Shown in pieces: positions 1 through 64,000 of a stretch of 64,000 nucleotides of DNA. Both the position numbers and the translations under genes were made by a program. Source of the stretch: Microbacterium sp. (lineage in GTDB: Bacteria > Actinomycetota > Actinomycetes > Actinomycetales > Microbacteriaceae); assembly GCF_017306415.1 (NCBI RefSeq), contig NZ_JAFKIL010000011.1. One strand, written 5' to 3'. The notes beneath the pieces were generated by a model, which was given only the letters and a program-made list of their open reading frames with translations, did not search any database and was not told the DNA's origin. The first letter of the stretch is position 1. Each line of letters opens with the position of its first letter.

Positions 1-1
1 G

Positions 2-505
2 GTCCGCGCGTTCGGCGTCTCGAACCACACTCCGCGCCAGATCGACCTGCTGAAGACCGCGGTGACCCAGCCGATCGTGGCGAACCAGCTCCAGCTGTCG
101 ATCACGCACTCGCCGATCGTCGCGCAGGGCGTGGCGGCCAACATGGCGGGCCTCGAGCAGTCGATCACGCTCGACGGCGGCGGTATCCTCGACTACTGCC
201 GCATCAACCGCATCACGGTGCAGGCGTGGTCGCCGTTCCAGGGCGGCTTCTTCACCGGGGCGTTCCTGGGGTCGGACGAGTACGCCGAGCTGAACGCCGT
301 CATCGACCGCCTCGCCGCGCAGTACGACGTGCCGCCCATCGCGATCGCCACCGCCTGGATCACGCGCCACCCCGCGAAGATGCAGGTCGTGCTCGGCACG
401 ACGACGCCCGAGCGGGTCGCGGGTGCGGCGCAGGGGTCGGACATCCCACTCACGCGCGCGGAGTGGTACGAGCTGTTCCGCGCCGCCGGCTACCGCGTGC
501 CGTAG
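2..505 (+). CDS. Aldo/keto reductase, C-terminal part (gene starts before the window)
   Basis: Frame open from base 2: VRAFGVSNHTPRQIDLL...NQLQLS...QAWSP...IATAW...VLGTTTPER, typical AKR C-terminal motifs. Confidence 0.85.
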   Translation, partial: VRAFGVSNHTPRQIDLLKTAVTQPIVANQLQLSITHSPIVAQGVAANMAGLEQSITLDGGGILDYCRINRITVQAWSPFQGGFFTGAFLGSDEYAELNAVIDRLAAQYDVPPIAIATAWITRHPAKMQVVLGTTTPERVAGAAQGSDIPLTRAEWYELFRAAGYRVP

Positions 506-558
506 GCGCGGAGTCGGTCCGCGCCGTCGGATCGTCTCGCCCACGTAGCATCGACGGC

Positions 559-1398
559 ATGCGCACCGCGGCGATCCTCTGGCGTTCGACGCACCCGGGA
601 CCGACCGTCGTCGTCACGATCGTCGCGTTCGCGCTCGGACTGTCGGTGGGGCTGGATGCCGGGCGGCTGGCGATCCTCACCGGGTCCGTGCTGCTCGGCC
701 AGGTGTCGATCGGGCTGTCCAACGACGTGATCGACGCCCCGCGCGACCGGACGATCGGGCGTCGCGACAAGCCGCTCACCGCGGACGGTGCGCCCGTGCG
801 AGCGGCGTGGATCTCGGCGTTCGTCGCGGCCATCGTCGCGCTGGCGCTGTCGGCTGCGCTCGGATGGGGTCTCGCCCTCGCGCACGCGGTGTTCCTCGCC
901 TCGGGATGGGCCTACAACGCGCGGCTGAAGTCGACGATCTGGTCGGCTGCATGCTTCGTCGTGGGGTTCGGCACGTTTCCCTCGCTCGCGTTCCTGGCCC
1001 TCCCGGATCCGCGCGTCGCTCCGCTCTGGGCATGGATCGCGGGCGCCACGCTCGGCGTCGCCATCCACTTCTCCAACGTGCTGCCCGATCTCGAGGACGA
1101 CGCGCGCACCGGCGTCCGGGGACTCCCCCATCGGATCGGCGCGCGCGGCTCGTCGATCATCGCCTTCGGCGCGCTCATCGCCGGGGCCGCGGCCGCGGTC
1201 GTCGGCCCGGCCCTCGCGGCGGGCGCACCGGTCGCCGCGACGTCGTGGGTGGCCGGCGGCGCGGTCGTCGCCGTCTCGGCGTGGGGCCTCGCCGCGACGA
1301 TCACGCGCGGACCGAGCCGGCTGTCGTTCCGGCTCGTGATGCTGTCGGCGCTGCTCCTCGCGGCTCAGCTGGTCGTCACGACGTGGCTCGGCCGCTGA
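559..1398 (+). CDS. UbiA-family prenyltransferase
   Basis: ATG at 559 (MRTAAILWRSTHPGP); Asp-rich motifs SNDVIDAPRD and NVLPDLEDD; multiple TM segments; converges on the PKS operon. Confidence 0.85.
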   Translation: MRTAAILWRSTHPGPTVVVTIVAFALGLSVGLDAGRLAILTGSVLLGQVSIGLSNDVIDAPRDRTIGRRDKPLTADGAPVRAAWISAFVAAIVALALSAALGWGLALAHAVFLASGWAYNARLKSTIWSAACFVVGFGTFPSLAFLALPDPRVAPLWAWIAGATLGVAIHFSNVLPDLEDDARTGVRGLPHRIGARGSSIIAFGALIAGAAAAVVGPALAAGAPVAATSWVAGGAVVAVSAWGLAATITRGPSRLSFRLVMLSALLLAAQLVVTTWLGR

Positions 1399-2587
1399 GC
1401 GGACGCGAGGCCGCGCGGTCGAACCCCATCGCGTAGGCGCGGGCGAGGACGGTGCGCGCGGGCGTCGTCATCGCCACGCGGAACGCACCCGTCGTGACGC
1501 GATGCGCAACCGGGGAGCGGGGCCTGCCGAGGGCGGTGTTCAGCCCCGCCATCAACCCCGCGGCCCGCGCCGAGACCAGCCGGTCGCGCTCCCAGCGGGC
1601 GAGCGCCGCCGCCGGCTCCTCGCCGCGCAGCCACTCCACGAGGAGCGGGGCGAGCGTCGCCGCGTCGAGCAGGCCGAGGTTCATCCCCTGACCGCCCATC
1701 GGACTCACCTCGTGGGCGGTGTCGCCGATCGCCACAACGCGGCCCACCCGCATCCGCCGCGCCAACGCCCGACGGATGCCGAACGTCGTCGCCCGCTCGA
1801 TCATCCCCGCGAGCGCGACCCCGCCCCCGCGCTGCGCGACCGCGGTCCGCAGACGCTCGAGCTCGCTCGCACCACCGGGCGCATCCGCCGCGGCCGCCGC
1901 CGACGTCATCGCCGCGTCAACGCCGTCCCACGCCACGAGCCGGCGTCCGCCGCCGGGGAGCGGGAACGACTCGAGGACGCCGGCCGGGTCGAGGGCGACA
2001 ATGGCGACGTCGTCCGGCTCGCCGGTGGGACCGGGCACGTCGGCCATGACGTAGCGATCGCGGTAGCCGCGCTCGCGCACCCCCGCGGCGGGGAGGAGGG
2101 CACGCCCGGGGCGACCTCCCGCGACCACGACGACGCCCGCGCTCAGCACGGCATCGGCGTCGGCGTCCAGCACGACGTCGACGCGGTCGCCGCGGTCCGC
2201 GAGCGCCGTCACGCGGGCTCCGCGGCGCGGCTCCGGACCGCCGTGCGCGACCGCGGCCTCGGTCGCCGGCTGCGGAACCGCGGCCACGAACGGGAAGCGC
2301 ACCGGCAGCCGGTCGAACCGGATGTCGCCGAGCACCCGCCCGCCCGACACGGCGAGGCCGCGCGGGATGCGCACCGCGTGCGCGAGCAGCCGGTCGGTCG
2401 CACCCGACGCCTCGAGCGCCGCGAGCGTCGGCGCATGCACGCCGATCGCACGGCTCCCCGCCACCGCTTCCGCCCGCGCCTCGAGCAGGACGACGTCCAG
2501 CCCCCGGCGCTGCAGCTCCGCCGCCGCGAAGAGGCCGGTCGGGCCGGCGCCGATCACGACCACGTCGTGGTCCACGCGCGCGCTCAC
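1376..2587 (-). CDS. FAD-dependent monooxygenase
   Basis: GTG at 2587 overlapping the upstream stop (GTGA); VVVIGAGPTG Rossmann motif and GDTAHEVSPMGGQGMNLG motif. Confidence 0.9.
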   Translation of the reverse strand: MSARVDHDVVVIGAGPTGLFAAAELQRRGLDVVLLEARAEAVAGSRAIGVHAPTLAALEASGATDRLLAHAVRIPRGLAVSGGRVLGDIRFDRLPVRFPFVAAVPQPATEAAVAHGGPEPRRGARVTALADRGDRVDVVLDADADAVLSAGVVVVAGGRPGRALLPAAGVRERGYRDRYVMADVPGPTGEPDDVAIVALDPAGVLESFPLPGGGRRLVAWDGVDAAMTSAAAAADAPGGASELERLRTAVAQRGGGVALAGMIERATTFGIRRALARRMRVGRVVAIGDTAHEVSPMGGQGMNLGLLDAATLAPLLVEWLRGEEPAAALARWERDRLVSARAAGLMAGLNTALGRPRSPVAHRVTTGAFRVAMTTPARTVLARAYAMGFDRAASRPLSGRATS

Positions 2588-3282
2588 GCGGCATCCCCCC
2601 GATGCACGGCGAGCAGCCGGAACGGACGCGCCCGCTCGACGACCCAGCCATCCGGAACGACGGCCGCGAGCTCCGCCGCGGTGTAGCTGCGCCGGATGCT
2701 GCGAAGGCCGTCCGTGCGCAGGAACGAACCGGGCGCCAGCGGCGTGATGCCGACGGCGTAGGCCGCGTAGGCCGCCCGCGAGCGGCGGATGTCGGAGAGC
2801 ACCGCGATGCGCGACGCGAGCGCGGCGCACTCGCCCAGGAACCCCGGGACCCCGTCAGCCGGAAGGTGGTGGAGCACGTGGTTCGAGATGACGACGTCGA
2901 ACCGCGCTCCCTCCCGGAGGAGCGCCGCGCTGTCGATGCGCCGGTACGTCACTCCCGCGACCGGCGCGGCCTCCTCGGCCACCGCGATCGACCGCGCGTC
3001 CGGATCGACACCGACACCCTCGACCGCGAACCCGTCACGCCGGGCGGCTGCCACGACGCGACGCAGGACGTCGCCGCCGCCGCATCCGACATCGAGGATG
3101 CGCGCGGGGCCGGATGCCGCGGCGAGCGCGGGACGGATGTGCGTGCGGTAGACGCGGCCCCATCCCGAGACGAGCGGGTTGAGCGTGCGGAACCGCCGGA
3201 GCGTGCGACGCAGCTGCACCGGGTCGCACGCCGGGTCGTCCATCAGCTCGACGAGGTCCGCGTCGCGCGCGTGGAGGCTCAC
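2584..3282 (-). CDS. Class I SAM-dependent methyltransferase
   Basis: ILDVGCGGGD motif I; FDVVISNHVLHH; 4-nt overlaps with both neighbours. Confidence 0.9.
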   Translation of the reverse strand: MSLHARDADLVELMDDPACDPVQLRRTLRRFRTLNPLVSGWGRVYRTHIRPALAAASGPARILDVGCGGGDVLRRVVAAARRDGFAVEGVGVDPDARSIAVAEEAAPVAGVTYRRIDSAALLREGARFDVVISNHVLHHLPADGVPGFLGECAALASRIAVLSDIRRSRAAYAAYAVGITPLAPGSFLRTDGLRSIRRSYTAAELAAVVPDGWVVERARPFRLLAVHRGDAA

Positions 3283-4454
3283 GCCGGCGCCCGCCGCGTG
3301 AGCCGGGCCGTCTCGACCGTGAGCCCGGGTCCGAAACCGAGTGCGACGATCGTCGCTCCGTCGGCGAGCGCATCGTCGGCGAGCAGGCGCTGCAGGATGA
3401 ACATGACCGTCGCGCTCGACATGTTGCCGTGCGCGCGGAGCACCTCGCGGGAGGTCGACATCGCGTCGTCGGACAGGCCGAGCCCGGACTGCACGCGGTC
3501 GAGGACGCTCCGACCGCCGGGATGGATGGCCCAGGCGTCGACGGCATCCGGAGCCGTGTCGCCGATCGTCGGACGCACGGCGTCGCGGATCTCCCGCCCC
3601 ACGATGCGCGGCACGTCGGCGGTGAGCACCATCCGGAACCCCTCGTCCCCGATCGTCCAGTCCATGGCGGACTCGCCGTCATCGGTGATGGCGGTGGAGA
3701 AGGCGTCGAGCTCGAGCCGCGGGCCGGGGGTGCGCGCCGGGGCGGCGCTGACGACCGCCGCCGCCGCGCCGTCCGCGAACACGGCGGCCGCCACGATCTG
3801 ATCCGGGTCGGAGGATGCCCGCAGGTGCAGCGAGCAGAGCTCCGCGCTTACGACCAGCACCACGGCGTCCGGCTGCGCGGCGCAGATGTGCCCCGCGGTG
3901 CGCAGAGCCGGGAGGGCGGCGGAGCAGCCCATGAAGCCGAGATGCGTGCGCTCGACGGTGACCGGGATGCCGAGGTCGCGCACCAGGCGGAAGTCCGGGC
4001 CGGGGGCGAAGAAGCCGGTGCACGAGACCGTCACGACGTGCGTGACCTCCGCGGCGGCCATCCCCGCGCGGGCGAGGGCGTCAGCGGCGGCGGCCGCGAA
4101 GAGACCGGGCGCCTCGCGCCGGTAGACGGCGTTGCGGACGCCGGTGAGCGGAGACAGCACTCGCCCGTCGGCGTCGAGGAACACGTGCTCGTGGTCGTCG
4201 GGGCGCGGGCCGTCGGGATCGCGGGTTTCGCGGGGTTCGCCGGGTTCGAGCTCGCCGAGCTCGGCGATGACCGTGGCGCGCCGGTCGATGGCGGCGCCGT
4301 CGAACGCCGCGCGGATGAGGCGCGCGCCCAGGCGGTCCACGCCCGGCTGGGCGGCGAACAGGTCGCGGATCGACGACTGCGCGAGCGTCGTCGCGGGCCG
4401 GGCCGTTCCGATCGAGACGATCGCGGGACGGTGCGCGGGTACGGGGTCGTTCAG
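3279..4454 (-). CDS. Type III polyketide synthase (probable CTG start)
   Basis: Catalytic triad contexts FMGCSAA, WAIHPGG, GNMSSAT; frame extends 5' of the tracked GTG (4340) through PAIVSIGTARP to a CTG at 4454 preceded by GGAGG. Confidence 0.9.
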   Translation of the reverse strand: MNDPVPAHRPAIVSIGTARPATTLAQSSIRDLFAAQPGVDRLGARLIRAAFDGAAIDRRATVIAELGELEPGEPRETRDPDGPRPDDHEHVFLDADGRVLSPLTGVRNAVYRREAPGLFAAAAADALARAGMAAAEVTHVVTVSCTGFFAPGPDFRLVRDLGIPVTVERTHLGFMGCSAALPALRTAGHICAAQPDAVVLVVSAELCSLHLRASSDPDQIVAAAVFADGAAAAVVSAAPARTPGPRLELDAFSTAITDDGESAMDWTIGDEGFRMVLTADVPRIVGREIRDAVRPTIGDTAPDAVDAWAIHPGGRSVLDRVQSGLGLSDDAMSTSREVLRAHGNMSSATVMFILQRLLADDALADGATIVALGFGPGLTVETARLTRRAPA

Positions 4455-4575
4455 AGCGGGACCTCCACTTTGCGGCGCGGGCGGACCCGGGAGCCGACCG
4501 TCGCTCTCACCCTAAGTCGCCGCGACCGACCGTGGGCAGTCCTTGACACGGTCGTGCGTCGCCGACCACGACCCG

Positions 4576-5181
4576 TCAGAGGTGGTCGCGCGCCCACAGC
4601 GCCGCGCTCGTACGGTCGGCGACGCCGATCTCGCGGAAGATGCGTCCCAGGTGCGCCTTCACCGTCGCCTCGCTGATGCCGAGCGCCGACGCGATCTGCT
4701 TGTTCGCGCGCCCCTCGGTCACCAGCTGCAGCACCTGCCGCTCGCGCGCGCTGAGGCCGTGCGCGGGATCCCCCGTCGGCAGCAGTGCGCCCGCCACCCG
4801 AGGGTCGAGCGGCGCGAAACCCGCCTGGACGGCGCGCACCGCCGCCCGCAGTTCGGCGGGCTCGGCATCCTTCAGCTGGTATCCCACCGCCCCCGCCTCG
4901 ATCGCACGGCGTACGCGGTCGCGATCGGTGAACGACGTCAGGACGAGGACGCGCGTGCCCGGCGCCGCGTCGCGCACGGCGCGGGTCGCGGCGACGCCGT
5001 CCATGACCGGCATCGAGAGGTCCATCACGACCACGTCCGGATCGTGCCCGCGGACGAGGTCGACGGCCTCCGCGCCGTTCGCGGCGGCACCCACCACCTC
5101 GATGTCGCCGTCCGCCGCGAGCACGGAGGCCAGGCCCTCGCGGACCATCGCATGGTCGTCGACCACCAGCACGCGGATCAC
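4576..5181 (-). CDS. NarL/LuxR-family response regulator
   Basis: IRVLVVDDHAMVREG, VVVMDLSMP receiver motifs; C-terminal LSARERQVL...NKQIA...TVKAH HTH. Confidence 0.92.
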   Translation of the reverse strand: MIRVLVVDDHAMVREGLASVLAADGDIEVVGAAANGAEAVDLVRGHDPDVVVMDLSMPVMDGVAATRAVRDAAPGTRVLVLTSFTDRDRVRRAIEAGAVGYQLKDAEPAELRAAVRAVQAGFAPLDPRVAGALLPTGDPAHGLSARERQVLQLVTEGRANKQIASALGISEATVKAHLGRIFREIGVADRTSAALWARDHL

Positions 5182-6608
5182 GACGCCGCCTCCGCCGGCG
5201 CGGACGCCGGGAGCCGGAGGCGCCAGCGCGTCCCCTCCCCCGGCGCGGTCGCGAGGGACAGCTCGGCGCCGGCCTGCGCCGCGAGGTCGACGAGGACGCG
5301 CGTACCGAGATGGCCGCCCGTGGGCTCCGCGCCGAGCACCGCCGGATCGAAGCCGGGGCCGTCGTCCTCCACCTCCAGTTCGAGGTCGTCGCCGGCACGG
5401 TGCAGCCGGATGACGACGCGGCAGGGTGCCGCGTGCGTCACCGCGTTGCGCAGCGCCTCCTGCGCGACGCGGTAGAGGAGCTGCTCGTCTGCCGCCGGGA
5501 GCCCTTCCCACGCGGTCGGCACGTCGAGCTCGACCGCCACCCCTCGGCTGCGCGCGGTCGCGGCGAGGTCGTCCAGCGCGTGGCCGAGGCCCGCCGCGCT
5601 GAGCCCGGGAGGGTAGATGTCCATCAGCAGCGACCGCAGCACGCGGACATCCCCGCGGACGGCGGCCGCGGCATCCCTGAGCCGCGTCGCCGACTCGTGC
5701 TCGCCGCGCCGGGCTTCGGCATCCGCCGCGCTCTCGACCGCGAGGCTCGTCGCCACGAGGTCCTGCACCGGTCCGTCGTGGAGCGTCCCCGCAATGCGGC
5801 GGCGCTCCGCATCGGATGCCTCGACCGCGTGCTGGAGCAGCGCGGCACGCCGGCGCTCCTCGTCGCGCACGCGGCGCAGGAGCCCCCACACGATCGGCGC
5901 GGTGAGCACGGCCAGCAGGAGGAGGCTGCTCGTCGTCACGCCCGCGAAGCCCCGCCACAGGTCGGCCGACCGCGCCGCCACCGGGTCGTACGGCAGGTAC
6001 ACCTCGAACAGCAGCTCGCGGCCGTCGGGCACCCACACCGGTCGATAGACCTCGAGGAGGCGCGAGCCGGTCTCGAACTCGTTCTCCTTCTCGGACAGGT
6101 CGGACACGGCGGCCCGGGTCGACGGATGCGCGAGCGCCTCGCGCTGCGCGTCGTCCAGCGCGAACGAGCGCCCGATCAGCGCGGGCTCGTCGGCGTACAG
6201 CACAACCCCGTCGGGGCTCCACAGCTTCACGCGGACGACGCCGTCGCCGAGCACCTGGTCGCGCACGATCCGGTCGAACTGCGCCACAGCGGCGGCGTCG
6301 CCGTCGGCGAGCGCCGTCGTCAACGCGGGCTGGACCACCGCCTCGGCCAGCACATCCGTCACGGTCGCCGCATCGTTGACGGCCTCGCGCTCGGCCAGCC
6401 ACTGGGCCGCCCAGGCCGCGAGCACGAGGACGACGGCGAGCACAGCGACGAGACCGGCGGCCAGGCGGATGACGATGGTGCGGGTCCGAGGCGGGCGCCG
6501 CCGCGCGGTCTCGGCGCGCGCTGCGGCGACGAGGACGATCCAGGGCACGCGCGACTCCTCGACCACCGGATCGGCGGCCGAGGAGAGCGCGGCATCGGCA
6601 GAGGTCAC
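5178..6608 (-). CDS. Sensor histidine kinase (HisKA_3 type)
   Basis: Two TM segments; ERRRIAGTLHDGPVQ H-box; QEALRNAVTHA N-box; EDDGPGFD and GHLG G-boxes. Confidence 0.92.
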   Translation of the reverse strand: MTSADAALSSAADPVVEESRVPWIVLVAAARAETARRRPPRTRTIVIRLAAGLVAVLAVVLVLAAWAAQWLAEREAVNDAATVTDVLAEAVVQPALTTALADGDAAAVAQFDRIVRDQVLGDGVVRVKLWSPDGVVLYADEPALIGRSFALDDAQREALAHPSTRAAVSDLSEKENEFETGSRLLEVYRPVWVPDGRELLFEVYLPYDPVAARSADLWRGFAGVTTSSLLLLAVLTAPIVWGLLRRVRDEERRRAALLQHAVEASDAERRRIAGTLHDGPVQDLVATSLAVESAADAEARRGEHESATRLRDAAAAVRGDVRVLRSLLMDIYPPGLSAAGLGHALDDLAATARSRGVAVELDVPTAWEGLPAADEQLLYRVAQEALRNAVTHAAPCRVVIRLHRAGDDLELEVEDDGPGFDPAVLGAEPTGGHLGTRVLVDLAAQAGAELSLATAPGEGTRWRLRLPASAPAEAAS

Positions 6609-7085
6609 TCAGTCGTCACCACCGTGGCCGCCGTGACCGGAGCCGCCGTGGTCGTCACCGGCGGCGTCGTCACCACCGTGCCCGGAGGAGCCGGAGCCCG
6701 AGGTGCCCGAGCCGGAGGAGCCCGAGCCCGAGCCGGAGGTGCCCGAGGTGCCCGAGCCGTTCACGTCCCGGTCGTCGCCCGGCTCGGTGCGCTGGTCGCG
6801 CGGGGCGTCGCCGCCGTGGTCGTCGGCGGACTCGGAGGGACGCGGGGTCGCCGTGGCGCCGCCGTTTCCGCGGCGATCGTCGCCCGGCTCCGTGCGCTGG
6901 TCGCGTGGGGTCGCGCCGCCGTGGTCGTCGACCGTGGGGCTGGGGGTCGGCGTCACGACCTGTCCGGACGCGGGGACGCGGACGGGAACGGACTGCGCGA
7001 ACGACGCGTTGCCCCACAGCCCCACCACGGCGGGCACGGCGACGACGACGAGGGCACCCGCGGCGAGGAGGATTCGGTTTCTCAT
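6609..7085 (-). CDS. Small secreted Asp/His/Gly-rich protein with internal repeats
   Basis: Signal-like N-terminus; two copies of DDHGGxxPRDQRTEPGDDR; Gly/Ser linker; terminal HGGDD motifs; stop abuts the kinase start. Confidence 0.75.
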   Translation of the reverse strand: MRNRILLAAGALVVVAVPAVVGLWGNASFAQSVPVRVPASGQVVTPTPSPTVDDHGGATPRDQRTEPGDDRRGNGGATATPRPSESADDHGGDAPRDQRTEPGDDRDVNGSGTSGTSGSGSGSSGSGTSGSGSSGHGGDDAAGDDHGGSGHGGHGGDD

Positions 7086-7342
7086 GTTCAGACCTTTCGC
7101 TCATTCTGTCCCGCGAGACGGCTTCGGCGAAGCGCGGGTCGTTCGGTACTCCTTCACACTCGTCGGATCCGCACGCGGCCACCATTGGACGATGGTCGTA
7201 CGACCTGCGCGGCTACCCCACCCGGCACCCGCCTGTCAAGGCGATGGGCGGTCGGCCGGGGATGCGCCACGATCGACCGCGGGTGCCCGCTCCCGGTGGG
7301 TGCCGCGCGCCGCACCACGGCGCGTCGAAAGGAGAGCCCCTC

Positions 7343-7597
7343 GTGAGCATCGGAACCGGAATCGTCCTCTTCGTGATCGGTGCGATCCTCGCCTTCGCGG
7401 TGAACGTGCAGGTGTCGTGGATCGACCTCCACCTCGTCGGCTACATCCTGATGGGTGCCGGCGTGATCGTCTTCCTCATCGGCATCGTGCTGCTCGTGCG
7501 CAAGCGCTCGACCGTCGCGACGACGCGCACCGTCGACTCCGCGGGTCGCGAGCAGGTGACGCAGCAGCGGTCGGAGAGCGACCCCGGCGTCTACTGA
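7343..7597 (+). CDS. Small two-TM membrane protein (DUF6458-like)
   Basis: GTG 7343 after GGAG; SIGTGIVLFVIGAILAFAV...LVGYILMGAG pattern. Confidence 0.75.
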   Translation: MSIGTGIVLFVIGAILAFAVNVQVSWIDLHLVGYILMGAGVIVFLIGIVLLVRKRSTVATTRTVDSAGREQVTQQRSESDPGVY

Positions 7598-7772
7598 CCC
7601 GCGCCCTCGATTCGGGCTTCGGTCGCAGGTCGTCGCCGTCCGGCCCGGGGGGCGCTGGACGACGCCCTGCGACCGGGATCCGTCATTTGCTCCCGACGGT
7701 GATGGGCCGCGATCCGCGGGGTGTCGCGTGAGACCAGCGCCGCGGGCATCCGTCGCCGCGGGCATCCGTCGC

Positions 7773-7784
7773 AAAACACGGACC
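7773..7784 (-). repeat. Copy of dispersed intergenic motif GGTCCG(C/T)GTTTT
   Basis: AAAACACGGACC here; further copies at 53379-53394, 58711-58723, 60171-60187 and 60241-60257. Confidence 0.55.
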
Positions 7785-7896
7785 GAGCCGCCCGACACGC
7801 GGCAGACCGGCCCGCGTCGACGGCGCGCCGCCAGGCTGATCCGCGAAATCGCACGCCGTCATGCGCCCGCGACGGCGGTGAGCCGCGATCCGCGGC

Positions 7897-8190
7897 TCAG
7901 TACCCCTCGGGCTTGGTCGCCACGCCGTCGAGCCAGAGGTGATCCTTCGGGTCGGAGTGGACGCCGTCCGTCCCGACGTGCTTCGTCGAGATCTGCGGCC
8001 CCTTCGTGATGACGTGCACGAGCGCCATGGCGTGACCTCGCCCGAGACCGTAGTCGTCCGCCAGCCACTGGACGATCGGTGTGGCTTTCGTGCTCTCGTC
8101 GAAGCCCTTCTCGTGGGCGAGGGCGACGAACTGCCGCGGGGTGAGCCCCGTCTTCGCCTCGATGTTGTCGAGGTAGGCCTGGAACGTCAT
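7897..8190 (-). CDS. DUF4287-like small protein
   Basis: ATG 8190 after GGAGAG; MTFQAYLDNIEAKTG...WLADDYGLGRGHAMALVH. Confidence 0.8.
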   Translation of the reverse strand: MTFQAYLDNIEAKTGLTPRQFVALAHEKGFDESTKATPIVQWLADDYGLGRGHAMALVHVITKGPQISTKHVGTDGVHSDPKDHLWLDGVATKPEGY

Positions 8191-8314
8191 GTCTCTCCTT
8201 CGGGGAGCGCGGATGGGATGCCGAGCACCTCGATCCTCCTGTGCGACGGCACGGGTGTCCACTGTCGGTGGTGGTGTCGTACGGTGGACCCATCGGCCGG
8301 GGAGAGGGGATCCC

Positions 8315-8590
8315 GTGGCCGAGTGGCATCCGATCATGGCCGCCGTCGAGGGCCCGACCGGCACGTGGCGGATGATCGACCCGTCCGGCCGCGAGTACGG
8401 CCGCGTCGAGCTGCGCCGCATCATGAACGGGTCGGATGTGCGCTACAAGGCGATCTGGCGCGGGGACGTGATCGGCTGGGCGACGTCGCTGCGGCTCGCG
8501 TGCGAGCGCATCCATATCGCGTACCTCCGCGCGCACGGTCCGCAGGGCGGCGCCGCCGCCGACTGGGGCGACCGCTCGGCCCGACGCTGA
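8315..8590 (+). CDS. Hypothetical protein
   Basis: GTG 8315; AEWHPIMAAVEGPTGTWRMIDP...; plausible globular composition. Confidence 0.6.
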   Translation: MAEWHPIMAAVEGPTGTWRMIDPSGREYGRVELRRIMNGSDVRYKAIWRGDVIGWATSLRLACERIHIAYLRAHGPQGGAAADWGDRSARR

Positions 8591-8680
8591 GGTCGTGCGG
8601 GGTCGCCCCACCCCGGGCAGACTCGGCGCCGCGCCGCCGTACGATCGAGGCGGGGTCGACCGTGACGTGAGGGGGTTCGG

Positions 8681-9814
8681 ATGCCGCTGGACCCGTTCTT
8701 CGCGGAGCGACTGCGCGTGCATCGCCGCTACCTCATCGCCCAGGCGGTGAAGGGCGTGCGCCGGAGTGTCGGCTCGTGGTGGGGCGCGGTCCGCGCCCAC
8801 GCCCCCGACGGCACGGCGGGCATCGCGCGACGCGCGACGGGGGCCGCGCAGCCCGGCTCGGCGCAGTCCGGCTCGGCCGCGCGGCCCGGCTCGGCGCAGC
8901 CCGGCTCGGCGGCGCGCGCGAAGCACCGTCGTGCGGCGCGCGCGTGGGATCGCGCCGAGCTCGCGAACGTCGGCACGCCCGGCCCCGACGTCGGCATCGA
9001 GGATTTCGAGCTCCCCGTTCCCGGCTACCCGGCCGTGCGCGTGCGCGTCTACCGCCCCGCCGACCTCCCCACGCCGGCGCCCGCGGTCCTCACGTTCTTC
9101 GGCGGCGCCTTCCGCATCGGCGGGATCGACTACCCGACGACGGATGCCGCGAACCGCCGTCGCGCGGTCGCGGCATCCGTCGTCGTGGTCGCCGTCGACT
9201 ACGCCCTCGCGCCCGAGCACCGGTACCCGACGCAGATCGAGCAGGGGCATGCCGCGCTGGAGTGGCTCTTCGACCGGGCGGACGACCTGGGTCTCGACCG
9301 CGAGCGCGTCGCGATCGCCGGAACGTCGGCGGGCGGAGCGATCGCCGCGGCCGTGACGCTCCTCAACCGCGACCGCGCGGGCAGGCGGCTCCGCCTGCAG
9401 GTGCTCGAGGTGCCGGTCGTCGACCTCACCGGGAGGCACATCGACCTGCGGGCGACGTGGGCGCTCCGCATCCCGAGCGTCATCGCGTTCCGCGAGCTGA
9501 CGTCGGTCGCGCGCACCTACCTTCCCTCCCTCGCCGCCGCGCGCGAGCCGCTCGCCTCGCCTCTGCGGGCGGCATCCCACGCCGGACTCCCGCCCGCGCT
9601 CATCCTGACGGCGCAGTACGATCCGCTGCGCGGGAACGGGGCCGCATACGGGGCGGCGCTGCGGTCGAACGGCGTCGAGGCGACGGTGGTGCAGTACCTC
9701 GGCGTCACGCACGACATCCCGATCTTCACCGGCGCCCTGGCCGCCGCCCGGGCGTGGGAGGCGCAGGTCGTCGCGGCACTGCGCTCCCTGCACGATCCCG
9801 ACGTAAACAGTTGA
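8681..9814 (+). CDS. Alpha/beta hydrolase (HSL-like esterase/lipase)
   Basis: FFGGAF oxyanion region, VDYALAPEHRYP, nucleophile GTSAGG, YDPL and HD catalytic residues. Confidence 0.88.
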   Translation: MPLDPFFAERLRVHRRYLIAQAVKGVRRSVGSWWGAVRAHAPDGTAGIARRATGAAQPGSAQSGSAARPGSAQPGSAARAKHRRAARAWDRAELANVGTPGPDVGIEDFELPVPGYPAVRVRVYRPADLPTPAPAVLTFFGGAFRIGGIDYPTTDAANRRRAVAASVVVVAVDYALAPEHRYPTQIEQGHAALEWLFDRADDLGLDRERVAIAGTSAGGAIAAAVTLLNRDRAGRRLRLQVLEVPVVDLTGRHIDLRATWALRIPSVIAFRELTSVARTYLPSLAAAREPLASPLRAASHAGLPPALILTAQYDPLRGNGAAYGAALRSNGVEATVVQYLGVTHDIPIFTGALAAARAWEAQVVAALRSLHDPDVNS

Positions 9815-9905
9815 TAACGAATCACCTGATCGAGGTCGCATTGCGCCATCTTTGACGCGGGGGACCAGCCGGCCCGCCGCCGCATGCCCGCGAGAAGGAC
9901 GGACC

Positions 9906-10832
9906 ATGAAGACCACTGAGGACCCCACCGCATCCGCCCGCCCGCCGCGCCGCCGGTCGGTGCGCGCCCGCGTGGCCGCGGCCGTCGCCGTCGCCGTGCT
10001 CGGCGCGCTCGCCGCGGTGGGTGTGGCCACGCCGGCGGGTGCGGCCGGCGCGCAGGTCACGGCGAACCCGACCACGATCGCGGTGGGATCGACCACGACG
10101 ATCACCGCGTCGGGCCTCGGCGGGCTGGAGAAGGCGAGCTTCGGCCTCGGCGACACCTCCGCGGGGACGTTCACGGAGAGCAAGGGAACGAGCTACCAGG
10201 CGCCCGTCACCGATGGCACGGCGACCGCGACGTTCCAGGCGGCCAAGGCCGGTACGGTCACGATCGCGGTCGGCGACGGCGAGACGGTGCTGGGGACGGT
10301 CCAGGTCACCGTGAACGGCAACGCCCCCGCGGTCGTCGACGTGCAGGCGAGCCCCGGCTCGATCTCGACCGGCGCGACGTCGACCATCACGGTCACCGGG
10401 CTCGGCGGTCTGCAGCAGGCGTCGTTCGGGCTCGGCGACACGTCGGCGGGCACGTTCACAGAGAACGGCGGGACGACGTACGAGGCTCCGGTGACCGGAG
10501 GACGCGCCACCGCCACGTTCAGCGCGGCAGCGGCGGGGACCGTCACGATCTCAGTCGGCGACGGCGAGAACGTGCTGGGCACGACCACCGTCACCGTGAC
10601 TGCGGCCTCTCCGACGCCCACGCCCACGCCGACCCCGACGCCGTCCCCCTCTCCGGCACCGGCCGACGGCGGACTGTCGACGGTGGCGATCATCTGGATC
10701 GTCGCCATCGTCCTCGTGCTGATCGCGGCCGCCGCCATCACGACCGCGCTCGTGGTCCGTGCGCGCCACCGGCGTGCGGCGGAGGCGGCCGCGCGAGCGC
10801 CGCACGACGACCGCCCCGGCCCTACGGTGTAG
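9906..10832 (+). CDS. Secreted/membrane-anchored protein with two tandem Ig-like repeats
   Basis: Arg-rich signal peptide; two ~90-aa repeats (GLGGLxxASFGLGDTSAGTFTE...GTVTIxVGDGExVLGT); PT linker; C-terminal TM plus RARHRR. Confidence 0.8.
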   Translation: MKTTEDPTASARPPRRRSVRARVAAAVAVAVLGALAAVGVATPAGAAGAQVTANPTTIAVGSTTTITASGLGGLEKASFGLGDTSAGTFTESKGTSYQAPVTDGTATATFQAAKAGTVTIAVGDGETVLGTVQVTVNGNAPAVVDVQASPGSISTGATSTITVTGLGGLQQASFGLGDTSAGTFTENGGTTYEAPVTGGRATATFSAAAAGTVTISVGDGENVLGTTTVTVTAASPTPTPTPTPTPSPSPAPADGGLSTVAIIWIVAIVLVLIAAAAITTALVVRARHRRAAEAAARAPHDDRPGPTV

Positions 10833-10878
10833 CGCGGCTCCGGCATCCGTCACGGTCACGTGGATCATTTGCGTCTCG

Positions 10879-10902
10879 TATATTACTAGCTAAGCTAGCT
10901 AA
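10879..10902 (+). promoter_or_regulatory. AT-rich -10-like element plus AGCT-repeat palindrome directly before the tspO start
   Basis: TATATTACTAGCTAAGCTAGCTAA immediately precedes ATG 10903 in otherwise GC-rich DNA. Confidence 0.4.
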
Positions 10903-11739
10903 ATGCCCGCACCGGACTCCACGACCACGCGCCCCGCTCCCGCCACCCCCGCCGACCGGGTGAGGCAGATCGCCGTCGCCGTCGGCACCGCGATCGCGCT
11001 CGTCGGCGCGTTCCTCGGATCCGGCGCGGCCGGGGGCACGCCGGTGCAGGATGCCGCAGACGGCGCCTTCGCCGCCGACGCGACGCTCCTCGCGCCGGCG
11101 GGCCCGGCCTTCGCCATCTGGTCGGTCATCTACCTCGGCCTCGTGGGATACGCCGTCTACCAGGCGCTCCCCCGCCAGGCGTCGCGCACGCTGCACCGCT
11201 CGGCGGGCTGGTGGATCCTCCTGTCGACGCTCTTCAACGGCGCGTGGATCCTGGTCGTCCAGGCGGGACTGGTGGGGCTGTCGCTCGCGGTGATCGCGGT
11301 CCTGCTCGTGGTGCTCGTCGTCGTCGCCGCGGTGCTGCGACGGCACCCTTCGGAGGGGTGGGCCGACACTGTCTTGGTCCACGGCACGATGGGCCTGTAC
11401 CTCGGGTGGGTGACGATCGCGACGGTCGCCAACGTGACCGCGCTGCTCGTGCGCGCCGGCTTCTCGGGCGTCGGCCTCTCGCCGGATGCGTGGGGCGTCG
11501 CCGTCCTCGTCGTGGCGGGGCTGATCAGCGTTGCGCTCGCCGCGTGGAATCGCGGACGCGTGACGCCCGCACTCGCCACGGCGTGGGGCGTGTTCTGGAT
11601 CGGCGTCGCCCGCTCGACGGGCGATCCCGCGTCGGGGACGGTCGCCGTGACCGCGTACGTCGTCGCGGCCGTGATCCTCGTCGCGGCCGTCGCGGTGCGC
11701 ATCGCGGGGGTTCGGTCCTCGCGCGGCGTGGCCGACTGA
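10903..11739 (+). CDS. tspO: TspO/MBR-family tryptophan-rich sensory protein
   Basis: APAGPAFAIWSVIY, NGAWI, LYLGWVTIAT motifs; multi-TM. Confidence 0.8.
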   Translation: MPAPDSTTTRPAPATPADRVRQIAVAVGTAIALVGAFLGSGAAGGTPVQDAADGAFAADATLLAPAGPAFAIWSVIYLGLVGYAVYQALPRQASRTLHRSAGWWILLSTLFNGAWILVVQAGLVGLSLAVIAVLLVVLVVVAAVLRRHPSEGWADTVLVHGTMGLYLGWVTIATVANVTALLVRAGFSGVGLSPDAWGVAVLVVAGLISVALAAWNRGRVTPALATAWGVFWIGVARSTGDPASGTVAVTAYVVAAVILVAAVAVRIAGVRSSRGVAD

Positions 11740-11742
11740 CCC

Positions 11743-11780
11743 GGGCGGGGGCGCGGGGCGCGGGGCGCGGGGGTGCGGGG
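11743..11780 (+). repeat. GGGG(C/T)GC heptamer run, G-quadruplex-prone
   Basis: Six G-runs (one GGG, five of 4-5 G) with ~7-bp period. Confidence 0.6.
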
Positions 11781-11862
11781 TCGCCGGCGCTCGGCGCGGG
11801 CCGGCTCCTCCCCGAACTGGCCTCCGCAGCATCCGTCCACACGTGGCCACTCGAGCGCATCG

Positions 11863-11893
11863 AATGTCCGTGGACATTAGTATATTCGTTCTA
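11863..11893 (+). promoter_or_regulatory. Inverted repeat and probable leaderless promoter with a LexA-like half site
   Basis: AATGTCC-GT-GGACATT (11863-11878) then TAGTAT-ATTC-GTTCTA running into the ATG. Confidence 0.4.
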
Positions 11894-13440
11894 TGAGCCA
11901 CTTCACCCCTGCAGTGGTCCGGGTGGCGGACGCTGTCGGGCGACTCGCCGCCACGCTCGACGAGGCAGACGACGACGATCTCGTCCGCGGTGCCATCGCG
12001 CATGCCGATCACGAGGGCGCGCGGATCGCTGGGTTGAGCGACGACGACCTCTTGCGCGTGCTCTCCGATGCGTCGGATGCGCGCAAAGGGCTGGAGCTGA
12101 TCGTCGCCTCCGCGTCCGCCGAGGTGTCGCGCCGATCGGTGCGAGAGCTCGGCTACGCCGGGCTGGCTCAGCGGAAGGGCGTGCGGACGGCGACGGCCCT
12201 CGTGCAACAGGTCACGGGGCTCGCCCGTGGCGATGCGACGCGAGCCGCACGGGCCGGAGAAGAGCTCCTCAGCGCGCGGGATGAGCCGAGCGGCGCCGTC
12301 GGAGACGCGCAGGGCGGGCCGCCATCTCACGAGGTGCCGGCGTGGTCGTCGCGGTTGCGTCGGGCGTGGACGACGGGGCGGGTGTCGCAGGCCCAGTTCG
12401 AAGCGATCCGGGGCGGCCTGGGTGATCCTCCGCTGGATCGGTATCCGGACCTCGACCCTGACTTTCTGCCGGATGCGTGGGATCGGGCGGTCGCCATACT
12501 GCTCGACGAGGCGGCGACCTGGACGGTGGAGGATCTGCGCGCCCAGGCTCGTATCGCCCGCGACCGCCTCGACCCTGTCGGGGTGACGCTGCGGTTCGAA
12601 GAGCGTTTCGCCGCACGGTCGTTTCGTCGGTGGACGGACGAGGCGGGGCAGCAGCACGCCCGGATCGTGTTCGACGACGATGCGGCCGCCTGGGTCGACG
12701 CGATGCTGCGCGCGGCCTTGCGCCCTCGCCGGGGGCCGCGCTTCGTCGATGCCGATGAGCGGGGCGCGTCCGACGGGGACAGCCCGGAGAAGGTCGTGGC
12801 GGATGAGCGGTCCACTGAGCAGCTGCAGTACGACACGATTCTCGCGGTGCTGCGCACCGGCGCGAACGCCGACCCGAGCCAGGCGTTCGGTGACCGACAG
12901 CCCGGAGTGCGGATCGTCGTGGACGCGACGGCGCTGGTCGACGCCGGCGACCGCGGTCGGATGCGCGTGACCGGTGTCGGACACTACGAGGACGGCGGCC
13001 AGGCCGTCGCTCCCGGGGTCGTCGAGAAGTATCTCTGCGACGCGAGCGCGGTCGACGTGCTGCTGGACGGACACGGCCGACCCCTCGATGTCGGCCGGGA
13101 ACGCCGCCTCTTCACGCGCGCGCAGCGCATCGCCATCGCCGTTCGAGACGGCGGGTGCGTCTTCCCCGGCTGCAACCGGCCGCCGTCCGAATGCGAGTAT
13201 CACCACAACGATCACTGGTGGGATCACCACGGCCGCACCGATGTCGACGACGGCGTTCCCGTCTGTCGCAACTGTCACCTTCGCCTGCACAACCAGGGCT
13301 GGCGCATCACTCGCGAGCGTGACCCCCTCACGGGCGACGATCGCTACTGGCTTCATCCGCCGCCGGACCCGGCGACCGGTCAATCGCCTGCACCGATCCT
13401 CCTGAGCACTCGATCGCCGCGGCGGTTCGAGGCCGCATGA
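11893..13440 (+). CDS. DUF222 (13E12-repeat-like) HNH endonuclease
   Basis: DUF222-type N-terminus; RLFTRAQRIAIAVRDGGCVFPGC...CEYHHNDHW...TDVDDGVPVCRNCHLRLH. Confidence 0.88.
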   Translation: MSHFTPAVVRVADAVGRLAATLDEADDDDLVRGAIAHADHEGARIAGLSDDDLLRVLSDASDARKGLELIVASASAEVSRRSVRELGYAGLAQRKGVRTATALVQQVTGLARGDATRAARAGEELLSARDEPSGAVGDAQGGPPSHEVPAWSSRLRRAWTTGRVSQAQFEAIRGGLGDPPLDRYPDLDPDFLPDAWDRAVAILLDEAATWTVEDLRAQARIARDRLDPVGVTLRFEERFAARSFRRWTDEAGQQHARIVFDDDAAAWVDAMLRAALRPRRGPRFVDADERGASDGDSPEKVVADERSTEQLQYDTILAVLRTGANADPSQAFGDRQPGVRIVVDATALVDAGDRGRMRVTGVGHYEDGGQAVAPGVVEKYLCDASAVDVLLDGHGRPLDVGRERRLFTRAQRIAIAVRDGGCVFPGCNRPPSECEYHHNDHWWDHHGRTDVDDGVPVCRNCHLRLHNQGWRITRERDPLTGDDRYWLHPPPDPATGQSPAPILLSTRSPRRFEAA

Positions 13441-13506
13441 CCGTCATGTGCTCATGGGGGCCGACGCGTGAGGGGCCGATCCGCCTCCTCGACATGCACT
13501 TCTTCG

Positions 13507-13582
13507 CCGGAGTCACATGCCGACCGACCGCGGGTGCCGGTCGCTAACGCGATGAGAAGCAAACCACCGGAGTCACAAGCCG
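13507..13582. repeat. 16-bp direct repeat CCGGAGTCACA(T/A)GCCG, 60-bp period
   Basis: Copies at 13507-13522 and 13567-13582, intergenic. Confidence 0.55.
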
Positions 13583-13700
13583 GCCCGCCGAGAGAGAACG
13601 GGCGCCGATCGCCCGTGAGAGTCCCGCGACGCATCCCCTTATGCCCGCGATGCTGCGCCGATAGTATGGCGGCGTTCTGGGGTGTGAACTGGGGGTTCGC

Positions 13701-15293
13701 ATGGGGATCAATATTCGCCTGCTCTTCGTCGCGGGCGCTGTCGCGGCCATCGCGACGGTCGCTGCCGCTCCTGCGTGGGCGGCGCCGCCCCGATCCGAGG
13801 GCGGCAGTTCGCCCGCAGGACGCATCACTCAGATCGAGACCGCTCAGATCGAGACCGCTCAGATCGAGACGTCTCGGGTCGCGGCCGGCGACCCTGCCGA
13901 CCCTGCCGATCCTGCTGATCCTGCTCAGAGCGTCATCGCCCCCTTCCCCGACGGACTCACCAGAGTGTCGGGGGCATCTCGCATCGAGACCGCGATCGCC
14001 GCATCCGAGCGATACTCTCCGGGCGTCCCCGCGGTGTTCGTCGCCACGGCGACGAACTTCCCGGACGCGCTGTCAGCCGCCTCCGCCTCCGCGTTCGTGG
14101 GCGGTCCACTGCTCCTCACCACGAGAGACACGCTGCCGGCATCCGTGCTGGCCGAGGTTCAGCGGCTGACGCCCGAGCACATCTACGTCGTCGGCGGCAC
14201 GGGAGCCGTGTCCGATGACGTCCTCGAAGGGCTCGCCACAGTCGCACCGACGACGCGATTCGCGGGGAGCGACCGATACTCCACCGGGACCGCAATCGTC
14301 CAAGGCACCTTCATCCAGTCGACGACGGCGTTCATCGCCACCGGCGCATCCTTCCCGGATGCGCTCGCGGCGACCGGCGCAGCCGGCGCATCCCGATCGC
14401 CGGTGATCCTCGTCGATGGGCAGCGGTCGTCGCTCTCCGGCGATACGGTGAGCCTGCTTGACGAGCTGGGCGTCACCGACGTCGCGATCGCCGGAGGGAG
14501 CAGCGTGGTGTCCAGCGGCATCGAGCAGCAGCTCAGCCTCTCCGGGCGGAACGTGATCCGTTACGGGGGCGGAGACCGCTATTCCACCGCCGCGATCATC
14601 AACGCCGCGTTCTTCGCGCCGGGAACAGACACCGCGTTCCTCGCGACGGGCACGGCGTTCCCGGACGCTCTCGCCGGCGCCGCGCTCGCCGGCAGGCTGG
14701 GAGCACCCTTGTACGTGACGCAGCCGGCGTGCATGCCCGACGTCACCCGGGCGGCCCTCGCCGTGCTCGGCAACGTCAAGACCGTCGTCATGGGCGGCAC
14801 CGCAGCGGTCAGCGCGGCCAGCGCCGAGGGGCTCGGATGCCTCTCCGGCCCCGCCCCGACCATCACGGGAACCGTCCGCGTCGGCTCGACTCTGACGGCG
14901 CACGCCGGCACCTGGACCGACGGCACCTCGCTCACGTATCAGTGGTACGCGAACGGCGTGCCCCTCTCCGGCGCCACGGCCTCGACGCTCGGCCTCTCCA
15001 GCGCCGTGCAGGGGAAGCGGATCAGCGTGCGCGTCACGGGTGCGCAGACGGGATACGTCTCACTGACGAGGTCATCCAGCGCCACGGCGCCCGTCGCCGC
15101 GAAATCGACGCCACCGCCGCCACCGCCAGGTCCGCCTGCGAACCCCGGCGACTCGAAGAACTGCAGCGATTTCAGCACATGGAGGCAGGCGCAGTCCTGG
15201 TTCCTGACCTACTACCCGTACTACGGGGACGTTGCACGCCTGGACGCCGATCACGACGGGATCGCGTGCGAGTCGCTGCCCGGCGCACCCTGA
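13701..15293 (+). CDS. Secreted cell-wall-binding repeat 2 (CWB2 x3) protein with Ig-like and Excalibur domains
   Basis: Signal peptide; three RxxGxDRYxT / FPDALA repeats; PTITGTVRVGSTLTA..GTW module; C-terminal NCSDF...LDADHDGIACE. Confidence 0.85.
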   Translation: MGINIRLLFVAGAVAAIATVAAAPAWAAPPRSEGGSSPAGRITQIETAQIETAQIETSRVAAGDPADPADPADPAQSVIAPFPDGLTRVSGASRIETAIAASERYSPGVPAVFVATATNFPDALSAASASAFVGGPLLLTTRDTLPASVLAEVQRLTPEHIYVVGGTGAVSDDVLEGLATVAPTTRFAGSDRYSTGTAIVQGTFIQSTTAFIATGASFPDALAATGAAGASRSPVILVDGQRSSLSGDTVSLLDELGVTDVAIAGGSSVVSSGIEQQLSLSGRNVIRYGGGDRYSTAAIINAAFFAPGTDTAFLATGTAFPDALAGAALAGRLGAPLYVTQPACMPDVTRAALAVLGNVKTVVMGGTAAVSAASAEGLGCLSGPAPTITGTVRVGSTLTAHAGTWTDGTSLTYQWYANGVPLSGATASTLGLSSAVQGKRISVRVTGAQTGYVSLTRSSSATAPVAAKSTPPPPPPGPPANPGDSKNCSDFSTWRQAQSWFLTYYPYYGDVARLDADHDGIACESLPGAP

Positions 15294-15396
15294 CCGGATA
15301 GCGGCCCGCACGGCCGCTGCGCTGACACGCGAATCCGCGCCCACCTCTCCCGAAGCCTCCTGTCTCGTCGGCGTGCCCCACCGCTAGGGTGAGCGA

Positions 15397-18336
15397 ATGG
15401 ACACCGCTCTGATTTCGGCGGACGGCCTCACCGCCGCCGAGGTCGCAGCGCGCGCCGCGGACGGACGCACGAACGCGTTCCAGGCGGAGGCGAGCCGCAG
15501 CGCATGGACGATCGTCCGGGCCAACGTCTTCACCCTCTTCAACGGCATCGTCTTCGCGTGCTTCTTCGTGCTGTTCCTCGTCGGCCACTGGCAGGACGCA
15601 CTCTTCGGATTCGCGGCCTTCGCGAACGCGATCATCGGCTGCGTGCAGGAGTTCCGGGCGAAATCCGCACTCGACCGCCTCGCGCTGCTGAGCGCCGCAC
15701 CCGCCCGCGTGCGTCGCGACGGCGCGGAGATCGAGATCCCGCCCGCCGAGGTCGTCCTCGACGACCTGCTCGTCCTGCGGGCGGGCGACCAGATCCCCGC
15801 CGACGCCGAGGTGCTCCACACCCGCGGACTGCAGATCGACGAGTCGATGCTGACCGGCGAATCCGACGCCGTCGACAAGCACCAAGGCGACGAGGCGCTG
15901 TCCGGCTCGATCGTCGTCGGCGGCGAGGGCACGGCGCGGGTCACCCGCGTGGGCGCCGACGCGTACGCCAACCGATTCGCGGGAGAGGCCAAGCGGTTCT
16001 CCCTCGTCGCCAGCGAACTGCGCACCTCGATCAACCGGGTGCTGAAATGGGTCGGCTGGGGGATCGGGCCGATCGGGCTCCTCGTCTTCAACGCGCAGAT
16101 CATGGTGGCCGGCGGCTACGAGACGGCGTTCACGACCGGCCGGTGGGTGCAGGCCGTCGTCAACTCGATCGCCTCGCTCACGGCGATGATCCCGCTCGGG
16201 CTCGTGCTGATGACGAGCATCGCGTTCGCGGTGGGCGCCGCGAAGCTCGCGAGCCGCCAGGTGCTCGTCAACGAGCTGCCCGCCGTCGAGGGGCTCGCCC
16301 GCGTCGACCTCATCTGCCTCGACAAGACCGGCACGCTCACGATCGGCGAGATCGGGTTCGACGCGGCGCATCCGCTCGCACCGGTCGACGGCTGGCAGGA
16401 TGCGCTGGCCTGGTACGCCGCATCACCGGATGCCAACGCCACCGCCCGGGCGATGCGGGACGAGTATCCCGTCGGCGACGTCGCGCTCGACGCCGCCGGG
16501 TACATCCCGTTCTCGTCCGCCCGCAAGTGGAGCGCCGTCTCGTTCACCGCCCCGCACACCGACGACACCGTGCGCCGACCCGCGGGCACGTGGGTCCTCG
16601 GCGCGCCGGAGATGATCTTCGGCGATGCCGCGACCTCGCCCGCGTCCGCGTTCGGCCGCACGGTGACCGAGCTGGCAGAGACGGGCCGCCGGACGCTCGT
16701 CCTGGCCCGCACCGACGAGCCGATCACCGCGGCAGACATCGAGGCGGAACGGCTCCCCGGCACCCCGACCCCCGTCGTCGTGCTGACGTTCCGCGAGCAG
16801 GTCCGGCCGGATGCGGCGCAGACGCTGTCGTACTTCCGGCAGCAGGGCGTCGGCATCCGCATCATCTCCGGCGACAATCCGCGGACGGTCGCCGCGATCG
16901 CGCGCGAGGTGGGCCTCGACGTTCGCGAGGGGTTCGACGCGCGCACCCTCCCCGACGACCCGGACGAGCTGGCCGACGTGCTCGAGACCCACACGGTGTT
17001 CGGCCGCGTCACGCCCGAGCAGAAGAAGGGCATGGTCGTCGCGCTGCAGAGTCGCGGACACACCGTCGCCATGACCGGCGACGGTGTCAACGACGCGCTC
17101 GCCATCAAGACAGCCGACATCGGGATCGCGATGAACTCGGGATCGCCGGCGACGAAGGCCGTCGCACGACTGGTCCTCCTCGACGGCCAGTTCTCGCACC
17201 TCCCGGACGTCGTCGCCGAGGGTCGCCAGGTGATCGCGAACGTCGAGCGGGTCTCGATGCTCTTCCTCACCAAGACCGCCTACGCCACGGCGCTCGCGAT
17301 CGTCTTCGGCGCGTTGGTGCTGGAGTTCCCGTTCCTCCCACGGCAGCTGTCGATCACCGATGGGCTGACGATCGGCATCCCCGCGTTCTTCCTCGCGCTG
17401 ATGCCGAACGCCCGCCGGTACGTGCCCGGGTTCCTGCGCCGCTCGCTCACGTTCGCGATCCCCGCGGGACTCATCGTCGCGCTCGGGCTCACGTGGTACA
17501 CCTTCGTCGCAAAGGGCCTCGGGGTCAGCGAGGAGCAGCTGCGCACGGGGGCGACCATCATCCTCGCGGTCGTGGGGATCTGGGTGCTCGCGGTGCTGTC
17601 CCGCCCGCTCAACCGCTTCAAGGTGCTCGTCATCGGTGCGATGTTCGTCGCGCTCGTCGTGGTGTTCACCGTTCCGCTCGCGACCGGCTTCTTCGCGCTC
17701 GTCGATCCGGGCGAGGACCTCGCGATCGCCCTCACCGGGATCACGGTCATCATGATCGCCGGCATCGAGGTGGTGCGGTTCATCCACCGCCGGCTGGTGG
17801 CCCCGGCGTTCACTCCCTCCGCGGTCGCGCCGGCAGCGGGCGCGGATGCCGCGGCGACCGGCGGTCCGGATGCGACCCCGGCATCACCCGTCTCCACCGC
17901 GGTGGGCGCGGTCATCGCCACGGTGGTCGCCGTGCTCGCCTACGCGATCGGGTTCCTGTCCGCGGGGCTCGGGGTGCTGGTGCTCCTCAGCCGCTACGAG
18001 GAGCCGGATGCCGCCGAGGCGGTCACGCTCTCCCTCTCCGGCGCCGGGATCGCACTGTTCGGGCTGCTCGTCGTCGCCGTCGCCGCGGGCATCCGTCGCG
18101 GCAGCGGACTGTCGCGCCTGCTCGTCACGGTCTATCTCGCCATCGCGGTCGTCCTGAGCACGGTCATCGTCATCACGAGCGATCGCTGGGACGGGGGCGC
18201 GAGCGCGGTCGGCCTGGTGGCGGTCGTGACGATCGTGCTGCTGTGGACGCCGCCGGCCTCGCGTCGCTTCGGCCGCATCCGCGACTCGTCGATGACTGCG
18301 CGGCCGGCCGAGGCATCCCCGCCCACGGCCCGCTGA
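15397..18336 (+). CDS. P-type cation-transporting ATPase (CtpE-like) with extra C-terminal membrane domain
   Basis: LTGES, IPLGL, DKTGT phosphorylation site, ISGDN, GDGVNDA motifs. Confidence 0.92.
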   Translation: MDTALISADGLTAAEVAARAADGRTNAFQAEASRSAWTIVRANVFTLFNGIVFACFFVLFLVGHWQDALFGFAAFANAIIGCVQEFRAKSALDRLALLSAAPARVRRDGAEIEIPPAEVVLDDLLVLRAGDQIPADAEVLHTRGLQIDESMLTGESDAVDKHQGDEALSGSIVVGGEGTARVTRVGADAYANRFAGEAKRFSLVASELRTSINRVLKWVGWGIGPIGLLVFNAQIMVAGGYETAFTTGRWVQAVVNSIASLTAMIPLGLVLMTSIAFAVGAAKLASRQVLVNELPAVEGLARVDLICLDKTGTLTIGEIGFDAAHPLAPVDGWQDALAWYAASPDANATARAMRDEYPVGDVALDAAGYIPFSSARKWSAVSFTAPHTDDTVRRPAGTWVLGAPEMIFGDAATSPASAFGRTVTELAETGRRTLVLARTDEPITAADIEAERLPGTPTPVVVLTFREQVRPDAAQTLSYFRQQGVGIRIISGDNPRTVAAIAREVGLDVREGFDARTLPDDPDELADVLETHTVFGRVTPEQKKGMVVALQSRGHTVAMTGDGVNDALAIKTADIGIAMNSGSPATKAVARLVLLDGQFSHLPDVVAEGRQVIANVERVSMLFLTKTAYATALAIVFGALVLEFPFLPRQLSITDGLTIGIPAFFLALMPNARRYVPGFLRRSLTFAIPAGLIVALGLTWYTFVAKGLGVSEEQLRTGATIILAVVGIWVLAVLSRPLNRFKVLVIGAMFVALVVVFTVPLATGFFALVDPGEDLAIALTGITVIMIAGIEVVRFIHRRLVAPAFTPSAVAPAAGADAAATGGPDATPASPVSTAVGAVIATVVAVLAYAIGFLSAGLGVLVLLSRYEEPDAAEAVTLSLSGAGIALFGLLVVAVAAGIRRGSGLSRLLVTVYLAIAVVLSTVIVITSDRWDGGASAVGLVAVVTIVLLWTPPASRRFGRIRDSSMTARPAEASPPTAR

Positions 18337-18409
18337 GACCGCCGCGATTCCGGGCCCGGACGCACGACAGCCGGAGTCCGTGGGGACTCCGGCTGTCGGG
18401 TGCTGCAGA

Positions 18410-18580
18410 TCAGAGGGGGCGGATGTTCGCCGCCTGCATGCCCTTCGGGCCGCGCTCAGCGTCGAATTCCACCTTCTGGTCCTCGCGAAGCTCCTTGAAG
18501 CCCTCGCCAGCGATCGCGCTGAAATGCGCGAACCCGTAACCCTTCTCGGAGTTGAACCATTTCACGGTGCCAGTGGCCAT
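18410..18580 (-). pseudogene. cspA: Cold-shock protein gene with in-frame internal deletion
   Basis: [17 protein letters not shown]|[23 protein letters not shown]...[13 protein letters not shown], 56 aa; about 10-11 residues between RNP1 and RNP2 are missing. Confidence 0.75.
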
Positions 18581-18877
18581 CGTGTCTTTCCTTCTGTTGT
18601 TCGGGCCGCCGGAGCGACCGTATGTGCCACGTCGACCGATGCGACGCGGACGGTGGGGGCGACGGTGCGTGATCGGCGCCGTCGGGGAGAGTTCGGGCGA
18701 CGCGGATGCCTCGACCGCCGCGAACGCGTCATCACGCGTGCGATGGACGCCGAGGTCCTCGCCGCGGCCTCCCCGGGCTTCGAAGCCGAGCACGCCGACG
18801 CCGACGAAGCCGGCGTACTCACCGGCACGCGAGGCGACGTGCACGTCGGCATCGGCCTGGCGCCAATCCAGCGCGGT

Positions 18878-18985
18878 GCCGGAGAGAAGCGCGGCACCGG
18901 ACAGAGGCTGGTTGCCGGAGAGAAGCGCGGAGGCGGAGACAGGCGCGGCGGCGGACGGAAGCCCGGCGCCGGAGAGAAGTGCCGT
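18878..18985. repeat. Degenerate 18-bp tandem repeat (6 units; consensus GCCGGAGAGAAGCGCGGN)
   Basis: Unit starts at 18878, 18896, 18914, 18932, 18950, 18968. Confidence 0.6.
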
Positions 18986-19305
18986 GCCGTCCGTGGTCGC
19001 GGAGACGCAGGCGGCGTGGTCGCGAGATGACGCGGGAGAGGACCCGACGACAGTCCCCGCGTCGCACGCGGACAGATCGCGAGGTGACGCGAGCGAGAGG
19101 GAGGAGAGCAAGAGGGCCTTCGGGGAGCGCGGGTGGAGAACGCGCGAGATAGAGGAAGTCGGAGAGGCGGCGAGAGCGGCCGGCGTGCGATGCGTTCTGC
19201 GGCTCCACAATGAGGCAGAGGATTCACGACGCGATGACCCGGGATGCCGGGTTCCCCTCAACAGTAGCATGCCGCCCTCCGATCGCGGCCGGCGGGTCTA
19301 GGTTC

Positions 19306-19866
19306 ATGATCGTGACCACCCCCGCCCCCGCCGCATCCGCCGCATCCGCTCCGACCGCTCCGACCGCCCCGCCCGCGAACCTGCCGCTGCGTCAGCGTCC
19401 GTTCGACATCGTCTTCCTGGTGATCTTCTCCGCGTTCATCGTGACGTGCATCATCAGCGACTCCGTCGAAGGGCTGGGGCTCGACCAGGTCGCCGACTCG
19501 CCGAACATCCTCGTGCAGTGGAACTACTGGTACGCGAGCAATTTCGATCCGCTGTACCAGTCGCATCCGCTGTGGCTCCGGTTCATCAGCGGGACCTCGG
19601 CGTTCGTCTACATCGTGTTCTATGTGCTGCTGATCATCTCGATCGTGCGTGGATGGAACGGGATCCAGCTGCCGAGCGTCATCTACGCGACGATGATCAT
19701 CGCGCTCACCGGCATCCCGATCTTCGGTGTCGAGCTGTTCGGCGGACCCGGGCAGGCGACGCCGAACGTCGCGGTGTTCCTCGCGTTCAACCTGCCGTAC
19801 ATCGTGTTCCCGCTTCTGCTCCTGATCCGGATGCGCAAACCGCTGCCGTTCACACGGCGCTGGTAG
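19306..19866 (+). CDS. EXPERA/EBP-like membrane protein
   Basis: Four to five TM segments; WY...DPLY...P.W, ELFG, FLAFNLPYIVFP motifs typical of EXPERA (EBP/TM6SF/TMEM97) domains. Confidence 0.7.
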   Translation: MIVTTPAPAASAASAPTAPTAPPANLPLRQRPFDIVFLVIFSAFIVTCIISDSVEGLGLDQVADSPNILVQWNYWYASNFDPLYQSHPLWLRFISGTSAFVYIVFYVLLIISIVRGWNGIQLPSVIYATMIIALTGIPIFGVELFGGPGQATPNVAVFLAFNLPYIVFPLLLLIRMRKPLPFTRRW

Positions 19867-19969
19867 CGCGTCCCCCGAGACACGGCCTCCACGGCCCCGG
19901 AGACAGCAGTGCGGGCTGCATCATCGCGATGCAGCCCGCACCTCCCGGCCGGAGCCGGGGTCGGGGTCG

Positions 19970-21550
19970 TCAGTCCTCGGTGCTGCGGCGGGGGCGACGC
20001 AGCAGGAGGGCGACGATGCCGCCGACGATCAGGGCACCCGCGCCCACCGGGACGACAGGGTTGATGCTGCCACCGGTCTCGGCGAGTCCGGCCGGCTCGG
20101 CGTTCGCCGGGCTCTCGGCGAGCACCGCGGTCGGGTGCGCGGGCTTCGGGTCCGCCGGGCTCTCCGCGTCGACGATGGTGCAGTGCTGCACGTCCTCGTA
20201 CACGGCGGGCTGGGCGGGGATCGCGGCGGAGATGAGCTCCGGCTCGCCGTAGACGGCGGCCTCCGCGGGGTGCTCGACGTCGACGTAGACCGCGTCGCTG
20301 GCGGGAACGTCGACGACCGTCTCGTCCCACGCCGGGGTCACGAGGTCGTACTCGACGTGCGACACCTCGGGCTGCTCCGGCGAGCCGGGCTGCGCGGCGA
20401 CATCCACGACCGTCTCGTCCCAGGCCGGGGTCACGACGACCTGCTCGTCGTAGGCGGGCGTCACGACGACCGTCTCGTCCCAGGCCGGGGTCACGACCAC
20501 CGTCTCGTCGTACGCGGGCGTCACGACCACCGTCTCGTCCCATGCGGGCGTCACGACCACCGTCTCGTCCCATGCGGGGTAGACGACGACCGTCTCGTCG
20601 TACGCGGGCGTCACGACCACCGTCTCGTCGTACGCGGGCGTCACGACCACCGTCTCGTCGTACGCCGGAGTCACGACCACGGTCTCGTCGTACGCGGGCG
20701 TCACGACGACCTGCTCGTCGTACGCCGCCTTGTCGACGACCACGCTGGTCGCCCAGTAGAAGTAGGAGCCGTTGCCCTCGCCCTGGTGCAGCACGACGCC
20801 GGTGTCCGACCCGTCGTACTTCTTGTTGTCGGCCTTCCAGTGCGACGGCTGCGTGACGGGCGTGTCGCCCCGCACCGGACCGCGGCCGCCGCCGACCCAC
20901 GAGTACCGGGTGTAGGCGGTGTGCGTCACGGCGTCGTGGTGCACCGTCTTGGTGACGGCGTCGTGGTGGACGACCTTCGTGACCGCGTCGTGGTGGACGA
21001 CCTTCGTGACCGCGTCGTGGTGGACGACCTTCGTGACCGCGTCGTGGTGGACGGGAGTGGTCACGGCGTCGTGGTGGACGACCTTCGTGACCGCATCGTG
21101 AGTGACGACCTTGGTCACGGCATCGTGGTGCACCGTGGTCGTGACTGCGGCGTGCGGGACCGTGGTGGTCACGGCGTCGTGGTGGACCGTCGTGGTCTCG
21201 GCGGCGTGGTGGACGACGTGCGAGACCTCGGCGACGGGCGCGACGGCCGGCACGTACGGCTGGTCGACGACGACCCGCTCGGCGTACTGAGCATCGTGGT
21301 GGACGACGTGCGACACCTCGGCGACGGCCGGCGTCACGAGCAGGCGCTCGACCCAGGCGGCGCGGGCCGGCGTGATGAGCGGCGCCGGGCCGTACACGGC
21401 GGGCTGGCCGGCGACGGCCGGGCTGACGAGCGTGTGGCTGATCGTGCAGGTGGACTCCGCCGGCGCGGCCTGAGCCGCCTGAGCCGGCAGGCCGATTCCG
21501 AACGCGAGTCCGCCGGCGAGAGCCGCGGTGGCGATGGTCTTGGTGAGCAT
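19970..21550 (-). CDS. Sortase-anchored surface protein with paired His-rich and acidic repeat arms
   Basis: Signal peptide; 11 x HHDAVTxxV-type; ~55-aa non-repetitive core; 11 x VVVTPA(W/Y)DET-type; LAETG + TM + RRPRR tail. Confidence 0.9.
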   Translation of the reverse strand: MLTKTIATAALAGGLAFGIGLPAQAAQAAPAESTCTISHTLVSPAVAGQPAVYGPAPLITPARAAWVERLLVTPAVAEVSHVVHHDAQYAERVVVDQPYVPAVAPVAEVSHVVHHAAETTTVHHDAVTTTVPHAAVTTTVHHDAVTKVVTHDAVTKVVHHDAVTTPVHHDAVTKVVHHDAVTKVVHHDAVTKVVHHDAVTKTVHHDAVTHTAYTRYSWVGGGRGPVRGDTPVTQPSHWKADNKKYDGSDTGVVLHQGEGNGSYFYWATSVVVDKAAYDEQVVVTPAYDETVVVTPAYDETVVVTPAYDETVVVTPAYDETVVVYPAWDETVVVTPAWDETVVVTPAYDETVVVTPAWDETVVVTPAYDEQVVVTPAWDETVVDVAAQPGSPEQPEVSHVEYDLVTPAWDETVVDVPASDAVYVDVEHPAEAAVYGEPELISAAIPAQPAVYEDVQHCTIVDAESPADPKPAHPTAVLAESPANAEPAGLAETGGSINPVVPVGAGALIVGGIVALLLRRPRRSTED

Positions 21551-21811
21551 GGTGGTTCCTTCCCCCTTGTGCGCCCGCCGGTTGACTGCGTGTGTTCGAC
21601 CGGTTCTGCGAGCGACCTCTAGGAGGCTATGAAGCGACGCTCAGGGCGCCCTCAAGGGAGCGTCAAGCACGCCTCAGGCTTCGCGCGTTGAGCAGAACCT
21701 GAGGATCGGAGGCCTGGTGTCGGGCGATGTGCGCGGATCAACGCCCACAGAACAGGGCGATGTGCACAGTCCACGGAGGAGGGATGGATATGGCGCGCCA
21801 GGTCGTCGCCG

Positions 21812-21939
21812 CACCCCGGCACGACACACCAGCGGCACAGCGCGACGAGCACCCCGGCACGGCACGCCAGCGGCACAACGCGACGAGCACCCCGGCACGG
21901 CACACCAGCGGCACAACGCGACGAGCACCGCGGCACGGC
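21812..21939. repeat. 38-bp tandem repeat, ~3.4 copies, intergenic
   Basis: Units at 21812, 21850, 21888 (CACCCCGGCACGGCACACCAGCGGCACAACGCGACGAG consensus) and a partial copy at 21926. Confidence 0.8.
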
Positions 21940-22016
21940 GCGACCGGAACCGGAGGGCGCCGACCACGACCGGGCCGCCGCGAGACGGACCCGGGCCGTC
22001 GCGAGCGCCCGGAGCG

Positions 22017-25000
22017 TCAGCCCGTCGCGCGCACGGACGTGTGCGGACCCTCCGGCGCGGTGAGCGTCACCGTCGCCGACATCGTCGCTGCGAGCGGGAT
22101 GTAGATGTCGTAGAGCGCGCCACCGAGCTCGTCGCGGTACGCGAATCGGATGCCGCTCACCGGCGGCCGCGGCGGGAACGGGATGGGGAGCGGACGTCCG
22201 CCGTCGCGGCGGATGTCCGGCAGCGCGATCGAGGCCGTGAGCGTCGGACCGAGCGGCAGCCCCGGGAGGACCGGCAGCACGTGGGCGGTCCCCCCAACGG
22301 CGTCACGCATGGTCCCACCCCCTGCGACCGCACCGCCTGCGAGCGCACCCCCGGCGACGGCATCCCTCACGTGACCACCCAGCGGCGGCCCGATGACGAT
22401 CCGCCGCGCGGCCGACACCGAGAGCACGAACGGCGGCCGCGCCGTCCTGCCCTCGGTGCTCGACACGGTCACCACGACTGCCGTCGCCGAGGCGCGGGTG
22501 ACGGCGACCAGCTCGAGGTTCGGCGGCTGCGGAGCGGTCCATCCCGCCACGTGCGCGACCTGCTCGGCGGCGCGTCCGAGCGGGTCGACGAGTCGCAGGC
22601 CCACATCGACCGGCTGCGTCGGATCAGCCCGCGTGAACCACACGGCGAGCGGCGTCCGACCGCCCGCGCGCTCCCCCCGCACGACGACCGCCACTCCCGC
22701 TGCGGGCGCGGCCGGATCGACGGCGGCCAGAGCGGACAGCGGGACGAGGGATGCCGCGGCCATCCCCTCCTCGGTGAGGGCGGCCGCGGTCAGCCCGCCC
22801 ACGAGGTGCGGGCCGAAGTCGGTGTCGGCGATCGGAGCCGACGTGGAGGTCCGCGCGACCAGCACGCTGTGGTCGGGGGACGCCGATTCGACGACGAGCG
22901 GGTCGAGGTCCGGCGGACCCGCCGGCGGGACGCGAACGGTGACGATGTCGGACGCGGGCGAGAGGATGCCGCGCCACGCGCGCTCCGGGATGCCGCTGGT
23001 GTCGGGCTCGGCGACGGCGCGGACGTACCAGGTCTTCCAGCTCGGCTCCAGGGCGCCGGTCCAGCGACCCCGGAAGATCGGCTGCCCGGTGACGAGGTCG
23101 AGGTCCGCCGGCGCGGGCGGGTCCGCCGGGGCGGTGGCCGCCGCGAAGGCCGGTGCCCCCATCGAGTCGGCGCGACGGGCGGCGTCGAAGGCGTGCGTCC
23201 GGTACACCCGGAACCGCGAGACCGGCACGTCGCTGGGCACCTCGAGGTCGAGGTCGGCCCCCGCGACCGTCACCTCGGGCCGGGCGAGCGGCTGCGCGGG
23301 CTGCACGACGCGCGGCGCGATGAAGACCTGCGTGACGTCCTGGGCGGCGGTGTTGTACGGCCACGGCGAGTCCGCACCGCTCGGGGTCGTCGAGGTGACC
23401 ACGAAGAACTGGATGCCGGTCGTCCCGCGCGCGAGCGCGACATCCGCCTCCCGCCGGTCGCCCGGCACCTCGAGCACCCGCCGGAAGGCGAGCCGGCACT
23501 CTTCCGGGTGGGCGATGAGCAGCTGCCGCACCGCGACCAGCCGCGCGCCGGGGACGACGCCGGGCGCCGGCTCGGCGACACCGCAGCGCTCGCGCAGGTA
23601 CTGCTCGCTCGCCTGCCACACGACGAAGGACTTCACGTTCGCCGCGGCCGCGCCCCACACCACCCGCACGTGCGAGCGCCCGTCCGAGTCGGGCAGGCTC
23701 GCGAGCGGCACGCCCGGCAGCGGCGTCGTCGCGGGGATCACCGGAACCGGGCTCCCCACGGACGCGAGGATCGCGCGCGCGGGGTCGTCGGGCGCCCACG
23801 CCGTCGGACTGGGGCCGACGGCGAGCGCCCGCCGCGCCCAGACATCCACGCCCCACCGGTCGGTGGCCGAGAAGTCGAGGGCGGGGAGGTCCACGTGCAC
23901 CGCGAAGCGGCGCGGTTCGCCCTGGCCGGGACCGGCGGCCGCGGCGGGGATGCCGTTCTCGTCGAGCGGCGCGACCGTGCACCCGACGCCGGTCGGCACG
24001 TCGCCCGCGAACGAGAGCGAGAAGCTCCGGCGCACCGCGCCGGCCGGGACCGCCTCGGGCCCGATGCCCGTGGGCGGAGGCATCGCCGGCGAGGTCATCG
24101 GGTAGAGGACCGCGGAGAACTCGACCGAGGTCGTGGAGCGCTCCGCGAACTCGACGATGACGTCGACGTCGAGCGTCGCCGGGCACTGCGGCGCTCCGGC
24201 ATAGGTGGCGCGGAGCGTGAGGTTCGCGAGCATCGGCAGCGTCGCCGCCGGCTCGATGCCCGCGTACAGCGTCTCTGTCCACGGCGACCAGATGCCGTGC
24301 ACGTCGGAGAGCGCGGCCGCGTACAGCTCGTGCCGCCCGCCGCTGCCGAGCGGGATGTCGGTCACCGGATCCACGCTCGCCAGCAGCGATTCGCCGGGCG
24401 CGAGCGGCGGGACGTTGGGGATGCGCCATCCGTCGACGTCCGGTTCGAAGGCGAACAGCGGCTCGGCGATCCCCGCGCCCGATGTGGTGCGCACCGGCGC
24501 GAACTGGGTGACGTGCACGGTCGCCGCGTCCGCGGAGAGCGGCGGCCACGTCGACCGCACGTTCTCGCGCCACGGCGCGTCGAGCGCGGCGGGCGGCTGC
24601 AGCGAGTAGCGCGCAGCCGCGTAGGGCAGCGGGGCCGGCGTCTGACCGTGCATGACCGGGGGCGCGTAGGCGGCGTACTCCCCCGCGGGCAGCGGCACCT
24701 CCACGTTCCACCCGGGGCCGGAGGCGCGGAACACCGGCCCGGCCGCGTAGGTCGCCGTCACGAGGAACTCGGGCGCGGGTGGCAGCGCGACGGCCGTGGT
24801 CCGCGCCGTGCGGAACGGATACGCCGTCCCGAAGCCCAGCGCGAGGTTGGCGAACGGGTCGCTGACGACGGGGATCGACAGCAGCGGCCACGGCGCCGCG
24901 TCGATGGACGCCGGCCGTCCAGGAGGTCCCGCCACGGGGGTGGGGTTCGTCACCCGCGCCTGCTCGTTCTCGGGAAGACCCGGCGCGTAGAGTCCGGCGA

Positions 25001-25784
25001 TCCGGCCCAGCAGCTCGGCGGCAAGGCGATCGACGAACGCCGCGGGGTCCGGTGCCTTCCACGTCGGTGCGGCCACGCCGGAGGGAAGGGTCGCCGCCCA
25101 GCCGACCGGGGGCGCGCCGCGGGAGATGCGGTCGAGGGCCGCATCCCGTGCCGGCATGGTCGCGGTCACGAGGCCCTGCTCGTACCCGTCGTAGTCGGTG
25201 CCGGGGATGCCGTCCTTGGGCACGGGCAGACCCACGTACTCGATCGGCTCCCAGTCGGGGGCATTGACGATGTCGTCGAGAGACACGATGCGCGTGACCG
25301 GATCGACTGCGTTCGTGATGATCGCGCACGTGGCGCCCGGGGTACGCAGCTCGACGTGCGCCGTGGGGCTGCCGGTGCCGGAGGTGCCGATCGCGGTGAC
25401 GGACTCCTTCGCGCCCGTGCGCCAGCACAGGCGCACCACCACCGGCTGGGACGGATCCGCGACGCCGCAGTCGATGACGACGCGGCCCGCCGGCGTTCCC
25501 CAGTCGACGCGCAGCGCACCGTCTCCGGTGGGCTGCACGGCGACGTCGGCGGGCCGCGCATCCGTGGAGGTCGCCGGACGGCGCCACACGGTGAAGACAC
25601 CGTGCGGCACCCCCAGGTCCCCGTGGCATGCCCACGCGAGGCGCAGGGTGAGCCCGCGGGATGCCGCAGGGTCGCCCTGGCCGTCGGCGGGCGGGAGCTG
25701 CTGCCCGTGCGACTTCGCCACGGCGGCCCAGTCGATTCCGACCGCCTCCGCGCGGAAGAACCCGGGGTTCGGGATGCGGGCCAT
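22017..25784 (-). CDS. Large hypothetical protein (1255 aa), beta-rich, probable Ig/FN3-like modules
   Basis: ATG 25784 overlaps the upstream stop (TGATG); MARIPNPGFF...; LSDVHGIWSPW and VRAV...SPASD segments resemble FN3-like strand ends; no signal peptide. Confidence 0.85.
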   Translation of the reverse strand: MARIPNPGFFRAEAVGIDWAAVAKSHGQQLPPADGQGDPAASRGLTLRLAWACHGDLGVPHGVFTVWRRPATSTDARPADVAVQPTGDGALRVDWGTPAGRVVIDCGVADPSQPVVVRLCWRTGAKESVTAIGTSGTGSPTAHVELRTPGATCAIITNAVDPVTRIVSLDDIVNAPDWEPIEYVGLPVPKDGIPGTDYDGYEQGLVTATMPARDAALDRISRGAPPVGWAATLPSGVAAPTWKAPDPAAFVDRLAAELLGRIAGLYAPGLPENEQARVTNPTPVAGPPGRPASIDAAPWPLLSIPVVSDPFANLALGFGTAYPFRTARTTAVALPPAPEFLVTATYAAGPVFRASGPGWNVEVPLPAGEYAAYAPPVMHGQTPAPLPYAAARYSLQPPAALDAPWRENVRSTWPPLSADAATVHVTQFAPVRTTSGAGIAEPLFAFEPDVDGWRIPNVPPLAPGESLLASVDPVTDIPLGSGGRHELYAAALSDVHGIWSPWTETLYAGIEPAATLPMLANLTLRATYAGAPQCPATLDVDVIVEFAERSTTSVEFSAVLYPMTSPAMPPPTGIGPEAVPAGAVRRSFSLSFAGDVPTGVGCTVAPLDENGIPAAAAGPGQGEPRRFAVHVDLPALDFSATDRWGVDVWARRALAVGPSPTAWAPDDPARAILASVGSPVPVIPATTPLPGVPLASLPDSDGRSHVRVVWGAAAANVKSFVVWQASEQYLRERCGVAEPAPGVVPGARLVAVRQLLIAHPEECRLAFRRVLEVPGDRREADVALARGTTGIQFFVVTSTTPSGADSPWPYNTAAQDVTQVFIAPRVVQPAQPLARPEVTVAGADLDLEVPSDVPVSRFRVYRTHAFDAARRADSMGAPAFAAATAPADPPAPADLDLVTGQPIFRGRWTGALEPSWKTWYVRAVAEPDTSGIPERAWRGILSPASDIVTVRVPPAGPPDLDPLVVESASPDHSVLVARTSTSAPIADTDFGPHLVGGLTAAALTEEGMAAASLVPLSALAAVDPAAPAAGVAVVVRGERAGGRTPLAVWFTRADPTQPVDVGLRLVDPLGRAAEQVAHVAGWTAPQPPNLELVAVTRASATAVVVTVSSTEGRTARPPFVLSVSAARRIVIGPPLGGHVRDAVAGGALAGGAVAGGGTMRDAVGGTAHVLPVLPGLPLGPTLTASIALPDIRRDGGRPLPIPFPPRPPVSGIRFAYRDELGGALYDIYIPLAATMSATVTLTAPEGPHTSVRATG

Positions 25785-28700
25785 CAGTCCTCCTCCTCCC
25801 ACGGCGCGGCCACGAGCGGGACCGACAGCAGCGGAGTGCGCGCCTCGGCGCTGCCCGCGGGTCCGTCGAGGTCGGTCACGAGGTCGAGGCGCAGGCGCGT
25901 CCCGCGCGCGTTCGGACCGAGGAAGGCGATCGCCCGCGTCCCGCCGGGGCCCGTGGCGACGCGCGAGACCGGCGCGTCCGGAAGACCCGGATCGGCCGGG
26001 CCCACCGCAGCGGCCACCGTGAGCCACGGCCACGGCACGCTCGCCCAGTAGTGGTGCGTCGGGTCCGGGTCGGTCGCAGCGGCGTCCACCTTCTGCGGGG
26101 TCGGGCGGGACCGCACGATCTGCTCGCTCGACTCGACGACGACGGCGACGGGCTGCGGGACGGGGTCGGTCGTCCACAGCACGTGCACCGCGGGGAACCC
26201 CGGGACCTGGGGTGCGCCGAGCCCCGCCTGCTCGAACGCGTCGTCGAGGACGGGACCCGGCACGCTCCCGACGAGCGGGGCCAGTGCGGAGGGTGTCAGG
26301 ATGCCGCGCCCCTCCCCGCGGGACCCGCCCACGAACGCCGCGAGGTCGGCGGCATCCGCGAACCGGCCGGTGCGGAACGGCACCCGGTAGACGATGTCGC
26401 CCGTGCCGCCGGCACCCTTCCTGCGCGCGTGCACGTCGAGGAGGTACTCGGTGAGCGGCTCGAAGATGTAGGGCAGCGTCACGGTGAAGGTGCTGTGGTC
26501 GAAGCCGGAGGCGTCGAGGCATCCGAGGTCCACGACCAGCCCCTCGACCGCCTCCCGCCAGGGAGTCGTCACCCCGTACGGGTCGATCGCGGTCGCGTAG
26601 GCCGACCCGCCGACCAGCGGAACCTGCGGCACGGGTTCATCGGGCTGATCGGCGAGCCGGGGATGGATGCCGGATGCCGCGTGGACGACGGCGTACAGCT
26701 CGAGGCCGTACGCGTCGAACAGCGCGGCGACCCGCTGCGACGAGAACGTGATGCTCACCCCGGCGTGGGTGAAGACGCCGGTCTCGTCCGCCGCCGGGAC
26801 CGTGCCGAGGACCCACGGCGACAGGTCGGTGACGACGTCCGAAGGAACGGTCGCGGGGGCCGTCGTGCGGAACCGGAAGCTCTGCGTCTTCGTCGACGTG
26901 TGGTCGCCGGGGAGATCCCCCGGGCCGAGGGTCGCCGCGGGCGGCTGACCCTGGGGCGGGCTGTGCGGGTCTCCGGTCACGGGCAGCCACGTCGCCTGCC
27001 AGTCGACCTCGACGGCGTACGTCGTTCCCGGCGTGAGCAGCGGCTCGCTGCCCGCCGGCTGGGTGAGCGCCGTGTTCAGCGCCTGCTGATCGGCGTTCAG
27101 TGTCGACGTGTCCCAGTCGTACCGGCGGGTCTCGGACGCGAGGACCGCCTCGACCGCGACCACGTAGTACGCCGGGAAGGACGTGGTGCTGCGCCGGCGG
27201 TCCCACCCGGTGACGATGCGCGCCGCCTTGCCCCCGAGCCCGTCGAGACGCACGTAGACGGCCACGAGCTTCTCGGTCGACATGAGCCGACCGGCGAGGT
27301 GGCCCGCGCGGCTGACCGGCTCCGCCCAGGGTCCCGCGGGGTCGATCCAGGTGCCGGGGATCGGCGTCGGCGACGGCACCAGGTCCGACCCGTCCACGCG
27401 GTGCGCCTCGAGCTCCGATCCGTCCTCTGCGCGGGCGGACACGGTGAGCCCGTACTCCAGGCCGATCCGCGGCATCAGCATCAGCAGGCCCACGCTCTCG
27501 AAGCCGTCGCCGTCGCCGGGATTGCCCGCCGCGAACGACACGCCGTCGGCCAGGCGGTCGGGGGTGAAGCCGGATGCCGCCCACGCCTCCTCCACGAGCT
27601 TGCGCGCCAGGTCGTCGCCCCCGGGCGCCGGGTCGGCGAGGTCGTGTTTCGGCGAACGCAGGATCTCGCCGAAGCATCCGGCATCCTGCACCGCCGAACG
27701 CGACCCGGTCGCCGCGGCGGCCCGTGCGAACGCCGACACCGTGGCCGGATCCCACGCCGTCGCCTGCTCCGCGGCGGGGTGGTCGTAGAGGGATCCGCCT
27801 GCCGCGGCGTGGGCGTCGAGGCCCGCGAGCGCGGACGCTCCGGCGAGCCGCCCGCGCAGGCTCACGCCCGCCGCGGGGCTCTGCGCCCAGCGGGACATCG
27901 CCGCCCGCGAGTCGCGGACCGACCGGTCGTGGCAGGGCACGGCATCCCCGACCACGACCGCGGGATCCGTCCCCTGAAGCTGATCGACCGCCGGCGCGAT
28001 GCGCCACGGCTCGGTCACGGTCATCCCGGTCCGCACGGGGGCGGTGCGCACCGTGCCGGGAGCGTCGGGCCACGGGATGCCGGCGAGCGCCCACCCCGCG
28101 GGGCTCGGCCCGAGCGGCTGCCCATCGAACGTCCACAGCACCGAAGCGGGCGCGGCCGCGGTGGCGCAGATCGTGCCCCACCGCTCGTCGACCGTGGTCG
28201 TGAGGGCCTCGCCGCACGGCACGGCGGCCGGATGCGGGTCGGGAGTCCAGTCCAGCAGGGCGAGCTGCAGCGACATCGCCTGCGCGTCGCTCTTCTGCAC
28301 CCACCACACGCTCGCCGCCGACTCGCCCGCAGGCGTCGGGGGGATGAGGGCGCCGCCGGTGAGCCGGACGGCGGTGACCTCGTACCGCCACCAGTGGTCG
28401 CCGAGCTGCATCCACGGATTGGCGGGAGCGCCCCCGTAGGTTCCGAGCACGCCGCCGAGGATGTCGGCCTGGTCCGTCTTCGCGAGGGTGAGGAACGACA
28501 CCACCGGGATGGCGTCGATCGGCACGTCGTCCGGGACGGCACCGCCGCCCTCGACGGCCTTCGCGATGACGCCGTCGACGGGCTCGCCCACCCCGGCGCC
28601 TTCGAGCAGGACGTGGATTGTGCGGGTGACCAGGCCGACGCCGGTGACGAGGTCCTGCACGGTCGGCGGCACGATGCCGGGGTCGTCGCCGATCGTGAGC

Positions 28701-36754: not shown

Positions 36755-37690
36755 GTGGCAGCGATCGGCGACGGAGACCTCGCAGGTCTCCGTCGCGGTC
36801 TGCTGGCCTTCTGCTACCAGATGCTCGGCTCCCCGTTCGAGGCGGAGGATGCCGTGCAGGACGCCCTCGAGCGGATCTGGCGATCGCGCGACACGTTCGA
36901 TCCGGAGCGCGCGTCGCTCGCCACGTGGGCGTACGCCATCGCGCGCAACACGTGCGTCGATCGTCTGCGGGCGACGCCCCGGCGCCCGTTGCCGCGCGAC
37001 CTCCAGGATCCGGGGATCGAGGTCGGCGCCCCCCTCGTCCCTGCTTTCGACGTCCCGTGGCTGATGCCCGCGCCGACGGGATGGCTCGGCCCCTCGCCCG
37101 TGGAGGAGCAGGCCGAGCGCCGCGTCGACGTGCGGCTCGCGGTGACGGCGATGCTGCAGTCGCTCGCACCCGCGCAGCGCGGAGCGTTCGTGCTGCGCGA
37201 CATCATCGGGCTCACCGCGGCGGAGACGGCGGCCGTGCTCGGCGTCTCGGTCGCGGCCGCGAACTCGGCGCTGCAGCGCGCCCGTGCCGCTCTCGGCACC
37301 CGGACCCGGCGGTCGGCCGCGCTCGCCCCGGAGGCGGTGGAGAAGTACGCCCGTGCGATCGAGCGGGCGGATGTCGCGGCCCTCGCGGCGCTCGTCGCCG
37401 ACGACGTCGTCTTCGAGATGCCGCCGGTGCCGCACTGGTCGCGGGACCGCGCGACGTACCGCGCGTTCATGGCCGACTTCTTCGCCCGCCGTGGCTCGCG
37501 GTGGGCGGCGACCGCCATCTCGGCGAACGGACAGCGTGGCATCCTGCTCCACCGTCTCGGCGACGACGGACCCGAGCCGCACACGCTCCAGCTCTTCGAC
37601 GGGGACGGCACGACCATCGATCACGTGCTCGTCTATCAGGACCCGCGGCTGTTCGCCCTGTTCGAGACGGGATCCCCCGTCCGGCGATGA
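36755..37690 (+). CDS. ECF sigma factor with C-terminal SnoaL-like extension (SigG-like)
   Basis: CYQMLGSPFEAEDAVQD, WAYAIARNTCVD, region 4 AETAAVLG..SVAAANSALQRAR, SnoaL-like tail. Confidence 0.88.
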   Translation: MAAIGDGDLAGLRRGLLAFCYQMLGSPFEAEDAVQDALERIWRSRDTFDPERASLATWAYAIARNTCVDRLRATPRRPLPRDLQDPGIEVGAPLVPAFDVPWLMPAPTGWLGPSPVEEQAERRVDVRLAVTAMLQSLAPAQRGAFVLRDIIGLTAAETAAVLGVSVAAANSALQRARAALGTRTRRSAALAPEAVEKYARAIERADVAALAALVADDVVFEMPPVPHWSRDRATYRAFMADFFARRGSRWAATAISANGQRGILLHRLGDDGPEPHTLQLFDGDGTTIDHVLVYQDPRLFALFETGSPVRR

Positions 37691-37744
37691 GTTCGCGGCA
37701 TCCCGTTCGTATCCCCTGGTGAGCCCCTGACACGAGGAGGACGA

Positions 37745-38308
37745 ATGGGATCGACGGACGACGCACGGGTGATCGTCGTGCAGTACATCACGCTGGACGG
37801 CGTGGTCGAGGATCCGGACGGCAGCGGCGGCACGCCGTTCGGCGGCTGGGCGATGCGCTACGGGCCCGAGGGCGTGGCGGGCGACAAGTTCCAGCTGGGC
37901 GAGCTCATGCGGACGGGTGTGCTGCTCTTCGGCCGGCGCACGTGGGACCACTTCGCGACGCTGTGGCCACCGCGCGAGACGGACTTCGCCCGGGCGATGA
38001 ACGCCGCCGACAAGGCCGTGGTCACGACGCGACCCCTCCCCGACGGGGCGTGGACGAACTCCCGCGCCGTCGCGGGGCCGCTCGCGGACTGGGTCCGCGA
38101 CGCAGACCGCACGCTCGTGGTGATCGGCAGCGGGACGATCGTCCGCGCGCTGCAGGAGGCCGACCTGATCGACGAGTACCGGCTCATCACCTTCCCGGCC
38201 GCGGTCGGTGACGGGCGCCGGCTGTTCCCCGCCGGGACGATGCTCGACCTGGACTCGTCGGAGCGGACGGGGCCGGGGAGCCTCACGGTGCACACCACGC
38301 GCCGCTGA
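37745..38308 (+). CDS. Dihydrofolate reductase/RibD C-terminal family protein
   Basis: QYITLDGVVEDP, LLFGRRTW, IGSGTIVRAL...DEYRLITFP..VGDGRRLF. Confidence 0.88.
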   Translation: MGSTDDARVIVVQYITLDGVVEDPDGSGGTPFGGWAMRYGPEGVAGDKFQLGELMRTGVLLFGRRTWDHFATLWPPRETDFARAMNAADKAVVTTRPLPDGAWTNSRAVAGPLADWVRDADRTLVVIGSGTIVRALQEADLIDEYRLITFPAAVGDGRRLFPAGTMLDLDSSERTGPGSLTVHTTRR

Positions 38309-38390
38309 CGGAGGGCGGAGACGACGGATGCCGCGGGGGCGACGTGCGCCCGCGGCATCCGTGTCACTCAGTGAAGACGGGCGATCCCGC

Positions 38391-38570
38391 TCACTTGTCG
38401 CCGGTGAGGGTGTCCTTGACGTCCTGGCCGGTCTTCTTGACGTCGGCCTTCAGCTGCTCGGCCTTGCCCTCGGCGACGAGCTTGTCGTTGTCGGTGACCT
38501 TGCCGACGGCCTCCTTGGCCTTGCCCGCGAGGTCCTGGGCGGTGTTCTTGATGTCGTCGGAGATTCCCAT
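38391..38570 (-). CDS. csbD: CsbD-family stress protein
   Basis: GKAKEAVGKVTDNDKLVAEGKAEQ motif, 59 aa, AAAGGGAAAG RBS. Confidence 0.85.
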   Translation of the reverse strand: MGISDDIKNTAQDLAGKAKEAVGKVTDNDKLVAEGKAEQLKADVKKTGQDVKDTLTGDK

Positions 38571-38656
38571 CGTTCTTTCCCTTTCGTTCTTCGGAGGTCC
38601 CTGCCGATATGCAGGGCGTCGGATGCGCCGTGGCCGGTGTTCTGCCAGGACGCGGG

Positions 38657-39181
38657 TCAGTGGGTGGTGCGGGGTTTGGCGAACCGCGTCCCCACGCCTC
38701 GGGTGATGTGCACGACGAGCGGCAGCTCCGTGCCGAGCGCCGTGTCGAGCGTCTCGACCGCACGGGCCAGTCGGCCGCGAAGCACCGGCAGGTCCGGATG
38801 ACGCCGGGTGCGGACCGTGAGCAGCACGAGACGCGAGCGGCGCCGCGCGAACGCACTCGCGTCGACGGACAGCACGTCCGGACTCGAGCCCAGTGCATCG
38901 CGGACCACCGCTGCGACCACGCTCGTGTCGATGTCGACGTCGTCGGTGCGCAGCGCGCTCGTGGAGCGGCCGCGGCCGCGGGTGAACGTCCAGGCCAGAG
39001 CGAGCGCGGCGACGAGCGTTGCGACGGCCGCCGTCGTCCACAGCGTCACGGGATCGGTGAGGTCGGGGAGCGCGACCCGCGCGAGGAGACCGGGGATGCC
39101 GATGACGGCGCCCACGCCGATCGCGGCGAGCCCGACCAGCAGGAGGAGCACGCGGTTGAGCGTGCGGGCGCTGCGGGTCAT
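38657..39181 (-). CDS. Membrane protein of the Asp23 cluster (AmaP-like)
   Basis: RTLNRVLLLLVGL two-TM N-terminus; coupled to neighbours. Confidence 0.65.
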   Translation of the reverse strand: MTRSARTLNRVLLLLVGLAAIGVGAVIGIPGLLARVALPDLTDPVTLWTTAAVATLVAALALAWTFTRGRGRSTSALRTDDVDIDTSVVAAVVRDALGSSPDVLSVDASAFARRRSRLVLLTVRTRRHPDLPVLRGRLARAVETLDTALGTELPLVVHITRGVGTRFAKPRTTH

Positions 39182-39738
39182 GCTGCCACCCCCGATCGTG
39201 CGATGACGACGGATGCTCGGGGTGCGGGACGGAGTCCGAGCCCGTCCACCGCGGCGGTGACGCTGTCGGAGGTCACGGCGGCGTCGGGTGGGAAGCCCGT
39301 CGTGGGACGGACGTGGGTGGTGCTGCGACGACGGGAGACCACGGTCCGGACCTGGTCCGAGCCGACGCGCGCCGCACGGGCCGCGACGCGGGAGATCCCG
39401 GAGGCGAGCACCTCGTCGTCGACGACGTACACGGCCCGCCCGTCGGGCAGCTCCCGCCGGGCGAGTCGCCCGGGCAGGAACGCGAGGACCACGGCCACGA
39501 GGCCGAGGACGGCGAGCACGGCTCCCACCGCGACGACGGCCGGCCCGCCGGCACGCACGATCTCGACCGTCCGAGCCGGCGCCCACAGGAGGGCGGGCCG
39601 GCCGAGGGCGGCGAGGACCGACTCGACGGCGACCCACACGGCGACGAGGGCGGTCGCCACGAGGGCGATCGACACCGCGACGCTGCGCGAGCGGTGCCGC
39701 AGGCGCCGGGCGGCGACGCGGAGCGGACGATCGATCAT
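39178..39738 (-). CDS. Membrane protein (DUF6286-like)
   Basis: ATGA overlaps; two TM segments then an Asp23-like cytoplasmic region. Confidence 0.6.
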   Translation of the reverse strand: MIDRPLRVAARRLRHRSRSVAVSIALVATALVAVWVAVESVLAALGRPALLWAPARTVEIVRAGGPAVVAVGAVLAVLGLVAVVLAFLPGRLARRELPDGRAVYVVDDEVLASGISRVAARAARVGSDQVRTVVSRRRSTTHVRPTTGFPPDAAVTSDSVTAAVDGLGLRPAPRASVVIARSGVAA

Positions 39739-40079
39739 GAGACCCTCCGAGGTTTCGCGGCGGCCCCGCGGGCCGCGGTGACGTGGATGAGGACGGAGCC
39801 GATGGCGGCACCCGTGAGGCGGGCGCCGTCCTCGGCGACGCGACGGCGGGCGGCGTCGACGCGCGTGAGCAGCGCGCCGTCCTCCGGTCGCATCGAGGCG
39901 GGGGCGGTGATGCGGGCCCGGACGCGGCCGACCTCGTCGCTCAGCGCGACGCGGGTCGCGCGCGCCGTGGCGCCGAGCTCCTCGGCCGCGAGCGCGGCGA
40001 ACACGCGCTGCTGGGCGCGGGTCGTCACGACGACCCGGCCCGGCAGCGGCGCGCCGGCCGCGGCATCCGCGGTGGTCAT
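39735..40079 (-). CDS. Hypothetical protein, Asp23-like fold
   Basis: PGRVVVTTRA...; 4-nt overlaps on both sides. Confidence 0.6.
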   Translation of the reverse strand: MTTADAAAGAPLPGRVVVTTRAQQRVFAALAAEELGATARATRVALSDEVGRVRARITAPASMRPEDGALLTRVDAARRRVAEDGARLTGAAIGSVLIHVTAARGAAAKPRRVS

Positions 40080-40264
40080 GCCGACCGCCGTCCGCGCGCG
40101 GCATCCGTCACGGCGCGCAGGTCGAGCCGACCCGACCACACCGCACCGGCGAACGCGCCGAGCAGGCCCAGCACGGCGACCAGCAGGAAGCCCCAGAAGC
40201 CGAACGCCAGGGCGGCGAACGCCAGGACGACACCCGTGGCGCCGCCGATCGCGACGGCGCTCAT
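40076..40264 (-). CDS. Small membrane protein (DUF2273-like)
   Basis: 62 aa, hydrophobic, FGFWGFLLVAVLG. Confidence 0.7.
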   Translation of the reverse strand: MSAVAIGGATGVVLAFAALAFGFWGFLLVAVLGLLGAFAGAVWSGRLDLRAVTDAARGRRSA

Positions 40265-40671
40265 CGGACGGTCGGCTCGTCGGTGTCGTCGTCGCCGGGG
40301 ACGAAGACGTCGACCACGGTGACGTCGATGCGGGCGACCTGCATGCCCACGAGCTCGGTGATGGCCTGGGCGACGGCGAAACGGACCTCGTCGGCGACCC
40401 GCTGCAGCGGCTCGGGGTAGTCGACGACGATCGAGAGCTCGGCCGCGACCTCGGTCTCACCGACCTCGACCTGCACGCCCTGCGCGAGGTCCTTCGCGCC
40501 GACGGCCTCCCGGATGCTGCCGAGCACGCGGGCCGCGCCGCCGCCGAGGGCGTGGACGCCGGGCACCTCTCGGGCCGCCATTCCGGCGACCTTGGCGACC
40601 ACCGAGTCGACGATGACGGTCTTGCCGTTCGAGGTCTCGGTCGTGACGGGGGTGTTGGCGGCTTGTGCCAT
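40261..40671 (-). CDS. Asp23/Gls24-family envelope stress protein
   Basis: GKTVIVDSVVAKVAGMAAREVPGVH...GVQVEVGETEVA...VDVTVVDV. Confidence 0.9.
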   Translation of the reverse strand: MAQAANTPVTTETSNGKTVIVDSVVAKVAGMAAREVPGVHALGGGAARVLGSIREAVGAKDLAQGVQVEVGETEVAAELSIVVDYPEPLQRVADEVRFAVAQAITELVGMQVARIDVTVVDVFVPGDDDTDEPTVR

Positions 40672-40794
40672 TTTCGTTCTCCTTTGTCGGGCCCCGGCGG
40701 GCTGGTGGCCTGCCGTAGGGTGGTTCGACACGTAGACGCATGTCGGATGGGATTCGTCACGTCCGTTTCCTGGCAGAACGCTGAGAGGTCTTCG

Positions 40795-41337
40795 ATGACG
40801 CTGGCCGAGGCATCCGACGGGATCCTCGCGCAGCGCGCCGCCGACGGGGATGCCGTGGCCTTCGGGGTTCTCGTGCGGCGGCACGGCCCGTTCTTCGTGG
40901 CGTTCGCGACGCGGCTCACGGGCTCGCGTGCGGATGCCGACGACGCCGTGCAGGAGGCGCTGATCACGGCGTGGGACAAGCTCGACGAGCTGACCGAGCC
41001 CGAGAGCGTTCGGGCGTGGATGCTGCGGATCGTGTCGCGCAAGGCCACCGACCGCCTGCGCAGCCGGCGTCCGGTCGCCGACATCGACGAGCTGGAACTG
41101 CCGGCGACGGTCGACGGCCCGGAGTCGCAGACCGTTGCCCATTCGCAGCTGGAGGCTCTCCGCGGCGCCCTCGCGACGCTGCCGGAAGAGGTGCGCACGG
41201 CCTGGCTGCTGCGCGAGGTCGGCGGGTACAGCTACGACGAGATCGCAGAGCAGACCGGAGTGCCCGCGGCGACCGTGCGCGGTCGGCTCGCGCGCGCCCG
41301 GCGTGCGCTGCTGGACTTGATGGAGGAGTGGAGGTGA
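40795..41337 (+). CDS. ECF sigma factor
   Basis: SDGILAQRAADGDAVAFG, ADDAVQEALITAW, SYDEIAEQ...TVRGRLARAR; alternative ATG at 40747. Confidence 0.9.
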   Translation: MTLAEASDGILAQRAADGDAVAFGVLVRRHGPFFVAFATRLTGSRADADDAVQEALITAWDKLDELTEPESVRAWMLRIVSRKATDRLRSRRPVADIDELELPATVDGPESQTVAHSQLEALRGALATLPEEVRTAWLLREVGGYSYDEIAEQTGVPAATVRGRLARARRALLDLMEEWR

Positions 41338-41915
41338 GCATCATGGACGACGACGGAATCGGCGGCTCGGGCTATACGCTCGACGACCTCTCGGATTACC
41401 TCGATCGCGGGCGCATGCCGGCGATCCCCGAGATCGACGCCAACCCGGAATGCCAGGCGGTGCTGGACTCGCTGGCCCGGATGAGTGCGGTGTCGAAGGA
41501 ACTCGTCGATGCCGAGGCCGCGGAGGTCGAGGCATCCTGGTTCGACGCCGTCATGCGCGAGGTCACCCGCGAGGTGCGGGCGGGCCGCGACATCCCCCTC
41601 GCGGACGACGAAGGCGCACGCCTCGTCATCACGGAGGGCGCCATCCGCGCCATGGTGCGCGAGACGGGCGACGCGCTCCCCGGCGTGATCGTCGAACGGA
41701 CCCGCATCGTCGGCGACCTCGACGACGCCGAGGAGGGCGTCCGGGTGGAGGTCGCGATCAGCGTCGCCTACGGGCAGCGCATGCAGCGCGCCGCCGACCA
41801 CATGCGCCGCGCGACGGCGGATGCCCTCGCGACGCACACGCCGCTGCGGATCGCGTCGATCGACGTCACGGTCGACTCCCTCCACTCGTTCGACGCCGAA
41901 GGGGGCGAGCGATGA
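41334..41915 (+). CDS. Putative anti-sigma-like/Asp23-like protein
   Basis: GTGA overlap with the sigma stop; LDDLSDYLD...CQAVLDSL N-terminus and Asp23-like C-terminus. Confidence 0.65.
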   Translation: MSIMDDDGIGGSGYTLDDLSDYLDRGRMPAIPEIDANPECQAVLDSLARMSAVSKELVDAEAAEVEASWFDAVMREVTREVRAGRDIPLADDEGARLVITEGAIRAMVRETGDALPGVIVERTRIVGDLDDAEEGVRVEVAISVAYGQRMQRAADHMRRATADALATHTPLRIASIDVTVDSLHSFDAEGGER

Positions 41916-42247
41916 GCGACCTGGAACCGCTCGCCCGCCGGGTGGACGACGCCCTCCGCGCCGTGGACGGCGTCGTCGACGTATACGCCGCCCGTCCGCT
42001 CGCCGCGCGCGTGCTGCGTACCACTCTGGACGCCGACGCCCCGCTCTCCGCCGTCACGGAGAACACCGACGGACTGACCGTCGAGGTGAGCATCGGCGTG
42101 ACGGATGCCTCGCCCTCGGTCGACACGGCCCGCCGCGCCGCAATCGCGGTGGGCGAAGCGCTGGGCGGCACCCCCGCTTCGCTCACGGTCCGGGTGTCGC
42201 GCGTGGTCCGGGACGCCGGGGCCGTGGGTGCGGGGGGCGTGGCCTAG
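41912..42247 (+). CDS. Hypothetical protein (Asp23 cluster)
   Basis: ATGA overlap; DALRAVDGVVDVY...VRVSRV. Confidence 0.65.
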   Translation: MSDLEPLARRVDDALRAVDGVVDVYAARPLAARVLRTTLDADAPLSAVTENTDGLTVEVSIGVTDASPSVDTARRAAIAVGEALGGTPASLTVRVSRVVRDAGAVGAGGVA

Positions 42248-42438
42248 GTTCGGGTCAACTCCCCCAGCCCGTCATCGTCACACGCGCGGCCGGGTCGCTC
42301 GCGGAGCGCACGCTACCCGACGCGTCCGGGGGCTGGCGCGCCGCGCTGTCGAAACCTGCACATGCGGTCGATCCTTTCAGCCGCGGATGCAGCATTCGAC
42401 CGCGCGAGTCCGTCAGCGAAGCGTGAAGGGGAACTTGG

Positions 42439-43026
42439 TCACTCGATGCCCACTCGGCCCACACGAGTGCCGGGAGGAAGGCCGCGCGTCTTGACCCGAA
42501 GCTGTCCGAAGACGGTCCAGTAGACGGACAGGTCGGTCAACTCAAGGTTCGAGACATCATCGACCCCTCCGAGAAAGAGAGGTCTCCGATAGCCAACGCA
42601 TTCGTGGAAACCAGGCTCACCACCACCAGCACCGAGCCACGCCGAGAAGAACGATTCGCCGAGGGCCGCATCGGTGTATTGCACAATCTCCTCGTCAAAG
42701 AAGCCCTCAAGGTCTGCGGGGATCTCCAGCACCTGACCAGTGCCGATCTCGAACATCTGGACAATGTCGCGTGTATCACGCAGATCGACGGAGAACTGGC
42801 GACCAGCCCAATCGAAGGCAAAGCAGGAAACGCGCCCCGCATACTCCGGGTAGGCCGCTTGAACAAGCTCCGCTGCCGCAGTTGCGGACTCGATCGTGTG
42901 AACCCGAAGGAGGCCACCTCCGATCGTCAAACCCCCTGCGCTCTCGAAGAGATCGGGTAACGAGCCGACGTCGATCTTCCGAACGGATTCGTCCGCACCA
43001 ACCCGCTTCAGAAGATCGTCAAACAT
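42439..43026 (-). CDS. Tdi1-like immunity protein (GAD-like + DUF1851)
   Basis: GGLLRVH, FAFDWAGRQF, CVGYRRPLFLGGVDDVSNLELTDLSVYW motifs. Confidence 0.8.
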   Translation of the reverse strand: MFDDLLKRVGADESVRKIDVGSLPDLFESAGGLTIGGGLLRVHTIESATAAAELVQAAYPEYAGRVSCFAFDWAGRQFSVDLRDTRDIVQMFEIGTGQVLEIPADLEGFFDEEIVQYTDAALGESFFSAWLGAGGGEPGFHECVGYRRPLFLGGVDDVSNLELTDLSVYWTVFGQLRVKTRGLPPGTRVGRVGIE

Positions 43027-43075
43027 GTTGCCTCCGCAACCTCGATGATCACATCCCCGACGATCGGAGACCGTC

Positions 43076-43339
43076 TCACGCTCGCGGCGGCTCAGACTCA
43101 GACCTTCGGTCGGCGAGCAACGTGAGGAGCATTCCTCGAGGCGGCGCATCGAGAATGTAGGGATCGGACATCAGACTTTGATGCCGTTCAGCACTCATCC
43201 AATCGGGACGGCTTCCGACGACCGTCAACTCGGGGTACTGACGCGTGATCGCCTCACTCGCATCTGCCAGGAATACACCCCAGAGTCCGCCCGTGCCGTA
43301 GTCGTATGCAACGAGGAACGGACGGAGGTCGGTGGTCAT
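43076..43339 (-). CDS. Small putative immunity protein
   Basis: FLVAYDYGTGGLWG...YPELTVV..RPDWM; position inside the array. Confidence 0.6.
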   Translation of the reverse strand: MTTDLRPFLVAYDYGTGGLWGVFLADASEAITRQYPELTVVGSRPDWMSAERHQSLMSDPYILDAPPRGMLLTLLADRRSESEPPRA

Positions 43340-43592
43340 CTGAACAACCTAAACTCAATTCCCGAAACATCAATCGTGCGGTCGATTGTTCGTTCTGTAC
43401 CGCCACGTCAACCTGTGGAAGTGGCAACCTACTTGCGCTGGCTGGCTTTACGGGGTCGGTGAGACTTCAACCTGGACAGCTTCGCCCAGGGCGCTCGAAT
43501 CTCCGCCCAGAGCGCTGCGTGATCATCCTCTGCGTCGAGGCTGATTGCGACGTAGGCTTCGTCGCTCTCGCTGCACTCCCCGATCAGATCGA

Positions 43593-44036
43593 TCAGCGAG
43601 GTCGCTTGTTGTAGCCCGTCGGCACTTGCTTGCTTTCGTAATACTCCAGAAAGAGGTTCACCGCGTCGGCAGCCGTAAGTAACTCGTTCTTCAGCACAGG
43701 AACCTCGAACCGGTCCCATGCCACCGTTTCCCAGCCCGACTCAGCCGGGGTCGAGCGCCCGATGACTTGCTGAATCGACACACCGTTCACTACCTCACGG
43801 ATCTCGACCGTGAGGCGATCGGACCTCCCCGCCGTCTGGATGTATTCGTCAGGAAAGTCTGCCGGGACCTGGTCGACATCTTTCCCGGGCGGCAATGCCC
43901 ATAGCGAGACGGCATACCACTCACTACCCTCGAGCCGATTGATCGCCCGACGAATCTCTTCGGGAACGGGCCAGAACGCTCCGTTGAGGGGGCCGCTGAA
44001 CTGACCGTTATAGGTCACTGCGTGGGTCGCCTTCAT
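43593..44036 (-). CDS. Putative immunity protein (paralog of 44436-44888)
   Basis: Starts 2 nt after the REase toxin-tip stop; shares WALPPGK, EYIQTAG, EVPVL and RPR with the paralog. Confidence 0.75.
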   Translation of the reverse strand: MKATHAVTYNGQFSGPLNGAFWPVPEEIRRAINRLEGSEWYAVSLWALPPGKDVDQVPADFPDEYIQTAGRSDRLTVEIREVVNGVSIQQVIGRSTPAESGWETVAWDRFEVPVLKNELLTAADAVNLFLEYYESKQVPTGYNKRPR

Positions 44037-44038
44037 AC

Positions 44039-44347
44039 TCAGTAAACCCTCTGAAGGTAGGTGGAGGTGATCTGAATTGGCTTCCCTTCGAGCATCGCGG
44101 TCGCGGGCACACCAGAACCGACTGCATCGTCGAAGGCTCGCTGCGAACCGCTCCGACTCGCGTTGCCGCTCTTCACTTCAATCCCCTCCCAGGTGCCATC
44201 GCTCTTCAGTGCCAGCCCGTCATAGTAGCGCTGGGACCCATCCGGAAGTGTGGCGCGCGTTTGGCTTGATTCGAATTGCACGTCAACGAACTCGTGAGGC
44301 TCTCGCTCATCTTCCTCAGTCCGCTGATCGAACCGCACACCGCTCAT
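44039..44347 (-). CDS. Orphan toxin tip, PD-(D/E)xK restriction-endonuclease fold
   Basis: RYYDGL...GIEVKSG...Q..FD catalytic pattern; no delivery domain. Confidence 0.7.
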   Translation of the reverse strand: MSGVRFDQRTEEDEREPHEFVDVQFESSQTRATLPDGSQRYYDGLALKSDGTWEGIEVKSGNASRSGSQRAFDDAVGSGVPATAMLEGKPIQITSTYLQRVY

Positions 44348-44435
44348 CGTTCCGGAAAGGAGACGGAATCCAGCTGGGTGCGATTGAATACGACACCTTC
44401 AGGTCCCGTCGCGGTCTGGCGGAGGTACGCGAGAT

Positions 44436-44888
44436 TTACCGGGGACGCCTGACGTATCCGCTAGGAAGCGGTGCGCCGGCGTGGTACGCCGAAAAGAGGA
44501 TGAAGGCGTCTTCCGCAGTCAAGACCTCATTTCCCAACACGGGAACTTCATGGTCAGACCACCTGACACTCGCCCAGTCCGTCGCAGCCAAAGCCGAAGA
44601 GGCTTGACGGCCGATCACATACTGGACGGGGACACCGTCAACCAGCTCGCGGATCTCCATAGTCAGCCGATCTGCACTCCCCGCCGTCTGAATGTACTCA
44701 ACCGGGAAATCATAAGGAACCTGGTCCAAAGCCTTTCCCGGAGGCAAGGCCCAACGTGAAGTCGCGTACCAACGTTCCGCGTCGAGCCGGAACACAGCTC
44801 TACGAAGCTCCTCAACGATCGGCGTGATCGAATCCTTGAGCTCGCGACTGTACCCACCGTTGAATGTCATCGCGTGCGTTGCAATCAT
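44436..44888 (-). CDS. Putative immunity protein (paralog of 43593-44036)
   Basis: Colinear similarity over the full length to the 43593-44036 protein. Confidence 0.75.
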   Translation of the reverse strand: MIATHAMTFNGGYSRELKDSITPIVEELRRAVFRLDAERWYATSRWALPPGKALDQVPYDFPVEYIQTAGSADRLTMEIRELVDGVPVQYVIGRQASSALAATDWASVRWSDHEVPVLGNEVLTAEDAFILFSAYHAGAPLPSGYVRRPR

Positions 44889-44960
44889 GGCACACGCTGC
44901 AGAACCGTCGACGTGATGTTGATCACCTGTACATTGCAGAATTCCGCGGGGATTGAATCA
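44885..44960 (-). pseudogene. Eroded remnant of a second REase toxin C-terminus
   Basis: Translates ...INITSTVLQRVP*, matching ...IQITSTYLQRVY* of 44039-44347; its TGA overlaps the immunity ATG. Confidence 0.6.
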
Positions 44961-45027
44961 GGTACGCATTGCACGCCTTGCCGACCGCGCGGGTGCCTGC
45001 GGACGTCTCTGCGCGATCACACCGGCT

Positions 45028-45420
45028 CTAGGACGGGAGCACCTCCCGACCGTCTGAACGGGTGCCGGAGTCTGTCCTCACCTCCAGCACAGCAATCAAC
45101 TCGTCCAGGCGACTGGAGAGTGCGACCAAGAACTGACCACCGGCCGCCGTAAACGCGAATGTCCAAATCGACGTGCCTGAGTGCGAGCGCAGTTGCTGGA
45201 CGGCGTCCCTCCATCCCGGGACTCGAAGTCCACGCTCTTCCGCAAATCCATATTTCAACGATGCGGTTTCAGCTAGACGATCGGGCGAAGTCACCGCGAG
45301 AGATATCAGCCCGTCGGGAACCTCCGCGAGCGCCAGCTTGAGACCCGCGACGTCACCAACATCGTTGCTGGATTTTGAGGTCAAGACGTCGACCGTGGAC
45401 TTCAAGATCGACGATGTCAA
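45028..45420 (-). CDS. Probable cognate immunity protein of the Rhs ART tip
   Basis: TTG start overlapping the toxin stop (TTGA); 130 aa. Confidence 0.65.
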   Translation of the reverse strand: MTSSILKSTVDVLTSKSSNDVGDVAGLKLALAEVPDGLISLAVTSPDRLAETASLKYGFAEERGLRVPGWRDAVQQLRSHSGTSIWTFAFTAAGGQFLVALSSRLDELIAVLEVRTDSGTRSDGREVLPS

Positions 45421-46660
45421 TGCACACCCTCCACGTCCAGCCCCCTCATCACGCCGCGAATCAAAACCTCAGACTCATCGAAACTGTCAGGACTCACCAC
45501 GACCCTATCCGCCCATTCGGCAAGTCGCGTCTTAAGGATCACGCCTGAGGTTCTACCTCCCTTCGTCGCGAACCTCACAGCAACGGACCGGTCCGTACTC
45601 CAACTCGTGAGCCGAGTCATTTCTGTTGCGCCCGAGTTGTGAATTACGGCATCGTCGCTCCCTAATACATCTCCGGGCCACGCTTCGCCCTCCAGTGCCT
45701 CCCCGTACACGTGATGATCGTTGGAAAGTCCGCGATAGATCAGCGTGTCAAGCGAGCTATCGACGTCGGCGCTCATCTCCGCCGCCGACGTGAACTCTGC
45801 TCCGGCGGCGGGGATGGTGACCGTGTCGGCTCCGTCGGCGATGGGGATGAAGGCCAGCCCGACCGAGACGACTGTCAACCCGACTCCCGCGGAGATCGCT
45901 GCCGCCTGCGGCGACGGCTTACCGTAGGCGCCGCCGTAGTTGTCCCACGAGCCGTGAGCGGAGCCCGACGTGCTCCGCGCGAGACTGTGCAAGTACGAGG
46001 CCCGGTTGTACGACCTCAGCCAGGCGGTCGTGTTACCGGTCCCGTTCACCTTCGCGTACATCGACGCGACCGTGGACGCACTCGCCGCCGTCACACCATG
46101 CCCGAGCGCGCAGTTCACGTTGTGAGTGAGAGCACCCGTATCGGCCTCATAGCAGTCGCCGGACGGGTCGGTGTTGGTGATCGGGTCGTTGCCGGCGTAC
46201 GAGTACCCGTTCACCTGCTGCGGATTCCCGACCGCCAACACCGGATCGACGGACTCGAACCGCCCGAGCGTGGCGTCGTAGAACCGGTCCCCGAGCGATG
46301 TGAGGCCTGTCGAGGTACTGGCGGGCTTGTTCAGGAACCCGTTGCCGTCTCCCCACACCCCCGTGCCGGCACCGATGCCGTTGCCGAACGGGTCACGGTA
46401 CTGACTCGTCGTCGCCCCCGAGGTCGCGACCGTCTGCGTATCGACCGTCCCGTCGACATCGCTGAACAGCCACACCAGCGACGAACCCGTCACCCCCGTC
46501 GTGGTGGTCCGCTCCACCGGCGACGCCCCATCCTGCGCGTACGTCCGCACCCCCGTCACCGCCCCGGAAGCATCCTTCGTGAGCACGGTGTCGCCGAGGA
46601 ACAGCTTCGCCCCGCCCCCCGGATCCACCTGCAGCAGAAGCGATCCGGATCCATCCGCCC
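45417..46660 (-). pseudogene. 5'-truncated Rhs protein: RHS-associated core plus ADP-ribosyltransferase-like C-terminal toxin
   Basis: YRDPFG, GLTSLGDRFYDATLGRFESVDP, NGYSYAGNDPITNTDPSG core; tip IYRG...TSWST...ESEVL; frame begins abruptly at ADGSGSLLLQVDP. Confidence 0.85.
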
Positions 46661-46831
46661 GACGTCAAGCACTTCCTGCATCCCGAGGTCGGGCTGCTGA
46701 CGCTGTCGTGCCAGACGCTGCTCGATCCCGAGCAGTCGCACCGGCTCCTGGTCTACACCGCGGAGCCGGGGAGTGAGAGCTCCGAGAAGCTGCAGCTCCT
46801 GGCCGTCATCGGCGCGCAGACGCTGACCTGA
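46661..46831 (+). pseudogene. C-terminal fragment of an MmyB/XRE-type regulator ligand-binding domain
   Basis: DVKHFLHPEVGLLTLSCQTLLDPEQSHRLLVYTAEPGSESSEKLQLLAVIG*; no recognisable 5' part (absent from the ORF track). Confidence 0.8.
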
Positions 46832-46855
46832 CGCGGGCGCTGCCCTGACCTGGGG

Positions 46856-47806
46856 TCAGGACAGGTAGGGATCCACGAAGAGCGGACCGCGGATCGCGCG
46901 CAGCATCTCGATAAGCCGGTCGAGCGCCCGCCGGTTCCACTGCGGCAGGACGAGGTCGTAAGGGCCGAGCGGCGCGAGCCGACCGGTGCGGATCCGGACG
47001 ACCTCCCACCCCGCCCCTCGCAGCGCGCGGTCCTTCCGCCGATCCACGGCCTCCCGCCCGCCGACGTGCTCGAGGCCGTGGCGCCCGATGCTGTCGTACT
47101 CGATCGCGACGCGGAGCTCGGGGAGCAGGATGTCGGGCCACACCTCCAGGTGCTGGAAGAACGGACGGGCGACCCGCACCGCGGTGAGCCCGGGCGTGAC
47201 GGCCAGGCGGCCGAACACGTCGGCGCGCAGCCGCGCCTCCACCGCCGATGCGGGTTTCGGCGCGCACACACTGACGAACGGCTCGCCGACGGCGACCTCG
47301 GGCGTGAGGGCGCACAGGGCCGGCGCGGGTTTCCGCCGACGCGCGCGAAGCACTGTCCGCGGGGCGGGCTCATCGAGCGGCGGCTCTCCCGGGGGCGGTT
47401 CTCCCGGGGGTGGTTCTCCCGCGAGTGGTTCTCGCGGGAGCGGAGGCGTGGGCGAGGTCACGGGTGATGCCACCGAGGCGCGCATCGGGAGGGCGATCGC
47501 GGGCCGGGCCGTTCCGGCGCACTCCGGGCACCATGCCGACCGTCGCCGCACCCGGCCCGGACGCGAGCGCTGCTCGTCGGGCGTCGCGGCGAACCGATGG
47601 CCGCTCTCGCACTCCCAGAGGAGGAGCACGTCGGCCGCCGGCGGGATCTGGCTGAGGGTGATCCCGGCGTTCAGCTCCGGATGGTACTGCCGGATGAGCG
47701 CCGGATACGCCGACCAGGCCTCGCGGTAGGTGCCGACCGGGTAGGGCACCTCGGCGCCGCGCGAGAACTGGCGGCGGGCCCACCACAGTTCCACGCGCTC
47801 CGACAT
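46856..47806 (-). CDS. Zinc-ribbon protein with C-terminal DUF559/Vsr-like endonuclease domain
   Basis: WECESGH...WCPEC zinc ribbon; WPDILLPELRVAIEYD...H...DRRKD..LRGAGWEVVRIR. Confidence 0.75.
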   Translation of the reverse strand: MSERVELWWARRQFSRGAEVPYPVGTYREAWSAYPALIRQYHPELNAGITLSQIPPAADVLLLWECESGHRFAATPDEQRSRPGRVRRRSAWCPECAGTARPAIALPMRASVASPVTSPTPPLPREPLAGEPPPGEPPPGEPPLDEPAPRTVLRARRRKPAPALCALTPEVAVGEPFVSVCAPKPASAVEARLRADVFGRLAVTPGLTAVRVARPFFQHLEVWPDILLPELRVAIEYDSIGRHGLEHVGGREAVDRRKDRALRGAGWEVVRIRTGRLAPLGPYDLVLPQWNRRALDRLIEMLRAIRGPLFVDPYLS

Positions 47807-47868
47807 GGATCGGAGGGTAGCCCCGGCCCCCGACACCGCGGCATCCGTCTTTCGCCCGCACAGCATCC

Positions 47869-47974
47869 GTCCGGCAGAGATGTGCAGAAACACGGAGATG
47901 TGCAAGAACGCGGATGCCGCGGGGCGAGGCGATCCGTAATCCTGCACATCTCCGCAGACCTGCACACCCCGGAC
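47869..47974. repeat. Palindromic REP/MITE-like element (GGAGATGTGCA...TGCACATCTCC)
   Basis: Termini GTCCGG/CCGGAC; internal inverted repeats; related copy at 49248-49347. Confidence 0.75.
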
Positions 47975-48050
47975 TGCGGCCCGGCCCCACACACCGCGGC
48001 ATCCATGTCGTCGGTGCGTGCGACGATCCCAGCACGACGGAGGGAGGCGG

Positions 48051-49244
48051 ATGCGGGGCGAGGCGAGCGTGCTGCATGCCGACCTCGACGCCTTCTACGC
48101 CTCGGTCGAGCAGCGGGATGCGCCGGCGCTCCGCGGTCGCCCGGTGATCGTCGGCGGCGGGGTCGTGCTGGCCGCCAGCTACGAGGCCAAGGCGCGCGGC
48201 GTGCGGACCGCGATGGGCGGTCGGCAGGCGCGCGAGCTCTGTCCCGACGCCGTCGTCGTCCCGCCGCGGATGGATGCCTACGCGGCGGCGAGCCGCGACG
48301 TCTTCGCCATCTTCCGCGACACCACTCCGCTGGTGGAGGGCCTCTCGATCGACGAGGCGTTCCTCGAGGTCGGCGGCCTGCGACGCATCGCGGGCACCCC
48401 CGAGGAGATCGCCGTGCGGCTGCGCGCGCGGGTGCGGACGGAGGTGGGGCTCGCGATCTCGGTGGGCGTCGCCCGCACGAAGTTCCTCGCCAAGGTCGCG
48501 AGCGCCGTGAGCAAACCCGACGGACTGCTCGTGGTGGAGCCGGAGCGGGAGGAGGCGTTCCTGCTCCCGCTCCCGGTCGAGCGGCTGTGGGGGGTCGGCG
48601 CCGTGACCGCCGCGAAGCTGCACGGGCTCGGCATCCACACCGTCGGCGAGCTGGCCGAGCTCGAGGCCGCGACCGCCGAGCGGCTCCTGGGCAGGGCCGC
48701 CGGCGCGCATCTGCACGCACTCGCGCGGCTCCGCGATCCGCGCCCCGTCGATACCACGCGGCGGCGCGGATCGATCGGCTCGCAGCGCGCCCTGGGCACC
48801 CGTCCGCGGTCGCCCGACGAGCTCGACGTCATCCTCACCCAGATCGTCGACCGCCTCGCCCGGAGGCTGCGCGACCGCGACCGGTCGTGCCGCACCGTCG
48901 TCCTGCGGCTCCGCTACGGCGACTACGCGAAGGCCACCCGGTCGCGCACGGCCCGCTTCCCGACCGACCGCACCGCCGTGCTGCTGACGATGGCCCGCGG
49001 CCTGCTCGCCGCGGCGCTGCCCGAGATCGCGGCGCGCGGCATCACCCTGATCGGCGTCTCGCTGTCGCAGCTCGGTCACGCCGACGGCATCCCGCCGGAG
49101 CTGCCGATCGACGATGACGACGCACGCCTCGACACGGTGCTCGACCGCGTGCGCGACCGCTTCGGAGCCGCGTCGGTCGCCCGCGCCACCCAGCTCGGCC
49201 GCGATCCGGGATGGTCGACGCCCGTGCTGCCGGAGCACGAGTGA
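48051..49244 (+). CDS. dinB: DNA polymerase IV
   Basis: LHADLDAFYASVE, ASYEAKARGV, SIDEAFL, KFLAKVAS...KPDG. Confidence 0.95.
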   Translation: MRGEASVLHADLDAFYASVEQRDAPALRGRPVIVGGGVVLAASYEAKARGVRTAMGGRQARELCPDAVVVPPRMDAYAAASRDVFAIFRDTTPLVEGLSIDEAFLEVGGLRRIAGTPEEIAVRLRARVRTEVGLAISVGVARTKFLAKVASAVSKPDGLLVVEPEREEAFLLPLPVERLWGVGAVTAAKLHGLGIHTVGELAELEAATAERLLGRAAGAHLHALARLRDPRPVDTTRRRGSIGSQRALGTRPRSPDELDVILTQIVDRLARRLRDRDRSCRTVVLRLRYGDYAKATRSRTARFPTDRTAVLLTMARGLLAAALPEIAARGITLIGVSLSQLGHADGIPPELPIDDDDARLDTVLDRVRDRFGAASVARATQLGRDPGWSTPVLPEHE

Positions 49245-49247
49245 GGG

Positions 49248-49347
49248 GCCGGAGATGTGCAGAATCGCGGAGATGTGCAGAATCGCGGAGGAAATCCGCG
49301 CCGGCGATCCGAATTCCTGCACATCTCCGCCGTTCTGCACGCCGGAC
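49248..49347. repeat. Palindromic REP/MITE-like element, second copy
   Basis: GGAGATGTGCAGAATCGC x2 ... CTGCACATCTCCGC. Confidence 0.75.
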
Positions 49348-49388
49348 GCACGCCCTGGCCCGAGACGCATCCGTCGGGCGCGCCCGGC

Positions 49389-50243
49389 TCAGGGCCGCGG
49401 TCGCGGACGCGCGAACCGCGCCAGCGACATCACCCACCGCGGAATCCGCTGCATCGGCCGCGCGCGGCCGAGCGCGTCGACGGCCGCCATCTCGTCGGCC
49501 GACAGCGCGAAGTCCCCGATGTCGAAGTTCGCGGCGATGTGCGCCGGATCGGTCGACTTCGGGATCGCGACGAAGCCCCGCTGCAGGTGCCATCGCAGCA
49601 CCACCTGGGCCGGCGACTTCCCGTGCACGGTGGCCGCCGCGACGATCGCCGGCTCGGCGAGCAGCTCCCGCGATCCGTGGCCGAGCGGGTACCAGGCCTC
49701 GGCCACGATGTCGTGCCGGGCGAGGACGGGGAGCAGGCCCGGCTGCTGCCAGTACGGATGCAGCTCGATCTGATCCACGACGGGACGGATGCGGGCGACG
49801 GCGAGCAGCCGGTCGAGGTCGTCCGCGGTGAAGTTGCTCACCCCGATCGATCGCACGGTCCCGGCGTCGACGGCCTCCTCCATCGCCTTCCAGGCGCCGA
49901 TCACGTCGCCGACCGGCTGGTGCAGCAGGAGGAGGTCGATCGGCCCGCAGTCGAGGCGTTCGACCGACGCCCCGATCGCGGCCCGCGCCCGGTCGAGACC
50001 GTAGTCGGAGGGCCAGAGCTTCGTCGTCACGAAGATCTCCTCGCGCGGAACCCCCGAGCCGCGGATGCCTCTCCCCACCGCCCGCTCGTTGCGGTAGAAC
50101 GCGGCGGTGTCGACGAGGCGGTATCCGCCACGCAGCGCCGATCTGACGCTCGCCTCGCACACCGCGACGTCGGAGACCAGGAAGACCCCGAGACCCAGCC
50201 GCGGCATGCGCGCGCCGTCGTTCAGCGTGATCGTCGCGTCCAT
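49389..50243 (-). CDS. Aldo/keto reductase (2,5-diketo-D-gluconate reductase-like)
   Basis: MPRLGLG, GYRLVDTAAFYRNE, FVTTKLW, IGVSNF, IPKS. Confidence 0.92.
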   Translation of the reverse strand: MDATITLNDGARMPRLGLGVFLVSDVAVCEASVRSALRGGYRLVDTAAFYRNERAVGRGIRGSGVPREEIFVTTKLWPSDYGLDRARAAIGASVERLDCGPIDLLLLHQPVGDVIGAWKAMEEAVDAGTVRSIGVSNFTADDLDRLLAVARIRPVVDQIELHPYWQQPGLLPVLARHDIVAEAWYPLGHGSRELLAEPAIVAAATVHGKSPAQVVLRWHLQRGFVAIPKSTDPAHIAANFDIGDFALSADEMAAVDALGRARPMQRIPRWVMSLARFARPRPRP

Positions 50244-50314
50244 GCGGATCCTTTCGGAGGGAGGGGCTCGTGTGCACGCTACCCCTCCCTGGCCGGGGAG
50301 GCCGCCGCGTCGCG

Positions 50315-51222
<908 letters not shown>

Positions 51223-51261
51223 AGCGCAAGAGGGAGCGCAAGAGGGGAAGGTGAACGTCCG

Positions 51262-51861
51262 ATGACGAGTCCGCAGACGGTCGCGCCCGCACCGACGGAG
51301 CACGACCGCATCGTGCAGGTCGCCGACGGCCTCTTCTACGAGCGGGGGATCCACGCGGTGGGCATGGACGCGATCCGGACGGCGGCCGGCGTGCCGCTCA
51401 AGCGGCTCTACCAGGAGTTCCCCTCGAAGGACGCGCTGCTCGCCGAGGTGCTGCAGTACCGCTCCGGCGTCTGGGATGCCGGGATCGCGGCTGCGGCGGC
51501 CGGCGCGGCCACTCCGCGCGAGAAGCTCCTGGCGGTCTACGACTTCCTCGACGGCTGGTTCCGCACCGATGACTTCCGCGGCTGCGGGTTCATCAACGCG
51601 TTCGGTGAGCTGGGCGCCGTGTCACCGGAGGTGTCCGCGATCGCGCGCTCGCACAAGGAGCGCTTCCAGCACTACGTCGCGGCCCTCGTGCACGACCTCG
51701 GCGCACCCCCGCATCTCGCGGACCAGCTCGCGATCCTCGCCGAGGGCGCCCAGACCACCGCCGCCATCAGCGGCGTGCCCGCGGCGGCCACCCATGCGCG
51801 CAGCGCCGCCGCGACCCTCATCGACGCGGCGCTCGGCGACGCGACGCCGGCGGTCGTATAG
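51262..51861 (+). CDS. TetR/AcrR-family transcriptional regulator
   Basis: LFYERGIHAVGMDAI...LKRLYQEFPSKDALL HTH; RGCGFINA. Confidence 0.92.
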   Translation: MTSPQTVAPAPTEHDRIVQVADGLFYERGIHAVGMDAIRTAAGVPLKRLYQEFPSKDALLAEVLQYRSGVWDAGIAAAAAGAATPREKLLAVYDFLDGWFRTDDFRGCGFINAFGELGAVSPEVSAIARSHKERFQHYVAALVHDLGAPPHLADQLAILAEGAQTTAAISGVPAAATHARSAAATLIDAALGDATPAVV

Positions 51862-51918
51862 ACGGACGCTGCCCCGCATCGGTCGGCGCTCACAGGTCCC
51901 GCGCGTAGGATCGCGGGT

Positions 51919-52320
51919 GTGCGAGTGACATCGGGATCCGACTGGCGGGACAGCATCCCCTTCGAGACGCCCCTGCTCCTCGCCGACATCGCCCCCGGCG
52001 GACCCGCGCGCTGCGTCGCATGCGGCGTCGCGGCCGATCCCCTCGAGCGCGACCGGCTGTGGGTGGTCAAGCACCGGCACCCCAACGACCACGGCGGATT
52101 CGTACGGTTCTACTGCGCCGACCACGCTCCCGCGGCGGCTGCCACCGTCGCCGGGCCCGCGCCGGACGCGGTCCGCGCGAAGCGCGCGGCCACCCCGCGG
52201 GCGCCGCGCGCGCCCCGCCCGACGCCGGTGGCCGAACGGCCGCGGCCGGTCTGCCCGGACTGTTTCGTGGAGGTGCCGCCGACCGGCCGATGCGGGGTCT
52301 GCGGCACGATGGTGGCCTGA
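51919..52320 (+). CDS. Small Cys-rich hypothetical protein
   Basis: CVAC...H...FYCADH and CPDC...CGVC putative zinc-binding motifs; TAGGAT -10-like just upstream. Confidence 0.65.
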   Translation: MRVTSGSDWRDSIPFETPLLLADIAPGGPARCVACGVAADPLERDRLWVVKHRHPNDHGGFVRFYCADHAPAAAATVAGPAPDAVRAKRAATPRAPRAPRPTPVAERPRPVCPDCFVEVPPTGRCGVCGTMVA

Positions 52321-52363
52321 GCCGCACCCCCCGACACCGCCACCCGCCCTCGCCGCCGAGCCG

Positions 52364-53143
52364 TCAGCCGGCGAGCCGCGCGCGGACGACCTCGGCCGCC
52401 TCGGGCCCGTCGAGGCGATGACCGATCGAGGCCGGCATGTCGACCCGCTCTGCCCCGGGTATCGCAGCCGCGAGCCGGTGCGACGCGGCGATGAGCATCG
52501 GGAACGTCTGCACGCCGCAGAGGATCGTGACCGGCTCCGCGACGGAGAGCATCGCGGGCGTCGGGGTCGACACCGCCCGCGTCAGGGTGGCGTCGTAGAC
52601 GACCGACTGCGCCAGGGACTCGAGGTCGGCGAACATCGGGCTCTGCCGGATCTGCTCGATCATCTCGTCGGGCAACCGGATCGCCTCGCGCTGGAAGGCG
52701 GCCACCGCGTCGCCCCGCCGCCCCTCGTCGACGAGCTGCTGCAGCCGCTCCGGAAGGTCGGCCGCCGGCAGATCCTCCCCGAACGCGAACGGCGGCTCGG
52801 AGAGGAAGAGCCGCCCCGTGTCGACGCCCTCGGACGCGGCGAACAGCGCCAGGACCGCCCCGGACGAATGACCCAGCACGGCTGCCGCGCCCCCGACGGC
52901 GCCGATCACCGCGGCCAGGTCATCCACCTCGCGCTTCGGATCCACCGGCGGCGAGTCACCGCTGTCGCCGCGGGCGCGCCGGTCGTAGGCGACGGCGGCG
53001 AACCCGGCGTCGGACAGCGCCGCCGCGACGGACGCCGCATCCCTCGCGCGCGACATCGCGCCGTTGACGATCACGACCCGCGGACCGTCGCCCACGCGCT
53101 CATAGGCGATCGAGGTTCCGTCTGCAGAGGCCACGTGCTCCAT
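52364..53143 (-). CDS. Alpha/beta hydrolase
   Basis: SADGTSIAY, YDRRARGDSGD, GHSSG nucleophile. Confidence 0.88.
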   Translation of the reverse strand: MEHVASADGTSIAYERVGDGPRVVIVNGAMSRARDAASVAAALSDAGFAAVAYDRRARGDSGDSPPVDPKREVDDLAAVIGAVGGAAAVLGHSSGAVLALFAASEGVDTGRLFLSEPPFAFGEDLPAADLPERLQQLVDEGRRGDAVAAFQREAIRLPDEMIEQIRQSPMFADLESLAQSVVYDATLTRAVSTPTPAMLSVAEPVTILCGVQTFPMLIAASHRLAAAIPGAERVDMPASIGHRLDGPEAAEVVRARLAG

Positions 53144-53178
53144 GCCGCAAGCCAACCAGAGGGCCCCGACATCCGTCG

Positions 53179-53690
53179 AGGACGGCGACCTCACCCACGC
53201 CTGCCGGACCCGGCCTGGCCCGGCCCCCGCGCCGGCCCCGGACCCGCATCCGCCTCCGCCCCCGCCTCCGCCTCCGCCTCCGCCTCCGCATCCACCTCCG
53301 CCTCCGCCTCCGAAAAGACAGACGCAACCGGGGACACGCCGGTCGCGACGGCCGCCGTCGCGGCGTGTCGACATCCACGTCCGCGTTTTCGAACCCCGGA
53401 CCCCGCACCCCGCACCCCGCACCCCGCACCCCGCACCCGTCGCCCCGAACCCCGCACCCCGAACCCCGCACCCCGCACCGCGCACCCCGCAACCCGCACC
53501 CCGAACCCCGAACCCCGCACCCGTCGCCCCGAACCCCGCACCCCGCACCCGTCGCCCCGCACCCGTCGCGCCGCACCTCGCACCCCGCGCCCGAACCCCG
53601 AACCCCGCGCCCGTCGCGCCGCACCTCGCACCCCGCGCCCGAACCCCGAACCCCGCGCTCCAGGCCAGGACGGCGACCTCACCCCACGCC
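53179..53690. repeat. C-rich low-complexity tract (CCGCCT hexamers; GCACCCC/GAACCCC heptamers) flanked by 23/24-bp direct repeats
   Basis: AGGACGGCGACCTCACCC(C)ACGCC at 53179-53201 and 53667-53690; hexamers ~53244-53312; heptamers ~53391-53658. Confidence 0.8.
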
Positions 53691-55067
53691 GGCGCCGACG
53701 AGGGCGACCGCGCGGGCGACGGCCGCGATCGACCGTTCCACGTCGTCCTCGCTCGTCTGCCAGTTCGAGACGGAGATGCGCAGCACGGCCCGCCCCTGCC
53801 ACTCCGACCCGGACATCCACACTTCGCCCTCATCGAGGATCGCGGCCACGACCCGCCGGGTGGTCTCGTCCGATTCGAACGCGATCGACGCCTGCGTGAA
53901 CACGACCTCGTTCAGCACCGTCGCGGCAGGGATGGCCGCGATGCCCGCGGCGAGCCGGCGCGCGCGCAGCGCCATCCGGTCGACGAGGTCGACGACCCCC
54001 TGCCTGCCGAGCGAACGCAGGACCGCCCACACCGGGACGCCGCGGGCCCGTCGCGACATCTCCGGTACGTAGTCGAAGGGCTGGCCGTGTCCGTCGTTGA
54101 AGTCGTCGATGTAGGGGCCGTGCATCGCGGTGGCGGCGCGATGCGCCCGTTCGTCCCGCACGATGACCAGTCCGCAGTCGTACGGCACGTTCAGCGTCTT
54201 GTGTGCGTCGGTCGTCCACGAGTCGGCGAGCTCGACGCCGTCGACGAGGTGACGCAGCGCCGGGGATGCCGCCTGCCAGAGCCCGATCGCCCCGTCGACG
54301 TGCACCCACGCGCCGTGGCGGTGTGCGATCGGGACGAGTTCGGCGAACGGATCGCTGTCGCCGGAATGGATGTCGCCCGCCTGGAGCAGCACGATCGTCG
54401 GCTGCCCGGGCGCCGCGGCGAGCGCCGCCTCGAGCGCGGCGGGGATCATCCGGCTCTGGCCGTCGGCGGCGACGAGTTCGGGCTGCGGCAGGCCCGCATA
54501 CCGGAGCGCGGCCTCGGGCGACAGGTGCACCTGCGCGCCCGCGAGCACGCGGATCGGCGGCGACCCGGCCATCCCCCGATCCAGGTCCCATCCGGCGCGG
54601 CGCAGGAGCTCCCCGCGGGCGGCGAGGATTCCGACGAAGTTCGCCATCGTGGCACCCGTCGCGAATCCGACGGACGCCTCGCGCGGCAGCCCGAGGAGAT
54701 CCAGGACCCAGCGCCCCGCGGTCTCCTCCGCGGCGGCGGTCGCCGGCGTCGTCGCGCGCATCGCCGCGTTCTGATCCCACGCCGAGACGAGCCAGTCGGC
54801 AGCGAGCGCCGCGGGATGCGCGCCCCCCATGACGAACCCGAAGAAGCGACCCGATCCGATCCCGGTCAGCCCGGGCTCCATCCGTTCGGCGAGCAGGTCG
54901 ATCGTCGCCGCGGCATCCTCCGGCCCGTCGGGAAGCTCCCCGAGGGAACCCGCGATGACGGCGTCGTCGACGCGCGGCGGCAGCGTGCGCGTGTGCAGCG
55001 AACCCAGCCACTCGAGGGCGTGCACGTGCGCGGCCGCGAGGGCGGTCTGGTACCGGAAGTCGCTCAT
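53679..55067 (-). CDS. Group II PLP-dependent decarboxylase (aromatic amino acid/glutamate decarboxylase family)
   Basis: HVDGAIG, SWTTDAHKTL (PLP lysine), LRISVSNW. Confidence 0.9.
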   Translation of the reverse strand: MSDFRYQTALAAAHVHALEWLGSLHTRTLPPRVDDAVIAGSLGELPDGPEDAAATIDLLAERMEPGLTGIGSGRFFGFVMGGAHPAALAADWLVSAWDQNAAMRATTPATAAAEETAGRWVLDLLGLPREASVGFATGATMANFVGILAARGELLRRAGWDLDRGMAGSPPIRVLAGAQVHLSPEAALRYAGLPQPELVAADGQSRMIPAALEAALAAAPGQPTIVLLQAGDIHSGDSDPFAELVPIAHRHGAWVHVDGAIGLWQAASPALRHLVDGVELADSWTTDAHKTLNVPYDCGLVIVRDERAHRAATAMHGPYIDDFNDGHGQPFDYVPEMSRRARGVPVWAVLRSLGRQGVVDLVDRMALRARRLAAGIAAIPAATVLNEVVFTQASIAFESDETTRRVVAAILDEGEVWMSGSEWQGRAVLRISVSNWQTSEDDVERSIAAVARAVALVGAGVG

Positions 55068-55155
55068 GGCTCCAGCATCCGGGGGACGGGCTCAGCGCGA
55101 AAGGCCCGTTCGGGCCATGTTTGCGTCGGCCGCGACGATGGGGTGATGATGTGCC

Positions 55156-56772
55156 GTGGCCAGTGACACGCTCGGCAGCGCGCAGCGCCTGCTCCGCGCC
55201 GGCCGCTGGGCGGAGGCGGAGGCCGCGTTCGAGCGGAGCCTCGCGGGCTCCGGGGATGCCCCGTCCGCGCACGAAGGGCTCGCGCAGGCACGCTGGTGGC
55301 TCGACGACGGCGACGGATGCCTCGCGGCGCGCGAGCAGGCGTACCGCGGATACCGCGCCGCCGACGACCCCCTCGGTGCGGCGCGCGCCGCGACCGCCCT
55401 CGCGTGGGATGCCGTGCTCTTCGGCCAGGGCGCGGCGATTGCGCGGGGCTGGTTCGCGCGCGCCTCCGGGCTCCTCGAACCGTTCCCGGCCTCGTCGGAG
55501 TCGGGCTGGCTGTCGGTGCGCGAGGCGGAGCTCGCCTTCAACATCGACCGCGACGCCGCCCATGCGCTGCGCGCGGCCGAGAGCGCACAGCGACTCGGCG
55601 AGTCGATCGCGGACTCCGACCTCGCGTTCGCCGGCGCCGCGTACGCGGGTCTCGCGCTCGTCGCCCTCGGACGGGTCCGCGACGGACTCCATCGGCTCGA
55701 CGCGGCGGTCGCGGCAGCGACGGCGGGAGATGTCGGCGACCTCATGTGGCTCGGCAAGATCTGCTGCTGGCTGATCGTGGCGTGCCGCGAGACGCACGAC
55801 ATCGAACGCGCCGCGGCCTGGTGCGAGCGGGTCGAGCGGCTCGCGATCGACCTCGGCCTCTCGCCGCTCACCTCGGAATGCCGCATCCAGCACGCCGCGG
55901 TGCAGGTGTCGCGCGGAACGTGGGGCGCCGCCGATGAGCAGCTGACCGCGCTGACCGCACGCTTGGCGACCTCCCGCCGGGAGGCCCGCTTCGAGGCACT
56001 CGCGGAGCTGGGAGAGCTGCGCCGCCGTCAGGGGCGCACGGCGGAGGCCGCCCGCCTGCTCGACCAGGCCGAGTTCCAGACCACCGCGATCGTCGGGCGC
56101 GCGCGGCTGCGGCTCTCCCGCGGCGAGCACGCGTCGGCGTGGTCGCTCGTGGGCGGACTGCTCGACCGCATCCCCGCATCCAACCGGCTGGCCCGTGCCG
56201 ATGTGCTGCCGACCGCGGTGTCGGCGGCGCTCGCGACCGGACGCACGGACGTGGCGGCCGGGTTCGCCGGGGAGCTCTCGGCGACGGCCGCGATGATCGG
56301 CACCCATCCGCTCCTCGCCTTCGCCGCAGCGGCCCGCTCCGAGGTCGGCGGGGACAGTGCCGTCGCGGACGGGCAGGAGGCGGTGCAGCGCTTCAGCGCG
56401 GCCGGGCTCCAGTACGAGGCGGCCCAGTCGCGCCTCATCCTCGCCGGGCGTCTGACCGAGGCGGGCGATGCGCTCGGCGCGGAGGAGCAGCTCCGGGCCG
56501 CCCGGGACGGCTTCGCACTCCTCGGCGCGGCGGCGGACGCCGAGCGGGTGCGGTCGCGGCTGCGGGACGCGGTCGCTCCGGTCCCGCTCACCGGACGACA
56601 ACGGGACGTGCTCCGGCTCGTCGCGGCGGGCAGGACGAACGCCGAGATCGCCGCCGAGATGGGCCTCAGCGAGCACACCGTGCACCGCCACATCGCGAAC
56701 ATCCTGGAGCGACTCGGCGTCGGCTCCCGGGCCGGCGCCGTCGCCCGGGCCGCCGCCGAACGCCTGCTCTGA
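55156..56772 (+). CDS. LuxR-family regulator with TPR-like N-terminus
   Basis: C-terminal LTGRQRDVLRLVAAGRTNAEIA...TVHRHIANIL HTH; divergent from the decarboxylase. Confidence 0.88.
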   Translation: MASDTLGSAQRLLRAGRWAEAEAAFERSLAGSGDAPSAHEGLAQARWWLDDGDGCLAAREQAYRGYRAADDPLGAARAATALAWDAVLFGQGAAIARGWFARASGLLEPFPASSESGWLSVREAELAFNIDRDAAHALRAAESAQRLGESIADSDLAFAGAAYAGLALVALGRVRDGLHRLDAAVAAATAGDVGDLMWLGKICCWLIVACRETHDIERAAAWCERVERLAIDLGLSPLTSECRIQHAAVQVSRGTWGAADEQLTALTARLATSRREARFEALAELGELRRRQGRTAEAARLLDQAEFQTTAIVGRARLRLSRGEHASAWSLVGGLLDRIPASNRLARADVLPTAVSAALATGRTDVAAGFAGELSATAAMIGTHPLLAFAAAARSEVGGDSAVADGQEAVQRFSAAGLQYEAAQSRLILAGRLTEAGDALGAEEQLRAARDGFALLGAAADAERVRSRLRDAVAPVPLTGRQRDVLRLVAAGRTNAEIAAEMGLSEHTVHRHIANILERLGVGSRAGAVARAAAERLL

Positions 56773-56868
56773 GTCCGGCCGCGGGGGGTGGCCGCATCGC
56801 CGCGCTAGCATCGCGGGCAAGCCACCCCGATCGGGGTCGGTCCAGATCGCCGACAAGGAGCACCCGTC

Positions 56869-57285
56869 ATGACCGACACCGAGGACAACACCTCCGTCGT
56901 CCCGCCCGCCGACCCCGCGCCGGTCGCCGCCCCGCCGGCTCCGCCGACCGCGGGCCACTGGGTCCCCTACGACCCGGGCCGCACTCTCGGCATCGTCGGG
57001 TTCGCGCTGTCGTTCATCTTCCCGATCAACATCGCCGGCCTGATCCTCTCGATCGTGGGCATGGTGAAATCGCGCCGCGCGGGGGTCTCCAACGGGTTCG
57101 CACTCGCCGGGATCATCATCAGCGCGGTCGGCATCCTCATCAGCGCCGTCGTGATCACGGTGATCGCCACCACGCTCATCGGGGCGGCGGTGACGTGCGC
57201 GCAGCTCGGGACCGGTGTGCACGTCGTGGGCAACGCGACCTACACGTGCACGCCGACGAGCTTCTACGTCCGCTACGGCAGCTGA
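56869..57285 (+). CDS. DUF4190-like membrane protein
   Basis: Pro-rich N-terminus; LGIVGFALS...GLILSIVG...FALAGIIIS. Confidence 0.7.
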   Translation: MTDTEDNTSVVPPADPAPVAAPPAPPTAGHWVPYDPGRTLGIVGFALSFIFPINIAGLILSIVGMVKSRRAGVSNGFALAGIIISAVGILISAVVITVIATTLIGAAVTCAQLGTGVHVVGNATYTCTPTSFYVRYGS

Positions 57286-57324
57286 GCAACCGGAGGTACC
57301 GCTCCCCGCGACGGTGGTGACGCG

Positions 57325-58515
57325 TCACAGCGCGTGCACCATCCACTGCAGACCGAGGCTGGACAGGATCACCGTCACCCACAGGAGCGCGCCGAGCAGC
57401 AGCGGGCGCGCGCCCGCGCGGCGGAGCGCACCGAGGTCGGTGGACAGCCCGATGGCCGACAGCGCCGTCGCGATGAGGAAGAGGGAGACCGACGCGAGCA
57501 CCGTGTGCGCGGGTGCCGAGATGACGCCGGTGGAATTGATGAGCGCCATCAGCAGGAACCCGATCAGGAACCACGGGACGAGACGGATCGCGCGGCCGAA
57601 CGACATCCGCACCGGTGCGGGCGGGGGTGCGGCGGGCGTGTCGGACGGACCGGGCGGAGGGGACGCCTCGGGCGTGTCGGCGTGAGCGGCGGCATCCGGT
57701 GCGGCGGCGGCATCCGGTGCGGTCGCGGCATTCGGTGCGGTCGCGGCATCCGGTGCGGTCGCGGCATCCGGCGCGGCGGCCCGGCGCCTTCCGACGAGCG
57801 CGGCGAGCGCGATCGTGATCGGGATGATCATGAGCGTGCGGACGAGCTTCACGACGACGGCGTCGTTCGCCGCCGCGCTGCCGTACGTGGAGGCCGCGGC
57901 GACGACGGACGAGGTGTCGTTGACCGCGGTCCCCGCGAAGAGGCCGAATGCGCTCTGACTCATCCCCAGCGCGTGGCCGATGACCGGGAAGACCACGACC
58001 GCCGCGATGTTGAAGAGGAAGATCGTCGAGACGGCGTAGGCGATGTCGGCGCTCACCGCTCCGATGACGGGCGCGACCGCGGCGATGGCGGATGCGCCGC
58101 AGATCCCGGTGCCCACGCCGATCAGCGTGCGCACGTCGCCCACGACACCCAGCAGGCGCCCGAAGAGCCACGCCGCGCCGAGGCAGATGACGAGCGTCCC
58201 GAGCATCACCGGCAGCGAAGAGACGCCGACGCGGGCGACCGCGCCGATCGAGAGCTGCGTGCCGAGGATCACGACCGACAGCTGCAGCACGAACCGCCCG
58301 GCGAAGGCGATCCCGGGCCGAAGCCGCGCCCCCGGCCGGATGATCACACCGAGGATGACGCCGATGACGATGCCGGGGACCGCGCTCCCGACCACCGGTG
58401 CGATCCGCCCGACCACGGTCGAGACGACGGCGATGGCGGCGGCGAGCCCGAGGCCCGGCAGGATCCTGCCCGCGCGAGCGATGCCCGACGGGTTCGTGCT
58501 GAGCGGGACGGTCAC
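57325..58515 (-). CDS. YeiH/UPF0324-family membrane protein (putative sulfate exporter)
   Basis: GTGICGASAIAAVAP, GTAVNDTSSVVAA, VKLVRTL, PWFLIGF; start uncertain. Confidence 0.88.
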   Translation of the reverse strand: MTVPLSTNPSGIARAGRILPGLGLAAAIAVVSTVVGRIAPVVGSAVPGIVIGVILGVIIRPGARLRPGIAFAGRFVLQLSVVILGTQLSIGAVARVGVSSLPVMLGTLVICLGAAWLFGRLLGVVGDVRTLIGVGTGICGASAIAAVAPVIGAVSADIAYAVSTIFLFNIAAVVVFPVIGHALGMSQSAFGLFAGTAVNDTSSVVAAASTYGSAAANDAVVVKLVRTLMIIPITIALAALVGRRRAAAPDAATAPDAATAPNAATAPDAAAAPDAAAHADTPEASPPPGPSDTPAAPPPAPVRMSFGRAIRLVPWFLIGFLLMALINSTGVISAPAHTVLASVSLFLIATALSAIGLSTDLGALRRAGARPLLLGALLWVTVILSSLGLQWMVHAL

Positions 58516-58885
58516 GAGGAGCAACTCTGCCAGGCGCGACCCGCCGTCGCGTCGCACGCCACGCAGTTCGGCGGCCTCACCGGTGCGGTCGCGCGGAGCG
58601 ACGCAGCGGCGAAAGGCGCGAAAACCCGGATCGGCGACGGGCGCGAAAACCCAGAGCAACACGACGACGCGCCGGCTGCAGCATCCGGGCGGTCGGCGTG
58701 TCGTCGTGTTGGTCCGTGTTTTCTGACACGAGCCGGCGGGCCGGGCACGAGCCGGCGGGCTGGGCGCGGGAACAGGCCGGGAGCGGGAACGGCCGGGCGC
58801 GGGAACAGGCCGGCGCCGGAACGGGCCCCCCGGGGACGGAGGCGGGAACGAGCCGGGCGGGGGAACGTGGCGGAGTGACCGGCGC

Positions 58886-60010
58886 TCAGCCCACCGCGGC
58901 GGCGAACTGGGCGAGGGTCATCCCGTAGCTGACGCGCACGCGGGGAAGGGCGAGCTTGTCGGCGCCCGGCCGCACGTACCCGTACTGCGTCGTGACCGCC
59001 ATGTCGAAGCCCGTCTCGCGCAGGCCCTGCTCGGCGTTCGCGTCGTACTGCCCGAACGGGTAGGCGAGCACCTGCGCGACCCCCAGCACGCCGATCGACC
59101 GACGCAGGTCGGCGACGATCTGCGGGACGGTGAAGTTCACCATCCTCCCCTTCCCGTTCGCGCCGGCGGTGTGCATGTCGTCCGTGTGCGACCGCTGCAG
59201 GACGTACATCGAGGGGGACGGCGCGTGCCGGTACGCGGTGATCACGAACGACGTCGTCAGCACGCGGGCCTTCGTCACGACCGGGACCCCGAGCGTCTCC
59301 CACGTGGGATCGGCGTCGTCGTCCGTCACGATGACCGACTTCGGCGGCAGGTAGAGCGCGCCGTCGATGAACGCGTCCAGCTCGTCCCAGGTCGGCAGGT
59401 AGAAGCGCTGCTGTGAGAGGTAGTCCATCTGGTCCGCGAACGCGCCCACGTACGAGTAGTTGAGGCGGAGCCATCCGCTCTCGCCACCCGGCTTGGTCGT
59501 GAACTGGTGGTACATGAGGATGGGCACGCGTGTTCCGGATGCCGCAGCCGCGGCCGGCGACATCCACGCTCCGTAGAGGGTCTGCTCCGTCGTACCGCAG
59601 GCGACCGGCTTCGACCCGTTCACGCGCGCGACCGCCTCGTGCGCGGCAGCGGCGGCCGGAGTGGCGTACCACCCCGCGAACACCTCGCCCTGGCGGCGCG
59701 GGATCGGGAGGTCGCGGTACAGCGTGCCGTCCCACTGGCGCGCCGCCGCGGGCGCGACGCCGTCGGCCTGGAGCGACACGAAGCAGCTGCGGGTCCCGCG
59801 GAGCTCCGACGCCAGCAGCGATCCGCCGGGTGCCGTCGTCGGGCTCGCGGATGCCACGACGAGCGCCGGCGTCCGGTCGGCGGGCCCGAGCGCGGACGCG
59901 CCCGCCGCCAGCACGGCGACGACGGCCAGGATCGTGGCGGCGGGAAGTCCGACGACGAGCGCGACGATGCGCCGTCCGGTCCCGCGGCGCACGGAACGGT
60001 GTGGTGCCAT
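58886..60010 (-). CDS. Secreted polysaccharide deacetylase (CE4/NodB-like)
   Basis: Signal/anchor; FAGWY small beta-domain; PILMYHQF, VTDDDAD, SHTDDMH, AYPFG. Confidence 0.85.
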   Translation of the reverse strand: MAPHRSVRRGTGRRIVALVVGLPAATILAVVAVLAAGASALGPADRTPALVVASASPTTAPGGSLLASELRGTRSCFVSLQADGVAPAAARQWDGTLYRDLPIPRRQGEVFAGWYATPAAAAAHEAVARVNGSKPVACGTTEQTLYGAWMSPAAAAASGTRVPILMYHQFTTKPGGESGWLRLNYSYVGAFADQMDYLSQQRFYLPTWDELDAFIDGALYLPPKSVIVTDDDADPTWETLGVPVVTKARVLTTSFVITAYRHAPSPSMYVLQRSHTDDMHTAGANGKGRMVNFTVPQIVADLRRSIGVLGVAQVLAYPFGQYDANAEQGLRETGFDMAVTTQYGYVRPGADKLALPRVRVSYGMTLAQFAAAVG

Positions 60011-60170
60011 GAGGTCCCCTTCGGGTGGGTGGGGAAGGCGTGGTGGCCGGGTGCATCGTACTCCCGCGGAGCCCCCGCCTCCCGGCGCACACGACGCGAC
60101 GCGCGGGCGCGGCGCGGCGGACCGGCCGCGGCGGACCGGCCGCCGCGGACCCGGCGCGTTCCGCATCCCG

Positions 60171-60257
60171 GTTCGAAAACGCGGACCATGACCGCGACGC
60201 GCCGGCGGCAGCGCCGGGGAGGTCGGCGCGCCGGGGGGCTGGTCCGTGTTTTCGAAC
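60171..60257. repeat. Inverted pair of the GGTCCG(C/T)GTTTTCGAAC motif (stem-loop)
   Basis: 60171-60187 and 60241-60257, one mismatch in 17 bp. Confidence 0.7.
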
Positions 60258-60264
60258 GCGGGGC

Positions 60265-60382
60265 GCGGGAAGAGCCCGGCGTCAGGACGGGCGACCGCCC
60301 GCGGCGGCCCGCACCACGGACACGTGGGGCGGGAAGAGCCCGGCCTCAGGACGGGCGACCGCCCGCGGCGGCCCGCACCACG
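60265..60382. repeat. 54-bp duplication of the dhaK 3' end including its stop codon (64-bp period)
   Basis: 60265-60318 vs 60329-60382, one mismatch. Confidence 0.85.
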
Positions 60383-62052
60383 AGCGCGAAGGAGACCGCG
60401 CCGGCATCCGGGGTGCCGACCGACCGCGCGCCGTGGATGCGGGCGCGTCCGCGCCGCGGTGCGAGCTCGGCCGTCTGCGCGGCTGCCCCCGCGGCGGCCT
60501 CCGCGGCCTCGGCCCACGCGGCATCCAGCGCGTGGCCGGCGGCGACGGCGGCCCGCAGGGCGACCCCGAACGGGACGACCGCGTCGAGCATGGTCTTGTC
60601 GCCCAGCTCGGCTCCCCCACGCGCGCGGATCGCCGTCGCGAACGCCTCCACGGCGTCGGCGACCGCCGCGGCATCCGGCGCAGCCTCGTCGCCGATGGCG
60701 TCCGCCGCGGCGGACAGCGCCGCACCCCACAGGGCTCCGGACGTCCCGCCCGCGACGGCCGACCAGCTCTCCCCCGCGGCGCGCAGTGCCGACCCCGCTC
60801 CGGCACGGGCGTCGACCGCCTCGCGGACGGCGGCGCGCGCGGCCGTCGCACCGGCGGTCATCCCGCGACCGTGGTCGCCGTCCCCCGCGACGGCGTCGAG
60901 CCGGCCGAGCTCGTCCTCCTCGGCGACGAGCGCGGCGAGCACCGTCTCGGCAGCACGGAGCACGCCCGCCGCAGCCGTCGCCGACGCCGGCGCGCCCTCG
61001 GCGAAGACGCGGCGGTGGGCCGCCGCATCCGCGGGGTCGTCGTCCGGCGCGCTCGCGTCGATGCGCCCCCGCGACAGCGCCACGGAGTCGACGGGATCGC
61101 GCCAGAGGTCGTCCAGCTCGTCGTCGAGGTACGCGAGGCTGACCGACACCCCGGCCATGTCGAGGCTCGTCATGAACTCGCCGACCAGGGGCGCGGACGG
61201 TGTCATCCCGGCCGCGACGAGTCGCTCGCGCACGCGGGCGAAGACGAGGTTGAGCTCGTCGTACTTCGTGGATCCGAGTCCGTTCACCAGCACGGCGACC
61301 CGCTGCCCCGCCGCGGGCGGGCGCTCGGCGAAGAGGCCGTCGACGATGACGTCGGCCACGTCGGATGCCGTGCCCACCGCCTGCTCGGCGATTCCGGGCT
61401 CGCCGTGGATGCCCATCCCCACGGCCATGACGCCCTCGGGCACGGTGAAGAGCGGCTCCGCCGACCCGGGCAGCACGCAGCCGGAGAACGCGACCCCGAA
61501 CGACCGCGTGGCCTCGCCGGCGGCGCGCGCCACGCGCTCCACGTCGTCGAGCGCGCCGCCCCGCGCGGCGGCGGCGCCCGCGATCTTGACGACGAAGAGG
61601 CTGCCCGCGATGCCACGGCGGACGTGCCGTTCGCCCGGGCCGCCCGAGGCGATGTCGTCGGCGACCACGACGGTCCTGGCATCCGTGCCGGCGACGACGA
61701 GCTCGTCGCGTGCCGCACCGAAGTGGAGGATGTCGCCGGCGTAGTTGATGGGGAGGAAGAGGATGCCGCCGCCCTGGTCCGCGGCACGCGTCACCTCGAG
61801 GATCTGGTGCTCGGACGGCGACGAGAAGACGTTGCCGCACACGGCGGCGTCGCCGAACCCGCGGCCGACCCAGCCGGCGAAGGCCGGGTAGTGACCCGAT
61901 CCGCCGCCCATCACGATCGCGACCCGGCCCGAGACGGGGTCGCGCCGCACCACGCCGCCGTCGACGTGACGCACGCGGTCCGCGTTGGCGAGCGCGAACG
62001 CCGCCACCGATTCGGTCGCGAACGCCGCCGGGACGTTCACCAGTCGCGTCAT
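60346..62052 (-). CDS. dhaK: Dihydroxyacetone kinase, fused DhaK-DhaL
   Basis: GGGSGHYPAFAG, NVFSSPS, NYAGD, MGIHGEPG, GDGDHG, GDKTMLDA, RGRAR...DAG. Confidence 0.93.
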   Translation of the reverse strand: MTRLVNVPAAFATESVAAFALANADRVRHVDGGVVRRDPVSGRVAIVMGGGSGHYPAFAGWVGRGFGDAAVCGNVFSSPSEHQILEVTRAADQGGGILFLPINYAGDILHFGAARDELVVAGTDARTVVVADDIASGGPGERHVRRGIAGSLFVVKIAGAAAARGGALDDVERVARAAGEATRSFGVAFSGCVLPGSAEPLFTVPEGVMAVGMGIHGEPGIAEQAVGTASDVADVIVDGLFAERPPAAGQRVAVLVNGLGSTKYDELNLVFARVRERLVAAGMTPSAPLVGEFMTSLDMAGVSVSLAYLDDELDDLWRDPVDSVALSRGRIDASAPDDDPADAAAHRRVFAEGAPASATAAAGVLRAAETVLAALVAEEDELGRLDAVAGDGDHGRGMTAGATAARAAVREAVDARAGAGSALRAAGESWSAVAGGTSGALWGAALSAAADAIGDEAAPDAAAVADAVEAFATAIRARGGAELGDKTMLDAVVPFGVALRAAVAAGHALDAAWAEAAEAAAGAAAQTAELAPRRGRARIHGARSVGTPDAGAVSFALVVRAAAGGRPS

Positions 62053-62082
62053 CCGTGAGCTCCCCTGCGTGTCACGGCCGGA

Positions 62083-62532
62083 TCAGGCGACCGGCACGTC
62101 GGTGACGGCCTCGCGCCGCTGGAACCGCCAGCGGCCGTCCTCGCGGACGTAGTCGTCGGTGTAGTGTCCCACTTTCGACAGCTGCGGGGCGCCGTCGTCG
62201 CCGATGACGAAGTAGAGCCAGGTGGCCTCGCCGTGGGCGGTGTCGCCGTCGAGCACGATCCGATGGTTCGCGACGGCGTGGAAGTCCGTCCCGACCTGCA
62301 CGGTCAGCAGTCCGCCGCTCATCCCGTCGACGAGCTCCTTGATCGCGCCGCGGCCGGTCGCCTGCAGCTCCGGCGTGCACCACAGCGTGCCGTCTGCGGC
62401 GAACAGTGCGGCGTAGGCGGCGTTGTCCTTGCCGTCGAGCGCCACCTTGTAGTCGATCGCGAGCTGCCGGATCTCGTCGAGATCCTCGAGCCGGCGGACG
62501 CGCGTGTCGAGGGCGTCGGATTCCTGGGTCAT
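62083..62532 (-). CDS. SnoaL-like/NTF2-family protein
   Basis: LEDLDEIRQL..Y...LD..D, GHYTDDYVREDGRWRF. Confidence 0.85.
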   Translation of the reverse strand: MTQESDALDTRVRRLEDLDEIRQLAIDYKVALDGKDNAAYAALFAADGTLWCTPELQATGRGAIKELVDGMSGGLLTVQVGTDFHAVANHRIVLDGDTAHGEATWLYFVIGDDGAPQLSKVGHYTDDYVREDGRWRFQRREAVTDVPVA

Positions 62533-62551
62533 CTCGGGCTCCTGATTCGGG

Positions 62552-62591
62552 GGGATGTCACTGCTGCGGGATGTCACTGCTGCGGGATGTC
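62552..62591. repeat. 16-bp tandem duplication of the SnoaL gene 3' end
   Basis: GGGATGTCACTGCTGC x2 plus GGGATGTC; includes the stop codon. Confidence 0.75.
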
Positions 62592-63017
62592 GACCGCCGC
62601 GACGCGGCGGGCGAACTTCCATTCGCCGTCCTCGCGGACGTACTCGTCGTCGTAGTGCCCGACCAGGAGGATCTCCGGAGTGTCCGCCGCGGAGCGGCCG
62701 ATGAGACTCCACAGGCAGAACCCCGTCGCGGTGTCGCCGGTGACGGTGATGCGCGGTTCGGTCACGAGGTGGGTCGTCGTCGGACCCGGCGCCGGCGGAT
62801 TCGGGGCGAGGCGCTCCTCGAGCATCGCCTGGATGCCGGCCGGCGTGCGCGCGGACCCGGTGCGTCCCTCCCACGTGCCGTCGGCCGCGAACAGCGCCGC
62901 ATAGGCGGCGAGATCGCGACGGTCGAGCTCCTCGCGATAGCGCAGGACGAGGTCGCGGATCTGCTGTCGGTCCTCCAGCTCGCGGACGCGGGCCTCGCGG
63001 GCGGCGTCGTCGCTCAC
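62574..63017 (-). CDS. SnoaL-like/NTF2-family protein (paralog)
   Basis: LEDRQQIRDL..Y...LD..D, GHYDDEYVREDGEWKF. Confidence 0.85.
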   Translation of the reverse strand: MSDDAAREARVRELEDRQQIRDLVLRYREELDRRDLAAYAALFAADGTWEGRTGSARTPAGIQAMLEERLAPNPPAPGPTTTHLVTEPRITVTGDTATGFCLWSLIGRSAADTPEILLVGHYDDEYVREDGEWKFARRVAAVDIPQQ

Positions 63018-63943
63018 GCGGCCCACCGCTCCGGTCGGTGGGAGGGCAGCCGGGCAGACCGGACCTTCGTCTCGATGCGCACGAGCTTCGTGGTCATCGT
63101 GATGAACAGGGTCCGCAGGTCGGGGCCGCCCCACACGAGGTTCCCGGAGACCTCCGGCGTCGGCAGGATGTCGATCAGCTTCTCGTCCGGACCGAAGATC
63201 CAGATGCCGTCACGCGCCGTCACCCACACGTTGCCGAGCTCGTCGACCTTGAGGCCGTCCGGGTTCCCGGTCCCCGGGATGTCTTTGCTGCCCATGTCGT
63301 CGGCCACGAGGCGTCCGTTCACGAGCGACCCGTCCTCGGCCACGTCGAAGGCCTTGAGGTTCGTCCGGTCGTCGATGTACATGGTCTTCTCGTCGGGCGA
63401 GAAGGCGAGCCCGTTGGGCTGCTCGAATTCGTCCCGGTCGACGACGAGCTGCACAGGCCCGCCGCCCGGCGGGACGCGGAAGACGCCCTGGAAGTCCAGG
63501 TCGCATTTGCGCTCGACGCCCACCCACACCGGCCACCGGCCGTAGTTCGGGTCGGTGAAGTAGATGCTGCCGTCCGAGTGCACGACGACGTCATTGGGGC
63601 TGTTGAGGTACTTGCCCCCGAAGTGGAAGGCCGGGATCGTCCGGGCCCCGTCAGGCTGGATCCGCACGAGCGAGCTCGTCACCTGCTCGCAGACGAGCAG
63701 CCCGCCGTCGGCGTCGAACACGGCGCCGTTGCCCATGTAGTCGGGCGACTCGACGAGCTCGGGGCCGCGCTCCTCCGTCCAGCGCCACCGCGCGTCACCG
63801 GGGATGTCGTGGAAGATCAGCTCCTGCGTGACGTCGTTCCACGCCGGGCCCTCGCTGAACAGGAATCCCTCGGCGAGCTGCTCCAGCTCGGCATCCGGAT
63901 CGATGAGGTGATGCAGGCTCTCGGGAATCTGCAGCTTCGTCAC
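63014..63943 (-). CDS. SMP-30/gluconolactonase family protein
   Basis: FSEGPAW, NSPND, QPNGLAFSPDE, PDGLKVDELGN; GTG after GAAGGA. Confidence 0.9.
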   Translation of the reverse strand: MTKLQIPESLHHLIDPDAELEQLAEGFLFSEGPAWNDVTQELIFHDIPGDARWRWTEERGPELVESPDYMGNGAVFDADGGLLVCEQVTSSLVRIQPDGARTIPAFHFGGKYLNSPNDVVVHSDGSIYFTDPNYGRWPVWVGVERKCDLDFQGVFRVPPGGGPVQLVVDRDEFEQPNGLAFSPDEKTMYIDDRTNLKAFDVAEDGSLVNGRLVADDMGSKDIPGTGNPDGLKVDELGNVWVTARDGIWIFGPDEKLIDILPTPEVSGNLVWGGPDLRTLFITMTTKLVRIETKVRSARLPSHRPERWAA

Positions 63944-64000
63944 TGTCGTGTCCTTCTGATCTCGTTCGTTGAGGATGTCTCGGGTCGGGGGCCGGCCCAC

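Follow-up and report, generated by a model that had tools for sequence, protein, structure and literature searches.

The streptococcal antigen I/II proteins (SpaP/P1, SspB, BspA) are sortase-anchored and contain two repeat arrays that flank a tip, pair with each other and fold the chain back on itself; the stalk of SpaP, over 50 nm long, holds the tip away from the wall (PMC7732690). Likewise, in the stalks of periscope and fibrillar adhesins (the G5-E domains of SasG/Aap, the SHIRT domains of Sgo_0707, and Rib), the number of repeats sets the distance at which the tip is displayed (PMC8201768, PMC9704523). Here we describe a 526-residue protein encoded in a window of 64,000 nucleotides from Microbacterium sp. 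(contig NZ_JAFKIL010000011.1). Its ectodomain is, in our judgement, probably one long two-stranded antiparallel beta ribbon, in which His-rich units are paired with acidic/aromatic units, with a Cys clamp and a distal tip.

The closest analogue of this protein is the antigen I/II stalk, but the two are alike in topology only and are not homologous. In antigen I/II, an Ala-rich alpha-helix (the A repeats) intertwines with the Pro-rich P region and globular C-terminal domains follow, whereas the Microbacterium protein has 9- and 10-residue units of predicted beta structure, in which His is set against Trp/Asp/Glu, along with two Cys at its base, and lacks additional domains. A Pfam search with it retrieved no antigen I/II match (A/P repeats, V domain or C-terminal IgG-like domains). 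The likeness to periscope proteins lies in a predicted wall anchor and in a stalk that is longer or shorter according to its number of repeats, the orthologues having from 3 to 11 rungs. However, a periscope stalk is a single head-to-tail array of folded domains, so that one slippage event alters its length, while a change of length in the present protein needs matched changes in two arrays, whose units are much too short for independent folding. Pfam likewise showed no match to the stalk-domain families (SHIRT, Rib, G5-E and the like).

Every element that the first-pass annotation had listed (signal peptide, Cys35, the arms, the tip, the Cys of QHCT, and LAETG followed by a transmembrane segment and RRPRR) is present in the translation (Table 1), and the 11 His-rich and 11 acidic/aromatic repeats it had counted are exact (11 nine-residue units in the N arm, 11 units in the C arm). 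The motifs QPAVYG, LITPA and EVSH occur in the N-terminal base, and EVSH, AVYG and QPAVY reappear in the C-terminal base. The protein contains exactly two Cys residues, 35 and 457, the latter being the C of VQHCT.

Table 1. Parts of the gene for the 526-residue protein, with positions in the window.
Feature	Position	Strand	Remarks
Whole gene	19970..21550	(-)	526 codons plus stop; open reading frame translates without internal stop
Signal peptide, MLTKTIATAALAGGLAFGIGLPAQAAQA	21467..21550	(-)	aa 1 to ~28; read from the sequence
Cys35, N-side half of the predicted base clamp	21446..21448	(-)	invariant in 18/18 orthologues
N-side base, aa 36-112	21215..21445	(-)	swapped rung AAW66VE, lone HH84-85 rung, Pro/Ala-rich bridge segments; pLDDT 83-92
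N arm, aa 113-211	20918..21214	(-)	11 nine-residue His units VHHDAVTxx
Tip, aa 212-269	20744..20917	(-)	YTRYSW...TP.T.P..W...KKYDGS...GNGSYFYW; 58 residues, Trp/Tyr-rich
C arm, aa 270-380	20411..20743	(-)	11 acidic/aromatic units VVVTPA(W/Y)DET
C-side base, aa 381-456	20183..20410	(-)	lone W408DE rung, swapped VEH427PAE rung; mirror of the N-side base; pLDDT 85-91
Cys457, C-side half of the predicted base clamp	20180..20182	(-)	invariant in orthologues
Wall-spanning linker, Pro/Ala/Glu-rich, aa 458-488	20087..20179	(-)	predicted disordered, pLDDT below 50
LAETG sorting motif, aa 489-493	20072..20086	(-)	LAxTG in all orthologues
Hydrophobic helix and basic tail RRPRRSTED, aa 494-526	19973..20071	(-)	predicted helix 504-516

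The gene is present in a single copy in its genome and in 3 of 301 Microbacterium species genomes, and is therefore a rare accessory gene. The orthologues lie in unrelated gene contexts and gave no operon clue, and a scan for promoter and terminator at the gene was uninformative. Within the window, the gene is convergent with a gene of the EXPERA family.

Judged from the sequence, the product is most likely a Sec-secreted surface protein that is attached to peptidoglycan at LAETG by a class E sortase. The signal peptide, as read from the sequence, is of the Sec type, with a basic start, a hydrophobic core and AQA motifs, and terminates in ...LPAQAAQA; its residues G13-G14-L15-F17-G18-I19-P22-A23-A25 are invariant across the orthologues. 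The C-terminal sorting signal is complete (LAETG, helix and RRPRR tail), with LA[EQLY]TG found in all the orthologues, and the NCBIfam models for such signals score just under their cut-offs (NF058582, 25.2 bits vs a cut-off of 27). The Pro/Ala/Glu-rich linker varies among the orthologues in both length and sequence. The genome encodes two sortases, one of class C and one of class E (233 bits, cut-off 160), the gene for the latter being located elsewhere in the genome. The likeness to the class E sortase substrates of Actinobacteria (LAxTG proteins), which comprises signal peptide, LAETG, hydrophobic helix and basic tail, covers the anchoring and not the ectodomain.

The His units of the N arm include the variants VHHAAETTT, VPHAAVTTT, VTHDAVTKV and VHHDAVTTP. 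In the C arm the first unit, VVVDKAAYDEQ, has 11 residues and the remaining units have 10. At the DNA level, Tandem Repeats Finder reports a period of 27 with 10.7 copies for the N arm (20925-21214) and a period of 30 with 10.6 copies for the C arm (20409-20725), with 79-85% repeat identity within the arrays. Two further rungs are found in the non-repeat base, where W66 stands opposite H427 (the unit types being swapped) and HH84-85 opposite W408. This brings the total to 13, with a complementary unit opposite each of the 13 His-type or swapped units.

The set of orthologues comprises 18 Microbacterium proteins. The first-pass annotation had expected the repeat counts of the two arms to co-vary, and they do: the counts are equal in 16 of the 18 proteins over a range from 3 to 11 (11/11 in two, 8/8 in two, 7/7, 5/5 in two, 3/3, and 4/4 in eight). 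The two exceptions are P0003 (10/7) and P0010 (4/3). P0003 comes from the same strain, in a short-read metagenome assembly, and shows 0 mismatches apart from two in-frame deletions; it may be either a genuine variant or an artefact. In a tree built from the non-repeat parts, 3/3, 8/8 and 4/4 proteins fall together in one well-supported clade, and 8/8, 7/7, 5/5 and 11/11 proteins are placed on other branches; at least five independent coordinated changes of the two arms must therefore have occurred, which agrees with the earlier proposal that a new stalk length needs coordinated repeat changes in both arms. In the equal-count orthologues, the excess length of the C arm over the N arm amounts to a few residues, with about one more for each rung.

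The base is conserved with the same symmetry. Both Cys residues are invariant, and are the sole Cys residues, in 18/18 orthologues. The distances from each Cys to the paired motifs are mirrored in all 18 (31/30, 50/49 and 80/80 residues), with invariant spacings of 31 from Cys to W and 50 from Cys to HH on the N side, and of 49 from W to Cys and 30 from H to Cys on the C side.

Equal counts might in principle arise from DNA mechanics, if the arms formed an inverted repeat kept in step by gene conversion or palindrome-templated repair. Inverted matches do exist between C-arm and N-arm units, the best extending over 25 nt at 92%, and the His unit, when read in one antisense frame, gives VTASWW, similar to VTPAWD. 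However, the mean best complementarity between the arms (14.75 of 24 nt) is no higher than that in direct orientation (14.77), after codon-order shuffles (14.94 +/- 0.25) or after synonymous resampling (15.41), and the best window has a p of about 0.08. In addition, the best-matching pair is not a mirrored one (the 9th N unit from the tip with the 2nd-3rd C unit), and the periods of the two arrays differ (27 vs 30 nt). Because inverted DNA repetition between the arms does not exceed chance, the equal counts are not a by-product of a DNA palindrome, and we regard this origin as hardly credible.

Structures were predicted with AlphaFold2 for the 526-residue protein (P0001, 11/11) and for a 3/3 orthologue (P0012), from 15-16 sequences, a depth at which the program can over-predict hairpins for repeats. 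The ribbon envisaged by the first-pass annotation is in line with the P0001 model, which is all-beta, with the strands of the arms mirrored one for one (each of the 17 strands on the N side has a counterpart of like length among the 17 on the C side, odd elements of 3, 10 and 12-13 residues included) and the two Cys at opposed positions of the outermost strand pair. Cys35 lies in strand E34-43, opposite E450-458, and the Cys positions are directly opposed in both models. The P0001 model predicts 7-residue strands in the N arm, interrupted at the DA of each unit, and 8-residue strands in the C arm, interrupted at the PA of each unit. Confidence is high in the base of P0001 (pLDDT 83-92) and falls below 50 in the middle of the 11-unit arrays; in P0012, where 9 strands are mirrored by 9, the block-mean pLDDT is about 70-94 over residues 30-300. 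The pTM values of the two models are low (0.23 and 0.28). The pairing of arm with arm is deduced from the mirrored DSSP elements of these models. The repeats are accordingly described here as predicted two-stranded pairing partners, forming a module that may be termed a complementary-repeat beta hairpin, in which physical pairing is a prediction of the models.

A Foldseek comparison with the PDB gave no significant fold match (E of 0.03 or more, TM of 0.1 or less). The nearest structures for both models were the long hairpin stems of the lysenin, aerolysin, epsilon-toxin, iota and CDTb pores, with an rmsd of 45-100 A over 200-350 columns, a value that fits a very elongated model. The likeness to these toxins consists in very long two-stranded antiparallel hairpins, which in the toxins exist only as staves of an oligomeric membrane barrel and carry no repeat code. 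Membership of the pore-toxin group was rejected, because only the stem hairpin aligns, and non-significantly, there is no cap or receptor domain, a predicted sortase anchor is present and no PDB sequence is matched.

The arms could also pair in-chain and yet be compact or supercoiled, as face-to-face meander sheets or a solenoid, in which case repeats would alter bulk and not reach. Strands of 7-8 residues separated by 2 non-beta residues could by themselves describe a meander. We nevertheless consider such compaction improbable, since DA and PA, where the strands are interrupted, are ill suited to tight turns, and the strand elements of the two arms are mirrored in length down to the odd ones; the large rmsd values and the best matches to long hairpins also point to an elongated model.

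Both unit types were also found together in a wider set of 169 diverse proteins. Arm lengths, as counted by a crude and noisy regular expression, correlate across these proteins (r = 0.80), and by the same crude count the arms are within one unit of each other in 132 of the 169. Exactly equal arms occur in 66/169 proteins vs 19.8 expected, a number reached in 0 of 10,000 permutations, with the proviso that the proteins are related and their counts therefore not independent events. Once relatives are considered, the equality of the arm counts is far beyond chance.

Some of these proteins have arms of mixed units, and here the unit order of one arm is the antiparallel complement of that of the other, with His units facing Trp/Asp/Glu units. 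Examples are P0026 (WWHHHHHHHH/HHWWWWWWWW) and P0054 (WWHHHHWWW/HHWWWWHHH); P0131 has complementary arms of 18/18. When complementarity was scored, with each score maximised over its own best split, antiparallel order against parallel order won in 63 cases, tied in 44 and lost in 3, while complementary against like-with-like pairing won in 93 and lost in 3. The His arm comes first in 94 proteins and the Trp arm in 68, and the tips differ among the proteins. The module is widespread in Gram-positive envelope proteins, with many different tips and anchors. Membrane-tethered ECF sigma factors are among the module-bearing matches (P0033), and the module also occurs outside adhesins. In P0122, 25 His units are followed by 7-8 Trp units, large inserted domains and 22 further Trp units; the idea that its His units equal the sum of the two Trp arrays was rejected (25 vs about 29-30), noting that the N-terminus of P0122 may be incomplete. 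A tblastn search of phage records returned no match, probably because of low-complexity masking.

These data bear on the view that the two arms do not pair specifically but are independent low-complexity spacers or tracts for binding metal, whose equal numbers would be due to chance or to faulty assembly. In its favour, metal binding is common in tracts rich in His or in Asp/Glu, the sole Pfam match of the protein is the Spt5 CTD, a family of disordered nonapeptide repeats, and the array centres are of low confidence in the P0001 model. Against this, the arms of 16/18 orthologues are equal, at counts from 3 to 11 that were reached through several independent changes; no permutation attained the observed number of equal arms, and the complement rule is upheld in mixed-unit arms. 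Furthermore, beta-branched residues abound, and the strands of the short orthologue are predicted with confidence. Independent spacers are thus highly improbable.

A more serious alternative is that the units pair between molecules, giving antiparallel dimers, fibres or cell-to-cell zippers, with the monomeric hairpin being a storage form or absent. Antiparallel pairing between chains would also select for equal counts and complementary order; the Val-rich face of a two-stranded ribbon on its own is exposed, and the sole fold resemblances are to hairpins that are stable only inside oligomeric barrels. We know of no solved precedent for a free two-stranded ribbon tens of nm long, and lateral association may be needed for its stability. 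On the other hand, both arms are always on the same polypeptide, in either order, and the short tip and the exactly mirrored Cys distances in all the orthologues fit closure within one chain; moreover, AlphaFold2 builds the single chain confidently in the 3/3 orthologue. Pairing between molecules therefore appears rather unlikely.

In the preferred reading, that of a single ribbon closed within one chain, the ectodomain (aa 35-457) would fold back on itself so that each 9-residue His unit pairs with one 10-residue acidic/aromatic unit. The 7-residue strand VTxxVHH would lie against the 8-residue strand (W/Y)DETVVVT, and the paired strands would kink together at the invariant small residues xA; because of this joint kink, the HH dipeptide would face W/Y-D-E. 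The arrays would contribute 11 rungs and the base 2, one of which is swapped; together these 13 would stack as a stalk, with a reach of roughly 50 nm if fully extended, as estimated from about 180 residues per arm. Stalk length would depend on the number of rungs, at about 3 nm per rung, and could be changed only by a joint change of both arms. The Cys35-Cys457 pair would close the open end beside the wall linker. We infer within-molecule pairing, disulfide formation, extension, stiffness, rung chemistry and tip function, as distinct from the anatomy, the co-varying arm counts, the mirrored geometry, the complementarity rule in a large and varied protein set, the mirrored all-beta prediction and the sortase gene, which were observed.

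The 58-residue Trp/Tyr-rich tip would sit at the far end of the stalk, positioned to meet a ligand; our guess is that this ligand is a glycan or an aromatic surface. The tip residues W, P, W, G, G, F and W are invariant in distant proteins, and the tip has a pLDDT of 68-80 in the model of the P0012 orthologue. A profile of 15 diverse tips found nothing in the PDB (best E = 2) and nothing in Pfam, and a sequence database search with the tip alone returned the same orthologues only. Across the tip, the Pfam/NCBIfam search gave a sub-threshold match to Mo-co_dimer.

The first-pass annotation had not recognized the architecture as a named family, and this judgement stands: searches of Pfam, NCBIfam and PDB sequences found no family corresponding to the ectodomain. 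A literature search found the unit sequences in no paper (only unrelated PDZ peptides) and nothing by concept. A length-adjustable stalk built from complementary repeats is apparently undescribed. The match to the Spt5 C-terminal repeat (PF12815), although above its cut-off (38.5 vs 25.4), covers only the acidic repeats 325-379 and was rejected as an identity, because this is a secreted bacterial protein with no NGN or KOW domain and the match is compositional.

A bolder interpretation, which we offer tentatively and hold to be possible but doubtful, is that polypeptides here use a two-letter pairing code, made up of the His unit and the Trp/Asp/Glu unit and akin to the base pairs of an RNA stem. 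Rungs would be stackable in any number and units swappable between the arms provided that they still complement each other, and stalks of tunable length with unrelated tips (Trp-rich, CxxC zinc-type and others) would serve in adhesins, wall-bound lysins, S-layer-homology proteins and membrane-tethered sigma factors. Because two His residues would lie opposite Asp/Glu and an indole in every rung, pH or a divalent metal may switch the zipper between open and closed states, and an opened arm might then find its complement on another molecule or cell. If this interpretation is true, the module would be a switchable adhesion or signalling device.

If the proposed fold is correct, it would represent a new structural principle for bacterial surface proteins, that is, one giant zipped hairpin instead of a chain of folded domains, and would account for a large set of unannotated Gram-positive repeat proteins and some phage proteins. 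It would follow a rule for stalk-length variation distinct from that of periscope proteins and, because both arms must change together, would be a clear case of whole-repeat compensatory evolution. For protein engineers, it would provide a short modular beta zipper of programmable length, possibly sensitive to pH or metal. A new family model for annotation could be founded on the mirror rule together with the two types of unit.

P0001, the 526-residue protein under study, is encoded by a single-copy gene (one in the 3.76-Mb genome), and its nearest database protein, P0002, labelled Microbacterium sp., is 96% identical to it. When the translated ORF was read, every element of the anatomy described in the first-pass annotation was found (see the table). 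At the DNA level, Tandem Repeats Finder reported a 27-nt unit in 10.7 copies and a 30-nt unit in 10.6 copies, with identities of 79-85%. The G+C content of the window is high (~70-77%), and the long ORFs that appear antisense or in other frames at this locus are the usual high-G+C shadows. The LAxTG motif is the signal of class E sortases; two sortases are encoded on another contig of the genome, one of class E and one of class C.

Features of P0001 and of the surrounding DNA
Feature	Residues (aa)	Window position	Strand	Basis
P0001 ORF	1-526	19970..21550	(-)	
Signal peptide	N-terminus		(-)	read from sequence
Cys35	35		(-)	read from sequence
N-side base, non-repeat	36-112		(-)	read from sequence
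N arm, 11 nine-residue VHHDAVTxx-type units	113-211	20918-21214	(-)	read from sequence
Tip, 58 residues, Trp/Tyr/Gly-rich	212-269		(-)	read from sequence
C arm, 11 VVVTPA(W/Y)DET-type units	270-380	20411-20743	(-)	read from sequence
C-side base, reusing EVSH, AVYG and PAVY motifs	381-456		(-)	read from sequence
Cys457	457		(-)	read from sequence
Pro/Ala/Glu linker, LAETG, hydrophobic helix, RRPRR	after 457		(-)	read from sequence
Large ORF directly upstream of the P0001 gene	up to 1501 as listed	22017-26522	(-)	
Large ORF directly upstream, overlapping the former	up to 2298 as listed	25784-32680	(-)	
Envelope protein, three CWB2 cell-wall-binding domains and C-terminal Excalibur calcium-binding domain		13701-15293	(+)	
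EXPERA (EBP/TMEM97-like) membrane protein, convergent neighbour of the P0001 gene		19210-19866	(+)	
Low-G+C stretch (0.60-0.63 vs ~0.72 elsewhere)		42001-46000		

No Pfam family was found in either of the two large upstream ORFs; the first of them was called as a gene on the same strain's metagenome contig as well, again with no Pfam match. The EXPERA family is better known from eukaryotic sterol isomerases. The composition of the low-G+C stretch suggests a foreign island.

The first-pass annotation had read the protein as a hairpin, and had proposed as its test that the numbers of units in the two arms, the His-unit array (N arm) and the Trp/Asp/Glu-unit array (C arm), should co-vary in homologues. 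In 18 orthologues (P0001, 15 proteins from the database and two from a genome scan, including that of the isolate Microbacterium sp. RU33B), the counts are equal in 16, over a range from 3 to 11 units, which supports the hairpin interpretation. Eight proteins have 4/4 units (N/C), two each have 11/11, 8/8 and 5/5, and one each 7/7 and 3/3; the other two have 10/7 and 4/3. In one 8/8 protein, P0224, the units were counted by hand, and its arm lengths are those of the other 8/8 protein. In a maximum-likelihood tree built on the non-repeat parts, 3/3, 8/8 and 4/4 members form one clade (support 97/98), while 8/8, 7/7, 5/5 and 11/11 members are placed elsewhere in the tree; therefore, the same change must have occurred in both arms at least five times.

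The 10/7 gene comes from the same strain, and was found on a short-read MEGAHIT contig (ENA ERZ27263087, k141_99934; gene at 3001-4434 of locus L003). The gene and 1.5 kb of flank, the latter 100% identical to the window, show no mismatches apart from two in-frame deletions, one of 27 nt, corresponding to one His unit, and one of 120 nt, corresponding to four acidic units. This form may reflect collapse during short-read assembly, or it may be a true minority variant with mismatched arms.

Equal counts might also be a product of DNA mechanics, if the arms formed an inverted DNA repeat. Some units of one arm do match units of the other in inverted orientation, up to 25 nt at 92%, and the His unit, read in one antisense frame, gives VTASWW, reminiscent of VTPAWD. 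However, the mean best complementarity (14.75/24 nt) was no better than that of three controls, namely direct orientation (14.77), codon-order shuffles (14.94) and synonymous resampling (15.41); the best complementary window had p ~0.08, and the best-matching inverted pair sits at non-mirrored positions. An inverted-repeat origin was rejected on these grounds, which leaves selection acting on the protein as the best explanation of the equal counts.

All 18 orthologues contain exactly two Cys, and in all 18 the distances from Cys to motif are invariant and mirrored: 31 residues from the N-terminal Cys to the W of AAWxE and 30 from the H of VEHPA to the C-terminal Cys; 50 from the N-terminal Cys to a lone HH and 49 from a lone WDE to the C-terminal Cys; and 80 both from the N-terminal Cys to the first array His unit and from the last array Trp unit to the C-terminal Cys. 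The outermost rung (a rung being one His unit facing one Trp/Asp/Glu unit) has the two unit types exchanged, the N side carrying Trp and the C side His; the rule is therefore one of complementarity rather than "His arm first". Among orthologues with equal counts, the C arm is the longer one, by a few residues and about one more per rung (10- vs 9-residue units). Each arm of P0001 also contains one irregular unit, the Pro-ended VHHDAVTTP (aa 158-166) in the N arm and VVVYPAWDET (aa 321-330), with Tyr for Thr, in the C arm. Both are sixth from the tip, and would face each other; P0002 has the same irregular pair at the sixth unit, and the coincidence, belonging to a single lineage, is only suggestive.

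The same module extends well beyond the orthologues. An exhaustive HMMER search (E <= 0.001) returned 570 representative proteins, many of them with a tip between an arm of His units and one of Trp/Asp/Glu units, and hand counts in 23 diverse relatives gave equal arms in 22. Relatives were then encoded as strings of H and W units by a crude regular expression, and 169 had a hairpin-like layout. In these, arm lengths correlate (r = 0.80), differ by at most one unit in 132 and are exactly equal in 66, against 19.8 expected by permutation (0 of 10,000 permutations reach 66); it should be noted that the relatives share ancestry, that the regular expression is noisy, and that unit counts are non-independent events. 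Where an arm is of mixed type, its unit order is the antiparallel complement of the other, as in WWHHHHHHHH vs HHWWWWWWWW, WWHHHHWWW vs HHWWWWHHH and a case with 18 rungs. With each pairing score maximised over its own best split point, antiparallel complement prevailed over parallel pairing in 63 proteins (44 ties, 3 losses), and complementary over like-with-like pairing in 93 (3 losses). The order of the arms is His-first in 94 proteins and Trp-first in 68.

Tips are unrelated among subfamilies (Trp-rich as in P0001, CxxC...CxxC and others), and the base of many short members reads Cys-x3-5-AWTE ... HPAV(V/T)-Cys. The module is found joined to wall-binding domains (CW_7, SLH, PG_binding_1, choline-binding, ChW), to sortase signals, to ECF sigma factors via a membrane helix and, in one protein, to transglutaminase/LRR domains. 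The wall-anchor-like P0017 and P0019 have the reversed arm order, with 13 AYDEQV units, a different tip and 12-13 HHDAVYTTV units, and just two Cys, near their ends. The transglutaminase/LRR protein (P0122, 1126 aa) consists of 25 His units, a CxxC tip, 7-8 acidic units, the transglutaminase-like and LRR domains, and 22 more acidic units ending in CSSCG; its sums are unbalanced (25 His vs ~29-30 acidic), and it may be a nested stalk carrying inserted domains, or its N-terminus may be incomplete.

With P0001 and its 15 orthologues as input, AlphaFold2 returned an all-beta model of P0001 in which each N-arm unit forms a 7-residue strand interrupted at its 'DA' and each C-arm unit an 8-residue strand interrupted at 'PA'. 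The N half has 17 strand elements, for which the C half has 17 mirror counterparts, matching in order and in length; in the outermost strand pair (E34-43 / E450-458) Cys35 and Cys457 stand opposite each other. The base (pLDDT 83-92) and the part beside the tip were predicted with high confidence, the centre of the arrays with low confidence, as would be expected if the register of near-identical units is not uniquely defined. For the 3/3 orthologue P0012, block-mean pLDDT was ~70-94 over residues 30-300; nine strands mirror nine, Cys30 lies opposite Cys300, and the tip forms a short helix and two short strands (pLDDT 68-80). From the mirroring of strands in these models, we infer arm-to-arm pairing.

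Foldseek gave no significant match to either model in the PDB. The top ranks were taken by long hairpin stems, those of pores (lysenin, aerolysin, epsilon-toxin, iota and CDTb) and of phage tail knobs, with rmsd values of 45-100 Å, which indicate a very elongated query; pore-toxin stems have only local hairpin geometry in common with the P0001 model. Among predicted viral structures (BFVD) there were three significant matches, besides the 'membrane protein' of Microbacterium phage FuzzBuster at E = 0.003; the phage proteins whose predicted structures resemble the hairpin model are A0A8T8JDA9 (E = 4e-8), a PA14-domain phage protein, and that of FuzzBuster. A tblastn search of phage genomes with P0001 gave no match.

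The first-pass annotation did not recognise the architecture as a named family, and the database searches agree. Pfam gave only a compositional match between the acidic repeats and the nonapeptide family Spt5 CTD and a sub-threshold match across the tip, NCBIfam only the sorting signal, just under cut-off, and a PDB sequence search no related chain, the sole matches being designed beta-propellers (E > 0.01). A tip profile found no relative in PDB or Pfam, and among the papers searched none had the sequences of the units, and none matched by concept. The repeat module seems undescribed.

The nearest functional analogue of the P0001 stalk is that of antigen I/II, where the V domain stands between the A and P repeat regions, which intertwine and raise it by >50 nm (PMC7732690); that stalk, however, pairs an alpha-helix with a proline-rich strand, and is unrelated in sequence. 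Periscope proteins vary in length by way of a single array of folded domains (PMC8201768, PMC9704523), whereas in the P0001 family two arrays must change together.

Taken as a whole, the ectodomain of P0001 is probably an intrachain two-stranded ribbon. The exported chain would fold back at the tip, and the His and Trp/Asp/Glu units would zip in antiparallel register, with the invariant Ala residues in HHxA and xAWDE meeting at a shared kink, two His facing an indole or phenol and two carboxylates, and the Val/Thr-rich remainder of the units providing beta propensity. At its open end the ribbon would be locked by a predicted disulphide between Cys35 and Cys457; in Actinobacteria, oxidative folding is a known process for exported proteins. 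The Thr of LAETG would be joined to the wall by the class E sortase. Judging from ~180 residues per arm, a straight ribbon could span ~50 nm, each rung adding ~3 nm, and the number of rungs among orthologues is 5 to 13, two base rungs included.

The gene is rare (3 of 301 species genomes of the genus Microbacterium), and its neighbourhoods differ from genome to genome, so it behaves as an accessory surface gene. The invariant Trp, Pro, Gly and Phe pattern of its tip is found also in low-G+C bacteria, which suggests a binding function, or a role as folding nucleus.
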